NCBI GenBank assembly: GCA_003724275.1
Contig: RHFA01000102.1
Span: 1-33,116, forward strand
Direction of reading: 5' to 3'
Origin: Thaumarchaeota archaeon S13
GTDB taxonomy: Archaea; Thermoproteota; Nitrososphaeria; Nitrososphaerales; Nitrosopumilaceae
DNA: 33,116 nt
In this document: positions 1-33,116 of the stretch, one piece after another
How positions within the stretch are numbered: the stretch's first letter is position 1
How the letters are laid out: every line of letters starts with the position of its first letter
The notes under the pieces: generated by a model
Databases searched by the model: none
What the model was told of the DNA's origin: nothing
The model's input: only the letters and a program-made list of their open reading frames with translations
Position numbers and translations under genes: made by a program

Positions 1-1
1 C

Positions 2-304
2 GGGGAGACGCTGGGCATCGACGGCGTGCCCACGCGCCTCTCGCTCGTGCGGGCCGGCCCTGGCGACGGCGCCGCCTCGCTCCTCCTCTCCGAGTGCGAG
101 CCGGGCTCGTGGGTCACCGTGGACATTGACGACGCCATGCCCATAGACGCCGCCGGCGCGCCGGTGGCCGCGGTCCACTGTGGGGGGGAGGCCCCGGTAA
201 ACGCGGCGCTGGTCGGCTCTGATCACGCCTCGGTCGACGGGGACATGTGCGCCTCGTCCGAGTTTGCGCTCCACGAGTGGGCCGTGCGGGGGTGCGCGGG
301 CTAG
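2..304 (+). CDS. 3' end of an unidentified protein (partial, continues upstream of the window)
   Basis: The frame is open from the window edge to TAG 302-304. Codon position 3 is strongly G/C, and the translation is Asp/Gly/Ala/Val-rich rather than Arg/Pro-biased. The stop overlaps candidate GTG starts (277, 292) of the next gene. No family motif recognised. Confidence 0.4.
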   Translation, partial: GETLGIDGVPTRLSLVRAGPGDGAASLLLSECEPGSWVTVDIDDAMPIDAAGAPVAAVHCGGEAPVNAALVGSDHASVDGDMCASSEFALHEWAVRGCAG

Positions 305-3300
305 TGGGGGCAATACTAGCCGCAGTCATTGTCATGGCGGTCATGGGCGCCTCGCTCTCGCTGCTCCACGCGCACCTCGAGGGCGTCGACGAGTACAACA
401 GGCGCGCAGCCGAGGTCGCCGACGCGCACCGGCGCGCCGTCCACGAGAGCGTGGGCGTGTCAGCGGAGCCGTCTGACGGGGGGTCGTACACGGTGAACGT
501 CGCCAACGAGCGCGCAGACCCGGTGGAGATCATAGAGGTGAGGTCTGTCCTCGAGAACGGCACGGCCGCGCGCCTTCCCGAGTTTGGCGGGACGATCAGC
601 CTTGCGGGGTTTGGGGAGGCCAGCGTGGGGTATGACGTGCCCGAGGGCGCCACGGGGACAGTCAGGATACTCGCCGTCACGCGAATGGGCAACACGTTTG
701 GCGCCGAGATTGGCGCGCAGGGCAAAGAGCCGGACGCCACGCGCGCCACGGTAAACGGCATGGGGATCGGAAGCCGCCTCGCCCAGGCCGAGTACTCTGG
801 CCACGTGATATACGGCTCGGACTCGTGGGGCTCCATCTCCTCGCTCAGGCCGCACGTCGGCGTCGACGGGGGCGCCTCTGCTGCGCCGCCGAGCTTTGCG
901 GCGCTCCTCCTCGACTCGGATGCCGAGTCGTCCGTGGCGATCTCGGGCTATGATGCCGGCACGCTGATCACCTTGGGTGTGGACGGGACGCTTTCCAGCT
1001 CCGAAAAGCCCTCCCTCCTGGCGCTCACCGAGTCGCGCGGGGGGCCCGCGGCCTCTGACGCCGGCGAGATTACGGTCTCCGGCACTGGCCAGGCCATGAT
1101 CCGCCTCGACCCCGCGATGTTTGGCAAGCGGGTTCTCCTGAACGCGACGCTAGGCGGCGGGAGGGTCGAGATGCTCACGTCCCCGCACGGGAGCCTGGCG
1201 ACTCCCGTTGACATAGCGCAGGTGCGCGCCAAGTGTCCCGGGCTTACGTGGATGTCCAAACAGAATTACGTATACGCAGATACTACCGAGATCATCGCGT
1301 CCAACGGATGGCCAATAGACCTTAGAGGGTTTGGGGCATACTTGATCTACTCTGGCCCGGCTCCAGAACTCGAGCTAACGCCACATACTGTCACACGCTC
1401 AAAGTCCGGCACGATTGAAGATCGCAACATCCACATTCACTACTGGTCCCTAGTCCACAGGATGCCTACTACAGTCTCGGGGCACGCGACCCAAATAGGC
1501 CTAAGCGAGCATCTCGCACTACGCGACTACCATCGTAATTTCCTTCACGGATCCAACACGTTTTTGTATGGATTTCACCACGGGGAGTTTTCTGTGCAGT
1601 ACAACTCTACATCGCTACAGATGCCGGGCTCGGGCCTGCTCCTGCGCGACGGCTCCCGCGCACATGTTGCGTACGGGCCGGCCATGTCCTCCAAGCTGTT
1701 GGTGTCACAGGCCTCCCCGCCGAATTCTCGCCTCCACGCGGTGAACGACGACACGCCAGTGCCTATAATAAAGCGCTGGGTATCGCACTCAAAATTGGGG
1801 ATATTCCTTGTGTTCAGCACCTGGACACAAACCCACTACCCGCACATCATCGTCTCTGCCGCAGGTGAGCCGAGCCTTGTAACAAGGGATGTTGGGGATA
1901 GCCAGTATAAAGGCGGCGACCAGTTTTTTGGCATTCCAATAATGTCCTTCAGGGAGGGAACTTCAGGAAACGACGACTATGTGAGCCTCGCGGAGGTTAC
2001 GTTTAACGCAATAGATCCGCGCCAAACGATCCTGACGCATGTGACGAACAATCCGAGATACCCGCCGTATTGGACGTTTGCTCGGGTCGCGTGGGACAAT
2101 TCATTCTGCGTCATTGCGGACCGGCCCTACGTCTCCGAGCGCACGTTCGCGTCTGACACGGTGGCCACGACAGTCGTGGTGCCGGAGAGGGATCAGCACG
2201 CGCGACACCTTTACCTCCTAGTCACCACACGCGCAGGACCCGTCACGCTCAGCGCCGTCTCCGGGGACTCCATAGGCGGCCTCACGCCGTCGGTCCCGTA
2301 CGTTATGGAGCTCGACGGGCGGGCGCTCCACTCGGGGATCACGACCGAGCGTGGCACAATCCCGTTCGTGGACGGCCTGCCGGGCTCGTTCACGCTGCGC
2401 CTATACCCGGACTCGGCGTCGTACCGCGGCGCCTTTAGCACGGTCGTCTTTGACCCGCGCGCCGGCGAGTCCGTCAGGGTCGCCGGCGAGGGGGACAGCG
2501 TCTACACGGTCCACACGTGGGCACAGGTGCCCGTGACGGGAACCGTCACGGTCAGCGACGTCGAGGTCCGCACGAGGGACGGCACTGGCCTGCGCCTGGA
2601 GTATCTTGACGGCGAGTACTCTGCGGGCGCCGGAGACGGGGGCCGAATCTGGGTTCCCGTAATACCGGGGCACTTTTCGATACACATGAGGATCAACGGC
2701 GTCGACGCGGCCCTGCGCTACTCGGACGCGCTGGGGGGCAGCAACGTGAGGGTGATTCCGGCCTCCACCAGCACGGTGTCGCGCGCCTCCGTTGACGGCC
2801 CAATCCAGAGCATAGGCGCGTCCGCCGGCACGTCGGCGTACGCGATCGCCTCCTCTGACCTGCCCATAGTCGCCATCATCAGCTCGACCATGTCGGGAAC
2901 CGCGTACATTGAGCACGAGCACGCCGCGCGGACGGTGCGCACGTGCGTGCGCGACCCGCTCACGGGGTGGATAACGGCCTACAAGAACGGCGAGCTCGTC
3001 TATGAGAGCAACAGGATCGTCGACTACAATCCCGCCATCACCAGGTCAAGCACCGTGAACGGCGAGGGGTTTGGCGTCACTCGCGCCACGTTCCAGTACG
3101 ACCGAGTGGCAATCGACGAGACGGTCGTGGTAAACGACGTCTCTGTCGGAGACTTTGTCGAGTTTCACGTGCACGCCAACATATACGCCGAGCACCCCTT
3201 TGCGTCGGCCACGTTTAGGTCGTGGTGCGGATGGGGCACCACCACTGTCCACGTCTCAAGCGAGGCTAGCGCCACTGCCAACATCCACGGCGGGAGCATC

Positions 3301-3312
3301 ATTGTTGGCTAG
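247..3312 (+). CDS. Very large surface protein with an archaeal type IV pilin-like (class III signal peptide) N-terminus
   Basis: Longest ORF in this frame. In-frame GTG starts lie at 247, 277 and 292. The N-terminus reads ...RVGRAGVRG/LVGAILAAVIVMAVMGASLSLL: a basic leader, Arg-Gly, then about 20 hydrophobic residues, as in prepilin/prearchaellin signals (Pilin_N-like). The following segment (YTVNVANERADPVEIIEVRSV..NGT) resembles the beta-rich region after archaeal pilin N-termini. The remaining roughly 950 aa have no recognised domain. Start uncertain; 277 or 292 is likely. Confidence 0.6.
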   Translation: MRLVRVCAPRVGRAGVRGLVGAILAAVIVMAVMGASLSLLHAHLEGVDEYNRRAAEVADAHRRAVHESVGVSAEPSDGGSYTVNVANERADPVEIIEVRSVLENGTAARLPEFGGTISLAGFGEASVGYDVPEGATGTVRILAVTRMGNTFGAEIGAQGKEPDATRATVNGMGIGSRLAQAEYSGHVIYGSDSWGSISSLRPHVGVDGGASAAPPSFAALLLDSDAESSVAISGYDAGTLITLGVDGTLSSSEKPSLLALTESRGGPAASDAGEITVSGTGQAMIRLDPAMFGKRVLLNATLGGGRVEMLTSPHGSLATPVDIAQVRAKCPGLTWMSKQNYVYADTTEIIASNGWPIDLRGFGAYLIYSGPAPELELTPHTVTRSKSGTIEDRNIHIHYWSLVHRMPTTVSGHATQIGLSEHLALRDYHRNFLHGSNTFLYGFHHGEFSVQYNSTSLQMPGSGLLLRDGSRAHVAYGPAMSSKLLVSQASPPNSRLHAVNDDTPVPIIKRWVSHSKLGIFLVFSTWTQTHYPHIIVSAAGEPSLVTRDVGDSQYKGGDQFFGIPIMSFREGTSGNDDYVSLAEVTFNAIDPRQTILTHVTNNPRYPPYWTFARVAWDNSFCVIADRPYVSERTFASDTVATTVVVPERDQHARHLYLLVTTRAGPVTLSAVSGDSIGGLTPSVPYVMELDGRALHSGITTERGTIPFVDGLPGSFTLRLYPDSASYRGAFSTVVFDPRAGESVRVAGEGDSVYTVHTWAQVPVTGTVTVSDVEVRTRDGTGLRLEYLDGEYSAGAGDGGRIWVPVIPGHFSIHMRINGVDAALRYSDALGGSNVRVIPASTSTVSRASVDGPIQSIGASAGTSAYAIASSDLPIVAIISSTMSGTAYIEHEHAARTVRTCVRDPLTGWITAYKNGELVYESNRIVDYNPAITRSSTVNGEGFGVTRATFQYDRVAIDETVVVNDVSVGDFVEFHVHANIYAEHPFASATFRSWCGWGTTTVHVSSEASATANIHGGSIIVG

Positions 3313-6300
3313 CACCGCGCGCCTGGCGTGCGCCGCGCTTGCCCTTGCGCTCTGCGCGCCCCACGCCGCGCTCGCGCAGGACGCCGCCGACGCGCCGCCG
3401 GCCCCGCTCTCGCTTGCCGCCGACGGCGATCGCTCCCACGAGGCCGGATCCAGCCCGCAGTCCCTCACGCTGCGCGCGCTCTCGGGCGACGGGGCCGTCG
3501 GGGAGGCGCGCCTGCGCCTCGAGCTCCTCGACGCCCCGCGCTCGGCATACTGCACGTGCGGCGAGGCGACAACGGGGGCCGACGGCACGTTTTCCATCGA
3601 GTGGGGCGCAGCAGAGGCCGGCGCCATGACGCTGCGCGTAGAGGCCGAGGCCGACGGCCACGCGCCGGCCGTGGGGAGGTTTGCGCTGACGGTCACGGGC
3701 GCCGGCTCCGAGGCCCCCAGCGCGACCATCTGGATACCGCCGTCGATGCTCGAGGGGCACGAGTACGAGGGCGTCGTGGTGGCCGCCGAGGCTCGCGCGC
3801 AGGGCGCGCGCATACTCCTCACCTCCGGCGACCCCGAGTCGCTCGAGGTGGACCGCGAGGCGATCATCCACCCCGGCGACAACCACGCGATCTTTGGCCT
3901 GCGCGCCCTCCTTGCCGGCGCGGATCCCGTGGGCGTCTTTGCGTCGATAAGCGGGCCGCTCGTGAGCGCCGAGTCCCGCATATACTCGCAGAACAGCGTC
4001 CCCTCGCGCCTAGAGGTCGTCATGGCCTCAAACAGCACGATATCCGACGAGGTCACCGCGTACGTCTTTGCGCTAGACGCCAACGGCGCGCCGGCCCGCG
4101 TGGCCTCCGAGACGGGGGTTCGCCTCGAGGCCGCCGGCTCGCTCGAGGCGCCGGCCAGCGCGGTGATCCCGGAGGGCGGGTTTCACGCCAGGCTTGCCGT
4201 GCGCGTCAACGGCGACGGCCTGCTGCACGCGCACGCCACAGGCCTCGAGGCGGCCGGCCAGGCGATCACAAAGGAGAGGCGGGACGTGGAGCTGCGAATA
4301 GGCGTCGCGCCAGAGCACGCCGGAGAGGACGGCCACGCCACCTATACGGTGTGGCTCGAGGAGGGCGGCCGCCCGCACTCGCGCCACGGGGTCCTCGCGG
4401 GGCAGGTCCACACGGACAGCACGCGCGTGGCGGGGTTTCTCCCGGTGTCCCCGGAGAACTCCGAGTCCGCGGCGCTGGGCCTGCGCGGGGGCGTGGCGAG
4501 CGGGACCGTCTACACGCGCGAGGCCGGCGAGGCGACGATCACGGCCACGGTTCCGGACGTGGGGACCGCCACGGCGAGGGTCCTCGTGGGCGCGGCATAC
4601 TCTGCCAACGTCGCCGCGCAGGGCGAGGACGCGGCCGCTGACAGCGGGGGCCTCGAGCCGGCGCCAGGGGAGTGCTCCGCCGCGCCTTCGGGCGCCGAGG
4701 TCGACGGCATGCGCGCGTGGGTCCACCCATCGCTCACCTCAGGGCCCGCGACGCTGACTGTCGCACAGTACCACGACTCTGCGGCGCACGGCGCGTGCGC
4801 CGCGGCCATTGACGCGCGCGAGGGGACAGGCGACGACGAGGGCACCGGGGAGGACTGCCCCGAGAGGGACGGGGTGCCAGAGTGCCATGCGGTGCGCCAC
4901 CCCATGGAGGCCGACGGCCGCCGCGTGTCGCTGTCCGTCTCGCCGCCCGGCGTCGACTATGACGCCTCCGTCGAGCTTTTGCACGGGTCACTGCGCTCGT
5001 TTGCGGCAAGCTTTGGCGTCCTGGCGCGCGACGTGGGCAACTATACGCTAGCCGCCACTGCGACCAACGTGGGCACGGCGCTTGCCAACTTTAGCGCCGC
5101 GCCGCCCAGCCAGCCGGGGCACTCGCTGCGCGTCGTCCCCCTGCGCGTCGCGCCTGGCGGCGGCATGCAGGACGTGGCCCTCGTCTCTGTCGCCGGGCCA
5201 GGCGGGGCGCTCGTCGGCGCGCGCGAGGCCTTTGGGCGCCCCGTCGAGGCGACGGTAGCCGGCGCGGGCATCCCCGAGCGCACGCTGCGCATATCCGGCG
5301 ACTCGGCCGTGCTCAGGGCCGACCTGGGCGCGAGCACGCGGGTCACCGCGACGGCGCCGGGCCTCGGGCGCGGGACCGCCGAGATTGCGATTCCCGGCGT
5401 CGTGGCCGGCGTCGACCTTGCGCTCCCGCAGAGCGTGCACCTCCACGAGGAGTTTCCGTTCGCGATGCACCTGGTCGACTCGTTCGGTACGCCGCTCTCG
5501 CTGGCCGGCGAGGCGGCGGTTGCGGCAAGCGGCCTGGACGTGGACTGGGGCGCGCGCCGGATGAGCGCGCAGCGGTCCGGCAACGTCACGCTGTCGGTTC
5601 TCGCCGAGCACGGGGCGCACGAGGGCTCTGTCGCCGTCTTTGCCAACACGCTCGGCCTTGACGTGAGGGCGTCGGCGGCGACGGCGCGCACGGGCACGCC
5701 GTTCAGGATAGACGTCATAGCCTCCGCGCCGGACATTGGCATCGACGTGAGCTCGCCGATCCCCTGGGAGCGCGTGGGCGCCTCGACGTCAATAGACGTC
5801 ACCGCCGCCGTTCCCGGCACGTTTCCCGTGACGATAACCGCATCCAAGAGGGGATACGAGCCCTCGCACGAGACGCTCAGCGTGACCGTCGAGGAGTATG
5901 CAATCCTTGACGTCTCGGCGGAGGGAACCGACGGGCGGGCCCTGGGAATGCGCAACGTCACGCTCGTCACGCGCGCGCACGACGGCGCCGCGCCAGAGCG
6001 CGAGATCTCGCTGCCGTGGAGGCGCGAGTACAGGGACCTCGCCTCGGCCGAGGTGGAGTTTCCCCAGTCGCACGGGGGCTCGTACGCGCTGCTAGAGGTG
6101 ACGGTGAACGGCGAGGGTCACGCCGGCGGCCCGATAGCGCTGTCGACGGGCGGGGACACCGTGGTCAGGGCCGTCTATGACCGCAGCGTGACAGTCGGCG
6201 TGGAGGGCGGGCCGGTCAGCGGGGCCGGCGCGCACGCGTACGGCTCGCTCGTGACACTCGTAGCCGAGCCCGTCGAGGCCGTGCCGCTTCTCGCGTACGG

Positions 6301-6553
6301 CGTCTTTGAGGGCTGGGAGGGACTCCCCGAGGGCGCCGCCGTCGAGGGCAACACGGCGGCCTTTGCGGCGGACGGCGACGTCTCGGTCACCGCGCTTTAC
6401 CGGCAGGACTATACGGGCGCGCTTGTCGCGGCCCTCGCCGCGATGGCCGGCACCGCGCTCTGGAGGGCCTCGAGGCGGCACGGCGGCGTCTCGCCGGCGT
6501 GGGCCCTGGGCGAGGCGGCGCGCCGCGTGCGCGCGCGGGCGTGGAATCGTTAA
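3302..6553 (+). CDS. Large secreted, membrane-anchored surface protein (Sec-type signal peptide, Ig-like-looking repeats, C-terminal TM anchor)
   Basis: The track ORF is 3155-6553, but ATG 3155 would overlap the upstream gene by 158 nt. A TTG at 3302/3305 gives M(L)ASTARLACAALALALCAPHAALA/QD, a classic signal peptide with an AxA site, and overlaps the upstream stop by only 11 nt. The C-terminus GALVAALAAMAGTALW followed by RASRRH looks like a TM anchor plus basic tail. Ala/Gly/Val/Thr-rich beta-like segments such as TTGADGTFSI and TLRVEAEADG occur internally. Confidence 0.6.
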   Translation: MLASTARLACAALALALCAPHAALAQDAADAPPAPLSLAADGDRSHEAGSSPQSLTLRALSGDGAVGEARLRLELLDAPRSAYCTCGEATTGADGTFSIEWGAAEAGAMTLRVEAEADGHAPAVGRFALTVTGAGSEAPSATIWIPPSMLEGHEYEGVVVAAEARAQGARILLTSGDPESLEVDREAIIHPGDNHAIFGLRALLAGADPVGVFASISGPLVSAESRIYSQNSVPSRLEVVMASNSTISDEVTAYVFALDANGAPARVASETGVRLEAAGSLEAPASAVIPEGGFHARLAVRVNGDGLLHAHATGLEAAGQAITKERRDVELRIGVAPEHAGEDGHATYTVWLEEGGRPHSRHGVLAGQVHTDSTRVAGFLPVSPENSESAALGLRGGVASGTVYTREAGEATITATVPDVGTATARVLVGAAYSANVAAQGEDAAADSGGLEPAPGECSAAPSGAEVDGMRAWVHPSLTSGPATLTVAQYHDSAAHGACAAAIDAREGTGDDEGTGEDCPERDGVPECHAVRHPMEADGRRVSLSVSPPGVDYDASVELLHGSLRSFAASFGVLARDVGNYTLAATATNVGTALANFSAAPPSQPGHSLRVVPLRVAPGGGMQDVALVSVAGPGGALVGAREAFGRPVEATVAGAGIPERTLRISGDSAVLRADLGASTRVTATAPGLGRGTAEIAIPGVVAGVDLALPQSVHLHEEFPFAMHLVDSFGTPLSLAGEAAVAASGLDVDWGARRMSAQRSGNVTLSVLAEHGAHEGSVAVFANTLGLDVRASAATARTGTPFRIDVIASAPDIGIDVSSPIPWERVGASTSIDVTAAVPGTFPVTITASKRGYEPSHETLSVTVEEYAILDVSAEGTDGRALGMRNVTLVTRAHDGAAPEREISLPWRREYRDLASAEVEFPQSHGGSYALLEVTVNGEGHAGGPIALSTGGDTVVRAVYDRSVTVGVEGGPVSGAGAHAYGSLVTLVAEPVEAVPLLAYGVFEGWEGLPEGAAVEGNTAAFAADGDVSVTALYRQDYTGALVAALAAMAGTALWRASRRHGGVSPAWALGEAARRVRARAWNR

Positions 6554-6556
6554 ATT
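6550..6556 (+). promoter_or_regulatory. TATA-like box (TTAAATT) for bud32
   Basis: An isolated AT-rich heptamer in GC-rich DNA, 25 nt upstream of ATG 6581. This matches the spacing seen at other genes in the window. Confidence 0.45.
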
Positions 6557-6580
6557 GGCCGCGTGCGCGCGCGGGCCGCG

Positions 6581-7201
6581 ATGAGGCTGCTGTGCAGGGG
6601 GGCCGAGGCCGACATATACCTGGGAGAGCGCTCTGGCCGCGAGGCCGTCATCAAGGTCCGCCGAGCGCGCGCGTACATTGACGCGAGCCTGGACGCGAGG
6701 CTGCGCCACGCGCGCACAATCCGCGAGGCCCAGATGATCTCGGCCGTCAAGGCCCTCGGCGTGCCTGCCCCGCTCGTCCTCGACGTTGACGTCAGGCGCC
6801 ACACGATAGCCATGCAGCGCATACGCGGCACGGTCGTCGGGACAATGCGCTCCTCCCGCCTTGCGGCCGCCTGCGCTGGCATTGGGCGGATAGCCGCGCG
6901 CCTCCACCGCGGCGGCATCGTCCACGGCGACATGACGACGTCAAACTTTGTCGCCTCGCGCGGCAGGCTCTTTGTGCTTGACCTTGGCCTGTCCTCGAGG
7001 ACAAGGCGCGACGAGGACTGCGCCGTGGACCTGCGCCTCTTCAAGGAGACGCTCAACAGCGCGCATGCCGCCGACGCGCGCGAGTCGTGGCGGTCATTTG
7101 CATCGGCGTACGCGCCGGCCCTGGGCAGGCAGAGGTTTGCGCGCGTCTCCAGGACGCTTGCGGACATTGAGGCGAGGGGAAGGTATGCCACGGTCACCTG
7201 A
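6581..7201 (+). CDS. bud32: KEOPS subunit Bud32 / Kae1-associated serine-threonine kinase
   Basis: Motifs: RGAEADIY near the N-terminus, VIKVRR, LDARLRHARTIREA, IVHGDMTTSNF (catalytic loop), VLDLGL, and EDCAVDLRLF. Start placed at ATG 6581 (the track start GTG 6563 is only 7 nt from the TATA-like box). Confidence 0.85.
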   Translation: MRLLCRGAEADIYLGERSGREAVIKVRRARAYIDASLDARLRHARTIREAQMISAVKALGVPAPLVLDVDVRRHTIAMQRIRGTVVGTMRSSRLAAACAGIGRIAARLHRGGIVHGDMTTSNFVASRGRLFVLDLGLSSRTRRDEDCAVDLRLFKETLNSAHAADARESWRSFASAYAPALGRQRFARVSRTLADIEARGRYATVT

Positions 7202-7781
7202 CCTGCTATTCGCGACGTCAAACGATCACAAGTACTCCGAGGCCAGCGAAATACTTGGGGGCCACGGGCTGAGCCTCGGCCGCCTCGAGTGCGACCTCGT
7301 GGAGATCCAGTCGCCCTCGCTGAGCGAGATCGCCTCGAAAAAGGCCGCCGACGCGCTCTTGCTCTGCTCGCGGCCCGTCATCGCCGAGGACGCCGGCCTC
7401 TTTGTCGACTCGCTAAACGGCTTTCCCGGCCCCTACTCGGCGTTCGTCCACGCCACGATGGGGTGCGCGGGGGTCCTGCGCGCCATGGCGGGCGGCGCGC
7501 GAACGGCGAGCTTTTGCGCGGCCGTCGCGTACGCCAAGCCCGGCGCGCCGGCCCCGCGCGTCTTTGAGTCGCGCGTGCGCGGCACCATAGCGCACGGCGA
7601 GCTGGGCGACGGGTGGGGATATGACCCGATATTTGTCCCCGAGGGCTCGTCCGAGACGTACGCGCAGATGCCAGACAAGTCGCGCGTCTCGCACAGGGCA
7701 CTCGCGCTGGGAATGCTCGCCGGGTGGCTCACGCGTACGCGGCAATCATGCGCTCGATCGGGCGCCTCGAGTTGCGCATGA
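7185..7781 (+). CDS. Non-canonical purine NTP pyrophosphatase (HAM1/RdgB/ITPase family)
   Basis: Motifs: LLFATSNDHKYSEA, VEIQSPSL, IAEDAGLFVDSLNGFPGPYSA, WGYDPIFVPEG, SHRALAL. ATG 7185 is in frame within track ORF 6948-7781 and overlaps the bud32 stop by 17 nt, so the two are probably co-transcribed. Confidence 0.85.
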   Translation: MPRSPDLLFATSNDHKYSEASEILGGHGLSLGRLECDLVEIQSPSLSEIASKKAADALLLCSRPVIAEDAGLFVDSLNGFPGPYSAFVHATMGCAGVLRAMAGGARTASFCAAVAYAKPGAPAPRVFESRVRGTIAHGELGDGWGYDPIFVPEGSSETYAQMPDKSRVSHRALALGMLAGWLTRTRQSCARSGASSCA

Positions 7782-8742
7782 CGACAATCCTGGAGACCTC
7801 GCTCTCGTCCATGAACTCAAAGGGCCCGCGAACCTCGATTCCGCGCGCAAACTCGCGCACCTCGTCCATCTCTAGCATGCTCTCGCGCTCGAGCCTTTCC
7901 GTAGAGCGGCCCACGTGCATGTAGGACTTTGCCTCGACAAAGTGCGCGCCAGACGACTCTAGCATGCGCGCAAACGCGCCGTGCCCTTTTGCGTCGGCGT
8001 TGTGGCCGCGTATTAGCGTCACGCGGATGACCGTCCGCGTGCCAATCCCGTCAAGCAGCCCGAGCGTCTCGTTCCACCTCTCCCAAGAGTCGGCATAGCG
8101 CGGGCGGTTTATCCGCATGAACGACTCGCGGTCTGCGGCGTTTGCCGAGAGGTAGAGCTGCGTGGGCAGCGCGTCCTCGTCGCGCAGGCGCCGTATCATC
8201 GACGGCTCCTGGCCGTTGGTGACCAAAAAGACGGACTTTGTGGCCTCGAGGGACTTGAGGTGCCTTATGAGCTCCGGCAGGTGGGGGTACATTGTCGGCT
8301 CGCCAGACAGCGATATCGCATAGTGGCTCGGGAGCTGGGCCTCGTCTATGAGGGCCGAGTCTGCGGCCGCGTCGCCATAGTGGCCCATGAGGAGGCGCCT
8401 TCGCTCGGCCATGAGGCCGCGCATCATCTCCTCGGGGTCTGCGGCCCTGGGGGCCTCGATGGCCATCGAGTCGTAAAACTCTACGGGCCGCCAGCAGTAG
8501 ACGCACCTGTTCTGGCAGTGCATCCCGGCCGGCGAGAACTCCATGCACCTGTGGGTCGATATGCCGTAAAAGGAGTGCTTGTAGCACGTGCCGCGGCCCC
8601 TAAAGGACCTCTTTGTCCAGTGGCAGAGGCCCACGGTCCCGTGGTCGGATATGCCATACTTGGCGCGCCTCAGGCGCGCGGCCTTGAGGCCCTCGATCTG
8701 GACTATGCCTTCGGGCTCTGCGACCTCCCCCGAGCAGCTCAA
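7729..8742 (-). CDS. taw1: tRNA 4-demethylwyosine synthase (radical SAM, TYW1/Taw1)
   Basis: Motifs: GLCHWTKRS, TCYKHSFYGISTHRCMEFSPAGMHCQNRCVYCWRP (auxiliary and radical-SAM Cys clusters), ISLSGEPTMYPHL, FLVTNG. The start is TTG at 8742. Confidence 0.9.
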   Translation of the reverse strand: MSCSGEVAEPEGIVQIEGLKAARLRRAKYGISDHGTVGLCHWTKRSFRGRGTCYKHSFYGISTHRCMEFSPAGMHCQNRCVYCWRPVEFYDSMAIEAPRAADPEEMMRGLMAERRRLLMGHYGDAAADSALIDEAQLPSHYAISLSGEPTMYPHLPELIRHLKSLEATKSVFLVTNGQEPSMIRRLRDEDALPTQLYLSANAADRESFMRINRPRYADSWERWNETLGLLDGIGTRTVIRVTLIRGHNADAKGHGAFARMLESSGAHFVEAKSYMHVGRSTERLERESMLEMDEVREFARGIEVRGPFEFMDESEVSRIVVMRNSRRPIERMIAAYA

Positions 8743-8765
8743 GACGCCGCCGCGGCGCGGCGCGC

Positions 8766-8775
8766 TTTAATTTAA
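8766..8775 (-). promoter_or_regulatory. TATA-like box for taw1 (TTAAATTAAA on the minus strand)
   Basis: AT-only decamer 24 nt upstream of the TTG start at 8742. Confidence 0.45.
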
Positions 8776-8832
8776 CCTATGGCAAGCCCGCGCGGGGCCT
8801 CCCGCACGCGTGGGGCCGCCGGGATCCGGTAT

Positions 8833-8845
8833 TAAGTTTAATAAC
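8833..8845 (+). promoter_or_regulatory. TATA-like box TAAGTTTAATAAC for TSP3-repeat gene A
   Basis: The 11-nt core AAGTTTAATAA recurs upstream of all three repeat genes. ATG 8869 lies 25 nt after the core. Confidence 0.6.
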
Positions 8846-8868
8846 CCATCTGCCGGCGCCCCCCCGTG

Positions 8869-11802
8869 ATGTCCGCGAAGGGCCACAGGCTAGGCGTCGC
8901 GATCCTGCTCCTCTCCGTCCTTGCCGCCGCGCCGGCCCACCTCCCGGCCGGCTCGCAGCTGGTTCCTGACATCGACCGCGACGGCGTGCCGGACGCCACG
9001 GACATGTGCCCAAACCTGCCCGAGGACGGCATAGGCGACGCGACAGACGGCTGCCCGTCGCCGAGGACGCAGTGGCACGACTCGGACCGTGACGGGATCG
9101 CCGACGGCGTCGACGAGTGCCCGCTCTCGGCGGAGGTCTACAACGGCATCGAGGACGCCGACGGCTGCCCGGACGCCGCGCCGGGCATAGCCGCGCGCGG
9201 GCCGGCCGACTCGGACGGCGACGGGATTCCAGACGGGATCGACACGTGCCCGACGCGGCCCGAGACGCCGAACGGGATCATGGACTCTGACGGCTGCCCC
9301 GACGAGGCCGCGCCGGGACACGACTCGGACGGCGACGGCATCCGCGACTCGCTTGACGAGTGCCCGTTCGCCGAGGAGACGTTTAACAGGATTGACGACG
9401 CCGACGGCTGCCCCGACGGGGACGCCGGCCTGGCGTCCTCCGCGCCGGACTCGGACGGCGACGGCATCATTGACACTGTCGACAACTGCATACTCGCCGC
9501 CGAGACGCAGAACGGGTTTATGGACCTGGACGGGTGCCCCGACACCGCCGCCGACGCGCTTCCCGACACGGACGGCGACGGCGTGCACGACGGGCTTGAC
9601 ACGTGCCCCGACGAGGCCGAGACGTACAACAGGTTCCTTGACTCTGACGGCTGCCCCGACGAGAGGCCGCCGTACACGTCGGGCATCGGCGTTGACGCCG
9701 ACAGGGACCGCGTGCCCGACGACATCGACGAGTGCCCCGGCGAGGCAGAGCGCTACAACGGCTTTGAGGACGCAGACGGGTGCCCGGACATACCTCCGTA
9801 CGTGACTGTGTTTGACAGGGACTCTGACGGGATTGACGACGCCAACGACGAGTGCCCCGACTCGCCAGAGACATACAACCGGCACGAGGACGCCGACGGA
9901 TGCCCCGACTTTGTGGGCATTGAGAGCATAATCCACGACACTGACGGCGACGGAATCGCCGACCGAATGGACCTGTGCCCAAACCAGCCCGAGACGGCCT
10001 CTGGCGTGCAGCTTGACGGGTGCCCCGACAGGGGCCGCGCGCCGACGCTGGACACCGACGGCGACGGCGTGCCCAACGCGCTAGACGAGTGCCCGTCGTC
10101 ATTTGAGACGTACAACATGATAGACGACGGCGACGGCTGCCCCGACGAGGCGCCGGCCCAGCAGCCGCGCGACGCCGACGGCGACGGCATACCCGACGTC
10201 TCGGACTCTTGCGCGCTCTCGCCGGAGACGCGCAACGGCTACATGGACACCGACGGCTGCCCCGACGACGTCCCGTTTGAGGACACGGACTCTGACGGCA
10301 TAGCCGACCGCCTCGACGCGTGCCCCGACGCCGCGGAGACCTATAGGATAGGCGGGACGATCGACGGCTGCCCCGACGAGGCGACGGACCCCGACACGGA
10401 CTCTGACGGCATAGCCGACCGCCTCGACGCGTGCCCCGACGAGGCCGAGACGCAGAACGGCTTCCTTGACGCAGACGGCTGCCCCGACGAGGTGCCCGGG
10501 GCAAGCGCGGCGACTGACTCTGACGGCGATGGCATACCCGACGCCGATGACCTCTGCGTCGACGCCGCCGAGACGTACAACCAGCTAGACGACGCCGACG
10601 GCTGCCCTGACGTCGTGGTCAGCAGCAGGACGCAAAACCCCGACACCGACGGCGACGGGCTGCCTGACCGCCTTGACCTGTGCCCCTCGATACCCGAGGT
10701 CCGCAACGGCTTTATGGACAACGACGGCTGCCCTGACAGGGGAACGACGGCGGACTCTGACGGCGATGGCATACCCGACTCGCTTGACGAGTGCCCCGCG
10801 GACCCGGAGACGTTCAACCTCGTAGATGACGCCGACGGCTGCCCGGAGGACGCCGCGCCCGGCGGCGTCAACGACGCCGACGGCGACGGCCTCAACGACC
10901 TTGTGGACTCGTGCCCGCTGCGGCCAGAGACGATAAACGCGCACATGGACGACGACGGCTGCCCCGACGAGGTGCCGGCTCCGGACGCCGACTCGGACGG
11001 CGTGCCGGACTCGATGGACCTGTGCCCCGACGAGCCCGAGACGTGGAACCGCCACCTCGACTCGGACGGCTGCCCCGACGAGCGCCGCACGTTTGACGCC
11101 GACTATGACGGGATCCCCGACACCGTCGACGAGTGCCCCGAGCTGCGCGAGCTCTTTAACAACTTTGAGGACGAGGACGGCTGTCCCGACTCGGCCGGGC
11201 CGCCGACAGAGAGGGACACGGACCTTGACCGCATCCCAGACGCCGACGACGAGTGCCCGCTCCAGCCAGAGAGGTACAACGGGTTTGAGGACGCCGACGG
11301 CTGCCCCGACTCTGTCCTCGCCGAGAGGCGCGTCGCCGACTCGGACAGCGACGGGATACCCGACGCCGTGGACAGGTGCCCGACGAGGCCCGAGACTATC
11401 AACGGGATCAACGACAACGACGGCTGCCCCGACAGGGGCTCGACTGTGGCCGACACGGACGGCGACGGCATCCCGAACTCGCGGGACCTCTGCCCCCTCC
11501 AGGAGGAGACGTACAACCGCATACGCGACGCCGACGGCTGCCCTGATGGCGTGTCGCGCGACGGCCCGCCCGTGGTGGACACGGACTCTGACGGGATACC
11601 CGACGCGCAGGACATGTGCCCCGCCGAGGCCGAGGACCGCGACGGCGACCGCGACGCCGACGGCTGCCCCGACGCCGCCGGCCCGCCTGACGCCGACGGC
11701 GACGGCGTGCGCGACGAGGTCGACTCGTGCCCCACGGAGGCCGAGACGATAAACAGGTACATGGACGCCGACGGCTGCCCTGACACGCTTCCGGGAGGCT
11801 AG
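8869..11802 (+). CDS. Secreted thrombospondin type 3-like repeat protein, paralog A (24 units)
   Basis: Signal-peptide-like N-terminus MSAKGHRLGVAILLLSVLAAAPA. It is followed by 24 units of D-x-D-x-D-G-[IV]-x-D-x-x-D-x-C-P-x3-E-x2-N-x3-D-x-D-G-C-P-D, counted by hand as DGCP occurrences. The protein ends five residues after the last unit (..CPDTLPGG) with no anchor domain. GTG 8866 is an alternative start. Confidence 0.85.
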   Translation: MSAKGHRLGVAILLLSVLAAAPAHLPAGSQLVPDIDRDGVPDATDMCPNLPEDGIGDATDGCPSPRTQWHDSDRDGIADGVDECPLSAEVYNGIEDADGCPDAAPGIAARGPADSDGDGIPDGIDTCPTRPETPNGIMDSDGCPDEAAPGHDSDGDGIRDSLDECPFAEETFNRIDDADGCPDGDAGLASSAPDSDGDGIIDTVDNCILAAETQNGFMDLDGCPDTAADALPDTDGDGVHDGLDTCPDEAETYNRFLDSDGCPDERPPYTSGIGVDADRDRVPDDIDECPGEAERYNGFEDADGCPDIPPYVTVFDRDSDGIDDANDECPDSPETYNRHEDADGCPDFVGIESIIHDTDGDGIADRMDLCPNQPETASGVQLDGCPDRGRAPTLDTDGDGVPNALDECPSSFETYNMIDDGDGCPDEAPAQQPRDADGDGIPDVSDSCALSPETRNGYMDTDGCPDDVPFEDTDSDGIADRLDACPDAAETYRIGGTIDGCPDEATDPDTDSDGIADRLDACPDEAETQNGFLDADGCPDEVPGASAATDSDGDGIPDADDLCVDAAETYNQLDDADGCPDVVVSSRTQNPDTDGDGLPDRLDLCPSIPEVRNGFMDNDGCPDRGTTADSDGDGIPDSLDECPADPETFNLVDDADGCPEDAAPGGVNDADGDGLNDLVDSCPLRPETINAHMDDDGCPDEVPAPDADSDGVPDSMDLCPDEPETWNRHLDSDGCPDERRTFDADYDGIPDTVDECPELRELFNNFEDEDGCPDSAGPPTERDTDLDRIPDADDECPLQPERYNGFEDADGCPDSVLAERRVADSDSDGIPDAVDRCPTRPETINGINDNDGCPDRGSTVADTDGDGIPNSRDLCPLQEETYNRIRDADGCPDGVSRDGPPVVDTDSDGIPDAQDMCPAEAEDRDGDRDADGCPDAAGPPDADGDGVRDEVDSCPTEAETINRYMDADGCPDTLPGG
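8968..11784 (+). repeat. In-frame tandem coding repeat array, about 111-129 nt period (TSP3-like units) in paralog A
   Basis: The GACGGCTGCCC(C/G/T)GAC (DGCPD) core recurs 24 times. Units are imperfect at the DNA level except for the repeat pair at 10282/10393. Confidence 0.85.
10282..10441 (+). repeat. Perfect 49-nt direct repeat (10282-10330 and 10393-10441), offset 111 nt
   Basis: Both copies read gacacggactctgacggcatagccgaccgcctcgacgcgtgccccgacg. They encode DTDSDGIADRLDACPD in adjacent units. Flanking bases differ on both sides. Confidence 0.95.
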
Positions 11803-11881
11803 GGGCCCGCGCGATCGGCCTGATCGCAGGCCCCGCGCGGCCGCGCCGCGCCCATGGGCGCCCCGGGGCCGAATCCACCGA

Positions 11882-11894
11882 GAAGTTTAATAAT
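11882..11894 (+). promoter_or_regulatory. TATA-like box GAAGTTTAATAAT for TSP3-repeat gene B
   Basis: Same core as at 8833 and 13760. ATG 11920 lies 27 nt after the core. Confidence 0.6.
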
Positions 11895-11919
11895 CCCGCA
11901 CCGGGGGCGATCGGCAGTA

Positions 11920-13677
11920 ATGCGCAGCTATTGGGCACTGCTGGTGGCCGTGACGCTCGTGGCGTCTGCCCCCGCCGGCGCCCTTGCGCAGTACGGGGAC
12001 TCTGACATCGACTCTGACGGGGTTCCAAACGCGATCGACTCCTGCCCCCACGTCCGCGAGGACTTTGAGGGCGAGATCGACGGCTGCCCGTCGGACTTTG
12101 TCCAGTGGCAGGACTCTGACGCCGACGGCATAGAGGACAGGGTCGACGAGTGCCCCGCGGCCAGGGAGACGTACAACCGCCACCTCGACGCCGACGGCTG
12201 CCCGGACAGGGCGCCGGACACGGGGCGCTCGGTCACAGTCGACACGGACGGCGACGGCGTCATTGACATGCTTGACGTGTGCCCGACGACGCCAGAGACC
12301 CCCAACGGCATCCTCGACGGCGACGGCTGCCCGGACGGCATGGCGCCGGCGACGGACAACGACGAGGACGGGGTGCCAGACGGCGTTGACGCGTGCCCCT
12401 TTGAGCAGGAGACCTACAACCGGCACATGGACGGCGACGGCTGCCCCGACGAGGTCGAGGACGAGCGCGCGCAGTTCGAGTTTCCCGACGCCGACGGCGA
12501 CGGCATAGACGACAGGTGGGACCAGTGCCCCAACGAGGCCGAGAACCGCAACTCGTACCTCGACGGCGACGGCTGCCCCGACGAGCCTGGCGCCGAGTCT
12601 GACGCCGCAATGGCAGACTCGGACTTTGACGGAATACCGGACTCTGAGGACGCCTGCCCGGAGGACCGAGAAAACTTTAACCGCCACCTCGACGAGGACG
12701 GCTGCCCGGACACGCTGGACCTCACAACGTCCGCCGACACGGACCTTGACGGGATACTTGACAGCGTGGACATGTGCGTCCTTGTCGCCGAGGTCTACAA
12801 CATGGTCGACGACGAGGACGGCTGCCCGGACACGGTGCCCGTGGGCATCAACACGCCAGACTCGGACGGCGACGGGATATTTGACGCGGTGGACACGTGC
12901 CCCATAACGCCAGAGAACCGCAACGGCGTGCTAGACACGGACGGCTGCCCCGACTCTGATCCCATAGTCGGCGACTCGGACGTCGACGGCATACCCGACG
13001 ACAGGGACGAGTGCCCAATGGAGCCCGAGACGCACAACAGGTTTGAGGACGGCGACGGCTGCCCCGACTTTGTCGCCGATGACAGGGAGCAAAACCCCGA
13101 CACCGACGGCGACGGGCTGCCCGACCGCCTCGACCTCTGCCCCTCTGTCCCCGAGACGCGCAACGGCATACTCGACACGGACGGCTGCCCCGACAGGGGA
13201 ACCGTCCCGGACACCGACGGCGACGGGATACCAAACGACATGGACGCATGCCCGTCGCAGCTCGAGACGTTCAACATGATCGACGACTCTGACGGCTGCC
13301 CCGACGAGACGCCGGCGACGGCGGTCAACGACGCCGACGGCGACGGCATAGACGACATATCTGACATGTGCGCGCTGGTCCCGGAGAACCGCAACGGCTA
13401 CATGGACGATGACGGGTGCCCTGACATCCGGCCCCCGCCGGACGCCGACTCGGACGGCGTGCCCGACGGGGCCGACGCGTGCCCCGAGATGGAGGAGACG
13501 CGCAACGGCTACATGGACGCCGACGGCTGCCCCGACGAGCTTGCCCTCTCGGACGACCAGGCCGACACGGACAATGACGGTATCCGCAACTCTGCTGACG
13601 AGTGCCCCTCGGAGCCCGAGACGTGGAACAAGTTCGCCGACGATGACGGGTGCCCGGACTCGTTTCCGGAGGGCTAG
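11920..13677 (+). CDS. Secreted thrombospondin type 3-like repeat protein, paralog B (14 units)
   Basis: Track ORF 11854-13677. ATG 11920 gives MRSYWALLVAVTLVASAPAGALA/QYGD (signal peptide with AxA site), followed by 14 DGCP units. Ends ..CPDSFPEG with no anchor. Confidence 0.85.
   Translation: MRSYWALLVAVTLVASAPAGALAQYGDSDIDSDGVPNAIDSCPHVREDFEGEIDGCPSDFVQWQDSDADGIEDRVDECPAARETYNRHLDADGCPDRAPDTGRSVTVDTDGDGVIDMLDVCPTTPETPNGILDGDGCPDGMAPATDNDEDGVPDGVDACPFEQETYNRHMDGDGCPDEVEDERAQFEFPDADGDGIDDRWDQCPNEAENRNSYLDGDGCPDEPGAESDAAMADSDFDGIPDSEDACPEDRENFNRHLDEDGCPDTLDLTTSADTDLDGILDSVDMCVLVAEVYNMVDDEDGCPDTVPVGINTPDSDGDGIFDAVDTCPITPENRNGVLDTDGCPDSDPIVGDSDVDGIPDDRDECPMEPETHNRFEDGDGCPDFVADDREQNPDTDGDGLPDRLDLCPSVPETRNGILDTDGCPDRGTVPDTDGDGIPNDMDACPSQLETFNMIDDSDGCPDETPATAVNDADGDGIDDISDMCALVPENRNGYMDDDGCPDIRPPPDADSDGVPDGADACPEMEETRNGYMDADGCPDELALSDDQADTDNDGIRNSADECPSEPETWNKFADDDGCPDSFPEG
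11998..13659 (+). repeat. In-frame tandem coding repeat array (TSP3-like units) in paralog B
   Basis: 14 hand-counted DGCP units with the same unit architecture as paralogs A and C. Confidence 0.85.
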
Positions 13678-13759
13678 GGCATGACGGGCATGGCGACACC
13701 GGCAGGCCAGCGCGGAGCGGCGCCGGGCGTGCGGCCCGCGGCCGGCCCGGGGGGGCCGC

Positions 13760-13772
13760 GAAGTTTAATAAA
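13760..13772 (+). promoter_or_regulatory. TATA-like box GAAGTTTAATAAA for TSP3-repeat gene C
   Basis: Same core as at 8833 and 11882. ATG 13798 lies 27 nt after the core. Confidence 0.6.
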
Positions 13773-13797
13773 GAAGCGCGCGCGCAGCGCCGCGAAG

Positions 13798-16584
13798 ATG
13801 GGCAGATGCTGGGCGATCATGGCGCTGGCCGCCACGCTGCTCGTGTCGCTTCCCGCCGGCGCGATGGCGCAGGCGCCGGAGATTGACATCGACGGCGACG
13901 GCGTGCCGGACTCTGTAGACGAGTGCCCGCACGTCCTCGAGGACCGCGTCGGCGAGATCGACGGCTGCCCCTCGGACTTTGTCCCGTGGTACGACACGGA
14001 CAACGACGGGATCGAGGATCGCCTCGACCTCTGCCCGACCGTAAAGGAGCGCTACAACAGGCACCTTGACGAGGACGGCTGCCCGGACGTCGTGGTTGAG
14101 AGGGGCAGCGCCTCGCTGGCCGACACGGACGGCGACGGGTTTATCGACGTGCTCGACTCGTGCCCAAACGAGCCCGAGACGCCCAACGGCATACTCGACG
14201 GCGACGGCTGCCCGGACGACTATGTGCCACTGACGGACAATGACGAGGACGCCGTGCCGGACAGCGTCGACGCGTGCCCCTTTGAGCAGGAGACATACAA
14301 CCGCTTCATGGACGGCGACGGGTGCCCCGACGAGGTCGAGACGGAGCGCACGCAGTTCGAGTTTCCCGACAGCGACGGCGACGGCATAGACGACCGGTGG
14401 GACCAGTGCCCCGACGAGGCCGAGAACCGCAACTCGTACCTTGACTGGGACGGGTGCGCCGACGAGCCGGGCTTCACCTCGCGCGGCGCAGTCGACACGG
14501 ACTATGACAGCATTCCAGACTCTGAGGACAACTGCCCGGAGGAGCGCGAGATCTTTAACGGGCTGCTCGACTCTGACGGCTGCCCCGACGAGATCGCCGT
14601 CGAGCTGACCGGCGACATGGACCGCGACGGCGTCGCCGACAATGTCGACCTCTGCCCGCTGAGCCGCGAGGTCTACAACATGGTCAACGACGAGGACGGC
14701 TGCCCGGACACGGTGGCCGTCGGCTCGGTCACGCCCGACAGCGACGGAGACGGAATATTTGACATCGTCGACGTCTGCCCAATCACGCCCGAGGTGGTAA
14801 ACGGCTACATGGACACGGACGGCTGCCCAGACTCGACGAGGGCCGCCGGCGACGCCGACTCGGACGGCATAGCCGACCCTGATGACCTCTGCCCTACGAG
14901 GCCCGAGACATACAACAGGTTTGAGGACAGCGACGGGTGCCCGGACGACGTCGTGGCAGCCGCCACGGCCTTTGAGTTTCCCGACACCGACGGCGACGGC
15001 ATAGAGGACAGGTGGGACCAGTGCCCCAACGTGCCCGAGAACCGCAACTCGTACCTTGACTGGGACGGCTGCCCGGACACGCAGGGATATGACACGCAGA
15101 GCACGGCGCCGGACTCGGACTATGACGGCGTGCCCGACCCTGACGACCTGTGCCCCGGCATAGGCGAGCGCTACAACGGCTTTATGGACGAGGACGGCTG
15201 CCCTGACATCCCGCAGGTCCCGCGCAGCGGCGACGCGGACTTTGACGGCATCCTCGACCACGTCGACGAGTGCCCGCGCGAGCGCGAGACGTTCAACAGG
15301 ATCAACGACGGCGACGGCTGCCCCGACGGGGAGGAGACCGAGTTCATCGCGCCTGACAGCGACGGCGACGGCATTCTTGACGCGGCCGACTCGTGCCCGT
15401 CAAGGGCCGAGACGATCAACGGCATAGCCGACACGGACGGCTGCCCTGACCCCGACGCCGTCTCGGCTGACACGGACGGCGACGGCGTGCCGGACTCTGT
15501 AGACGAGTGCCCGACGTCCTTTGAGACGTACAACGCCATAGACGACGCCGACGGCTGCCCTGATGACAGCTCGGTCGCGCAGGCCCCCGAGTACAGCCCC
15601 GCTGACACCGACGGCGACGGCGTGCCGGACATGCGCGACCAGTGCCCAGAGGAGGAAGAGACGGCCAACGGCTACCTTGACTGGGACGGCTGCCCGGACA
15701 CCATGATCGAGCGCGCCTCGCAGACGGGTGACACCGACAGGGACGGCATCCCCGACCACGCCGACAGGTGCCCAATGGCCGCAGAGCGCTACAACGGGTT
15801 CCACGACGCCGACGGCTGCCCCGACATTGCGCCCTATGCGCCGTCGGCCTCGATGGACTCGGACTCTGATGGCATCCCGGACACAGCCGACGAGTGCCCC
15901 GGCGAGTTTGAGACGTACAACATGCACGAGGACGGCGACGGCTGCCCTGACACCGTGCTTGCGGGCAGCCAGATACCAGACACCGACGGCGACGGCATCA
16001 TTGACGTCTCTGACGTGTGCCCGACGCTGCGCGAGACGGTCAACGGCGTCAACGACTTTGACGGCTGCCCCGACGGCGTCGCGCCGCGCGGGGACGCCGA
16101 CTCGGACGGCGTGCCGGATCCCGACGACGAGTGCCCGCTAGAGCCCGAGACGCACAACAGGTTTGAGGACGCCGACGGCTGCCCCGACGAGGCCCCGACC
16201 GAGCGGGTCGGCTTTTCATACCCCGACACCGACGGTGACGGCCTCGATGACAGGCTTGACCAGTGCCGCACGGCCCCCGAGACGCCCAACGGCTACCTCG
16301 ACGGCGACGGCTGCCCCGACGTGATACCGGCCGGCCCGCTAGAGCCGACCAGGTCTGACACGGACGGCGACAACATACCCGACGGCGTGGACCTCTGCCC
16401 CGCGGCGCCAGAGACGTGGAACAAGTACCGCGACCACGACGGCTGCCCCGACACGACGCCCGAGCAGATGCGCCACCTCCTCGACTCGGACGCCGACGGC
16501 GTGCCGGACACGGCGGACATGTGCCCCGCCGAGGCCGAGGACCGCGACGGCGTCTCAGACGCCGACGGCTGCCCTGACCCCTAG
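13798..16584 (+). CDS. Secreted thrombospondin type 3-like repeat protein, paralog C (22 units)
   Basis: Track ORF 13681-16584. ATG 13798 gives MGRCWAIMALAATLLVSLPAGAMA/QAPE (signal peptide), followed by 22 DGC[PA] units. Ends ..DADGCPDP directly at the stop. Confidence 0.85.
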   Translation: MGRCWAIMALAATLLVSLPAGAMAQAPEIDIDGDGVPDSVDECPHVLEDRVGEIDGCPSDFVPWYDTDNDGIEDRLDLCPTVKERYNRHLDEDGCPDVVVERGSASLADTDGDGFIDVLDSCPNEPETPNGILDGDGCPDDYVPLTDNDEDAVPDSVDACPFEQETYNRFMDGDGCPDEVETERTQFEFPDSDGDGIDDRWDQCPDEAENRNSYLDWDGCADEPGFTSRGAVDTDYDSIPDSEDNCPEEREIFNGLLDSDGCPDEIAVELTGDMDRDGVADNVDLCPLSREVYNMVNDEDGCPDTVAVGSVTPDSDGDGIFDIVDVCPITPEVVNGYMDTDGCPDSTRAAGDADSDGIADPDDLCPTRPETYNRFEDSDGCPDDVVAAATAFEFPDTDGDGIEDRWDQCPNVPENRNSYLDWDGCPDTQGYDTQSTAPDSDYDGVPDPDDLCPGIGERYNGFMDEDGCPDIPQVPRSGDADFDGILDHVDECPRERETFNRINDGDGCPDGEETEFIAPDSDGDGILDAADSCPSRAETINGIADTDGCPDPDAVSADTDGDGVPDSVDECPTSFETYNAIDDADGCPDDSSVAQAPEYSPADTDGDGVPDMRDQCPEEEETANGYLDWDGCPDTMIERASQTGDTDRDGIPDHADRCPMAAERYNGFHDADGCPDIAPYAPSASMDSDSDGIPDTADECPGEFETYNMHEDGDGCPDTVLAGSQIPDTDGDGIIDVSDVCPTLRETVNGVNDFDGCPDGVAPRGDADSDGVPDPDDECPLEPETHNRFEDADGCPDEAPTERVGFSYPDTDGDGLDDRLDQCRTAPETPNGYLDGDGCPDVIPAGPLEPTRSDTDGDNIPDGVDLCPAAPETWNKYRDHDGCPDTTPEQMRHLLDSDADGVPDTADMCPAEAEDRDGVSDADGCPDP
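13885..16578 (+). repeat. In-frame tandem coding repeat array (TSP3-like units) in paralog C
   Basis: 22 hand-counted units. The first nine are collinear with those of paralog B. Confidence 0.85.
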
Positions 16585-17606
16585 CCGCTAATCCAGCCGA
16601 GCCTTCTAAAGTAGAGGTACATTATGCCGGCGGGCACGACTGAGGCCAGTATGACAAGGAGGAACGTCGTGTGCGGGCCGCCGCCCCCAGAGTCGCCGCT
16701 TCCGCCGGGAAGGCTGACGTTCATCCCATAGAACGTCCCTATCACGGTGGCGGGTATGGCCAGCGTGAATATGATGGTCAGGACGGCGAGGACCTTGCTG
16801 GCCTTTTCCGTGCTTAGGACAAAGTCGGTGTCCTTGTAAATCTCCATGGTCTCCTTTGACTCCTCGAGCGTGTCTATGGCCTTGTCAATGTGGTCTATCA
16901 CGTCGTCAAAGTGAAGCGTGAGGTCCTCTCCCGGAGAGTAGCTCGCAATGTTCTTGGCGGCCCCGAGGACTATGCGCTTTAGGGGGCTGGCTATCCTCCG
17001 CAGGACGGTGATCTCGCGCCTGAGGACGTGGATGTCCTTTGCGACTGACTTGCTCTCGTCAAAGACGTCGTCCTCTATGTCGTCAAGGTTTGCCATCACG
17101 CGCCGCAGCGTGTGGAGCAGGTCGTCCACTAGCACGTCGATTATCTCGTGGAGGAGGACGGCCGTGGAGCTTGACATGAGGCGATCGCGCCTCTCGGGGT
17201 CAATGCCCCCCTTGCATGCCCTCACCAGGTCGACGAGGGGCTTTAGGTTTCCCTGGTGGACCGTTATGAGAAAGCCCCTGCCCACGAATATCGAGAGCTG
17301 GTTGTGCTTTGGTATGGCCTCCTTTGCCACGATTGGGGGAAAGTGGAGTATGAGGAACATGTGGTCAGAGTACGCGTCCAGCTTTGGAAGCTCGAACTTT
17401 GTCAGGCAGTCCTCCACGTTCAGGGCGTTAAAGCCGTACTCTGCGGCCAGCCTCTCGACGTTCTCCCTGTCGGGGTTTTGCAGGTCAATCCACACAAACC
17501 CCCTGCCGTCCATCCTCTCGACCTTGCGCTCGTCGAGGGCACCGTCGTCCCTGGGCCTCCTCCTCCTGCCCGACCAGAGCCTCTTTGCTATGGAGCTGCG
17601 GCTCAT
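16581..17606 (-). CDS. corA: CorA-family magnesium/cobalt transporter
   Basis: C-terminal LAIPATVIGTFYGMNV (the YGMN signature between two TM helices) and a CorA-like soluble N-terminal domain (FVWIDLQNPD, FLITVH). Its stop shares the palindrome CTAG (16581-16584) with the stop of paralog C. Confidence 0.9.
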   Translation of the reverse strand: MSRSSIAKRLWSGRRRRPRDDGALDERKVERMDGRGFVWIDLQNPDRENVERLAAEYGFNALNVEDCLTKFELPKLDAYSDHMFLILHFPPIVAKEAIPKHNQLSIFVGRGFLITVHQGNLKPLVDLVRACKGGIDPERRDRLMSSSTAVLLHEIIDVLVDDLLHTLRRVMANLDDIEDDVFDESKSVAKDIHVLRREITVLRRIASPLKRIVLGAAKNIASYSPGEDLTLHFDDVIDHIDKAIDTLEESKETMEIYKDTDFVLSTEKASKVLAVLTIIFTLAIPATVIGTFYGMNVSLPGGSGDSGGGGPHTTFLLVILASVVPAGIMYLYFRRLGWISG

Positions 17607-17627
17607 TGCGCCGCGCCCCGCACTGCC

Positions 17628-17637
17628 AATTATAAAA
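17628..17637 (-). promoter_or_regulatory. TATA-like box for corA (TTTTATAATT on the minus strand)
   Basis: AT-only decamer 22 nt upstream of ATG 17606. Confidence 0.5.
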
Positions 17638-17664
17638 CTGATCGCGCGCGCGGGCCGCGGCGGG

Positions 17665-17672
17665 CTTAAATT
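17665..17672 (+). promoter_or_regulatory. TATA-like box CTTAAATT for the ArdC-like gene
   Basis: AT-rich octamer 22 nt upstream of ATG 17694, in the divergent corA intergenic region. Confidence 0.4.
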
Positions 17673-17693
17673 CGGCGTCGCGCGGGTACGTCG

Positions 17694-18725
17694 ATGGGCA
17701 GGACACGCAAGCCCGCGCCCCGCGCGAGGCCCTCGGGAAACACGCCCCGCGCCGACCTCGTCCTGCGCCGCCTTGTTGACGAGTTCAAGAGCGGGGGGAT
17801 CACCGAGACCATCAGCAAGGTGGCCATCCTGAAGGACCCCAACGACAACCGCCCGTGCATGTCATGGTCCCTCAAGAACCGCGTGCTCATGGTGGGGCAG
17901 GGCACGTTTGACGCCAGGAACGTCGCGCAGTGGAACAGGGTCAACCGCAGGGTCATCGCGCGCAGGTCTGCAATCTATATCATAAAGCCGCTCTATGCGT
18001 ACTCGTGCGCGCACTGCGCAAAGGGCGCCGCGCGCGAGGCGCACCTCCGCTACGCAAGGCCATCGGGCCTCTTTGAGTGCGCGGCATGCGGCCTCTCGGT
18101 GGAGCCGCGCGCGGTCCGCGGCGGGTCTGATCCTGCCGTCCTGCGCAGAATCCGCGGGTTTGGGTGCCAGCCGGAGTTTCGCGTCGAGGACACGGTGGGC
18201 GACGCGCTTCCCGAGTACGCGCCCGCACGCCCGCCGCCGCTCCACGGCGTCGCCGCAAAGTGGGGCATACAGGTCAAGTACCAGGTGGATCCGAGCGGGT
18301 CGAGCCTTGGAAGCTATGAGGCGCGCTCGAACACCATACACCTCGGCACCGAGAGCCCTTGGGTCTTTTTTCACGAGATAAGCCACGCCGCAGACAGCAT
18401 GGTCCTTGCGCGCTCGGGGCGCGCGCTAAAGGGCGGCCAGGATCCCATCCAGGAGGCCGTCGCGCAGCTCTCGGCATGCGTCCTCTCAGAGATGTACGGC
18501 ATGGGCTCCACTCGCGCGCACACGCGCGACTATATCCGCGCCCAGGCCAGGGGATCAGGCGAGCGCGAGCTCGTGCGCCTCGCGCTTGACGTGCTAGACA
18601 GGGTCGAGGGCGTGCTTGGCCTCATTCTCTCCACGGCGCAGGAACTTGGCGGCGCCACGGCGTCAGGCCAGGAGGATGGCCATTGCGGCGACGGCGCACG
18701 AGCCGGCAAAATACGGGACCATTAG
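17694..18725 (+). CDS. ArdC-like protein: ArdC-N-like ssDNA-binding domain, CxxC...CxxC zinc ribbon, and C-terminal HExxH zincin metallopeptidase domain
   Basis: The N-terminal half (PCMSWSLKNRVLM ... ARNVAQWNRVNRRVIARRSAIYIIKP) resembles the ArdC-N pattern (PY.G.N..LL ... W.TF.QA..LGG.V.KGEK). CAHC...CAAC is a zinc-ribbon-like insert. The C-terminal FFHEISHA followed by QEAVAQLSACVLSEMYGM resembles the ArdC/polyvalent-protein metallopeptidase motif HE..HW...EELVAELGAAFL. Confidence 0.6.
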   Translation: MGRTRKPAPRARPSGNTPRADLVLRRLVDEFKSGGITETISKVAILKDPNDNRPCMSWSLKNRVLMVGQGTFDARNVAQWNRVNRRVIARRSAIYIIKPLYAYSCAHCAKGAAREAHLRYARPSGLFECAACGLSVEPRAVRGGSDPAVLRRIRGFGCQPEFRVEDTVGDALPEYAPARPPPLHGVAAKWGIQVKYQVDPSGSSLGSYEARSNTIHLGTESPWVFFHEISHAADSMVLARSGRALKGGQDPIQEAVAQLSACVLSEMYGMGSTRAHTRDYIRAQARGSGERELVRLALDVLDRVEGVLGLILSTAQELGGATASGQEDGHCGDGARAGKIRDH

Positions 18726-19358
18726 CGGGATCACGGATATGACATACTCTGTCCGGGCCATGATCTCCGCCGAGTCCGGCGGGCCGGGAAGGAGGGCCAG
18801 CCTCCTGCGCCCCCCGCGCGTCACCTCGCCCGCAAAGCAAAACCTCTCGCCCCGCCTCCTCCGGCGGACCACGAGGAGCGCGGCGGCCTTGCGGATCGCC
18901 GGCTCGTCAACGCCGCCAAATATGCTCCCCGTGCGCGCAAGCTCGGCGAGGTTTGGCACGACGGTGCGCGCAATGTGCGCGGCCCCGGCGGCCAGGGCGG
19001 CCACGAGCATGGCCACGGGAAGGGCGGGAATCCCCGCCGCGCTGGGGACCAGGACGCCAGAGATGGCGATCATGGCCGCGTCCCCCCTGGCCACCAGGGT
19101 GCCGCGCAGCGACATGGCGCCCACGGCGCACGCGACGCCCATCCACGCGGCGTCGTGCGGCTGCGGCCACGCCCCCTGCGCGGCCCAGCGCACGGCGAGG
19201 AACGCCGCGCACGCGACTCCCATGAGCGCCAGGGCCCAGTGCGGGATTCCGCGCTCGCGCAGGTCATAGAGCGCCGCCACTCCCACCATGGACGCGGCCA
19301 GGACGGCGCCTGCGGCGGCCCCGTCTAGCAACCCGCGTCCCCCGCCGCGCACGCGCAC
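18663..19358 (-). CDS. Archaeal prepilin/preflagellin peptidase (aspartic peptidase family A24, PibD/FlaK-like)
   Basis: Polytopic hydrophobic protein with two candidate catalytic Asp motifs, YDLRERGIP and ARGDAAMIAISG, about 60 residues apart, as in A24 enzymes (D...GxGD). The second motif is ARGD rather than GxGD. The track start is GTG 19358. An alternative TTG at 19331 would put the first Asp at residue 23. Confidence 0.65.
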   Translation of the reverse strand: MRVRGGGRGLLDGAAAGAVLAASMVGVAALYDLRERGIPHWALALMGVACAAFLAVRWAAQGAWPQPHDAAWMGVACAVGAMSLRGTLVARGDAAMIAISGVLVPSAAGIPALPVAMLVAALAAGAAHIARTVVPNLAELARTGSIFGGVDEPAIRKAAALLVVRRRRRGERFCFAGEVTRGGRRRLALLPGPPDSAEIMARTEYVISVIPLMVPYFAGSCAVAAMAILLA

Positions 19359-20143
19359 GTGATCAGCCGCGAGGCGCCCTCGAGCGTGTCGCGCTCGTCA
19401 ATGACGGCGTGCAGGGACGAGAGGACGTGGGAGTTTCGCGCAAAGAGCGGGTGCGCGTGGTCCGGGGATATTATGGCGCAGCGCATGCTCTTGTTGACCG
19501 TGATCATCCCCTGCCCCTCGAGCTCCCAGAGGGCGCGCATGATCTTGGTCTTGCTGCACTCTGGAAACTTTCGGGCGCACATCATTGCGGTGCACGGGAT
19601 GGACATGACTGCCCTTGTGCGCCTGACGCCGGCATGGCATGCGCACCCGTCGCCGCAGACCGTGGCGTTCTCTGGCCTCTGTGCGCCGTACGAGCTCACA
19701 ACCGAGGCCACGCACAGCGCAAAGGGGCTGAGGCGCCACCGCAGCGCAAACGCCGCCCACCGGCCCGCAGGGGTGAGCCTCATGCAGACCATCTTTTTCC
19801 GGTCGCCGGGCACGGGGATTCCCATCCCGCGCGCGTCAGTCAGCAGCACAAACCCCTCGGGCATGTCCGCGCGGCCTGCGCACCTCTCAACCTCCACAAG
19901 GCACGTCGAGCGCATCATGTCGCGAAAGCCCCTAAACCCGCGCATCTCGCCGTGCAGGACTGCCATGCTTGAAGTCCCGGAGCTCTCGCCCACGAGCAGC
20001 AGGATGAGGAGCCTGTGCAGGCGCCCGCCGAGCTTCACCCCCCTGACGCCCAAGAGCCCGCCGGCGCCGCTCGTGCGCGCGCCTCGCGAGGCGGGGACAA
20101 ACGTCCCGTCCTCAAAGCTTCTCTGAACTGAGGATGCACACAT
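19325..20143 (-). CDS. Cys-rich hypothetical protein with a possible C-terminal winged-helix segment and a degenerate P-loop-like motif
   Basis: It sits in an overlapping minus-strand gene chain. Composition is balanced, unlike the Ser/Pro/Arg-rich plus-strand ORF 19359-20126, which shares wobble positions and is probably its shadow. LLILLLVGESSGTSSM resembles a Walker A context lacking the Lys. KTKIMRALWELEGQGMITV looks wHTH-like. Cys clusters: CGDGCACH, CTAMMC, CACAAGDAGC. Confidence 0.45.
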   Translation of the reverse strand: MCASSVQRSFEDGTFVPASRGARTSGAGGLLGVRGVKLGGRLHRLLILLLVGESSGTSSMAVLHGEMRGFRGFRDMMRSTCLVEVERCAGRADMPEGFVLLTDARGMGIPVPGDRKKMVCMRLTPAGRWAAFALRWRLSPFALCVASVVSSYGAQRPENATVCGDGCACHAGVRRTRAVMSIPCTAMMCARKFPECSKTKIMRALWELEGQGMITVNKSMRCAIISPDHAHPLFARNSHVLSSLHAVIDERDTLEGASRLITCACAAGDAGC

Positions 20144-21227
20144 GCAGCTTTCTCCTCTTTAGCTCTGGAACCAGCTTTTCCAGCTCTGACGGCTTGAACT
20201 CGCCAATGTGGATCACGCCCTTTCTTGCGCGCATGAACTTTATGGACCTTGCGGGCACCTGGTATATCCCCTCCTCGCCGTCTATTCGCCTTGCGTACAC
20301 CACGCCCTCGCCCTCCGAGTCCTCCAGGAGGTATGCGCGCATCTTTGAGTCGACATAGATCGTCGACCCGTGCGGGCACTTGAATGCTATCCTCCTGCTG
20401 CCTGCGGGCGCCTTGGAGCCGGCCTCGACCATGGTTCCCTCCTCCGGCGCGCCTGCCTCCTCCCCGTCGCCGCGCGCGGGCCTGCCCCGCGTCCCCTCGC
20501 TGCGCGTCATTAGCGTGACAGACACGGGCTCCTCCTCGACGACGTCCTTCCTGCTGTTGTGCGTCTGCCTGATGCGGGCCTCCATCATGGTGGGCCACAC
20601 AAACCTGTGCTCAGACCCGCCGCTCGTCTCGCCCACAATCTCGCGAAGCGCAATGGCGGCGTCGTGCTGCGAGTCCACGTGCTGCCTAAAGACCCACTCT
20701 AGGAGCGACATGGGAAACGTGTGGTGCACCTCATAGTAGACGGCCGACAGGTCCTTGATCAGGCACCCCAGCTCGTCAAGAGCGCTCTCGTTCACCGTGA
20801 ACTGCAGTATCCTCGACGTGAGCCTGTTCATGCTCAGCCGCCCCAATATCGACTCGTCGCTGTCGTTGAGCTTTCTCATGTACACTATGGCCCGCAGGAG
20901 CTGCACGGGGTTTGGGGGCGCGTTCATGTTGTGGCGCACGTGCATCGCGATCACCTCCTGCTCGCTTTTGGCCTTGTGGACCCTTGCGGCTATGGTCTTC
21001 TTGCCGCTCCTGCGGTGGGCCTCGACTATGAGGTGCCCGTCGATTATGTACTTGTGGTCGCCAAGGGTCGCCACCACCACGGTCTTTTCCGTGCCATTCT
21101 TGGCGATGTCAGCGGAGACGTGCGCGGTCTGCTTGCGCGAATGCATGTGTATGTGGACGGGCGCCCCCTCCAGCTCGTCTATCCTGAGGGTTCGAAGCCC
21201 GCCCTGCTCGCCGCCCTTGCCGCTCAA
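20112..21227 (-). CDS. ParB/sulfiredoxin-fold N-terminal domain protein with an unknown C-terminal domain
   Basis: LRIDELEG ... VVVATLGDHKYIIDGHLIVEAHRRSGKKTIAARV matches the ParB N-terminal (ParBc) pattern: I..L ... PV.V ... Y.I.DGHHR..A....G...I...V. It is followed by a helical region, an acidic Gly/Glu linker, and a roughly 90-aa beta-rich C-terminal domain. The TTG start at 21227 overlaps the upstream stop as TTGA. Confidence 0.6.
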   Translation of the reverse strand: MSGKGGEQGGLRTLRIDELEGAPVHIHMHSRKQTAHVSADIAKNGTEKTVVVATLGDHKYIIDGHLIVEAHRRSGKKTIAARVHKAKSEQEVIAMHVRHNMNAPPNPVQLLRAIVYMRKLNDSDESILGRLSMNRLTSRILQFTVNESALDELGCLIKDLSAVYYEVHHTFPMSLLEWVFRQHVDSQHDAAIALREIVGETSGGSEHRFVWPTMMEARIRQTHNSRKDVVEEEPVSVTLMTRSEGTRGRPARGDGEEAGAPEEGTMVEAGSKAPAGSRRIAFKCPHGSTIYVDSKMRAYLLEDSEGEGVVYARRIDGEEGIYQVPARSIKFMRARKGVIHIGEFKPSELEKLVPELKRRKLHVCILSSEKL

Positions 21228-22054
21228 TACCTGACGTCCCCCCTCACGGAATCAAAGACGCGGTTTCCCAGGACGGCGCGAAAAGTGCCCCTCGTGCGGT
21301 TCTTTTCGCTCATCGAGGCCGGGAACGTCGAGTACTTTTGGCGTGCCTTCCTCCACAGCATCTCCCTGTCACGGCCGTCGAGGCCAAGGTTCCTCGACGC
21401 CGCGTTGAGAAAGGTGTTAAAGTAAAAGCCAGGCGCACTGTACCCGCTGTAGAGGCCGAGCCTCCTCGCGTCGACTGCGAGCATGCCGTATATCTTTAGG
21501 GCGCTGTGGGTGCTCCGGAGGTTGCAGCAGTCCCCGATGGCGGCCCGCAGGTCGGCCTCGTTTATGACGCATGCGCCCCTCTCGCGGCACGTGTTGTAAA
21601 AGGCGAAAAACAGTATGTGTGACGGGCGGTGGCCCGTGTTGCGCCTGAGCCTGGAAAAGACAAACTCCACCTCGCTCCTCACGGACTCCATGATCCCAAA
21701 GCGCTCGGCAATGTGGCGTATCCTCTGGCGCCACACGCGGTCCGCATTGCCCTTCCCGTACACGACCCTTGCCTTGCCGCGCAGCCTCGGGCTTGCGGTC
21801 CCTAAAAGCTCCGGCACGCCTGCGGCGCCCCGCAGGGGGGCAGTGCGCCCGTCATCCTCGTGCGAGGAGGCTCCTGCCCACTCTATCCTCCCCACGACAT
21901 TCCCAAACACCCTGCACACAATCTCGCCCTCCCCCTCGCACTGGACCAGGCAGCGGGTCCCGTGATACGCGCACCTCGACTCTGGCGCCTGCGGGTGCCG
22001 TGCGGCGCCCCCAAAGGCGGCCATGCGGGAGTTTTGCGCCTGACGCGTCTCCAT
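21224..22054 (-). CDS. Divergent TFB/TFIIB-like transcription factor paralog with a degenerate zinc ribbon
   Basis: CAYHGTRCLVQCEGEGEIVCRVFGNVVGRIEW aligns to the TFB ribbon/B-reader pattern CPEC....L..D...GE.VC..CG.V..E..., but with CxxH and Phe replacing Cys ligands. LLGT is linker-like. The cyclin-like core SHILFFAFYNTCRERGACVINEADLRAAIG compares with AA.LY.ACR..G.PRTL.EI. Confidence 0.55.
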   Translation of the reverse strand: METRQAQNSRMAAFGGAARHPQAPESRCAYHGTRCLVQCEGEGEIVCRVFGNVVGRIEWAGASSHEDDGRTAPLRGAAGVPELLGTASPRLRGKARVVYGKGNADRVWRQRIRHIAERFGIMESVRSEVEFVFSRLRRNTGHRPSHILFFAFYNTCRERGACVINEADLRAAIGDCCNLRSTHSALKIYGMLAVDARRLGLYSGYSAPGFYFNTFLNAASRNLGLDGRDREMLWRKARQKYSTFPASMSEKNRTRGTFRAVLGNRVFDSVRGDVRY

Positions 22055-22080
22055 ATCCTCGCCTTGCCATGAAAATACTA

Positions 22081-22093
22081 GTTATTAAATTTG
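22081..22093 (-). promoter_or_regulatory. TATA-like box for the TFB-like operon (AAATTTAATAAC on the minus strand)
   Basis: It contains the same TTTAATAA core as the TSP3 gene promoters, 27 nt upstream of ATG 22054. Confidence 0.55.
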
Positions 22094-22205
22094 TCCATCA
22101 GCTCTGAAATCCGCACCTGGGCCCAGGCGTGGGCGGGGCTCCCAGGAACAGGCCCCCTGCGCGGGGGCGCCCGCGCCTGGCCGCCCCCTGCGCCCGTGGG
22201 GCCCC

Positions 22206-22943
22206 CTAGAGGAGGATCTCCGTGGCGTTCCTGCCCTCCTCGGTGAGCGAGACCCAGCGGTTCCTGCCCACCTTTTTGACCTCGACAAACCCCCACGCCT
22301 CCAGCGGCCGTATTATCCCCTTGTCAAGCATGGCAAACCTGGCCTGCGAGTAGTTGGCCCCCGTCGAGCCCACGCTTATGATCCCCTGCCTGTCGGCCGC
22401 CTCGGCGAGCTCCTTTTTTGTGATCTTGCCGCCCCTCTCGGCCATGATGCCGAGCGTCCTGACAAGCCTCTCCTCGGGAATCCTGATCTCGTACGAGGGT
22501 ATCGGGACGATCTCCCTTATGCCCGTGGAGGCCGGCTCGCCCTCAAAGCCGGCATAGTCACGGGCCTCGGCGTAGAACGGCTTGACGCCCCTGCCCTCGC
22601 CAAACATCATTGCGGCCATCATGCCGGCCACGGCCTGTATCTTTGAGCCCGACGCGAGGTTCACAAAGACGTCGTTGCCCTCCTCCCTCTCGAGTATGCC
22701 CCTGACGGCCCTGATGATCCCAAAGAGCGACCGCCGGTCATGGGCCTCGCGGGCAACGGCGATCCCCTCGCCCTCTAGGGCCGCGGCGACGCGCTCGATT
22801 ATGCCCGTGGCCCTGTCCTCGTTTGGCTTGTCGTGGACGAGCAGCCACACGCGCTCGGCCTTTAGCTCCACTGCGGGCAAGACTATGCGGTCAATCTCGT
22901 ACCCCACTGGCGCCACGTGGACGCGTGCCCTTACCAGCCCCAT
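22206..22943 (-). CDS. Transcriptional regulator: N-terminal Rossmann-like (Csa3/CARF-like, HFX_2341/DUF6293-like) domain plus C-terminal winged helix
   Basis: Track ORF 22206-23183. ATG 22943 (MGLVRARVHVAPVGYEIDRIVLPA) follows an AT-rich box. VHVAPVGYE...RVWLLV...VFVNLASGSKIQAVAGMMAA is the beta-alpha pattern of Csa3-type ligand-binding domains. The C-terminus KITKKELAEAA...GFVEVKKVGRNRWVSLTEEG is a typical wHTH. The fold assignment is by eye only. Confidence 0.5.
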   Translation of the reverse strand: MGLVRARVHVAPVGYEIDRIVLPAVELKAERVWLLVHDKPNEDRATGIIERVAAALEGEGIAVAREAHDRRSLFGIIRAVRGILEREEGNDVFVNLASGSKIQAVAGMMAAMMFGEGRGVKPFYAEARDYAGFEGEPASTGIREIVPIPSYEIRIPEERLVRTLGIMAERGGKITKKELAEAADRQGIISVGSTGANYSQARFAMLDKGIIRPLEAWGFVEVKKVGRNRWVSLTEEGRNATEILL

Positions 22944-22962
22944 TGTATGTTCAGTATGCACA

Positions 22963-22987
22963 CTATGACAATGATACATAATAAACC
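22963..22987. promoter_or_regulatory. AT-rich divergent promoter region shared by the regulator (minus) and the PIN gene (plus)
   Basis: The 62-nt intergenic region 22944-23005 is the most AT-rich stretch in the window (..ctatgacaatgatacataataaacc..). TTATTATGTAT on the minus strand lies about 31 nt from ATG 22943. ACATAATAAA on the plus strand lies about 20 nt from ATG 23006. Confidence 0.5.
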
Positions 22988-23005
22988 TTGCCCGATCTGG
23001 CAGGC

Positions 23006-23419
23006 ATGGGACAGTCGATCGCCCTGGACACGTGCGTGGTGATAGCAATGCTCGAGAGGCCCGGCCTGGCGAGGTCGCTGCGCTCGTCCCTGAGGGGCAA
23101 GCGGGCCGGCGTGGTCCTGCCCGACACGGTCCTCTCTGAGGTCCGACGCGTGCGCGGGCATGGGGCCCGGACTGTCCTGGCAAGGGTGGAGCGCCTCCTT
23201 GGCCGCCGCGTCTCGGTCGCCGTCACGGGGGCCGCGCACAGGAGGCACGCCGGCGAGATACGCTCGCGCTATGCAGTGTGCCACGCCGGCGACAACCTGA
23301 TCGTGGCCGTCTGCTCCTCGCTCGACCTCGTCCTCGTCACGTTTGACCGCATGCTATTGCAGGCCTGCTCGTTTGTGGGCATCGCCGCGCTCCACCCTGC
23401 CGAGATGGGGGGGCTCTAG
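23006..23419 (+). CDS. PIN-domain ribonuclease (VapC-like), no adjacent antitoxin ORF recognised
   Basis: The four conserved acidic positions appear in order: IALDTCVV, TVLSEVRR, HAGDNLIVA, LVTFDRML. Size is about 137 aa. ATG 23006 is in frame within track ORF 22988-23419. Confidence 0.7.
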   Translation: MGQSIALDTCVVIAMLERPGLARSLRSSLRGKRAGVVLPDTVLSEVRRVRGHGARTVLARVERLLGRRVSVAVTGAAHRRHAGEIRSRYAVCHAGDNLIVAVCSSLDLVLVTFDRMLLQACSFVGIAALHPAEMGGL

Positions 23420-23576
23420 GTGCGCGCCGTCCCTGCGCTCCAGTGGCCGCCGGCGGGGGCTCCCCCAGGCCCTCCGGGCGCCGCCGCGATGGCCGCGCGC
23501 CGCCGCGCGCGCCAGGCCGCAGTCCTCGTGGATCCCGTGCCCGCACAGGCGACCGCCGAGGCGGCCTCGAAGCACC

Positions 23577-23592
23577 AAAACATAACCTATAG
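23577..23592 (+). promoter_or_regulatory. Possible TATA-like box (AAAACATAACCTATAG)
   Basis: The only AT-rich patch in the GC-rich 23420-23614 spacer. GTG 23615 lies 23 nt downstream. Confidence 0.3.
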
Positions 23593-23614
23593 CCTGGTCA
23601 ACGGCCCGCGCCAC

Positions 23615-23926
23615 GTGCGCGAGAGGCCGATCGACCTTGCCGGCGCGCTGCGCGAGATGGACGGCCTCAGCCACGGCACAGAGAACTTTATGCAGCTCAC
23701 AAACCACGACGCCGCCAGGGACGGCTATGTCCAGTTTCTCCGCCTGGGCGACGCCTGGTGGTACGCGGACATACCGATCCACGCGGCCAATGACTGGACG
23801 GGCTATGTGTGGGGCTGCGAGACGCCGACGCGCCCGCTGGCCGACACGCTGCGCCTCTTTTTTGAGGACAGAGGCCGCCGCTCTCCATCTCTGGCGTGCC
23901 CGGGGGCACAAGGTCGCTTGCCATAG
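23615..23926 (+). CDS. Hypothetical Trp-rich ORF, possibly the displaced 5' part of the PEBP gene
   Basis: The distal part of track ORF 23420-23926 has protein-like composition (GDAWWYADIPIHAANDWTGYVWGCE), unlike its Arg/Ala/Pro-rich proximal part. MQLTNHDAARDG weakly resembles PEBP N-termini (M.L.S.AF.DG). It runs in a different frame across the start of the PEBP homology. Confidence 0.3.
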   Translation: MRERPIDLAGALREMDGLSHGTENFMQLTNHDAARDGYVQFLRLGDAWWYADIPIHAANDWTGYVWGCETPTRPLADTLRLFFEDRGRRSPSLACPGAQGRLP

Positions 23927-24240
23927 TCATGGACGACCCTGACGCCGTGGCGGCAGTCGGCAAGCAGTGGGTCCACTGGACGGCGTGGAACATCGGCGCC
24001 GGCACCGCCGAGATCGCCGGCGGCCTGCCGGCGGGGGCCGTTGAGGGCAGGACGGACTTTGGCGAGGTGGGCTATGGCGGGCCGGCGCCGCCGGACCGCG
24101 AGCACGTCTATGTCTTTTCGCTGTATGCGCTTGACGCCGAGCTGGACCTAGAGCCAGGGGCGGCCAGGGACAGCCTCGAGTCCTCGATGCGGGGCCACAT
24201 TGTGGCCACGGCGCGCCTTCGCGGCAGGTACGCGCCCTAG
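23866..24240 (+). pseudogene. PEBP/YbhB-family protein, N-terminally truncated or frameshifted
   Basis: PPLSISGVPGGTRSLAIVMDDPDA ... WVHWTAWNI ... GYGGPAPPDREHVYVFSLYALDAELDL ... GHIVATARLRGRY are canonical PEBP motifs. The conserved PPLSISG segment begins two codons after an in-frame TGA (23863-23865). The first available start (GTG 23896) lies inside the conserved core. Confidence 0.55.
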
Positions 24241-24270
24241 GGGACGCCCGCGCCCCCCAAATCCCACAAA

Positions 24271-24282
24271 AGACTAATAACC
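24271..24282 (+). promoter_or_regulatory. TATA-like box (AGACTAATAACC) for aglB
   Basis: AT-rich box about 28 nt upstream of ATG 24308. The track start TTG 24284 is only 4 nt away and is therefore unlikely. Confidence 0.45.
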
Positions 24283-24307
24283 ATTGCGCGGCGGCGCGCG
24301 CCCCGGA

Positions 24308-26596
24308 ATGCTCGAGAGGACGGTCCTGGCCGTTGGTCCGCGCAAGCTGCAGGCGCGCCACCTGCTGGTGATCGCCGTGCTGGCCGCCTCGTTTACGGTG
24401 TCTGCCCTGATCAGGGCCCAGCCGGCCGAGTACGGCTTTACGCTCCACGAGTTTGACCCGTTCTTTAACTATCGAGCCACCGAGTTCCTCGTCGAGAACG
24501 GCCTCGAGGCGTATGGCGGGTGGCACGACGAGCTCAGCTGGCACCCGGACGGCCGCGACATATCCCGCACGTCGCAGTTCATGCAGCACGCCACGGCCGC
24601 CGCGCTGTACGGGGCGTTTGGCGGGGGCTCTAGCCTGCTGGACTTTGTGATCGTCCTGCCGCTCGTGCTCGGGGCCCTGACGGGAATCGCCGTGTTTGCG
24701 CTGGTCCGCGTGCTAGCCGGCACCACGGCGGGCCTGCTGGCGTCGCTCTTTTACGCCGTGTCGGTCCCCATAATAATACGCGGCCCGATCGGGTGGTTCA
24801 AGGCCGAGCCGATCGGCCTCTTTTACGGCGTGATCGGCGTCTACCTGTTCCTTAGCGGGATCACCGCGTCTGGCAGGCGCGAGGCGGCACTGCGCCTGGC
24901 CGGCGCCGGAATCGTAATGTCGATGGCACTATCGGCGTGGGGCGGAACGCAGTTCTTTATCATACCGATGGGCCTGTTTTTCATGGTCCTGCCGTTTGTG
25001 AGGCGTGACCACTCGTTCCTGCTCTGGGCGGTTCCGCTCTTTGTGGGCGTCCTCCTGGCCTCGTCTGCGGCCTTTGAGAGGCCTGGCGCGTCCTTTGTGC
25101 TTGGCCTCGGCGGCGCGTCACTGGCGATACCGGCGGCCGTCATGGTCGCATGCGTGCTCGTGCGCCGCGCAAGCCCGCCGGCCTCGGCGGCAAGAAACTC
25201 GCTCCTGCTCGTGTTTGGCGTCGTCGGCGCCGCCGCGGCGGTCCTGGCGGCCAACTCGCAGACGGGATACCTCGACCTCCCGAGCTTTCGCTACCTAAAC
25301 GCGGTAAACCCCTTCCTGACCACGATCGACCCGCTCGTGGACTCTGTCTCCGAGCACGTCTCGCTCACGCTCCGCCAGTCGTTCTTTTTCATGTCCATAC
25401 TCATGGTCTTTGCGGGCGTGGGCGCATGGCTGCTGCTGTCGCGCCGCGACCGCCTCGACTCGTACGGAATACCGCTGCGCACGGACATGGCCGTGTACTC
25501 GGTGATAATGGGCTTTGCCGGCGTGTACGTCGCGTCGGCCTTTACGCGCCTTGCCGTCTTCTCCTCTGTCGCGATGGTCGTCCTGGCGTCCATTGGCATA
25601 GCCATACTCGCCTCGCTCGTCTTTTCAAACGCGCGCGCCGGCGCCGGCGCAAAGGCGGGCTTTGTCGCCGTGGTCGTGGCGATGCTCCTCGTCCCCATGT
25701 CCACGCCGGCGGAGGGGAACTGGGTGAGCACGGTGAGCAACCCCCCGCCCATACTCAACGGGGGATCCATATTCCAGATCTCGACGCAGGACTGGCCCCT
25801 TGCCCTAGAGTGGCTCCGCGAGGAGACGCCGCCGGACTCGATAGTCATGTCGTGGTGGGACTATGGCTACTGGATCGAGACGCTCGGCGAGCGCACGACG
25901 CTCGTCGACAACCTGACCATCTCCACGAGCAAGATACAGAACATTGCGCAGATATTCTACAGCGAGCCGGCCGAGGCGTGGGAGCGCATGGGCGAGCTGG
26001 GAGTCGACTATGCCGTCGTCTACATTGCGGCCCGCAACGTCGGGACCGAGGAGAGGCCGCTCTACACGCTCTCGGGGGGAGGCGACGAGACCAAGCGCGT
26101 GTGGCTTGCGCGCATAGCCGGCGTCGACGAGGCCGACTATCTCTATGGCGACTCTGTGAGCCCCAGGCCCAGGTTCGACGAGACGCTCTTTGGCATGATG
26201 ACGCCCTTTAGCCACGTGACATACGGCAACCTCGCGACGGGGCTCAAGTCGGTGAGGTGGCAGCCGGGCTTTGTCTCCATCTATGAAAAGGACGTCCTCC
26301 TCCCCGCCGACGGCGACGGCCCGCTCCGCCTGGCCTACTCGTCGCCTTCCTTCGACGAGGACCACGACTCGAGGATCAACGGCGTCTTCGTCTATGAGCT
26401 AAACAGGGACTATGTTCCGCCCGAGCCCGAGCCAGTCCGAGTCCCAATCTCGGCAATCCCGTTCATGGAGGCGGCGGCCCCGGAGGGCGGCGAGGCTGGC
26501 CCTGAACCCGTCGCGGCGCCAGGCGGGGAATCAGGCGGCGAGGACGGGGCCGAACCCGACGAGGCGCCTGGCGCCGGGCCCGACGAGGGGCCATAG
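24308..26596 (+). CDS. aglB: Archaeal dolichyl-phosphooligosaccharide-protein glycotransferase (oligosaccharyltransferase AglB/STT3)
   Basis: N-terminal LHEFDPFFNYRATEFL (first-loop DxD-type motif), a multi-TM core, the signature MSWWDYGYWIE, and a C-terminal soluble domain. It ends in an acidic Pro/Gly/Glu low-complexity tail. Confidence 0.9.
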   Translation: MLERTVLAVGPRKLQARHLLVIAVLAASFTVSALIRAQPAEYGFTLHEFDPFFNYRATEFLVENGLEAYGGWHDELSWHPDGRDISRTSQFMQHATAAALYGAFGGGSSLLDFVIVLPLVLGALTGIAVFALVRVLAGTTAGLLASLFYAVSVPIIIRGPIGWFKAEPIGLFYGVIGVYLFLSGITASGRREAALRLAGAGIVMSMALSAWGGTQFFIIPMGLFFMVLPFVRRDHSFLLWAVPLFVGVLLASSAAFERPGASFVLGLGGASLAIPAAVMVACVLVRRASPPASAARNSLLLVFGVVGAAAAVLAANSQTGYLDLPSFRYLNAVNPFLTTIDPLVDSVSEHVSLTLRQSFFFMSILMVFAGVGAWLLLSRRDRLDSYGIPLRTDMAVYSVIMGFAGVYVASAFTRLAVFSSVAMVVLASIGIAILASLVFSNARAGAGAKAGFVAVVVAMLLVPMSTPAEGNWVSTVSNPPPILNGGSIFQISTQDWPLALEWLREETPPDSIVMSWWDYGYWIETLGERTTLVDNLTISTSKIQNIAQIFYSEPAEAWERMGELGVDYAVVYIAARNVGTEERPLYTLSGGGDETKRVWLARIAGVDEADYLYGDSVSPRPRFDETLFGMMTPFSHVTYGNLATGLKSVRWQPGFVSIYEKDVLLPADGDGPLRLAYSSPSFDEDHDSRINGVFVYELNRDYVPPEPEPVRVPISAIPFMEAAAPEGGEAGPEPVAAPGGESGGEDGAEPDEAPGAGPDEGP

Positions 26597-26742
26597 CGCT
26601 CGGCTAGCCTGTAGCGCATATACCTGTCATCGGGCGAAAACCTTGCCGGGTGCGCCGAGCGCGTCTCGCCGCCGCACTTGGGGCACCTCTCGCCCATGGT
26701 GTACCTGCCGCAGGGGACGCAACGGCGCATGACAAACCGCAT
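26410..26742 (-). CDS. nop10: H/ACA RNP component Nop10 with an unusual roughly 55-aa low-complexity C-terminal extension
   Basis: MRFVMRRCVPCGRYTMGERCPKCGGETRSAHPARFSPDDRYMRYR is the full Nop10 zinc-ribbon core. No stop follows until 26410, giving 110 aa. It lies 4 nt downstream of the aIF2-alpha stop, the conserved archaeal gene pair. Confidence 0.8.
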   Translation of the reverse strand: MRFVMRRCVPCGRYTMGERCPKCGGETRSAHPARFSPDDRYMRYRLAERYGPSSGPAPGASSGSAPSSPPDSPPGAATGSGPASPPSGAAASMNGIAEIGTRTGSGSGGT

Positions 26743-26745
26743 GCC

Positions 26746-27537
26746 TCACTCCTCCCTGACCTTTTTTGACTCTTCTCGAGCAAACTCGTACGTCCCCTTT
26801 TTCCCTATCTTGGACTGTATTGCCGCAAGTATGGGCTTTAGCTCCCTCTCTGCGGACTTGAAGTCCGGCGCGCTCACGGTGATCCTGTACTTTGGGGCCC
26901 CGAGGTAGGTTATGCTCGCCATGCTGCCCTTTTTGGTGGCGCCCTGCAGCGCCTTTATTATCGTGTCAACGCCGTCTGGCGTGGGAACCCTTATCTTCAG
27001 GATTCCGCGTATCTCCACTGACGGTAGCCTTATCTTTGCGCACGACTCTGTTATCGCGTCTAGAACCCCCTTGCCAAGCTTTAGCGAGTCCAGCGCCGCG
27101 GTCCCGTTCCTGGCCACCTCCATAAACACGTCATAGATCGAGTCGCCCTTTGTGTAGAGGCTGTCCTCGAGCGCGCCGGCCTCATCGTCTGACAGCGACG
27201 CCCTCTCCTTGACGCTTTTTAGGAGCGTCATGCCCTTTTCGTACCTCTTTACCTCGAGGAGCTTTTTCTTGCGCTGGTCGTTGGACACCTGCTTGAGCGA
27301 AAGGTCAATGTCGGCGCGCTCCTCGTTGACGCGCTTTACGAGAAGGACCTTTTTCTCCCCCACGCGGACAAACTTGGAGACCGAGCGTATCCACCCCGGC
27401 GCGAGCTCGCTTATGTGGAGAAAGCCGGGCATGTCCCCGTACTCGTCGAGGGAGACGTACGCCCCGTGGTCCATCACCTTCGTGACCGTGGCGAGGACTA
27501 TCTCGCCGCGAACCGGCATCTCGCGCTCTTGCGCCAT
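26746..27537 (-). CDS. eif2a: Translation initiation factor aIF2 alpha subunit
   Basis: S1 domain: GEIVLATVTKVMDHGAYVSLDEYGDMPGFLHISELAPGWIRSV.KFVRVGEKKVLLVKRV...IDLSLKQV. It is followed by the helical and alpha-beta C-terminal domains. Confidence 0.9.
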   Translation of the reverse strand: MAQEREMPVRGEIVLATVTKVMDHGAYVSLDEYGDMPGFLHISELAPGWIRSVSKFVRVGEKKVLLVKRVNEERADIDLSLKQVSNDQRKKKLLEVKRYEKGMTLLKSVKERASLSDDEAGALEDSLYTKGDSIYDVFMEVARNGTAALDSLKLGKGVLDAITESCAKIRLPSVEIRGILKIRVPTPDGVDTIIKALQGATKKGSMASITYLGAPKYRITVSAPDFKSAERELKPILAAIQSKIGKKGTYEFAREESKKVREE

Positions 27538-27563
27538 CGGCGCGGCCCCCGATCGCCTCCGGA

Positions 27564-27571
27564 TTTAACCT
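27564..27571 (-). promoter_or_regulatory. TATA-like box for the aIF2-alpha/nop10 operon (GTTAAATC on the minus strand)
   Basis: AT-rich element 27 nt upstream of ATG 27537. Confidence 0.4.
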
Positions 27572-27623
27572 TGACGCGCAAAGGCGGCCGGATCCGGCCC
27601 CGCAGGGCCGCCCCGGGCGGGGA

Positions 27624-28157
27624 TCAAAAGTCTATTCCCCTCTTTGCCCTGATGCCCCGCTTGAAGGGGTGGCGGACCTCGCGCATCTCGGTGATGAGGT
27701 CTGCGGCCTCTAGGATGCGCTCGTCGGCGCGGTTGCCCGTGAGGACCAGCGTCAGGCCGCGGGGCCTCGCCTCGACGAGGCGGAGCACGTCCGCGGCGTC
27801 GACGAGCCCGAGGCTCGTCGCATAGTTGACCTCGTCGAGGATGACAATGTCATACTTGCCGGAGAGGGCCCTCCTCGAGCCCTCGCTCAACGACTCGGCT
27901 GCGGCCTTGACGTGGACCTCCCTGTCGCTCGTGTCGTCCATTATTCCAACAAACCCGCGCCCCGCCGCGACAAGCTCAAAGTTTGGGGCCAGGAGCCGCG
28001 CAGAGTCGAGCTCGCCATAGTGCCACGAGCCCTTGATGAACTGGACCATGCACACGCGCTTGCCGTGCCCGACGGCGCGCAGCGCCATTCCGAGGGCCGC
28101 CGTGGTCTTGCCCTTGCCTCCCCCCGTGTAGACTATGACCAGCCCGTCGTCTGCCAT
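27624..28157 (-). CDS. cobO: Cob(I)yrinic acid a,c-diamide (corrinoid) adenosyltransferase, CobO/BtuR type
   Basis: Motifs: VIVYTGGGKGKTTAALGMALRAVGHGKRVCMVQFIKG..YGE, VILDEVNYA, LVLTGRNA-like, HPFKRGIRAKRGIDF. Start placed at ATG 28157 (MADDGLVIV). The track start GTG 28214 adds a Gly/Arg-rich 19 aa and is an alternative. Confidence 0.85.
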   Translation of the reverse strand: MADDGLVIVYTGGGKGKTTAALGMALRAVGHGKRVCMVQFIKGSWHYGELDSARLLAPNFELVAAGRGFVGIMDDTSDREVHVKAAAESLSEGSRRALSGKYDIVILDEVNYATSLGLVDAADVLRLVEARPRGLTLVLTGNRADERILEAADLITEMREVRHPFKRGIRAKRGIDF

Positions 28158-28225
28158 GCGCGTGGGCGCGCCCCGCCTGCCCGTGCTAATAGTATTGCCT
28201 CCCCCTCCCCGCACACGGGGTATTG

Positions 28226-28240
28226 ACTTAAATAAAAAAC
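28226..28240. promoter_or_regulatory. AT-rich box (ACTTAAATAAAAAAC) in the divergent cobO/cbiA intergenic region
   Basis: TTAAATAAAA ends 22 nt before the TTG start of cbiA (28259). It may also serve cobO in the opposite orientation. Confidence 0.5.
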
Positions 28241-28258
28241 GCCCTGCCGCCTGCGGCG

Positions 28259-29617
28259 TTGAGGATCCCGCGTGTCATCGTCGCCGGCGTCTCCAGCGGC
28301 GTGGGCAAGACGCTAGTCGCCTGCGCCATCGCGCACGGCATGCGGCAGAGGGGCTATTCTGTGCAGCCCTTCAAGGTGGGGCCGGACTATATCGACCCCG
28401 GCTACCTCTCGATAGCCGCCGGGCGCGAGGCCAGGAACCTTGACACGTGGCTGATGGGAAGGAGCCGCGTCGTCGAGACGTTTGCGCATTCCTCGACGTC
28501 TGACATATCCGTAATCGAGGGGGTCATGGGGCACTATGACGGGGCATCGGGCAAGACCAACAAGGCCAGCACGCACGAGGCCGCGCAGCTGCTCGGCGCG
28601 CCGGTGATCCTCGTCGTTGACGCCAGCCGCGCGGCCCGCTCGATCGCCGCGACGGTAAAGGGGTTTGTCTCGTACCAGACGCCGTCAAGCATAGTCGGAG
28701 TCATCCTCAACAGGGTCGGGAGCGGCCGCCACGCAAGGTTCTGCGCTGACTCCCTAGAGCAGTCCGGCATGGCCGTCATCGGAGCGATACCGAGGGACGC
28801 GTCAATGGCCCTAGAGTCGCGCCACCTTGGCCTCGTCCCTCCCGTGGAGTCGTCCCAGAGGAGGACGCGCGCGCTAGAGGCGTTCAAGGCGGCCTCTGAG
28901 CACATACACGTAGACGCGGTGATCAGCGTGGCCCAGTCCGCAAAGCCCCTCCAGATACTCCGCCCCGTGCCGGCGCGCCGGCGGCCCGCGCGCGCGACGA
29001 TTGGCGTCGCGCTTGACTCGTCCTTTAACTTTTACTACCGCGACAACCTCGAGGAGCTCGAGCGCCAGGGCGCGCGCCTCGAGTTCTTTAGCCCCGTCTC
29101 GGACGCAAAGCTGCCAGACTGCGACGGCCTCTACATCGGCGGCGGCTTTCCGGAGGTCCTCGGCTCGGCGCTGGAGCGAAACTCGCGGATGCGGCGCGCG
29201 ATAAGGGCTTACGCCGAGGGCCGCCGCGCGATATACGCCGAGTGCGGCGGCCTCATGTACCTGGCAAGGTCGATAAAGGCGGGCAAGAGGCGGTACGCGA
29301 TGGCCGGCGTGATTGACGCGCAGGCCGTCATGGGAAAAAAGCCGACGCTGGCCTATACGCGCGGGGAGATCACGCGCAGGTGCCTCATATCGCAAAAGCC
29401 GCATGGCATGCGCGGCCACGAGTTCCACTATTCCTCGCTGGAGGGCCTCGCAGACGACACAAACCTCGCGTACGCGCTCTTCTCCGGCACGGGGATCTCT
29501 GGCGGCCGCGACGGGATTGTGCAGGACGAGGTCCTCGCGTCGTACGGCCACCTCTACTTTGGGGACTCGCGCGCAAGGACCCTCGTCGACGGCGTCCTCG
29601 CCGCCGCGCGCCGCTAG
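28259..29617 (+). CDS. cbiA: Cobyrinate a,c-diamide synthase
   Basis: Motifs: VIVAGVSSGVGKT (P-loop), QPFKVGPDYIDPGY, NLDTWLMG, ViLNRVGS.RH, and a C-terminal glutamine amidotransferase part (LYIGGGFPE, IYAECGGLMYL, GHEFHYS). TTG start. Confidence 0.9.
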   Translation: MRIPRVIVAGVSSGVGKTLVACAIAHGMRQRGYSVQPFKVGPDYIDPGYLSIAAGREARNLDTWLMGRSRVVETFAHSSTSDISVIEGVMGHYDGASGKTNKASTHEAAQLLGAPVILVVDASRAARSIAATVKGFVSYQTPSSIVGVILNRVGSGRHARFCADSLEQSGMAVIGAIPRDASMALESRHLGLVPPVESSQRRTRALEAFKAASEHIHVDAVISVAQSAKPLQILRPVPARRRPARATIGVALDSSFNFYYRDNLEELERQGARLEFFSPVSDAKLPDCDGLYIGGGFPEVLGSALERNSRMRRAIRAYAEGRRAIYAECGGLMYLARSIKAGKRRYAMAGVIDAQAVMGKKPTLAYTRGEITRRCLISQKPHGMRGHEFHYSSLEGLADDTNLAYALFSGTGISGGRDGIVQDEVLASYGHLYFGDSRARTLVDGVLAAARR

Positions 29618-30234
29618 GCCAGCGCATAGAGCGCGTTGACCACGGCGGCCGCCGCGGCGCTCCCGCCCTTTCTTCCAGAGTTTGTTATGCACGTGAGGCC
29701 CGAGGCCGCCAGGGCCTCCTTTGACTCTGCGGCCGAGACAAACCCCACGGGCACCCCGACTGTCAGCGCGGGGCGCGCGAGGCCCTCGCGGGCCATCTCC
29801 AGTATCTCCAGGAGGGCAGTCGGCGCGTTGCCCACGACGGCCACGCCGCCGTCGAGCTCGGCGGCCGACTCGCGCATCGCCGCGCGCGAGCGAGTCGTGC
29901 CCTCGCGGCCCGCGCGCTCGGCGACCTGCGGGTCTGACACCCTGCACACGACGCTGTTGCCGTGGGCCTTGACGTGGCGCGCGGCAATGAGGCCAGTCAC
30001 GCCGTGCACGTCGGCGACTATGGGCGCGCCTGCCCGCAGCGCGCCGGCGCCGGCCCGCACGGCGCCCCCGAAAAACGCGATCGCCCCCGAGCGCGCAAAG
30101 TCAAAGTCCGCCGTCGAGTGTATGACGCGGCGCACGACGGTCCACTCGTCAGGCGGGTACCCGTGGCCGCCGATCTCGGACTCTATGATCCTCATGCTCT
30201 CGTCCTCGATTGCCTGCCCTGCCCTAGTTTGCAC
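29614..30234 (-). CDS. cbiC: Precorrin-8X / cobalt-precorrin-8 methylmutase
   Basis: Motifs: GQAIEDESMRIIESEI, RVIHSTADFDF, VVGNAPTAL, VGVPVGFV.AAESK. GTG start at 30234. Its stop shares CTAG (29614-29617) with the cbiA stop. Confidence 0.9.
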   Translation of the reverse strand: MQTRAGQAIEDESMRIIESEIGGHGYPPDEWTVVRRVIHSTADFDFARSGAIAFFGGAVRAGAGALRAGAPIVADVHGVTGLIAARHVKAHGNSVVCRVSDPQVAERAGREGTTRSRAAMRESAAELDGGVAVVGNAPTALLEILEMAREGLARPALTVGVPVGFVSAAESKEALAASGLTCITNSGRKGGSAAAAAVVNALYALA

Positions 30235-30985
30235 CGGTCTCGGCCTCCATGGCCCTCTCGAGTATGAGGTCCACCATCATGGGGTCGGTCCCCAGGTGGC
30301 GCGTCACGATCGCCCTGCCAATGCCCGAGGACGCCTCTAGGGCGGGGTTGAGGTCGGCGTACACGTCGCGCTTTACGTGCGCGCCCTCGTGCAAAAAGTA
30401 AAAGACGATGACCAGGACGCGCGGCCCTGCCCTCGCGCACCCGGCCACGCCGCTTGCAATGTCAGGCTGCTCTATCTCTAGGAGGCAGTATGACGCGTTC
30501 CTGTACCTTGGCCTGAGCCTCTCGACGAGATAGTCCAGGGACCTCTTTGCGTTCGGGTCCACGCTGCCGTGGCCTATGACAAGGACGTCAACGTCCGAGT
30601 CGGCCGTCCCGGAGAGGCCCGCGCCGTCTAGCGCGTCGCGCACGCGGCTCTCCACGAGCCTGACGAGCGTGGCGTGCATCCTCATGGGCCTCGTCACGAT
30701 TATCCTCGTCGTAGTCGTGGCCTGCTCGCGCATCGCGTCGCGGACCGCGGCCTTTAGCTTTTTTCCAGGGTACAAAAAGTAGGGCACGACCGTGAGCGTG
30801 TCAAGGTTCTCGGCGAGCGCGCCGGATATTCCCTCGGGCATAAAGGGCGGAAGGACCTCCAAAAAGCAGTACGCCGCATAGTCATACCCGCCGCCCTCCC
30901 TGGCGCGCGCGCATATCTCGTCGAGCTCGGCCCTGACCTCGCCCTCCCTGCTGCCCCTGTCGACTATGAGCATCCCGCGCCTCAT
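30224..30985 (-). CDS. cbiX: Sirohydrochlorin cobaltochelatase, two-domain CbiX type
   Basis: Two CbiX-like halves: LIVDRGS...VVPYFLYPGKKL and LVIGHGS...IVFYFLHEGAHV. The start overlaps the cbiG stop as ATGA. Confidence 0.8.
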   Translation of the reverse strand: MRRGMLIVDRGSREGEVRAELDEICARAREGGGYDYAAYCFLEVLPPFMPEGISGALAENLDTLTVVPYFLYPGKKLKAAVRDAMREQATTTTRIIVTRPMRMHATLVRLVESRVRDALDGAGLSGTADSDVDVLVIGHGSVDPNAKRSLDYLVERLRPRYRNASYCLLEIEQPDIASGVAGCARAGPRVLVIVFYFLHEGAHVKRDVYADLNPALEASSGIGRAIVTRHLGTDPMMVDLILERAMEAETGAN

Positions 30986-32040
30986 TGGGCAACCCTCGCC
31001 ACGGCAAGCGTCAGGTCCGGGGGGTATTTCACCTTTTGCACGACGAGCTCCCCCCCGCGCGAGGAGACGATGGCCGCGGCCTCTGACACGCTAGGCGTCC
31101 CCTCTAGGCGGTCCACGACGCGCGAGGGGTTTGGCGCGCCGGCGGCGGCAAGCCTTTCCCTGTCCACGAGCTCTAGCCCGACGCCGAGGGCGCGCGCTGC
31201 CTCGGCGAGGCCCTCGACGGCGGCGGGCTTTTTGACCGACGCGAGGCGCGCGACGCACATGGGGCTAAGCGATGCCCCGCGCAGCGTGCCCTCTAGGGAC
31301 TCTAGTATCTTTGGCGCCGGCGTGTCCCTGTGGACGCCGACGCCGACTATGAGCGTCCTGGGCCTGTATGTGACGGCCGGCATCGGCGGGGCCGCATCAA
31401 GCGTGTCCGAGACGACAAGCGCGCCGGCGCAGCCAGACCCGCAGAGCTCGCCCATGCTCGCATACTCGGTGACGTTTGGAGGCAGGCTCCCGCCTCCCAG
31501 GACGCCGCGCTCGCCGGCCCCCTGCCACACGCCTATGGCCTCGCCGTTGACCATCATTGCGCTGACGCGCGTGACGTGCTCGTCGCCGTCTATCCTCCAC
31601 CCCGCGTCGCGGCCCACCATGTCCACGGCGATCGTGCCCGTGACGTCGGCGGCCGTCGTTATGACGGGAACCGCGCCGATGCCCCCCGCTATGTCGCGCG
31701 CGAGCTCGTTGGCCCCGCCTAGGTGGCCGGACAGCGCGCTTATCGCAAAGCCGCCGGCGTCATCCACCACGACTATGGCGGGGTCGGACTTTTTTCCCCG
31801 CAGGTGGGGCGCGACGAGGCGTATGACGGCGCCAAGCGAGAATATGCAGACGAGCGCCTCCATCGAGGCAAACAGGCCGCCGACTGTCCCGGCGGCCGGC
31901 CCCCCAAACCACGACACGCCCCCCTGCCCGTCGTCAAGCTTTGAGGGGGCGTGGACCTCCCAGGACGGGTGCAGCGAGGAGATGCGGCGGGCCGTGGCCA
32001 GCCCTCCCCTCGTTATCGCGATGACTGCGACGCGCTCCAT
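30982..32040 (-). CDS. cbiG: Cobalt-precorrin-5A hydrolase
   Basis: N-terminal VAVIAITRGG, a mid domain, and a C-terminal GVGVHRDTP....SV..K..E.GL module typical of CbiG. Start placed at ATG 32040, 24 nt downstream of a TATTATA box. The track start is 32088. Confidence 0.8.
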   Translation of the reverse strand: MERVAVIAITRGGLATARRISSLHPSWEVHAPSKLDDGQGGVSWFGGPAAGTVGGLFASMEALVCIFSLGAVIRLVAPHLRGKKSDPAIVVVDDAGGFAISALSGHLGGANELARDIAGGIGAVPVITTAADVTGTIAVDMVGRDAGWRIDGDEHVTRVSAMMVNGEAIGVWQGAGERGVLGGGSLPPNVTEYASMGELCGSGCAGALVVSDTLDAAPPMPAVTYRPRTLIVGVGVHRDTPAPKILESLEGTLRGASLSPMCVARLASVKKPAAVEGLAEAARALGVGLELVDRERLAAAGAPNPSRVVDRLEGTPSVSEAAAIVSSRGGELVVQKVKYPPDLTLAVARVAQ

Positions 32041-32063
32041 GCCGCGCCGCCGCGGCGCGTCGG

Positions 32064-32070
32064 TATAATA
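32064..32070 (-). promoter_or_regulatory. TATA-like box (TATTATA on the minus strand) for cbiG-cbiX-cbiC, immediately after the cbiD stop
   Basis: An isolated AT heptamer between the cbiD stop (32073) and cbiG ATG 32040. Confidence 0.45.
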
Positions 32071-32072
32071 CC

Positions 32073-33116
32073 CTATCCGCCGGGCCACTCGGCCAGGACG
32101 CCCCCGTCAAAGCCCAGCAGCGTGACGCTCACGCGGGCCCTGCCGCCGCAGTGGCCCTCCATCTCGGCCTGCGCGCGACGGGCAATCCCCTCGAAAAACC
32201 CCTCAACGCCGCGCTCTTGCGCAATCTCGCCGGCGTGGCGCGCGGTGTTTGCCGAGGCGATCTCGGCGGCCACGGCGTCATCTGCGCCGCACTCGCGCGC
32301 GATGCCGGCGAGGAGCGCCGTGTCGACCTTTGAGCCCTTTACGTGCGTCTGCCTCGCGCCGGCGGCGACCTTTGCCATCTTGCCCACAAACCCCACAATG
32401 CGCACGCGGCGAATCCCCGCGCGCGCGCACTCGCGGACGGAATACCCCGCAAAGTCGCCCATCTGCACATAGCAGTGCTCGCGCAGGCCCGCGAGGCTTT
32501 TGGCGGCCTCCTCGCTGCGCCCTCCCGTGCTAAGGACCACCTCCTCCTCGCCCATTGCGGCTGCGACGTCGATGCCCTGCCGTATCGAGGCGGCAAACGC
32601 CGCAGTCGAAAAGGGCACGACGATCCCGCTCGTCCCGAGTATCGATATGCCGCCGACGATGCCGAGCCGCGGGTTGTCCGTCTTTGTGGCGATCGCCTCG
32701 CCGTTTGCGACAGACACCGTCACCCTGACGCCGTGGCCGGCGAGCGAGCTCGCGCCGGCCTCGCGCACGCCCTCCTCGATCATCCTGCGCGGCACGGGGT
32801 TTATCGCCGGCGCGCCAATCTCGAGGCCCAGCCCCGGCTTTGTGACGGTCCCGACGCCCTCGCCGCCTAGCACCTCGACGGTTCCGGCGCCGGCCACGAG
32901 CTCGCACCCTGCGGCAATCTCGGCGCCATGCGTCACGTCGGGGTCGTCGCCCCCGTCCTTTATCACCGTGCAGCGTGCCCTGTCCGCCGAAAACTCGCAC
33001 GACGCTATGGCTATGCGCAGGGTCCCGCCCCGAGGAAGCGGCACGTCAACGGCGTCAGTGCGCGACTGTGAGGCGATGCTCATCATGCACGCCCTCGCCG
33101 CGGCGGCCGCCGACGT
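32073..33116 (-). CDS. cbiD: Cobalt-precorrin-5B (C1)-methyltransferase (partial, start outside the window)
   Basis: Motifs: KDGGDDPDVTHG, INPVPRRMI, ILGTSGIVVPFSTAAF. The frame stays open upstream of the track start (33086) to the window edge and reads TSAAAAARAC. This matches the conserved N-terminal TTG.CAAAAAKAA region, so the true start is beyond the window. Confidence 0.85.
   Translation of the reverse strand, partial: TSAAAAARACMMSIASQSRTDAVDVPLPRGGTLRIAIASCEFSADRARCTVIKDGGDDPDVTHGAEIAAGCELVAGAGTVEVLGGEGVGTVTKPGLGLEIGAPAINPVPRRMIEEGVREAGASSLAGHGVRVTVSVANGEAIATKTDNPRLGIVGGISILGTSGIVVPFSTAAFAASIRQGIDVAAAMGEEEVVLSTGGRSEEAAKSLAGLREHCYVQMGDFAGYSVRECARAGIRRVRIVGFVGKMAKVAAGARQTHVKGSKVDTALLAGIARECGADDAVAAEIASANTARHAGEIAQERGVEGFFEGIARRAQAEMEGHCGGRARVSVTLLGFDGGVLAEWPGG

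Follow-up and report, generated by a model that had tools for sequence, protein, structure and literature searches.

Three tandem TT3R genes of a high-GC ammonia-oxidising archaeon: a new member of a known Nitrosopumilaceae family

Ammonia-oxidising archaea rank with the most abundant cells of the sea, and little is known of the composition of their outer surface. We analysed a 33,116-nt stretch of DNA (the window) from a high-GC Cenarchaeum/'Cenporiarchaeum'-type ammonia oxidiser of the Nitrosopumilaceae, in keeping with the archaeal host named in the original prediction. Three consecutive genes in this window encode little besides tandem Asp- and Cys-rich repeats, which the original prediction, made from the sequence alone, read as thrombospondin (TSP) type 3 repeats (TT3R). 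What are these proteins, and does a triplet of such genes represent a new archaeal system?

Genes, repeat unit and predicted export

The locus, with a GC content of 68%, comprises three open reading frames on the + strand (8866/8869–11802, 11854/11920–13677 and 13681/13798–16584). Gene 1 (8869..11802) encodes 977 aa, a length also given by gene callers on other assemblies (978 aa with the GTG at 8866), with 24 units and 48 Cys; gene 2 (11920..13677) encodes 585 aa with 14 units and 28 Cys; and gene 3 (13798..16584) encodes 928 aa counted from its ATG, in a frame open from 13681, with 22 units and 45 Cys. The counts of DGC[PA] cores first made for this tandem triplet (24, 14 and 22; 60 in all) proved exact. 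Past the last unit only short tails remain: TLPGG in gene 1, SFPEG in gene 2 and a single P in gene 3 (C-terminus DGCPDP). An identical gene 2 product is predicted on JGI contig Ga0131755_100004, and P0126 (MDD9810054.1) matches the gene 2 N-terminus at 99% identity. Units 1–8 of gene 3 are colinear with units 1–8 of gene 2, the two blocks being 78% identical at the nucleotide level. On one side, the gene for the wyosine radical-SAM enzyme TYW1 (7729..8742, − strand; Pfam Wyosine_form and Radical_SAM) is divergent from gene 1; on the other, a CorA Mg2+/Co2+ channel gene (16581..17606, − strand; Pfam CorA) is convergent and overlaps the gene 3 stop by 4 nt.

A TATA/BRE-like box, AAGTTTAATAA, precedes gene 1 (8834..8844, + strand; 24 nt upstream of the ATG at 8869), gene 2 (11883..11893, + strand; 26 nt upstream of the ATG at 11920) and gene 3 (13761..13771, + strand; 26 nt upstream of the ATG at 13798). 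The exact 11-mer occurs in three copies on the + strand of the window, versus 0 expected by chance; the spacing at gene 2 and the box at gene 3 are kept in the Cenarchaeum MAG (L008) described below. The proposal that each gene has its own promoter is thus supported by one identical promoter-like box 24–26 nt before each ATG. The start first given for the array, 8833, corresponds to the promoter box and not to a start codon, because a copy of AAGTTTAATAA lies at 8834 and the ATG at 8869.

The core of the unit is 32 aa long (DxDxDG[IV]xDxxDxCPxxxExxNxxxDxDGCPD), with 16 invariant or near-invariant positions; whole units span 37–45 aa and are joined by linkers of 5–13 aa rich in A, P, V and T. 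As originally described, most units have two Cys, typically 15 residues apart: the pair is present in 59 of the 60 units and the 15-residue gap in 56. The segment DxDxDGxxDxxDxCP, followed within the unit by a further Cys at fixed spacing, is likewise invariant in 56/60 units. Asp makes up ~20–22% of residues, and the net charge is about −225, −146 and −219 for genes 1, 2 and 3, respectively. The units have diverged from one another, with a mean identity of 20% at the variable core positions. N-x-S/T sequons are absent from the three proteins, largely because the residue class two positions past the conserved Asn is fixed.

The N-terminus of gene 1 (8869..8955, + strand; MSAKGHRLGVAILLLSVLAAAPAHLPAGS, then Q) resembles a signal peptide with a putative cleavage site; it is the sole hydrophobic segment of the protein (KD19 1.95) and can be aligned both with the corresponding peptides of the other two genes and with those of Nitrosopumilus homologues. 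The signal peptides read from the sequence for gene 2 (11920–11988, + strand; MRSYWALLVAVTLVASAPAGALA, then Q) and gene 3 (13798–13869, + strand; MGRCWAIMALAATLLVSLPAGAMA, then Q) close their hydrophobic stretch with AxA before the Gln. None of the three proteins has a second hydrophobic segment, and none of the three signal peptides a lipobox Cys. A lone N-terminal hydrophobic segment, together with TSP_3 as sole Pfam match, is consistent with the view that the products are secreted and anchor-less and carry no extra domain.

Family membership and integrity of the locus

The assignment to TSP type 3 repeats holds, with Pfam, sequence matches to solved structures and fold all in agreement. As foreseen, the proteins match TSP_3 (PF02412), at 191.3, 115.1 and 148.1 bits for genes 1, 2 and 3 against a gathering cut-off of 25 bits; no other Pfam family, including OmpA-like PF00691, matched any of the three. 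Within NCBIfam the best resemblance is to MtsC, a MYXO-CTERM protein of Myxococcus cell–cell cohesion (NF047638; 233, 155 and 190 bits, under the 350-bit cut-off); the scores for TraB (NF033763; at most 100 bits, cut-off 700) and the PA1041 anchor lipoprotein (NF053612; at most 65 bits, cut-off 250) also fall short. Among solved structures, sequence matches were obtained to 5WTL (OmpA TT3R) and COMP. An AF2 model of four units (pLDDT 78) is almost without secondary structure; it is ion-free and has a pTM of 0.31, and the arrangement between units is not readable from it. Its best fold match in the PDB is 5WTL (E 4e-12), with thrombospondin-1 and COMP next, so that the modelling originally suggested for a fragment of 3–4 units also points to TSP type 3 folds.

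A search of all cluster representatives returned 10,336 matches at E ≤ 0.001, of which 183 reached E ≤ 1e-30, and the best were bacterial or fragments of this same locus; the number of representatives matched shows that TT3R-type arrays are common. Alignment A2, a self-alignment of the repeats, consists of 12 non-overlapping fragments. Searching full-length proteins, in a collection from which the window's own proteins are absent, yielded mainly Myxococcota OmpA/TT3R proteins at 35–49% identity.

Repetitive genes often break assemblies, and many of the homologues in the databases are incomplete because they run off the end of a contig; both observations would fit an array of repeats joined wrongly during assembly, or a decaying stretch of repeats that codes for no protein. 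An assembly artefact had been named as grounds for rejecting the original prediction. Six further JGI and ENA contigs, however, carry the 8-kb locus at 99.56–99.85% identity, almost free of indels and with identical gene lengths (L001 and L006 are one contig and were counted once). The units are easy to assemble because they have diverged from one another. Population SNPs are synonymous at 54 positions versus non-synonymous at 6, dN/dS is 0.13–0.19 relative to the Cenarchaeum MAG, and substitutions between orthologues affect 1.4% of invariant core, 14% of variable core and 20% of linker positions; the locus is under strong purifying selection. With an orthologous triplet in this second species as well, we consider an artefact practically out of the question.

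One contig (L007) carries a cluster of nine variants (16206–16293). Intra-locus gene conversion was considered for this tract and rejected, as it matches any other unit at no more than 80%; the tract is slightly nearer to the L008 orthologue.

Orthologous loci and proposed role

The nearest genome, the sponge-derived Cenarchaeum MAG, has the same triplet beside a divergent TYW1, with 24, 14 and 21–22 units and the Cys counts of the window; its gene 1 orthologue (24 units) is 88% identical. A TT3R gene also adjoins TYW1, again divergently, in four Nitrosopumilus-type loci (L009, L010, L011 and L096). The window TYW1 shares 61–67% identity with the TT3R-adjacent TYW1 of the first three, and L096 has this gene too; the conserved TYW1 neighbour marks the locus as orthologous across Nitrosopumilaceae. 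L096 carries three tandem TT3R genes, with at least 50 units, between TYW1 and Dus. A single TT3R gene (709 aa, ending DGCPDSLP) occupies that interval in L009, where copy number may be variable or the single-cell assembly may have collapsed. Alignment A3, which includes Nitrosopumilus L009 and P0024, reveals a signal peptide and an atypical first unit in common with the window proteins, and a locus of 37% GC (L016), among the matches listed in a metagenome scan with the N-terminal alignment, has the family-specific first and last units. Since the downstream gene in the Nitrosopumilus loci is Dus, the CorA adjacency is specific to the lineage of the window; a functional tie between the TT3R genes and CorA was rejected on this ground, and the CorA gene is a neighbour outside the TT3R system.

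In each of three cultured Nitrosopumilus strains, three consecutive genes are annotated as 'thrombospondin type 3 repeat-containing' (OG0007, consecutive IMG ids; Bayer et al. 2019, PMC6593220). The original prediction had taken a triplet of whole TT3R genes to be new and not a described archaeal system. That claim does not stand: cultured Nitrosopumilus strains already have this triplet on record, with an annotation and with detection in the proteome (PMC6593220), and TYW1-adjacent TT3R genes occur in four Nitrosopumilus-type loci, one of them with three in tandem. No new kind of system emerges from the window, and its triplet is a new member of a known family. The locus has been kept from planktonic Nitrosopumilus to high-GC sponge-type lineages. 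The window supplies an entire and error-free copy of it in a divergent lineage, in which the repeat anatomy and start sites are exactly defined, and the conserved triplet and unit numbers are useful for the design of constructs and antibodies.

On balance we favour the view that this lineage has, in the three genes, its own copy of a conserved three-gene Nitrosopumilaceae locus whose products form structural parts of the cell coat or the extracellular matrix. These products are most likely secreted, Ca2+-loaded, disulfide-stapled and polyanionic. A matrix role is suggested by likeness to Myxococcus Mts proteins and by co-induction with envelope proteins in Nitrosopumilus cultures, where two TT3R proteins rose 15–40 times under H2O2 alongside S-layer proteins; matrix remodelling that limits H2O2 influx was proposed, and the induction could merely mean that damaged surface proteins are being replaced (Bayer et al. 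2019, PMC6593220).

Under this cell-coat or matrix reading, each gene would be driven by its own TATA box to give a leaderless or near-leaderless mRNA, and each product would be exported by Sec, after which the signal peptide would be removed. Outside the cell, the 32-aa core would fold around Ca2+ through the invariant Asp, Asn and Glu positions and would be locked by an intra-unit Cys14–Cys30 disulfide, as in the bacterial TT3R structure 5WTL. The outcome would be three long, non-globular, strongly acidic chains of 14–24 calcium-filled beads on short Ala/Pro/Val/Thr linkers, which, being anchor-less, would be held at the surface through Ca2+-mediated or protein contacts alone. There they may serve in cohesion, aggregation or as a diffusion barrier, with output probably raised under oxidative stress. 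In its boldest form, the proposal makes the three proteins the main scaffold of an extracellular matrix that is cross-linked by Ca2+ and peculiar to Nitrosopumilaceae; they would co-assemble outside the S-layer, control aggregation, attachment and oxidant permeability, and have been kept with little change on the move into sponges. We hold this version to be possible but doubtful; if true, it would describe an archaeal extracellular-matrix system without a characterised counterpart.

The induction by H2O2 in three Nitrosopumilus strains, and the reduced influx suggested by its authors (PMC6593220), could also be read as the work of an oxidant shield or redox buffer: with its ~120 Cys and bound metal, a dense coat would slow or consume H2O2 on its way to the membrane in these catalase-poor archaea. 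The abundance of Cys (48, 28 and 45 per protein) fits such a coat, as does an AOA-like relative (P0243) in which a TT3R array is fused to a DsbA-like thioredoxin domain. However, the Cys are expected to lie in stable structural disulfides, which do not scavenge H2O2, and no CxxC-type redox motif was found within the units. A shield of this kind, which overlaps the matrix explanation and does not exclude it, seems to us unlikely.

The net charge of about −146 to −225 per protein, the high Asp content and the CorA divalent-cation channel gene abutting gene 3 would agree with a cation reservoir, in which polyanionic chains buffer Ca2+/Mg2+, concentrate cations such as NH4+ near the membrane or contact mineral surfaces. 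We find this quite improbable: the CorA adjacency is not conserved, carboxylates would already be occupied at the ~10 mM Ca2+ of seawater, where buffering makes little sense, and the strict conservation of Cys, Gly and Pro indicates a defined fold and not a generic polyanion.

It had further been proposed that the proteins imitate sponge matrix. As a sponge-specific effector, they would mimic thrombospondin/COMP of the animal extracellular matrix and attach to receptors of the host or to collagen, thereby aiding settlement in the mesohyl or escape from being eaten. The sponge origin of the nearest genome, a high GC content typical of sponge Thaumarchaeota (PMC6697440) and the homology of the repeats to animal TSP type 3 repeats are compatible with this idea. 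Yet the same locus, of the same architecture and with a similar unit total (at least 50 versus 60), is found both in Nitrosopumilus-type genomes of low GC and in free-living strains in culture. Moreover, the unit is the prokaryotic long form common to Myxococcota and not the animal form, neither the C-terminal lectin-like domain nor the coiled coil of the animal proteins is present, and TT3R are not named among symbiosis features in two comparative papers on sponge Thaumarchaeota (one of them PMC6697440). Because planktonic relatives carry the same locus, we judge sponge-matrix mimicry very unlikely.

Comparison with known systems

Compared with the cell-coat or matrix proteins envisaged here, animal thrombospondin and COMP (2RHP, 3FBY) share Asp-rich Ca2+-binding loops on a Cys-stabilised chain without regular secondary structure, but they are the weaker match (E 9e-5 by sequence; Foldseek probability 0.35–0.69). 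Their signature domain combines the type 3 repeats with EGF repeats and a lectin-like domain at the C-terminus; only the repeat region aligns, and EGF and C-terminal lectin-like Pfam domains were not found in the three window proteins.

The closest solved structure by both sequence and fold is 5WTL, the TT3R linker of Capnocytophaga gingivalis OmpA, which has the same first unit half (DTDGDGIPDxxDxCP) and intra-unit Cys pair as the window proteins. Its unit of ~27 aa is, when aligned, four residues shorter than that of the window and lacks the second DxDG loop, and its five units are periplasmic and joined to an OmpA-like domain, unlike the window proteins. Ca2+ binding of TT3R reportedly depends on the intra-repeat disulfide, to go by the title of a 2017 paper of Dai et al.

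The original statement that bacterial TSP3 repeats occur mostly as short OmpA linkers is incomplete: 5WTL is such a linker, but Myxococcota proteins of 800–950 aa carry long arrays of long-form units. In Myxococcus xanthus Mts and the Myxococcota TT3R outer-membrane proteins, as here, the unit is DxDxDGxxDxxDxCPxxxExxNGxxDxDGCP[DE]. The archaeal proteins differ from MtsC and its Myxococcota relatives in having no MYXO-CTERM tail, N-terminal beta-barrel-like domain or OmpA domain, and in ending 1–5 residues past the last unit; their units are joined by linkers, whereas Myxococcota units usually abut without them. The M. xanthus Mts proteins (mts locus) have been tied to cell-surface matrix and cohesion, according to the passage of PMC6593220 that cites Zhang et al. 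2007.

The Nitrosopumilus TT3R proteins (OG0007 type) differ from those of the window in GC content (~34% versus 68%), in gene size (~700–780 aa each in L096 versus 977, 585 and 928 aa), in number of units (at least 50 in L096 versus 60) and in the downstream neighbour (Dus versus CorA). They share with the window a signal peptide followed by long-form units alone, an atypical first unit (...CPxxxEDxxGxIDGCPS), conserved terminal units (ETWNK..DGCPD...PEQ.R...EDxDG..D.DGCPD-stop), adjacency to TYW1 as read in L009, L010, L011 and L096, and the arrangement of three tandem genes seen in L096 and in the IMG ids of the cultured strains.

Repeat anatomy of the three proteins

An ORF scan of the window identified three long reading frames on the + strand between 8.8 and 16.6 kb (genes 1, 2 and 3, at 8869–11802, 11920–13677 and 13798–16584), with a GC3 of 87–89% in the coding frame. 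[quoted passage not shown] The 60 units are 37–45 aa long, and each consists of a linker of 5–13 residues, rich in Ala, Pro, Val and Thr, followed by a 32-residue core. Aligning the last 32 residues of the units yielded the consensus D-t-D-g-D-G-[IV]-p-D-x-x-D-x-C-P-x-x-p-E-T-y-N-g-x-x-D-x-D-G-C-P-D, with 16 invariant or near-invariant positions. The predicted pair of Cys residues is present in 59/60 units, and the predicted separation of 15 residues in 56/60.

All three proteins belong to Pfam family TSP_3 (191, 115 and 148 bits; cut-off 25), as had been anticipated, and the Pfam search returned no other family for them; NCBIfam added a below-threshold likeness to Myxococcus MtsC, TraB and the PA1041 anchor. 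The sole hydrophobic segment of each protein is N-terminal, ending ...PAGALA/Q in gene 2 and ...PAGAMA/Q in gene 3, and no further hydrophobic stretch lies downstream of it in any of the three. The stop follows the last unit after 5, 5 and 1 residues, consistent with the earlier description of anchor-less proteins built almost entirely of repeats. Asp content is ~20–22%, net charge is about -225, -146 and -219, and there are only 1, 1 and 2 Lys residues. Lys makes up 0.1–0.2% of the putatively secreted proteins of the window (8869–16584 and 3302–6553) versus 2–6% of most cytoplasmic neighbours, with Arg being kept. A scan of the three TT3R sequences found no N-x-S/T sequon, although an AglB/STT3 gene is located at 24281–26596.

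Constraint, age and putative promoters of the genes

The three TT3R genes are genuine and evolve under constraint. Identical copies of the CorA and gene 2 proteins recur on contigs of several JGI/ENA assemblies, where the genes encode 977, 585 and 967/921 aa and the 8-kb region is 99.56–99.85% identical and essentially indel-free; this agreement refutes an assembly artefact, an outcome that the original prediction had named as fatal to it. Among five of these copies, differences within the three genes comprise 54 synonymous and 6 non-synonymous changes. An equivalent triplet is found in the nearest genome to the window, the Cenarchaeum MAG that is the GTDB species representative 'Cenarchaeum sp. 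PNGst_S_binVS4' (RKSK01000076.1), with 24, 14 and 21–22 units and 48, 28 and 45 Cys. Genes 1, 2 and 3 share 88, 88 and 92% amino-acid identity with this triplet at dN/dS values of 0.19, 0.18 and 0.13, and substitutions affect 1.4% of invariant core, 14% of variable core and 20% of linker positions. Window units are only ~20% identical to one another at variable core positions, and the arrays are thus old rather than recently amplified. Genes 2 and 3 are colinear over their units 1–8, with 78% nucleotide identity, indicating an old gene duplication.

One assembly (JGI 3300009913) carries nine variants within 90 nt of gene 3 (16206–16293). No other unit was the source of this tract, the best alternative match being 80%; it is slightly nearer to the Cenarchaeum MAG orthologue. 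The pattern points to recombination with a diverged strain over a short stretch.

The exact 11-mer AAGTTTAATAA occurs on the + strand of the window at 8834, 11883 and 13761 (chance expectation 0), in each case 24–26 nt upstream of an ATG (8869, 11920 and 13798) that reads straight into signal-peptide-like sequence. Archaeal TATA boxes are expected at this distance from the start of a leaderless transcript. The spacing therefore supports one promoter for each gene, as originally proposed, and fixes the likely starts; proteins translated from these would be 977, 585 and 928 aa long. The gene 2 and gene 3 boxes are kept at equal distance in the Cenarchaeum MAG. At 9880–10124 of that MAG's contig, the gene 1 intergenic region and promoter box are absent, and the TYW1 ORF continues directly into gene 1; this reflects a deletion or else a fault in the local assembly. 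A one-mismatch fourth copy of the box, AAATTTAATAA, is found at 22082–22092 (-), immediately upstream of four (-) ORFs (21224–22054, 20112–21227, 19325–20143 and 18663–19358) that lack a clear family assignment, apart from a weak match of the last one to Peptidase_A24 (prepilin peptidase).

Host, neighbourhood and conserved triplets

Genes surrounding the triplet are archaeal; they encode TYW1, aIF2-alpha, AglB/STT3, an A24 peptidase-like protein and functions in cobalamin synthesis. The window's GC of 66–70% matches the 66% reported for 'Ca. Cenporiarchaeum stylissum', found in the sponge Stylissa flabelliformis (PMC6697440). Two large + strand ORFs (223–3312 and 3302–6553; ~1000 and ~1083 aa) lack a Pfam match and probably encode surface proteins: the former has a basic stretch followed by an N-terminal hydrophobic segment (possibly a signal anchor or pilin-like class III signal), whereas the latter contains 18% Ala and only 0.2% Lys and combines a Sec-like signal peptide with a C-terminal TM segment that is followed by a basic tail. 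Elsewhere, an HFX_2341-like/DUF6293 protein (22206–22943, -), with weak likeness to CRISPR-associated Cas_APE2256, adjoins a PIN-domain protein (23006–23419, +).

One database fragment, MDD9810054.1, matches the gene 2 N-terminus at 99% identity. In the single-cell assembly of Nitrosopumilus sp. AH-660-L10, a single 709-aa gene (585–2714), located between TYW1 and Dus, encodes a signal peptide and long-form units only, ending in DGCPDSLP; it is divergent from the adjoining TYW1, an arrangement repeated in two more Nitrosopumilus genomes. A 268-kb, 34% GC contig has the order RIO kinase, TYW1, 6.4 kb of TT3R coding sequence and Dus. This stretch comprises at least 50 units in three tandem genes, two with their own signal peptide visible, in an assembly that carries frameshifts, and it shares with the window atypical units at the start of the first gene and the end of the third. 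Either copy number varies in Nitrosopumilus or the single-gene assembly collapsed repeats. On a 37% GC metagenome contig, two TT3R-only genes lie in tandem, and the second of them comprises 14 units.

The TT3R orthogroup of Bayer et al. 2019 (OG0007) has three consecutive IMG gene ids each in N. adriaticus NF5, N. maritimus SCM1 and N. piranensis D3C, and two TT3R proteins were reported as 15–40 times more abundant upon H2O2 exposure, alongside S-layer and PEFG-CTERM proteins (PMC6593220). It is thus in Nitrosopumilus, from the literature, that expression and H2O2 induction are established. Together, these loci and that study make the window triplet orthologous to one that is conserved in Nitrosopumilaceae, has been annotated and has been detected by proteomics; the claim that it is not a described archaeal system is unsupported. 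The triplet goes unmentioned in two comparative papers on sponge Thaumarchaeota (one of them PMC6697440). A paper citing Wang et al. 2019 mentions, for deep-sea AOA, an extracellular structure that is thrombospondin-like. An AOA-like relative of 554 aa, encoded on a 37-kb JGI contig, fuses ~11 long-form units to a C-terminal DsbA/thioredoxin-like domain (FDCPFC motif), linking the repeats to disulfide formation.

Structure, proposed role and comparison with known repeats

A PDB sequence search matched the Capnocytophaga gingivalis OmpA TT3R linker (5WTL, E 6e-10) and COMP (3FBY). An AlphaFold2 model of four units, built from an alignment of 12 in-register four-unit fragments, all from the window, has a mean pLDDT of 78, a pTM of 0.31 and almost no helix or strand; its best PDB match is 5WTL (E 4e-12, probability 1.0), followed by thrombospondin-1 and COMP. 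The biochemical part of the original interpretation is reasonable, whereas its novelty and its symbiosis-specific ideas are not supported.

We propose that each TT3R gene would be transcribed from its own promoter, that the proteins would be exported by Sec, and that each unit would fold as a Ca2+-dependent bead with an internal disulfide, producing a polyanionic, anchor-less chain retained in a matrix or coat around the cell. Homology to 5WTL and thrombospondin, and analogy with the Myxococcus Mts proteins, are the grounds for inferring Ca2+ binding, disulfides, secretion and a matrix role. A role as oxidant shield overlaps with this matrix reading. Mimicry of a host's matrix, as originally suggested with sponges as an example, is disfavoured because free-living relatives carry the same locus, and calcium or other cation buffering is likewise disfavoured because adjacency to CorA varies between lineages and the sites would already be saturated in seawater.

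Bayer et al. likened TT3R proteins to the Myxococcus mts cluster and to 5WTL (PMC6593220). In our alignment the 5WTL unit falls four residues short of the window unit and has FNG before the second Cys, where the window unit has DxDG; of the two Asp-rich loops originally described, the second therefore belongs to the long-form unit, which is plentiful in Myxococcota outer-membrane proteins of 800–950 aa.

Follow-up and report, generated by a model that had tools for sequence, protein, structure and literature searches.

Why should a paralogue of a basal transcription factor, a ParB-like protein, a winged-helix protein and a membrane peptidase be encoded by one chain of overlapping genes on a thaumarchaeal chromosome? 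The question is raised by contig RHFA01000102.1 of Thaumarchaeota archaeon S13 (assembly GCA_003724275.1), of which we analysed positions 1 to 33,116, hereafter called the window. The initial annotation, made from the sequence alone, described four minus-strand ORFs chained by start/stop overlaps behind one TATA-like box, and both the ORFs with their overlaps and the sole box upstream of the first ATG are present as described, the latter being conserved in eight orthologous loci (Table 1).

Table 1. Positions of the four operon genes, their promoter element and the convergent neighbour in the window
Feature	Position	Strand	Description
Promoter TATA box	patch 22079-22094; TTTAATAA at 22082-22089	minus	candidate from AT-richness and conservation
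Gene A	21224-22054	minus	276 aa, TFIIB/TFB homologue
Gene B	20112-21227	minus	371 aa, TTG start, ParB/Srx N-domain
Gene C	19325-20143	minus	272 aa, two winged helices
Gene D	18663-19331 (TTG, 222 aa) or 18663-19358 (GTG, 231 aa)	minus	predicted A24-type aspartyl peptidase
ArdC-like gene	17694-18725	plus	343 aa, convergent, 63-nt overlap with gene D at its 3' end

Gene structure and expression signals

Genes A and B share the sequence TTGA, in which the TGA of A (21224-21226) and the TTG of B (21225-21227) give a 4-nt overlap. B and C overlap by 32 nt (20112-20143), while the overlap of C and D is 7 nt if D starts at TTG 19331 and 34 nt if it starts at GTG 19358; the former is favoured because the orthologues in loci L008 and L010 have MLD as their first residues and show an identical 7-nt overlap. 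In the stated frames, GC3 is 0.82-0.88 (0.81 for the nearby corA) and dN/dS between the window and two relatives is 0.22-0.37, values which argue that A to D are real genes and not GC-rich phantom ORFs.

Patches with at least 9 A/T in 10 positions number just 17 in the 67% GC window, and several lie shortly upstream of gene starts. The patch at 22079-22094 (minus-strand sequence ACAAATTTAATAACTA) stops about 25 nt short of the gene A ATG at 22054 and is the sole intergenic AT-rich patch of the operon; no patch at this threshold is found at the A/B, B/C or C/D junctions, and the two inside gene A (21417-21427 and 21489-21498) are codons for the conserved FYFN and ALKIYG. The TATA box lies about 27 nt before the ATG, with a purine-rich upstream flank, and the element TTTAAT/AATTTA followed by ACTAGT is kept ahead of gene A in each of the eight orthologous loci compared, in the variants AAATTTAATAAC, TTAAATTTATCAA and TTTTAATTTATTAAC. 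Its position implies a leaderless or near-leaderless mRNA from a putative transcription start close to the ATG. SD-like G-rich runs precede B, C and D. The overlaps and the one conserved promoter are consistent with a single operon in which A to D would be transcribed as one near-leaderless mRNA, with translation probably coupled via the start/stop overlaps, though internal promoters are possible.

Protein families of genes A to D

All four protein assignments were reached via family profiles or structure models, none from a single window sequence alone. The gene A window protein on its own has no Pfam match. Its N-terminus carries a degenerate zinc ribbon (C28, H31, C35, C47, with the second CxxC reduced to CRxF), followed by a disordered linker and two cyclin-like helical repeats at residues 101-276. 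The AF2 model (pLDDT 75-90 across 101-276, 9 helices, 3 N-terminal strands) retrieved with Foldseek top matches that are all TFIIB chains (8s52_M, E 8.7e-5), together with the P. woesei TFB core 1d3u_B, and a family profile including remote members matched human TFIIB at E 1.7e-7, with 11 of 11 PDB matches being TFIIB/TFB.

Gene B has an N-domain (residues ~12-120) of ParB/Srx fold, in which alignments place DGHLIV where the GERRxR CTP motif would stand, then a helical middle region, a low-complexity linker at ~235-280 and a conserved C-terminal domain at 281-371 (FKCPHGS...). It matched a ParB-like PHROG at E 7.6e-5. A HMMER profile search of 1.84e9 proteins gave 50 clusters, 7 of the 49 scanned carrying Pfam ParB_N (best 6e-21), and the family profile matched H. 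pylori ParB (4umk, 4.2e-4), sulfiredoxin (5.9e-4) and also Noc. Gene C contains two winged-helix domains (~40-102 and ~186-227) linked by a conserved LTxxGRW helix core; its Cys-rich stretch NATVCGDGCACHA (159-171) is, per the family alignment, an insertion restricted to this lineage. The AF2 model of C (pLDDT 76, pTM 0.76) retrieved only ArsR/MarR-type wHTH regulators with Foldseek (probability ~1, E 0.04-0.5), and the positional homologue of C in L015 scores above the Pfam TrmB threshold (27.7 vs 25.6 bits).

For gene D, the match to Pfam Peptidase_A24 (22.5 bits, E 1.6e-4) falls under the 26.5-bit threshold, but its homologue in L016, linked by profile at E 1e-17, scores above it at 31 bits. 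Across eight sequences, the most divergent at 22% identity, the catalytic D23 (DLRER) and D84 (RGD) never vary, and hydropathy indicates some 5-6 hydrophobic segments, with a cytoplasmic domain of basic character at 126-195. D is thus predicted to be an A24-type (FlaK/PibD-like) GxGD aspartyl membrane peptidase. The initial annotation had read A as TFB-like with a degenerate zinc ribbon, B as ParB/Srx-fold, C as a Cys-rich wHTH-like protein and D as an A24 peptidase; these readings proved correct, through AF2/Foldseek and the family profile for A, PHROG, the ParB_N-bearing clusters and the family profile for B, the exclusively wHTH Foldseek matches for C, and the above-threshold L016 homologue with both Asp invariant for D.

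Conserved linkage and chromosomal neighbourhood

The linkage recurs in other genomes: the A-B-C-D order is conserved in ~20 loci, over B identities from 100% down to ~18%, and is found again in independent genomes of 36% to 67% GC. A-B-C-D with the ArdC-like gene and corA was found in L001/L005, L006, L003, L004, L008, L010, L011 and L012, and two shorter contigs hold just the start of this block (L009, A-B; L013, A-B and part of C). At 18-24% B identity, A-B-C-D is found in L014, L016/L017 and L019, with partial cassettes in L015, L018 and L020 (A-B-C) and in L021 and L022 (A-B). D lies apart from C in L015, L018 and both published examples from integrative and conjugative elements (ICEs) discussed below, and the peptidase is therefore a frequent but non-obligatory member of the cassette.

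Within the lineage of the window (Cenarchaeum-like, Nitrosopumilaceae-type) the cassette is chromosomal and syntenic with corA and the ArdC-like gene, and it is inherited vertically, the divergence ranks of A to D tracking those of corA across loci. A to D are under purifying selection in this lineage, at dN/dS values 4-6 times those of corA (0.05-0.06). A ratio of this size would also suit the slow decay of a relic. As expected of a chromosomally fixed cassette, the GC3 of A to D matches that of host genes. No tRNA was found in the window, and the scanned window proteins, like the gene table of the syntenic L004, yielded neither an integrase nor a domain of VirB4/VirD4 type. In a crude, unrooted NJ tree, the chromosomal clade forms one monophyletic branch amid many deep branches.

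The ArdC-like gene, syntenic in all Nitrosopumilaceae-type loci that reach past gene D, encodes a ssDNA-binding N-domain, an inserted CxxC...CxxC ribbon and an HEISH zincin motif. A tblastn search against plasmids retrieved two genes from Alicyclobacillus plasmids (33% identity, E 4e-30 and 7e-30), of which one bears the annotation ArdC-like ssDNA-binding domain protein, and one orthologue matched Pfam MPTase-PolyVal weakly (E 0.028). Co-inherited with the cassette, it represents a second mobile-element-type gene.

Mobile-element context of distant relatives

The remote cassettes lie in a different setting, which three of the four contexts show only on short contigs. In L015, a tyrosine integrase (E 9e-17) adjoins the cassette; L016 encodes a VirD4/TraG-like protein of 1039 aa nearby (TrwB_AAD_bind, 22.4 bits vs a threshold of 20.5), along with an N6/N4 methyltransferase, MazE and an actin-like ATPase, and L014 likewise has an actin-like ATPase near the cassette. 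TFIIB homologues are encoded by every thaumarchaeal ICE, in most of them directly ahead of a ParB-like gene, and these elements also conserve a prepilin peptidase (Krupovic et al. 2019, PMC6563490). According to the supplementary table of that work, NitNCS1-E3 has the order TFIIB, ParB-like (arCOG01875), hypothetical (199 aa) and actin-like, and NCAV2-E2 has the same triad followed by VirB4. Judging from architecture, lengths and neighbours rather than from direct alignment, the window cassette would be homologous to these ICE genes. The initial statement that the combination was not a described module was thus too strong, TFIIB-ParB with prepilin peptidase in ICEs having been published in 2019 (PMC6563490). 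In contrast, the suggestion of a plasmid- or ICE-derived unit is well supported, because of this TFIIB-ParB signature and because remote homologues sit in integrase and VirD4 contexts.

Origin and possible role

The operon is, in our judgement, probably a chromosomally fixed copy of the TFIIB / ParB-like / winged-helix (/ A24) core cassette of thaumarchaeal ICEs, and likely a co-opted one. In mobile versions, we infer, the TFB paralogue would steer RNA polymerase to element-specific promoters, and the ParB-like protein and its double-wHTH partner would form a DNA-binding maintenance or regulatory complex, for which the often adjacent actin-like ATPase could serve as motor, while the A24 peptidase would process those pilins of the transfer machinery that carry class III signal peptides. 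The window lineage lacks the transfer genes, motor ATPase and integrase. Since the cassette and the ArdC-like gene alone are left beside corA, with vertical inheritance and purifying selection, co-option is most likely, and the operon may now act as a regulatory unit driven by the TFB paralogue, with a ParB/wHTH DNA-binding pair and a cellular class III signal peptidase.

The direction from ICE to chromosome is presumed on an unrooted tree, and capture by ICEs is possible. The chromosomal copy might be the original, an ancestral operon of ammonia-oxidising archaea serving, for instance, chromosome organisation, segregation or the cell cycle, and strict corA synteny over lineages in which corA has diverged to 71% identity, purifying selection, a cassette on a 1.23-Mb contig of 36% GC from a streamlined-looking genome, and the lack of an att site, tRNA or integrase would all suit it. 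Nevertheless, we consider this unlikely: the chromosomal clade makes up just 2 of the 50 family clusters (50% identity), the sampled others being in mobile-element-like contexts, the ArdC-like neighbour belongs to a class otherwise found on plasmids in this analysis, no partner NTPase is present, and the CTP switch that chromosomal ParB has in its GERRxR motif is missing from B. That the operon is a functionless, decaying remnant of an old ICE insertion awaiting deletion seems very improbable. All transfer genes are indeed gone, dN/dS is several-fold over that of corA, A has lost its second zinc-ribbon Cys pair and B its arginine motif, but the A to D frames are intact in all loci examined, catalytic residues and many columns stay invariant as B falls to ~40% and C to ~30% identity, promoter and overlaps are conserved, and dN/dS is far under 1.

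Two functional readings had also been put forward. A surface-structure circuit, in which the TFB would activate pilin or adhesin genes, the A24 peptidase process their products and B and C co-regulate, could draw on the retention of both catalytic Asp in D, on a 1021-aa protein at 247-3312 that starts VRG|LVGAILAAVIVMAVMG, class III signal-like by eye, and on TFIIB homologues being the most frequent type of regulator in the type IV pilus loci of archaea (PMC4858521). However, that candidate substrate is ~16 kb distant, neither the scanned window proteins nor the syntenic loci yielded a pilus ATPase or platform gene, N. maritimus reportedly has no pilus secretion ATPases (PMC4858521), and the ParB and wHTH proteins are left unexplained. 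Such a circuit seems unlikely. Least probable of all is a defence or exclusion module, for example a retained ICE repressor/partition set that silences or excludes related elements. A CARF-wHTH (Csa3-like) gene and a PIN toxin adjoin the cassette, as does the ArdC-like gene, yet the CARF/PIN neighbours are confined to the close clade and missing from Cenarchaeum MAGs and more distant loci, no nuclease or abortive-infection effector is evident, and PADLOC, none of whose models matched A, C or D, gave one non-significant match over the four proteins (B, E 0.035), so that this proposal found no support.

Comparison with known systems

Gene D resembles the FlaK/PibD class III signal peptidases, which are polytopic, with two conserved Asp ~61 residues apart (D18/D79 in FlaK), a GxGD-like second motif and a cytoplasmic insert. 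Unlike them, it falls short of the Pfam threshold and carries a basic insert, RRRRGERFCFAxE...GGRRRL, that is peculiar to its family. Archaeal type IV pilus loci also place a divergent TFB paralogue (arCOG01981, arCOG05559) near filament-superfamily genes including A24 (Makarova et al. 2016, PMC4858521). They differ from the window in lacking a ParB-like gene and in encoding pilins together with the pilus ATPase and platform protein.

An AspA-ParB-ParA partition cassette reportedly occurs in pNOB8, among Sulfolobus conjugative plasmids (Schumacher et al. 2015). As in the window operon, a small winged-helix DNA-binding protein is there encoded with a ParB-N-domain adaptor on an archaeal conjugative element, but with the wHTH gene first, a Walker ParA motor, and neither TFB nor peptidase. 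No significant sequence match to this system was found, with AspA (4rs8) reaching just E 0.77. In KorA-KorB of the IncP plasmid RK2, a ParB-family protein and a small HTH partner control transcription and maintenance of a conjugative element; unlike the window operon, it belongs to bacteria, has no basal-factor paralogue and relies on KorB, a CTP-dependent clamp whose arginine motif is absent from B.

The thaumarchaeal ICEs differ from the window copy in that the latter is chromosomal and vertically inherited beside corA, lacks VirB4/VirD4/VirB6/TadC, integrase and att site, and has the peptidase built into the operon as gene four; neither a winged-helix third gene nor a fixed chromosomal version figures in the published description. 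They share with it, within the same host phylum, a TFIIB gene that directly precedes and overlaps the gene for a ParB-like protein (~340-390 aa), a following gene of ~190-230 aa and a prepilin peptidase in the same element, with an actin-like ATPase or VirB4/VirD4 nearby, exactly as beside the remote homologues of the window cassette (PMC6563490; Abby et al. 2018, PMC5797428).

Operon layout and coding status

The four minus-strand genes that we call A, B, C and D (TFIIB/TFB-like, ParB-like, double winged-helix and A24-type peptidase; together, the cassette) lie exactly where the initial annotation had placed four chained ORFs, and their overlaps are those described there. At the A/B junction, gtaTTGAgc, the TTGA is common to the stop codon of A and the start codon of B, giving an overlap of 4 nt; the B/C overlap is 32 nt, and that of C with D is 34 nt if D begins at GTG 19358 or 7 nt if it begins at TTG 19331. 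The start at 19331 is favoured because the D orthologues at two related loci, L008 and L010, use an equivalent TTG (MLD...) with an identical 7-nt overlap.

The GC content of the window is 67%, which makes long ORFs cheap. Long antisense ORFs (e.g., 19359-20126 and 20721-21425, both on the plus strand) were set aside as GC-rich artefacts, since homology and the GC1>GC2 pattern support the minus-strand frames. On sequence grounds A to D are real genes, given a GC3 of 0.82-0.88 in these frames (corA, 0.81), products that are conserved in other genomes by tblastn, and dN/dS values of 0.22-0.37 against 0.05-0.06 for corA, as computed with two relatives at about 80% identity.

Patches with at least nine A/T in ten positions are found only 17 times in the window, several of them just 5' of gene starts. 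One is the TATA element of gene A, which is kept in all eight of the orthologous loci compared, including loci of 36% and 54% GC; the scan of the window found no such patch at the starts of B, C or D, in line with the single TATA-like box of the initial annotation. Two AT-rich patches within gene A code for the conserved peptides ALKIYG and FYFN, and the internal starts are preceded by G-rich Shine-Dalgarno-like runs that overlap coding sequence. With one promoter patch and none at the three downstream starts, a single near-leaderless polycistronic A-D transcript is the simplest reading.

Features of the cassette, its neighbours and its remote relatives (forward-strand coordinates of the window unless a locus is named)
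Feature	Location	Strand	Details
Gene A, TFIIB/TFB-like	21224-22054	-	276 aa, ATG start
Gene B, ParB-like	20112-21227	-	371 aa, TTG start
Gene C, double winged-helix	19325-20143	-	272 aa, ATG start
Gene D, A24-type peptidase	18663-19358	-	231 aa from GTG; alternative start TTG 19331
AT-rich patch (TATA)	22079-22094	-	reads ACAAATTTAATAACTA; ends ~25 nt before gene A ATG at 22054
Cys-rich stretch NATVCGDGCACHA	19631-19669		gene C residues 159-171; insertion, low model confidence
ArdC-like gene	17694-18725	+	343 aa; convergent with D, 63-nt 3' overlap; no Pfam match
CARF + winged-helix (Csa3-like) gene	22206-22943	-	Pfam HFX_2341_N + DUF6293_C; PADLOC CARF3 E 3e-68; ORF list extends to 23183, homologues start at 22943
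PIN-domain gene	22988-23419	+	divergent from CARF gene
Actin-like (ALP/ParM-type) ATPase genes	L014 4436-5323; L016 14958-15788		0.3-2.5 kb downstream of cassette
VirD4/TraG-like protein	L016 16512-19631		1039 aa; domain just over Pfam threshold
Protein with pilin-like hydrophobic N-terminus	L016 6054-6458		134 aa

Predicted products of the cassette genes

Scanned as single sequences against Pfam, NCBIfam and PADLOC, A, B and C gave no significant match, and when members of the close families were scanned one by one, their Pfam matches all stayed below threshold. Searching the PDB with profiles of the close-family alignments gave no usable match; those to TRIM B-boxes, an antifreeze protein and the designed repeat protein RBL4 were regarded as chance.

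For protein A and its close family there was no match in Pfam, NCBIfam or the PDB, and the homologue of A at the remote locus L016 stayed under the threshold of Pfam TFIIB (E 0.0034). The AF2 model of A, built with 14 homologues, has nine helices in its confident part, residues 101-276 (pLDDT 75-90); three short strands lie at the N-terminus and the linker at 57-100 is disordered. When this model was searched with Foldseek, each of the 18 best matches was either a TFIIB chain from a Pol II pre-initiation complex or a TFIIB/TFB core (the best, TFIIB, at E 8.7e-5 over 266 columns; the Pyrococcus TFB core 1d3u_B over 185 columns, TM 0.48), with Brf1, cyclin C and Brf2 lower in the list. The model thus indicates two cyclin-fold repeats forming a TFIIB/TFB core domain, the second of which seems one helix short in the AF2/Foldseek comparison. 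A profile of A that included remote positional homologues matched human TFIIB in the PDB at E 1.7e-7, with all 11 matches being TFIIB/TFB, and the same profile aligns the ribbon (human TFIIB residues 10-45) and the first cyclin repeat. We therefore take A, from sequence, to be a TFIIB/TFB homologue, with TBP/BRE binding and RNA polymerase recruitment as putative activities. Its ribbon, modelled at low confidence, has C28, H31, C35 and C47 in the window's clade with the last Cys replaced by Phe, so it is rightly called degenerate; remote members at L014, L015 and L019-L022 read CxH...CxxC.

A word-indexed search of 5.8e9 proteins with B found only 11 clusters; with a HMMER profile, 50 were recovered from 1.84e9 representatives, many of these clusters being full length (340-390 aa). 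Pfam ParB_N was detected in 7 of the 49 family clusters scanned (best 6e-21), the window's B alone being under every Pfam threshold, and PHROGs classed B as ParB-like at E 7.6e-5. Against the PDB, the broad family profile matched Helicobacter pylori ParB (4umk, 4.2e-4), sulfiredoxin (5.9e-4) and Noc, and matched the serine kinase SerK only above E = 1. The GERRxR motif of CTP-binding ParB clamps is absent from B in the alignment: that position reads DGHLIVEA, without arginines. Within the close family D63, G64 and H65 never vary, and distant members have DGHxR, NGH or NDF there. A canonical CTP switch in B is therefore unlikely. The C-terminal domain (FKCPHGS..., residues 281-371) is kept across the family. 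As for a partner NTPase (ParA or actin-like ParM), no ATPase gene was found among the scanned window proteins or at the syntenic chromosomal loci, and a search for repeats around the operon turned up nothing but chance pairs rich in GC, with no centromere-like array. B had no tblastn matches in plasmids or phages, and IMG/VR scans with two B subfamilies were likewise empty and so give no evidence of a viral origin.

The AF2 model of C (pLDDT 76, pTM 0.76) shows two winged helices and a helical core, and Foldseek retrieved only ArsR/MarR-type winged helix-turn-helix (wHTH) proteins. Beyond the winged helix, nothing specific came from Foldseek against the PDB and BFVD or from the PDB profile search; matches to AspA (E 0.77) and RPC62 (probability 0.08) were not used. 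The homologue of C at the remote locus L015 passes the Pfam TrmB threshold, and an LTxxGRW motif is common to the family. The Cys-rich insertion is confined to the chromosomal Nitrosopumilaceae-type clade, and the element-borne homologues in the alignment do not have it; it may be a metal or redox site gained after fixation.

D scored 22.5 bits against Pfam Peptidase_A24 (PF01478), under the threshold of 26.5, and three of seven close members match that family at E<=1 (best 1.5e-4). The L016 homologue, linked to D by profile at E 1e-17, scored 31 bits. Across eight sequences, with identity as low as 22%, D23 (YDLRERGIP) and D84 (ARGDAAM) do not vary, the motif around the second Asp being RGD, MGD or EAD. 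Kyte-Doolittle analysis placed hydrophobic stretches near residues 1-24, 28-51, 85-125 (as two segments) and 196-222, about five to six in all. D is accordingly predicted to be a polytopic membrane protein and an A24-type peptidase in which the two catalytic Asp are kept, with cleavage of class III signals as its predicted activity. tblastn of D against plasmids gave no matches. The family assignments of the initial annotation (a TFB-like factor with a degenerate zinc ribbon, a ParB/Srx fold, a Cys-rich winged-helix-like protein and an A24 prepilin peptidase) hold up, with the Cys stretch of C now seen as a clade-specific insertion.

At 247-3312 (plus strand) the window encodes a 1021-aa protein with no Pfam match, whose N-terminus, ...GVRG followed by LVGAILAAVIVMAVMG, resembles by eye an archaeal class III (prepilin-like) signal. 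Some 16 kb distant, it is a possible substrate of D and the sole candidate.

Chromosomal inheritance and neighbouring genes

The block of A-B-C-D, the convergent ArdC-like gene and corA is intact at L001/L005, L006, L003, L004, L008, L010, L011 and L012, all chromosomal loci with cassette homologues, and the shorter contigs of L009 and L013 hold only its first genes. The linkage noted in the initial annotation is thus found in other genomes as well. Across loci the rank order of identity is the same for every gene, so the block is vertically co-inherited; at the most distant chromosomal loci identity is 71-74% for corA, 46-52% for A, 38-40% for B and 31-34% for C. Two complete MAGs labelled Cenarchaeum sp., a genus placed in Nitrososphaerota, carry B relatives at 51-52% identity (one genome per GTDB species was scanned), and loci with amoC nearby hold more distant copies. 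At L011 the cassette lies on a 1,226,937-bp ENA contig (locus 36% GC) that is apparently a complete, very small, low-GC ammonia-oxidiser genome; a survey of mobile elements reported none integrated in Ca. Nitrosopelagicus brevis, whose genome is of similar size (Krupovic et al. 2019, PMC6563490).

The genes flanking the cassette are housekeeping or symbiont-typical ones (corA, STT3, eIF2-alpha, cobalamin genes and thrombospondin-repeat giants). The last of these, at 8866-16584 (plus strand), are three large tandem proteins of 978, 607 and 967 aa that are full of thrombospondin type 3 repeats (E 1e-33 to 1e-57). A is in strong excess over T across the region (skew +0.21 to +0.26). Copies of the motif AAGTTTAATAA lie at 8830-8844, 5' of the 8866 start, and at 11883-11895 and 13761-13775, which follow the remaining two listed ORF starts by about 30 and 80 nt. 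Such proteins are eukaryote-like and typical of sponge symbionts.

Upstream neighbours vary by clade: a CARF-wHTH gene and a PIN gene in close relatives, NurA/HerA/Mre11/Rad50 in Cenarchaeum, and amoC with pterin genes in distant loci. The CARF/PIN pair occurs only in the closest relatives (L004, L008, L009 and L010), and no CRISPR-Cas genes were seen. Among window proteins at the operon, only the CARF-wHTH gene matches PADLOC significantly; A to D gave no significant match, the sole one being B to Cas10_Id at E 0.035, so the suggestion of a defence or exclusion module finds no support. On the other side of the cassette, the ArdC-like product is 33% identical to two Alicyclobacillus plasmid genes (E 4e-30 and 7e-30), one of them annotated as an ArdC-like ssDNA-binding protein. 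A CxxC...CxxC ribbon is inserted in the product, and its HEISH zincin motif is invariant. The gene looks like a chromosomal ArdC-like gene of archaea and is, judging by these matches, a second mobile-element-type gene fixed next to the cassette.

Remote copies

At 18-27% identity in B, the cassette order recurs in unrelated low-GC contigs. A-B-C-D is found at L014, where an actin-like ATPase follows, and at L016/L017 and L019; L015, L018 and L020 have A-B-C only, and L021 and L022 have A-B only. The one metagenome scan yielded only four short loci. A tyrosine integrase (E 9e-17) adjoins the cassette at L015. The 82-kb contig of L016 carries an N6/N4 methyltransferase, MazE, an actin-like ATPase and a protein with a TrwB/TraG coupling-protein domain, and its VirD4/TraG-like gene, beside this remote copy, is the only one seen; the contig is probably an undescribed archaeal conjugative element. 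The ATPase genes beside remote copies suggest that an actin-based partition motor was lost by the chromosomal version.

Origin and possible role

VirB4, VirD4 and VirB6/TadC genes were found neither among the scanned window proteins nor in the 17-kb syntenic loci. The same window proteins showed no integrase domain, the window has no tRNA gene, and no flanking direct repeats (att) of note were found around the operon. In a crude midpoint-rooted NJ tree the chromosomal copies form a single monophyletic clade among many deep branches. The operon is best read as the core cassette of an integrative-conjugative element (ICE) fixed in the chromosome: transfer genes and integrase are missing from the scanned proteins, the window has no tRNA, composition is host-like, selection is purifying and there is one monophyletic chromosomal clade. 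Transfer would then have run from ICE to chromosome. That direction is unrooted, and a live alternative is that ICEs captured a cellular operon, the chromosomal copy being the original. An ICE-derived origin, one of the proposals of the initial annotation, is supported by the published TFIIB-ParB signature and by the remote copies near integrase or VirD4-type genes.

ParB proteins paired with a wHTH partner include pNOB8 AspA-ParB and RK2 KorA-KorB; a TFB paralogue can confer promoter specificity, and A24 peptidases act on class III signals. By analogy, A would give promoter specificity, B and C would act as such a ParB/wHTH pair, and D would act on class III signals. To our knowledge, no segregation machinery has been described in this lineage. 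If the cassette did come from an ICE, a fuller scenario, to which we give a low probability, is that Nitrosopumilaceae-type ammonia oxidisers, including sponge symbionts, domesticated an ICE control/partition cassette: A would be a private TFB paralogue with a dedicated regulon, a CTP-independent ParB-like B and the double-wHTH C would organise or segregate the chromosome, and the co-transcribed A24 peptidase would be the cell's class III signal peptidase. Were the ICE origin true, the published two-gene signature would extend to a recurrent cassette of TFB, ParB-like, double wHTH and often A24 genes, which would be shown to outlast the transfer machinery by a long time as an operon of the chromosome, in an archaeal lineage that is abundant worldwide. 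This would amount to a clear example of mobile-element control genes being co-opted. Gene regulation and chromosome handling are poorly understood in ammonia-oxidising archaea, and the cassette would supply concrete candidates for them, a private basal transcription factor and a ParB of non-canonical type. It would also help to locate archaeal ICEs, the core proteins of which go unrecognised in standard Pfam annotation.

Comparison with thaumarchaeal ICEs

All thaumarchaeal ICEs encode TFIIB homologues, and in most of them a ParB-like gene follows TFIIB directly, the two probably forming one operon; this coupling was called specific to these elements, of which a prepilin peptidase is also a conserved component (PMC6563490). 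The view that the combination had not been described was therefore overstated, and what is new here is the recurrent three- or four-gene cassette together with its long-lived, transfer-less chromosomal version in Nitrosopumilaceae-type archaea. TFIIB homologues are also common in type IV pilus loci, and N. maritimus is without pilus ATPases (Makarova et al. 2016, PMC4858521).

The window copy differs from the thaumarchaeal ICEs in showing no VirB4/VirD4/VirB6/TadC or integrase gene among the proteins scanned, no att repeats of note and no tRNA. In gene order the likeness is close. NitNCS1-E3 has TFIIB, a ParB-like gene (arCOG01875), a 199-aa hypothetical and an actin-like ATPase, and in NCAV2-E2 the first three recur ahead of VirB4, with starts that overlap (PMC6563490, supplementary table). 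The arrangement at L014 and L016 matches this order, with the actin-like ATPase downstream of the cassette as in NitNCS1-E3, and the TFIIB gene directly upstream of the ParB-like gene is found in the window, with its 4-nt overlap, and at all related loci.
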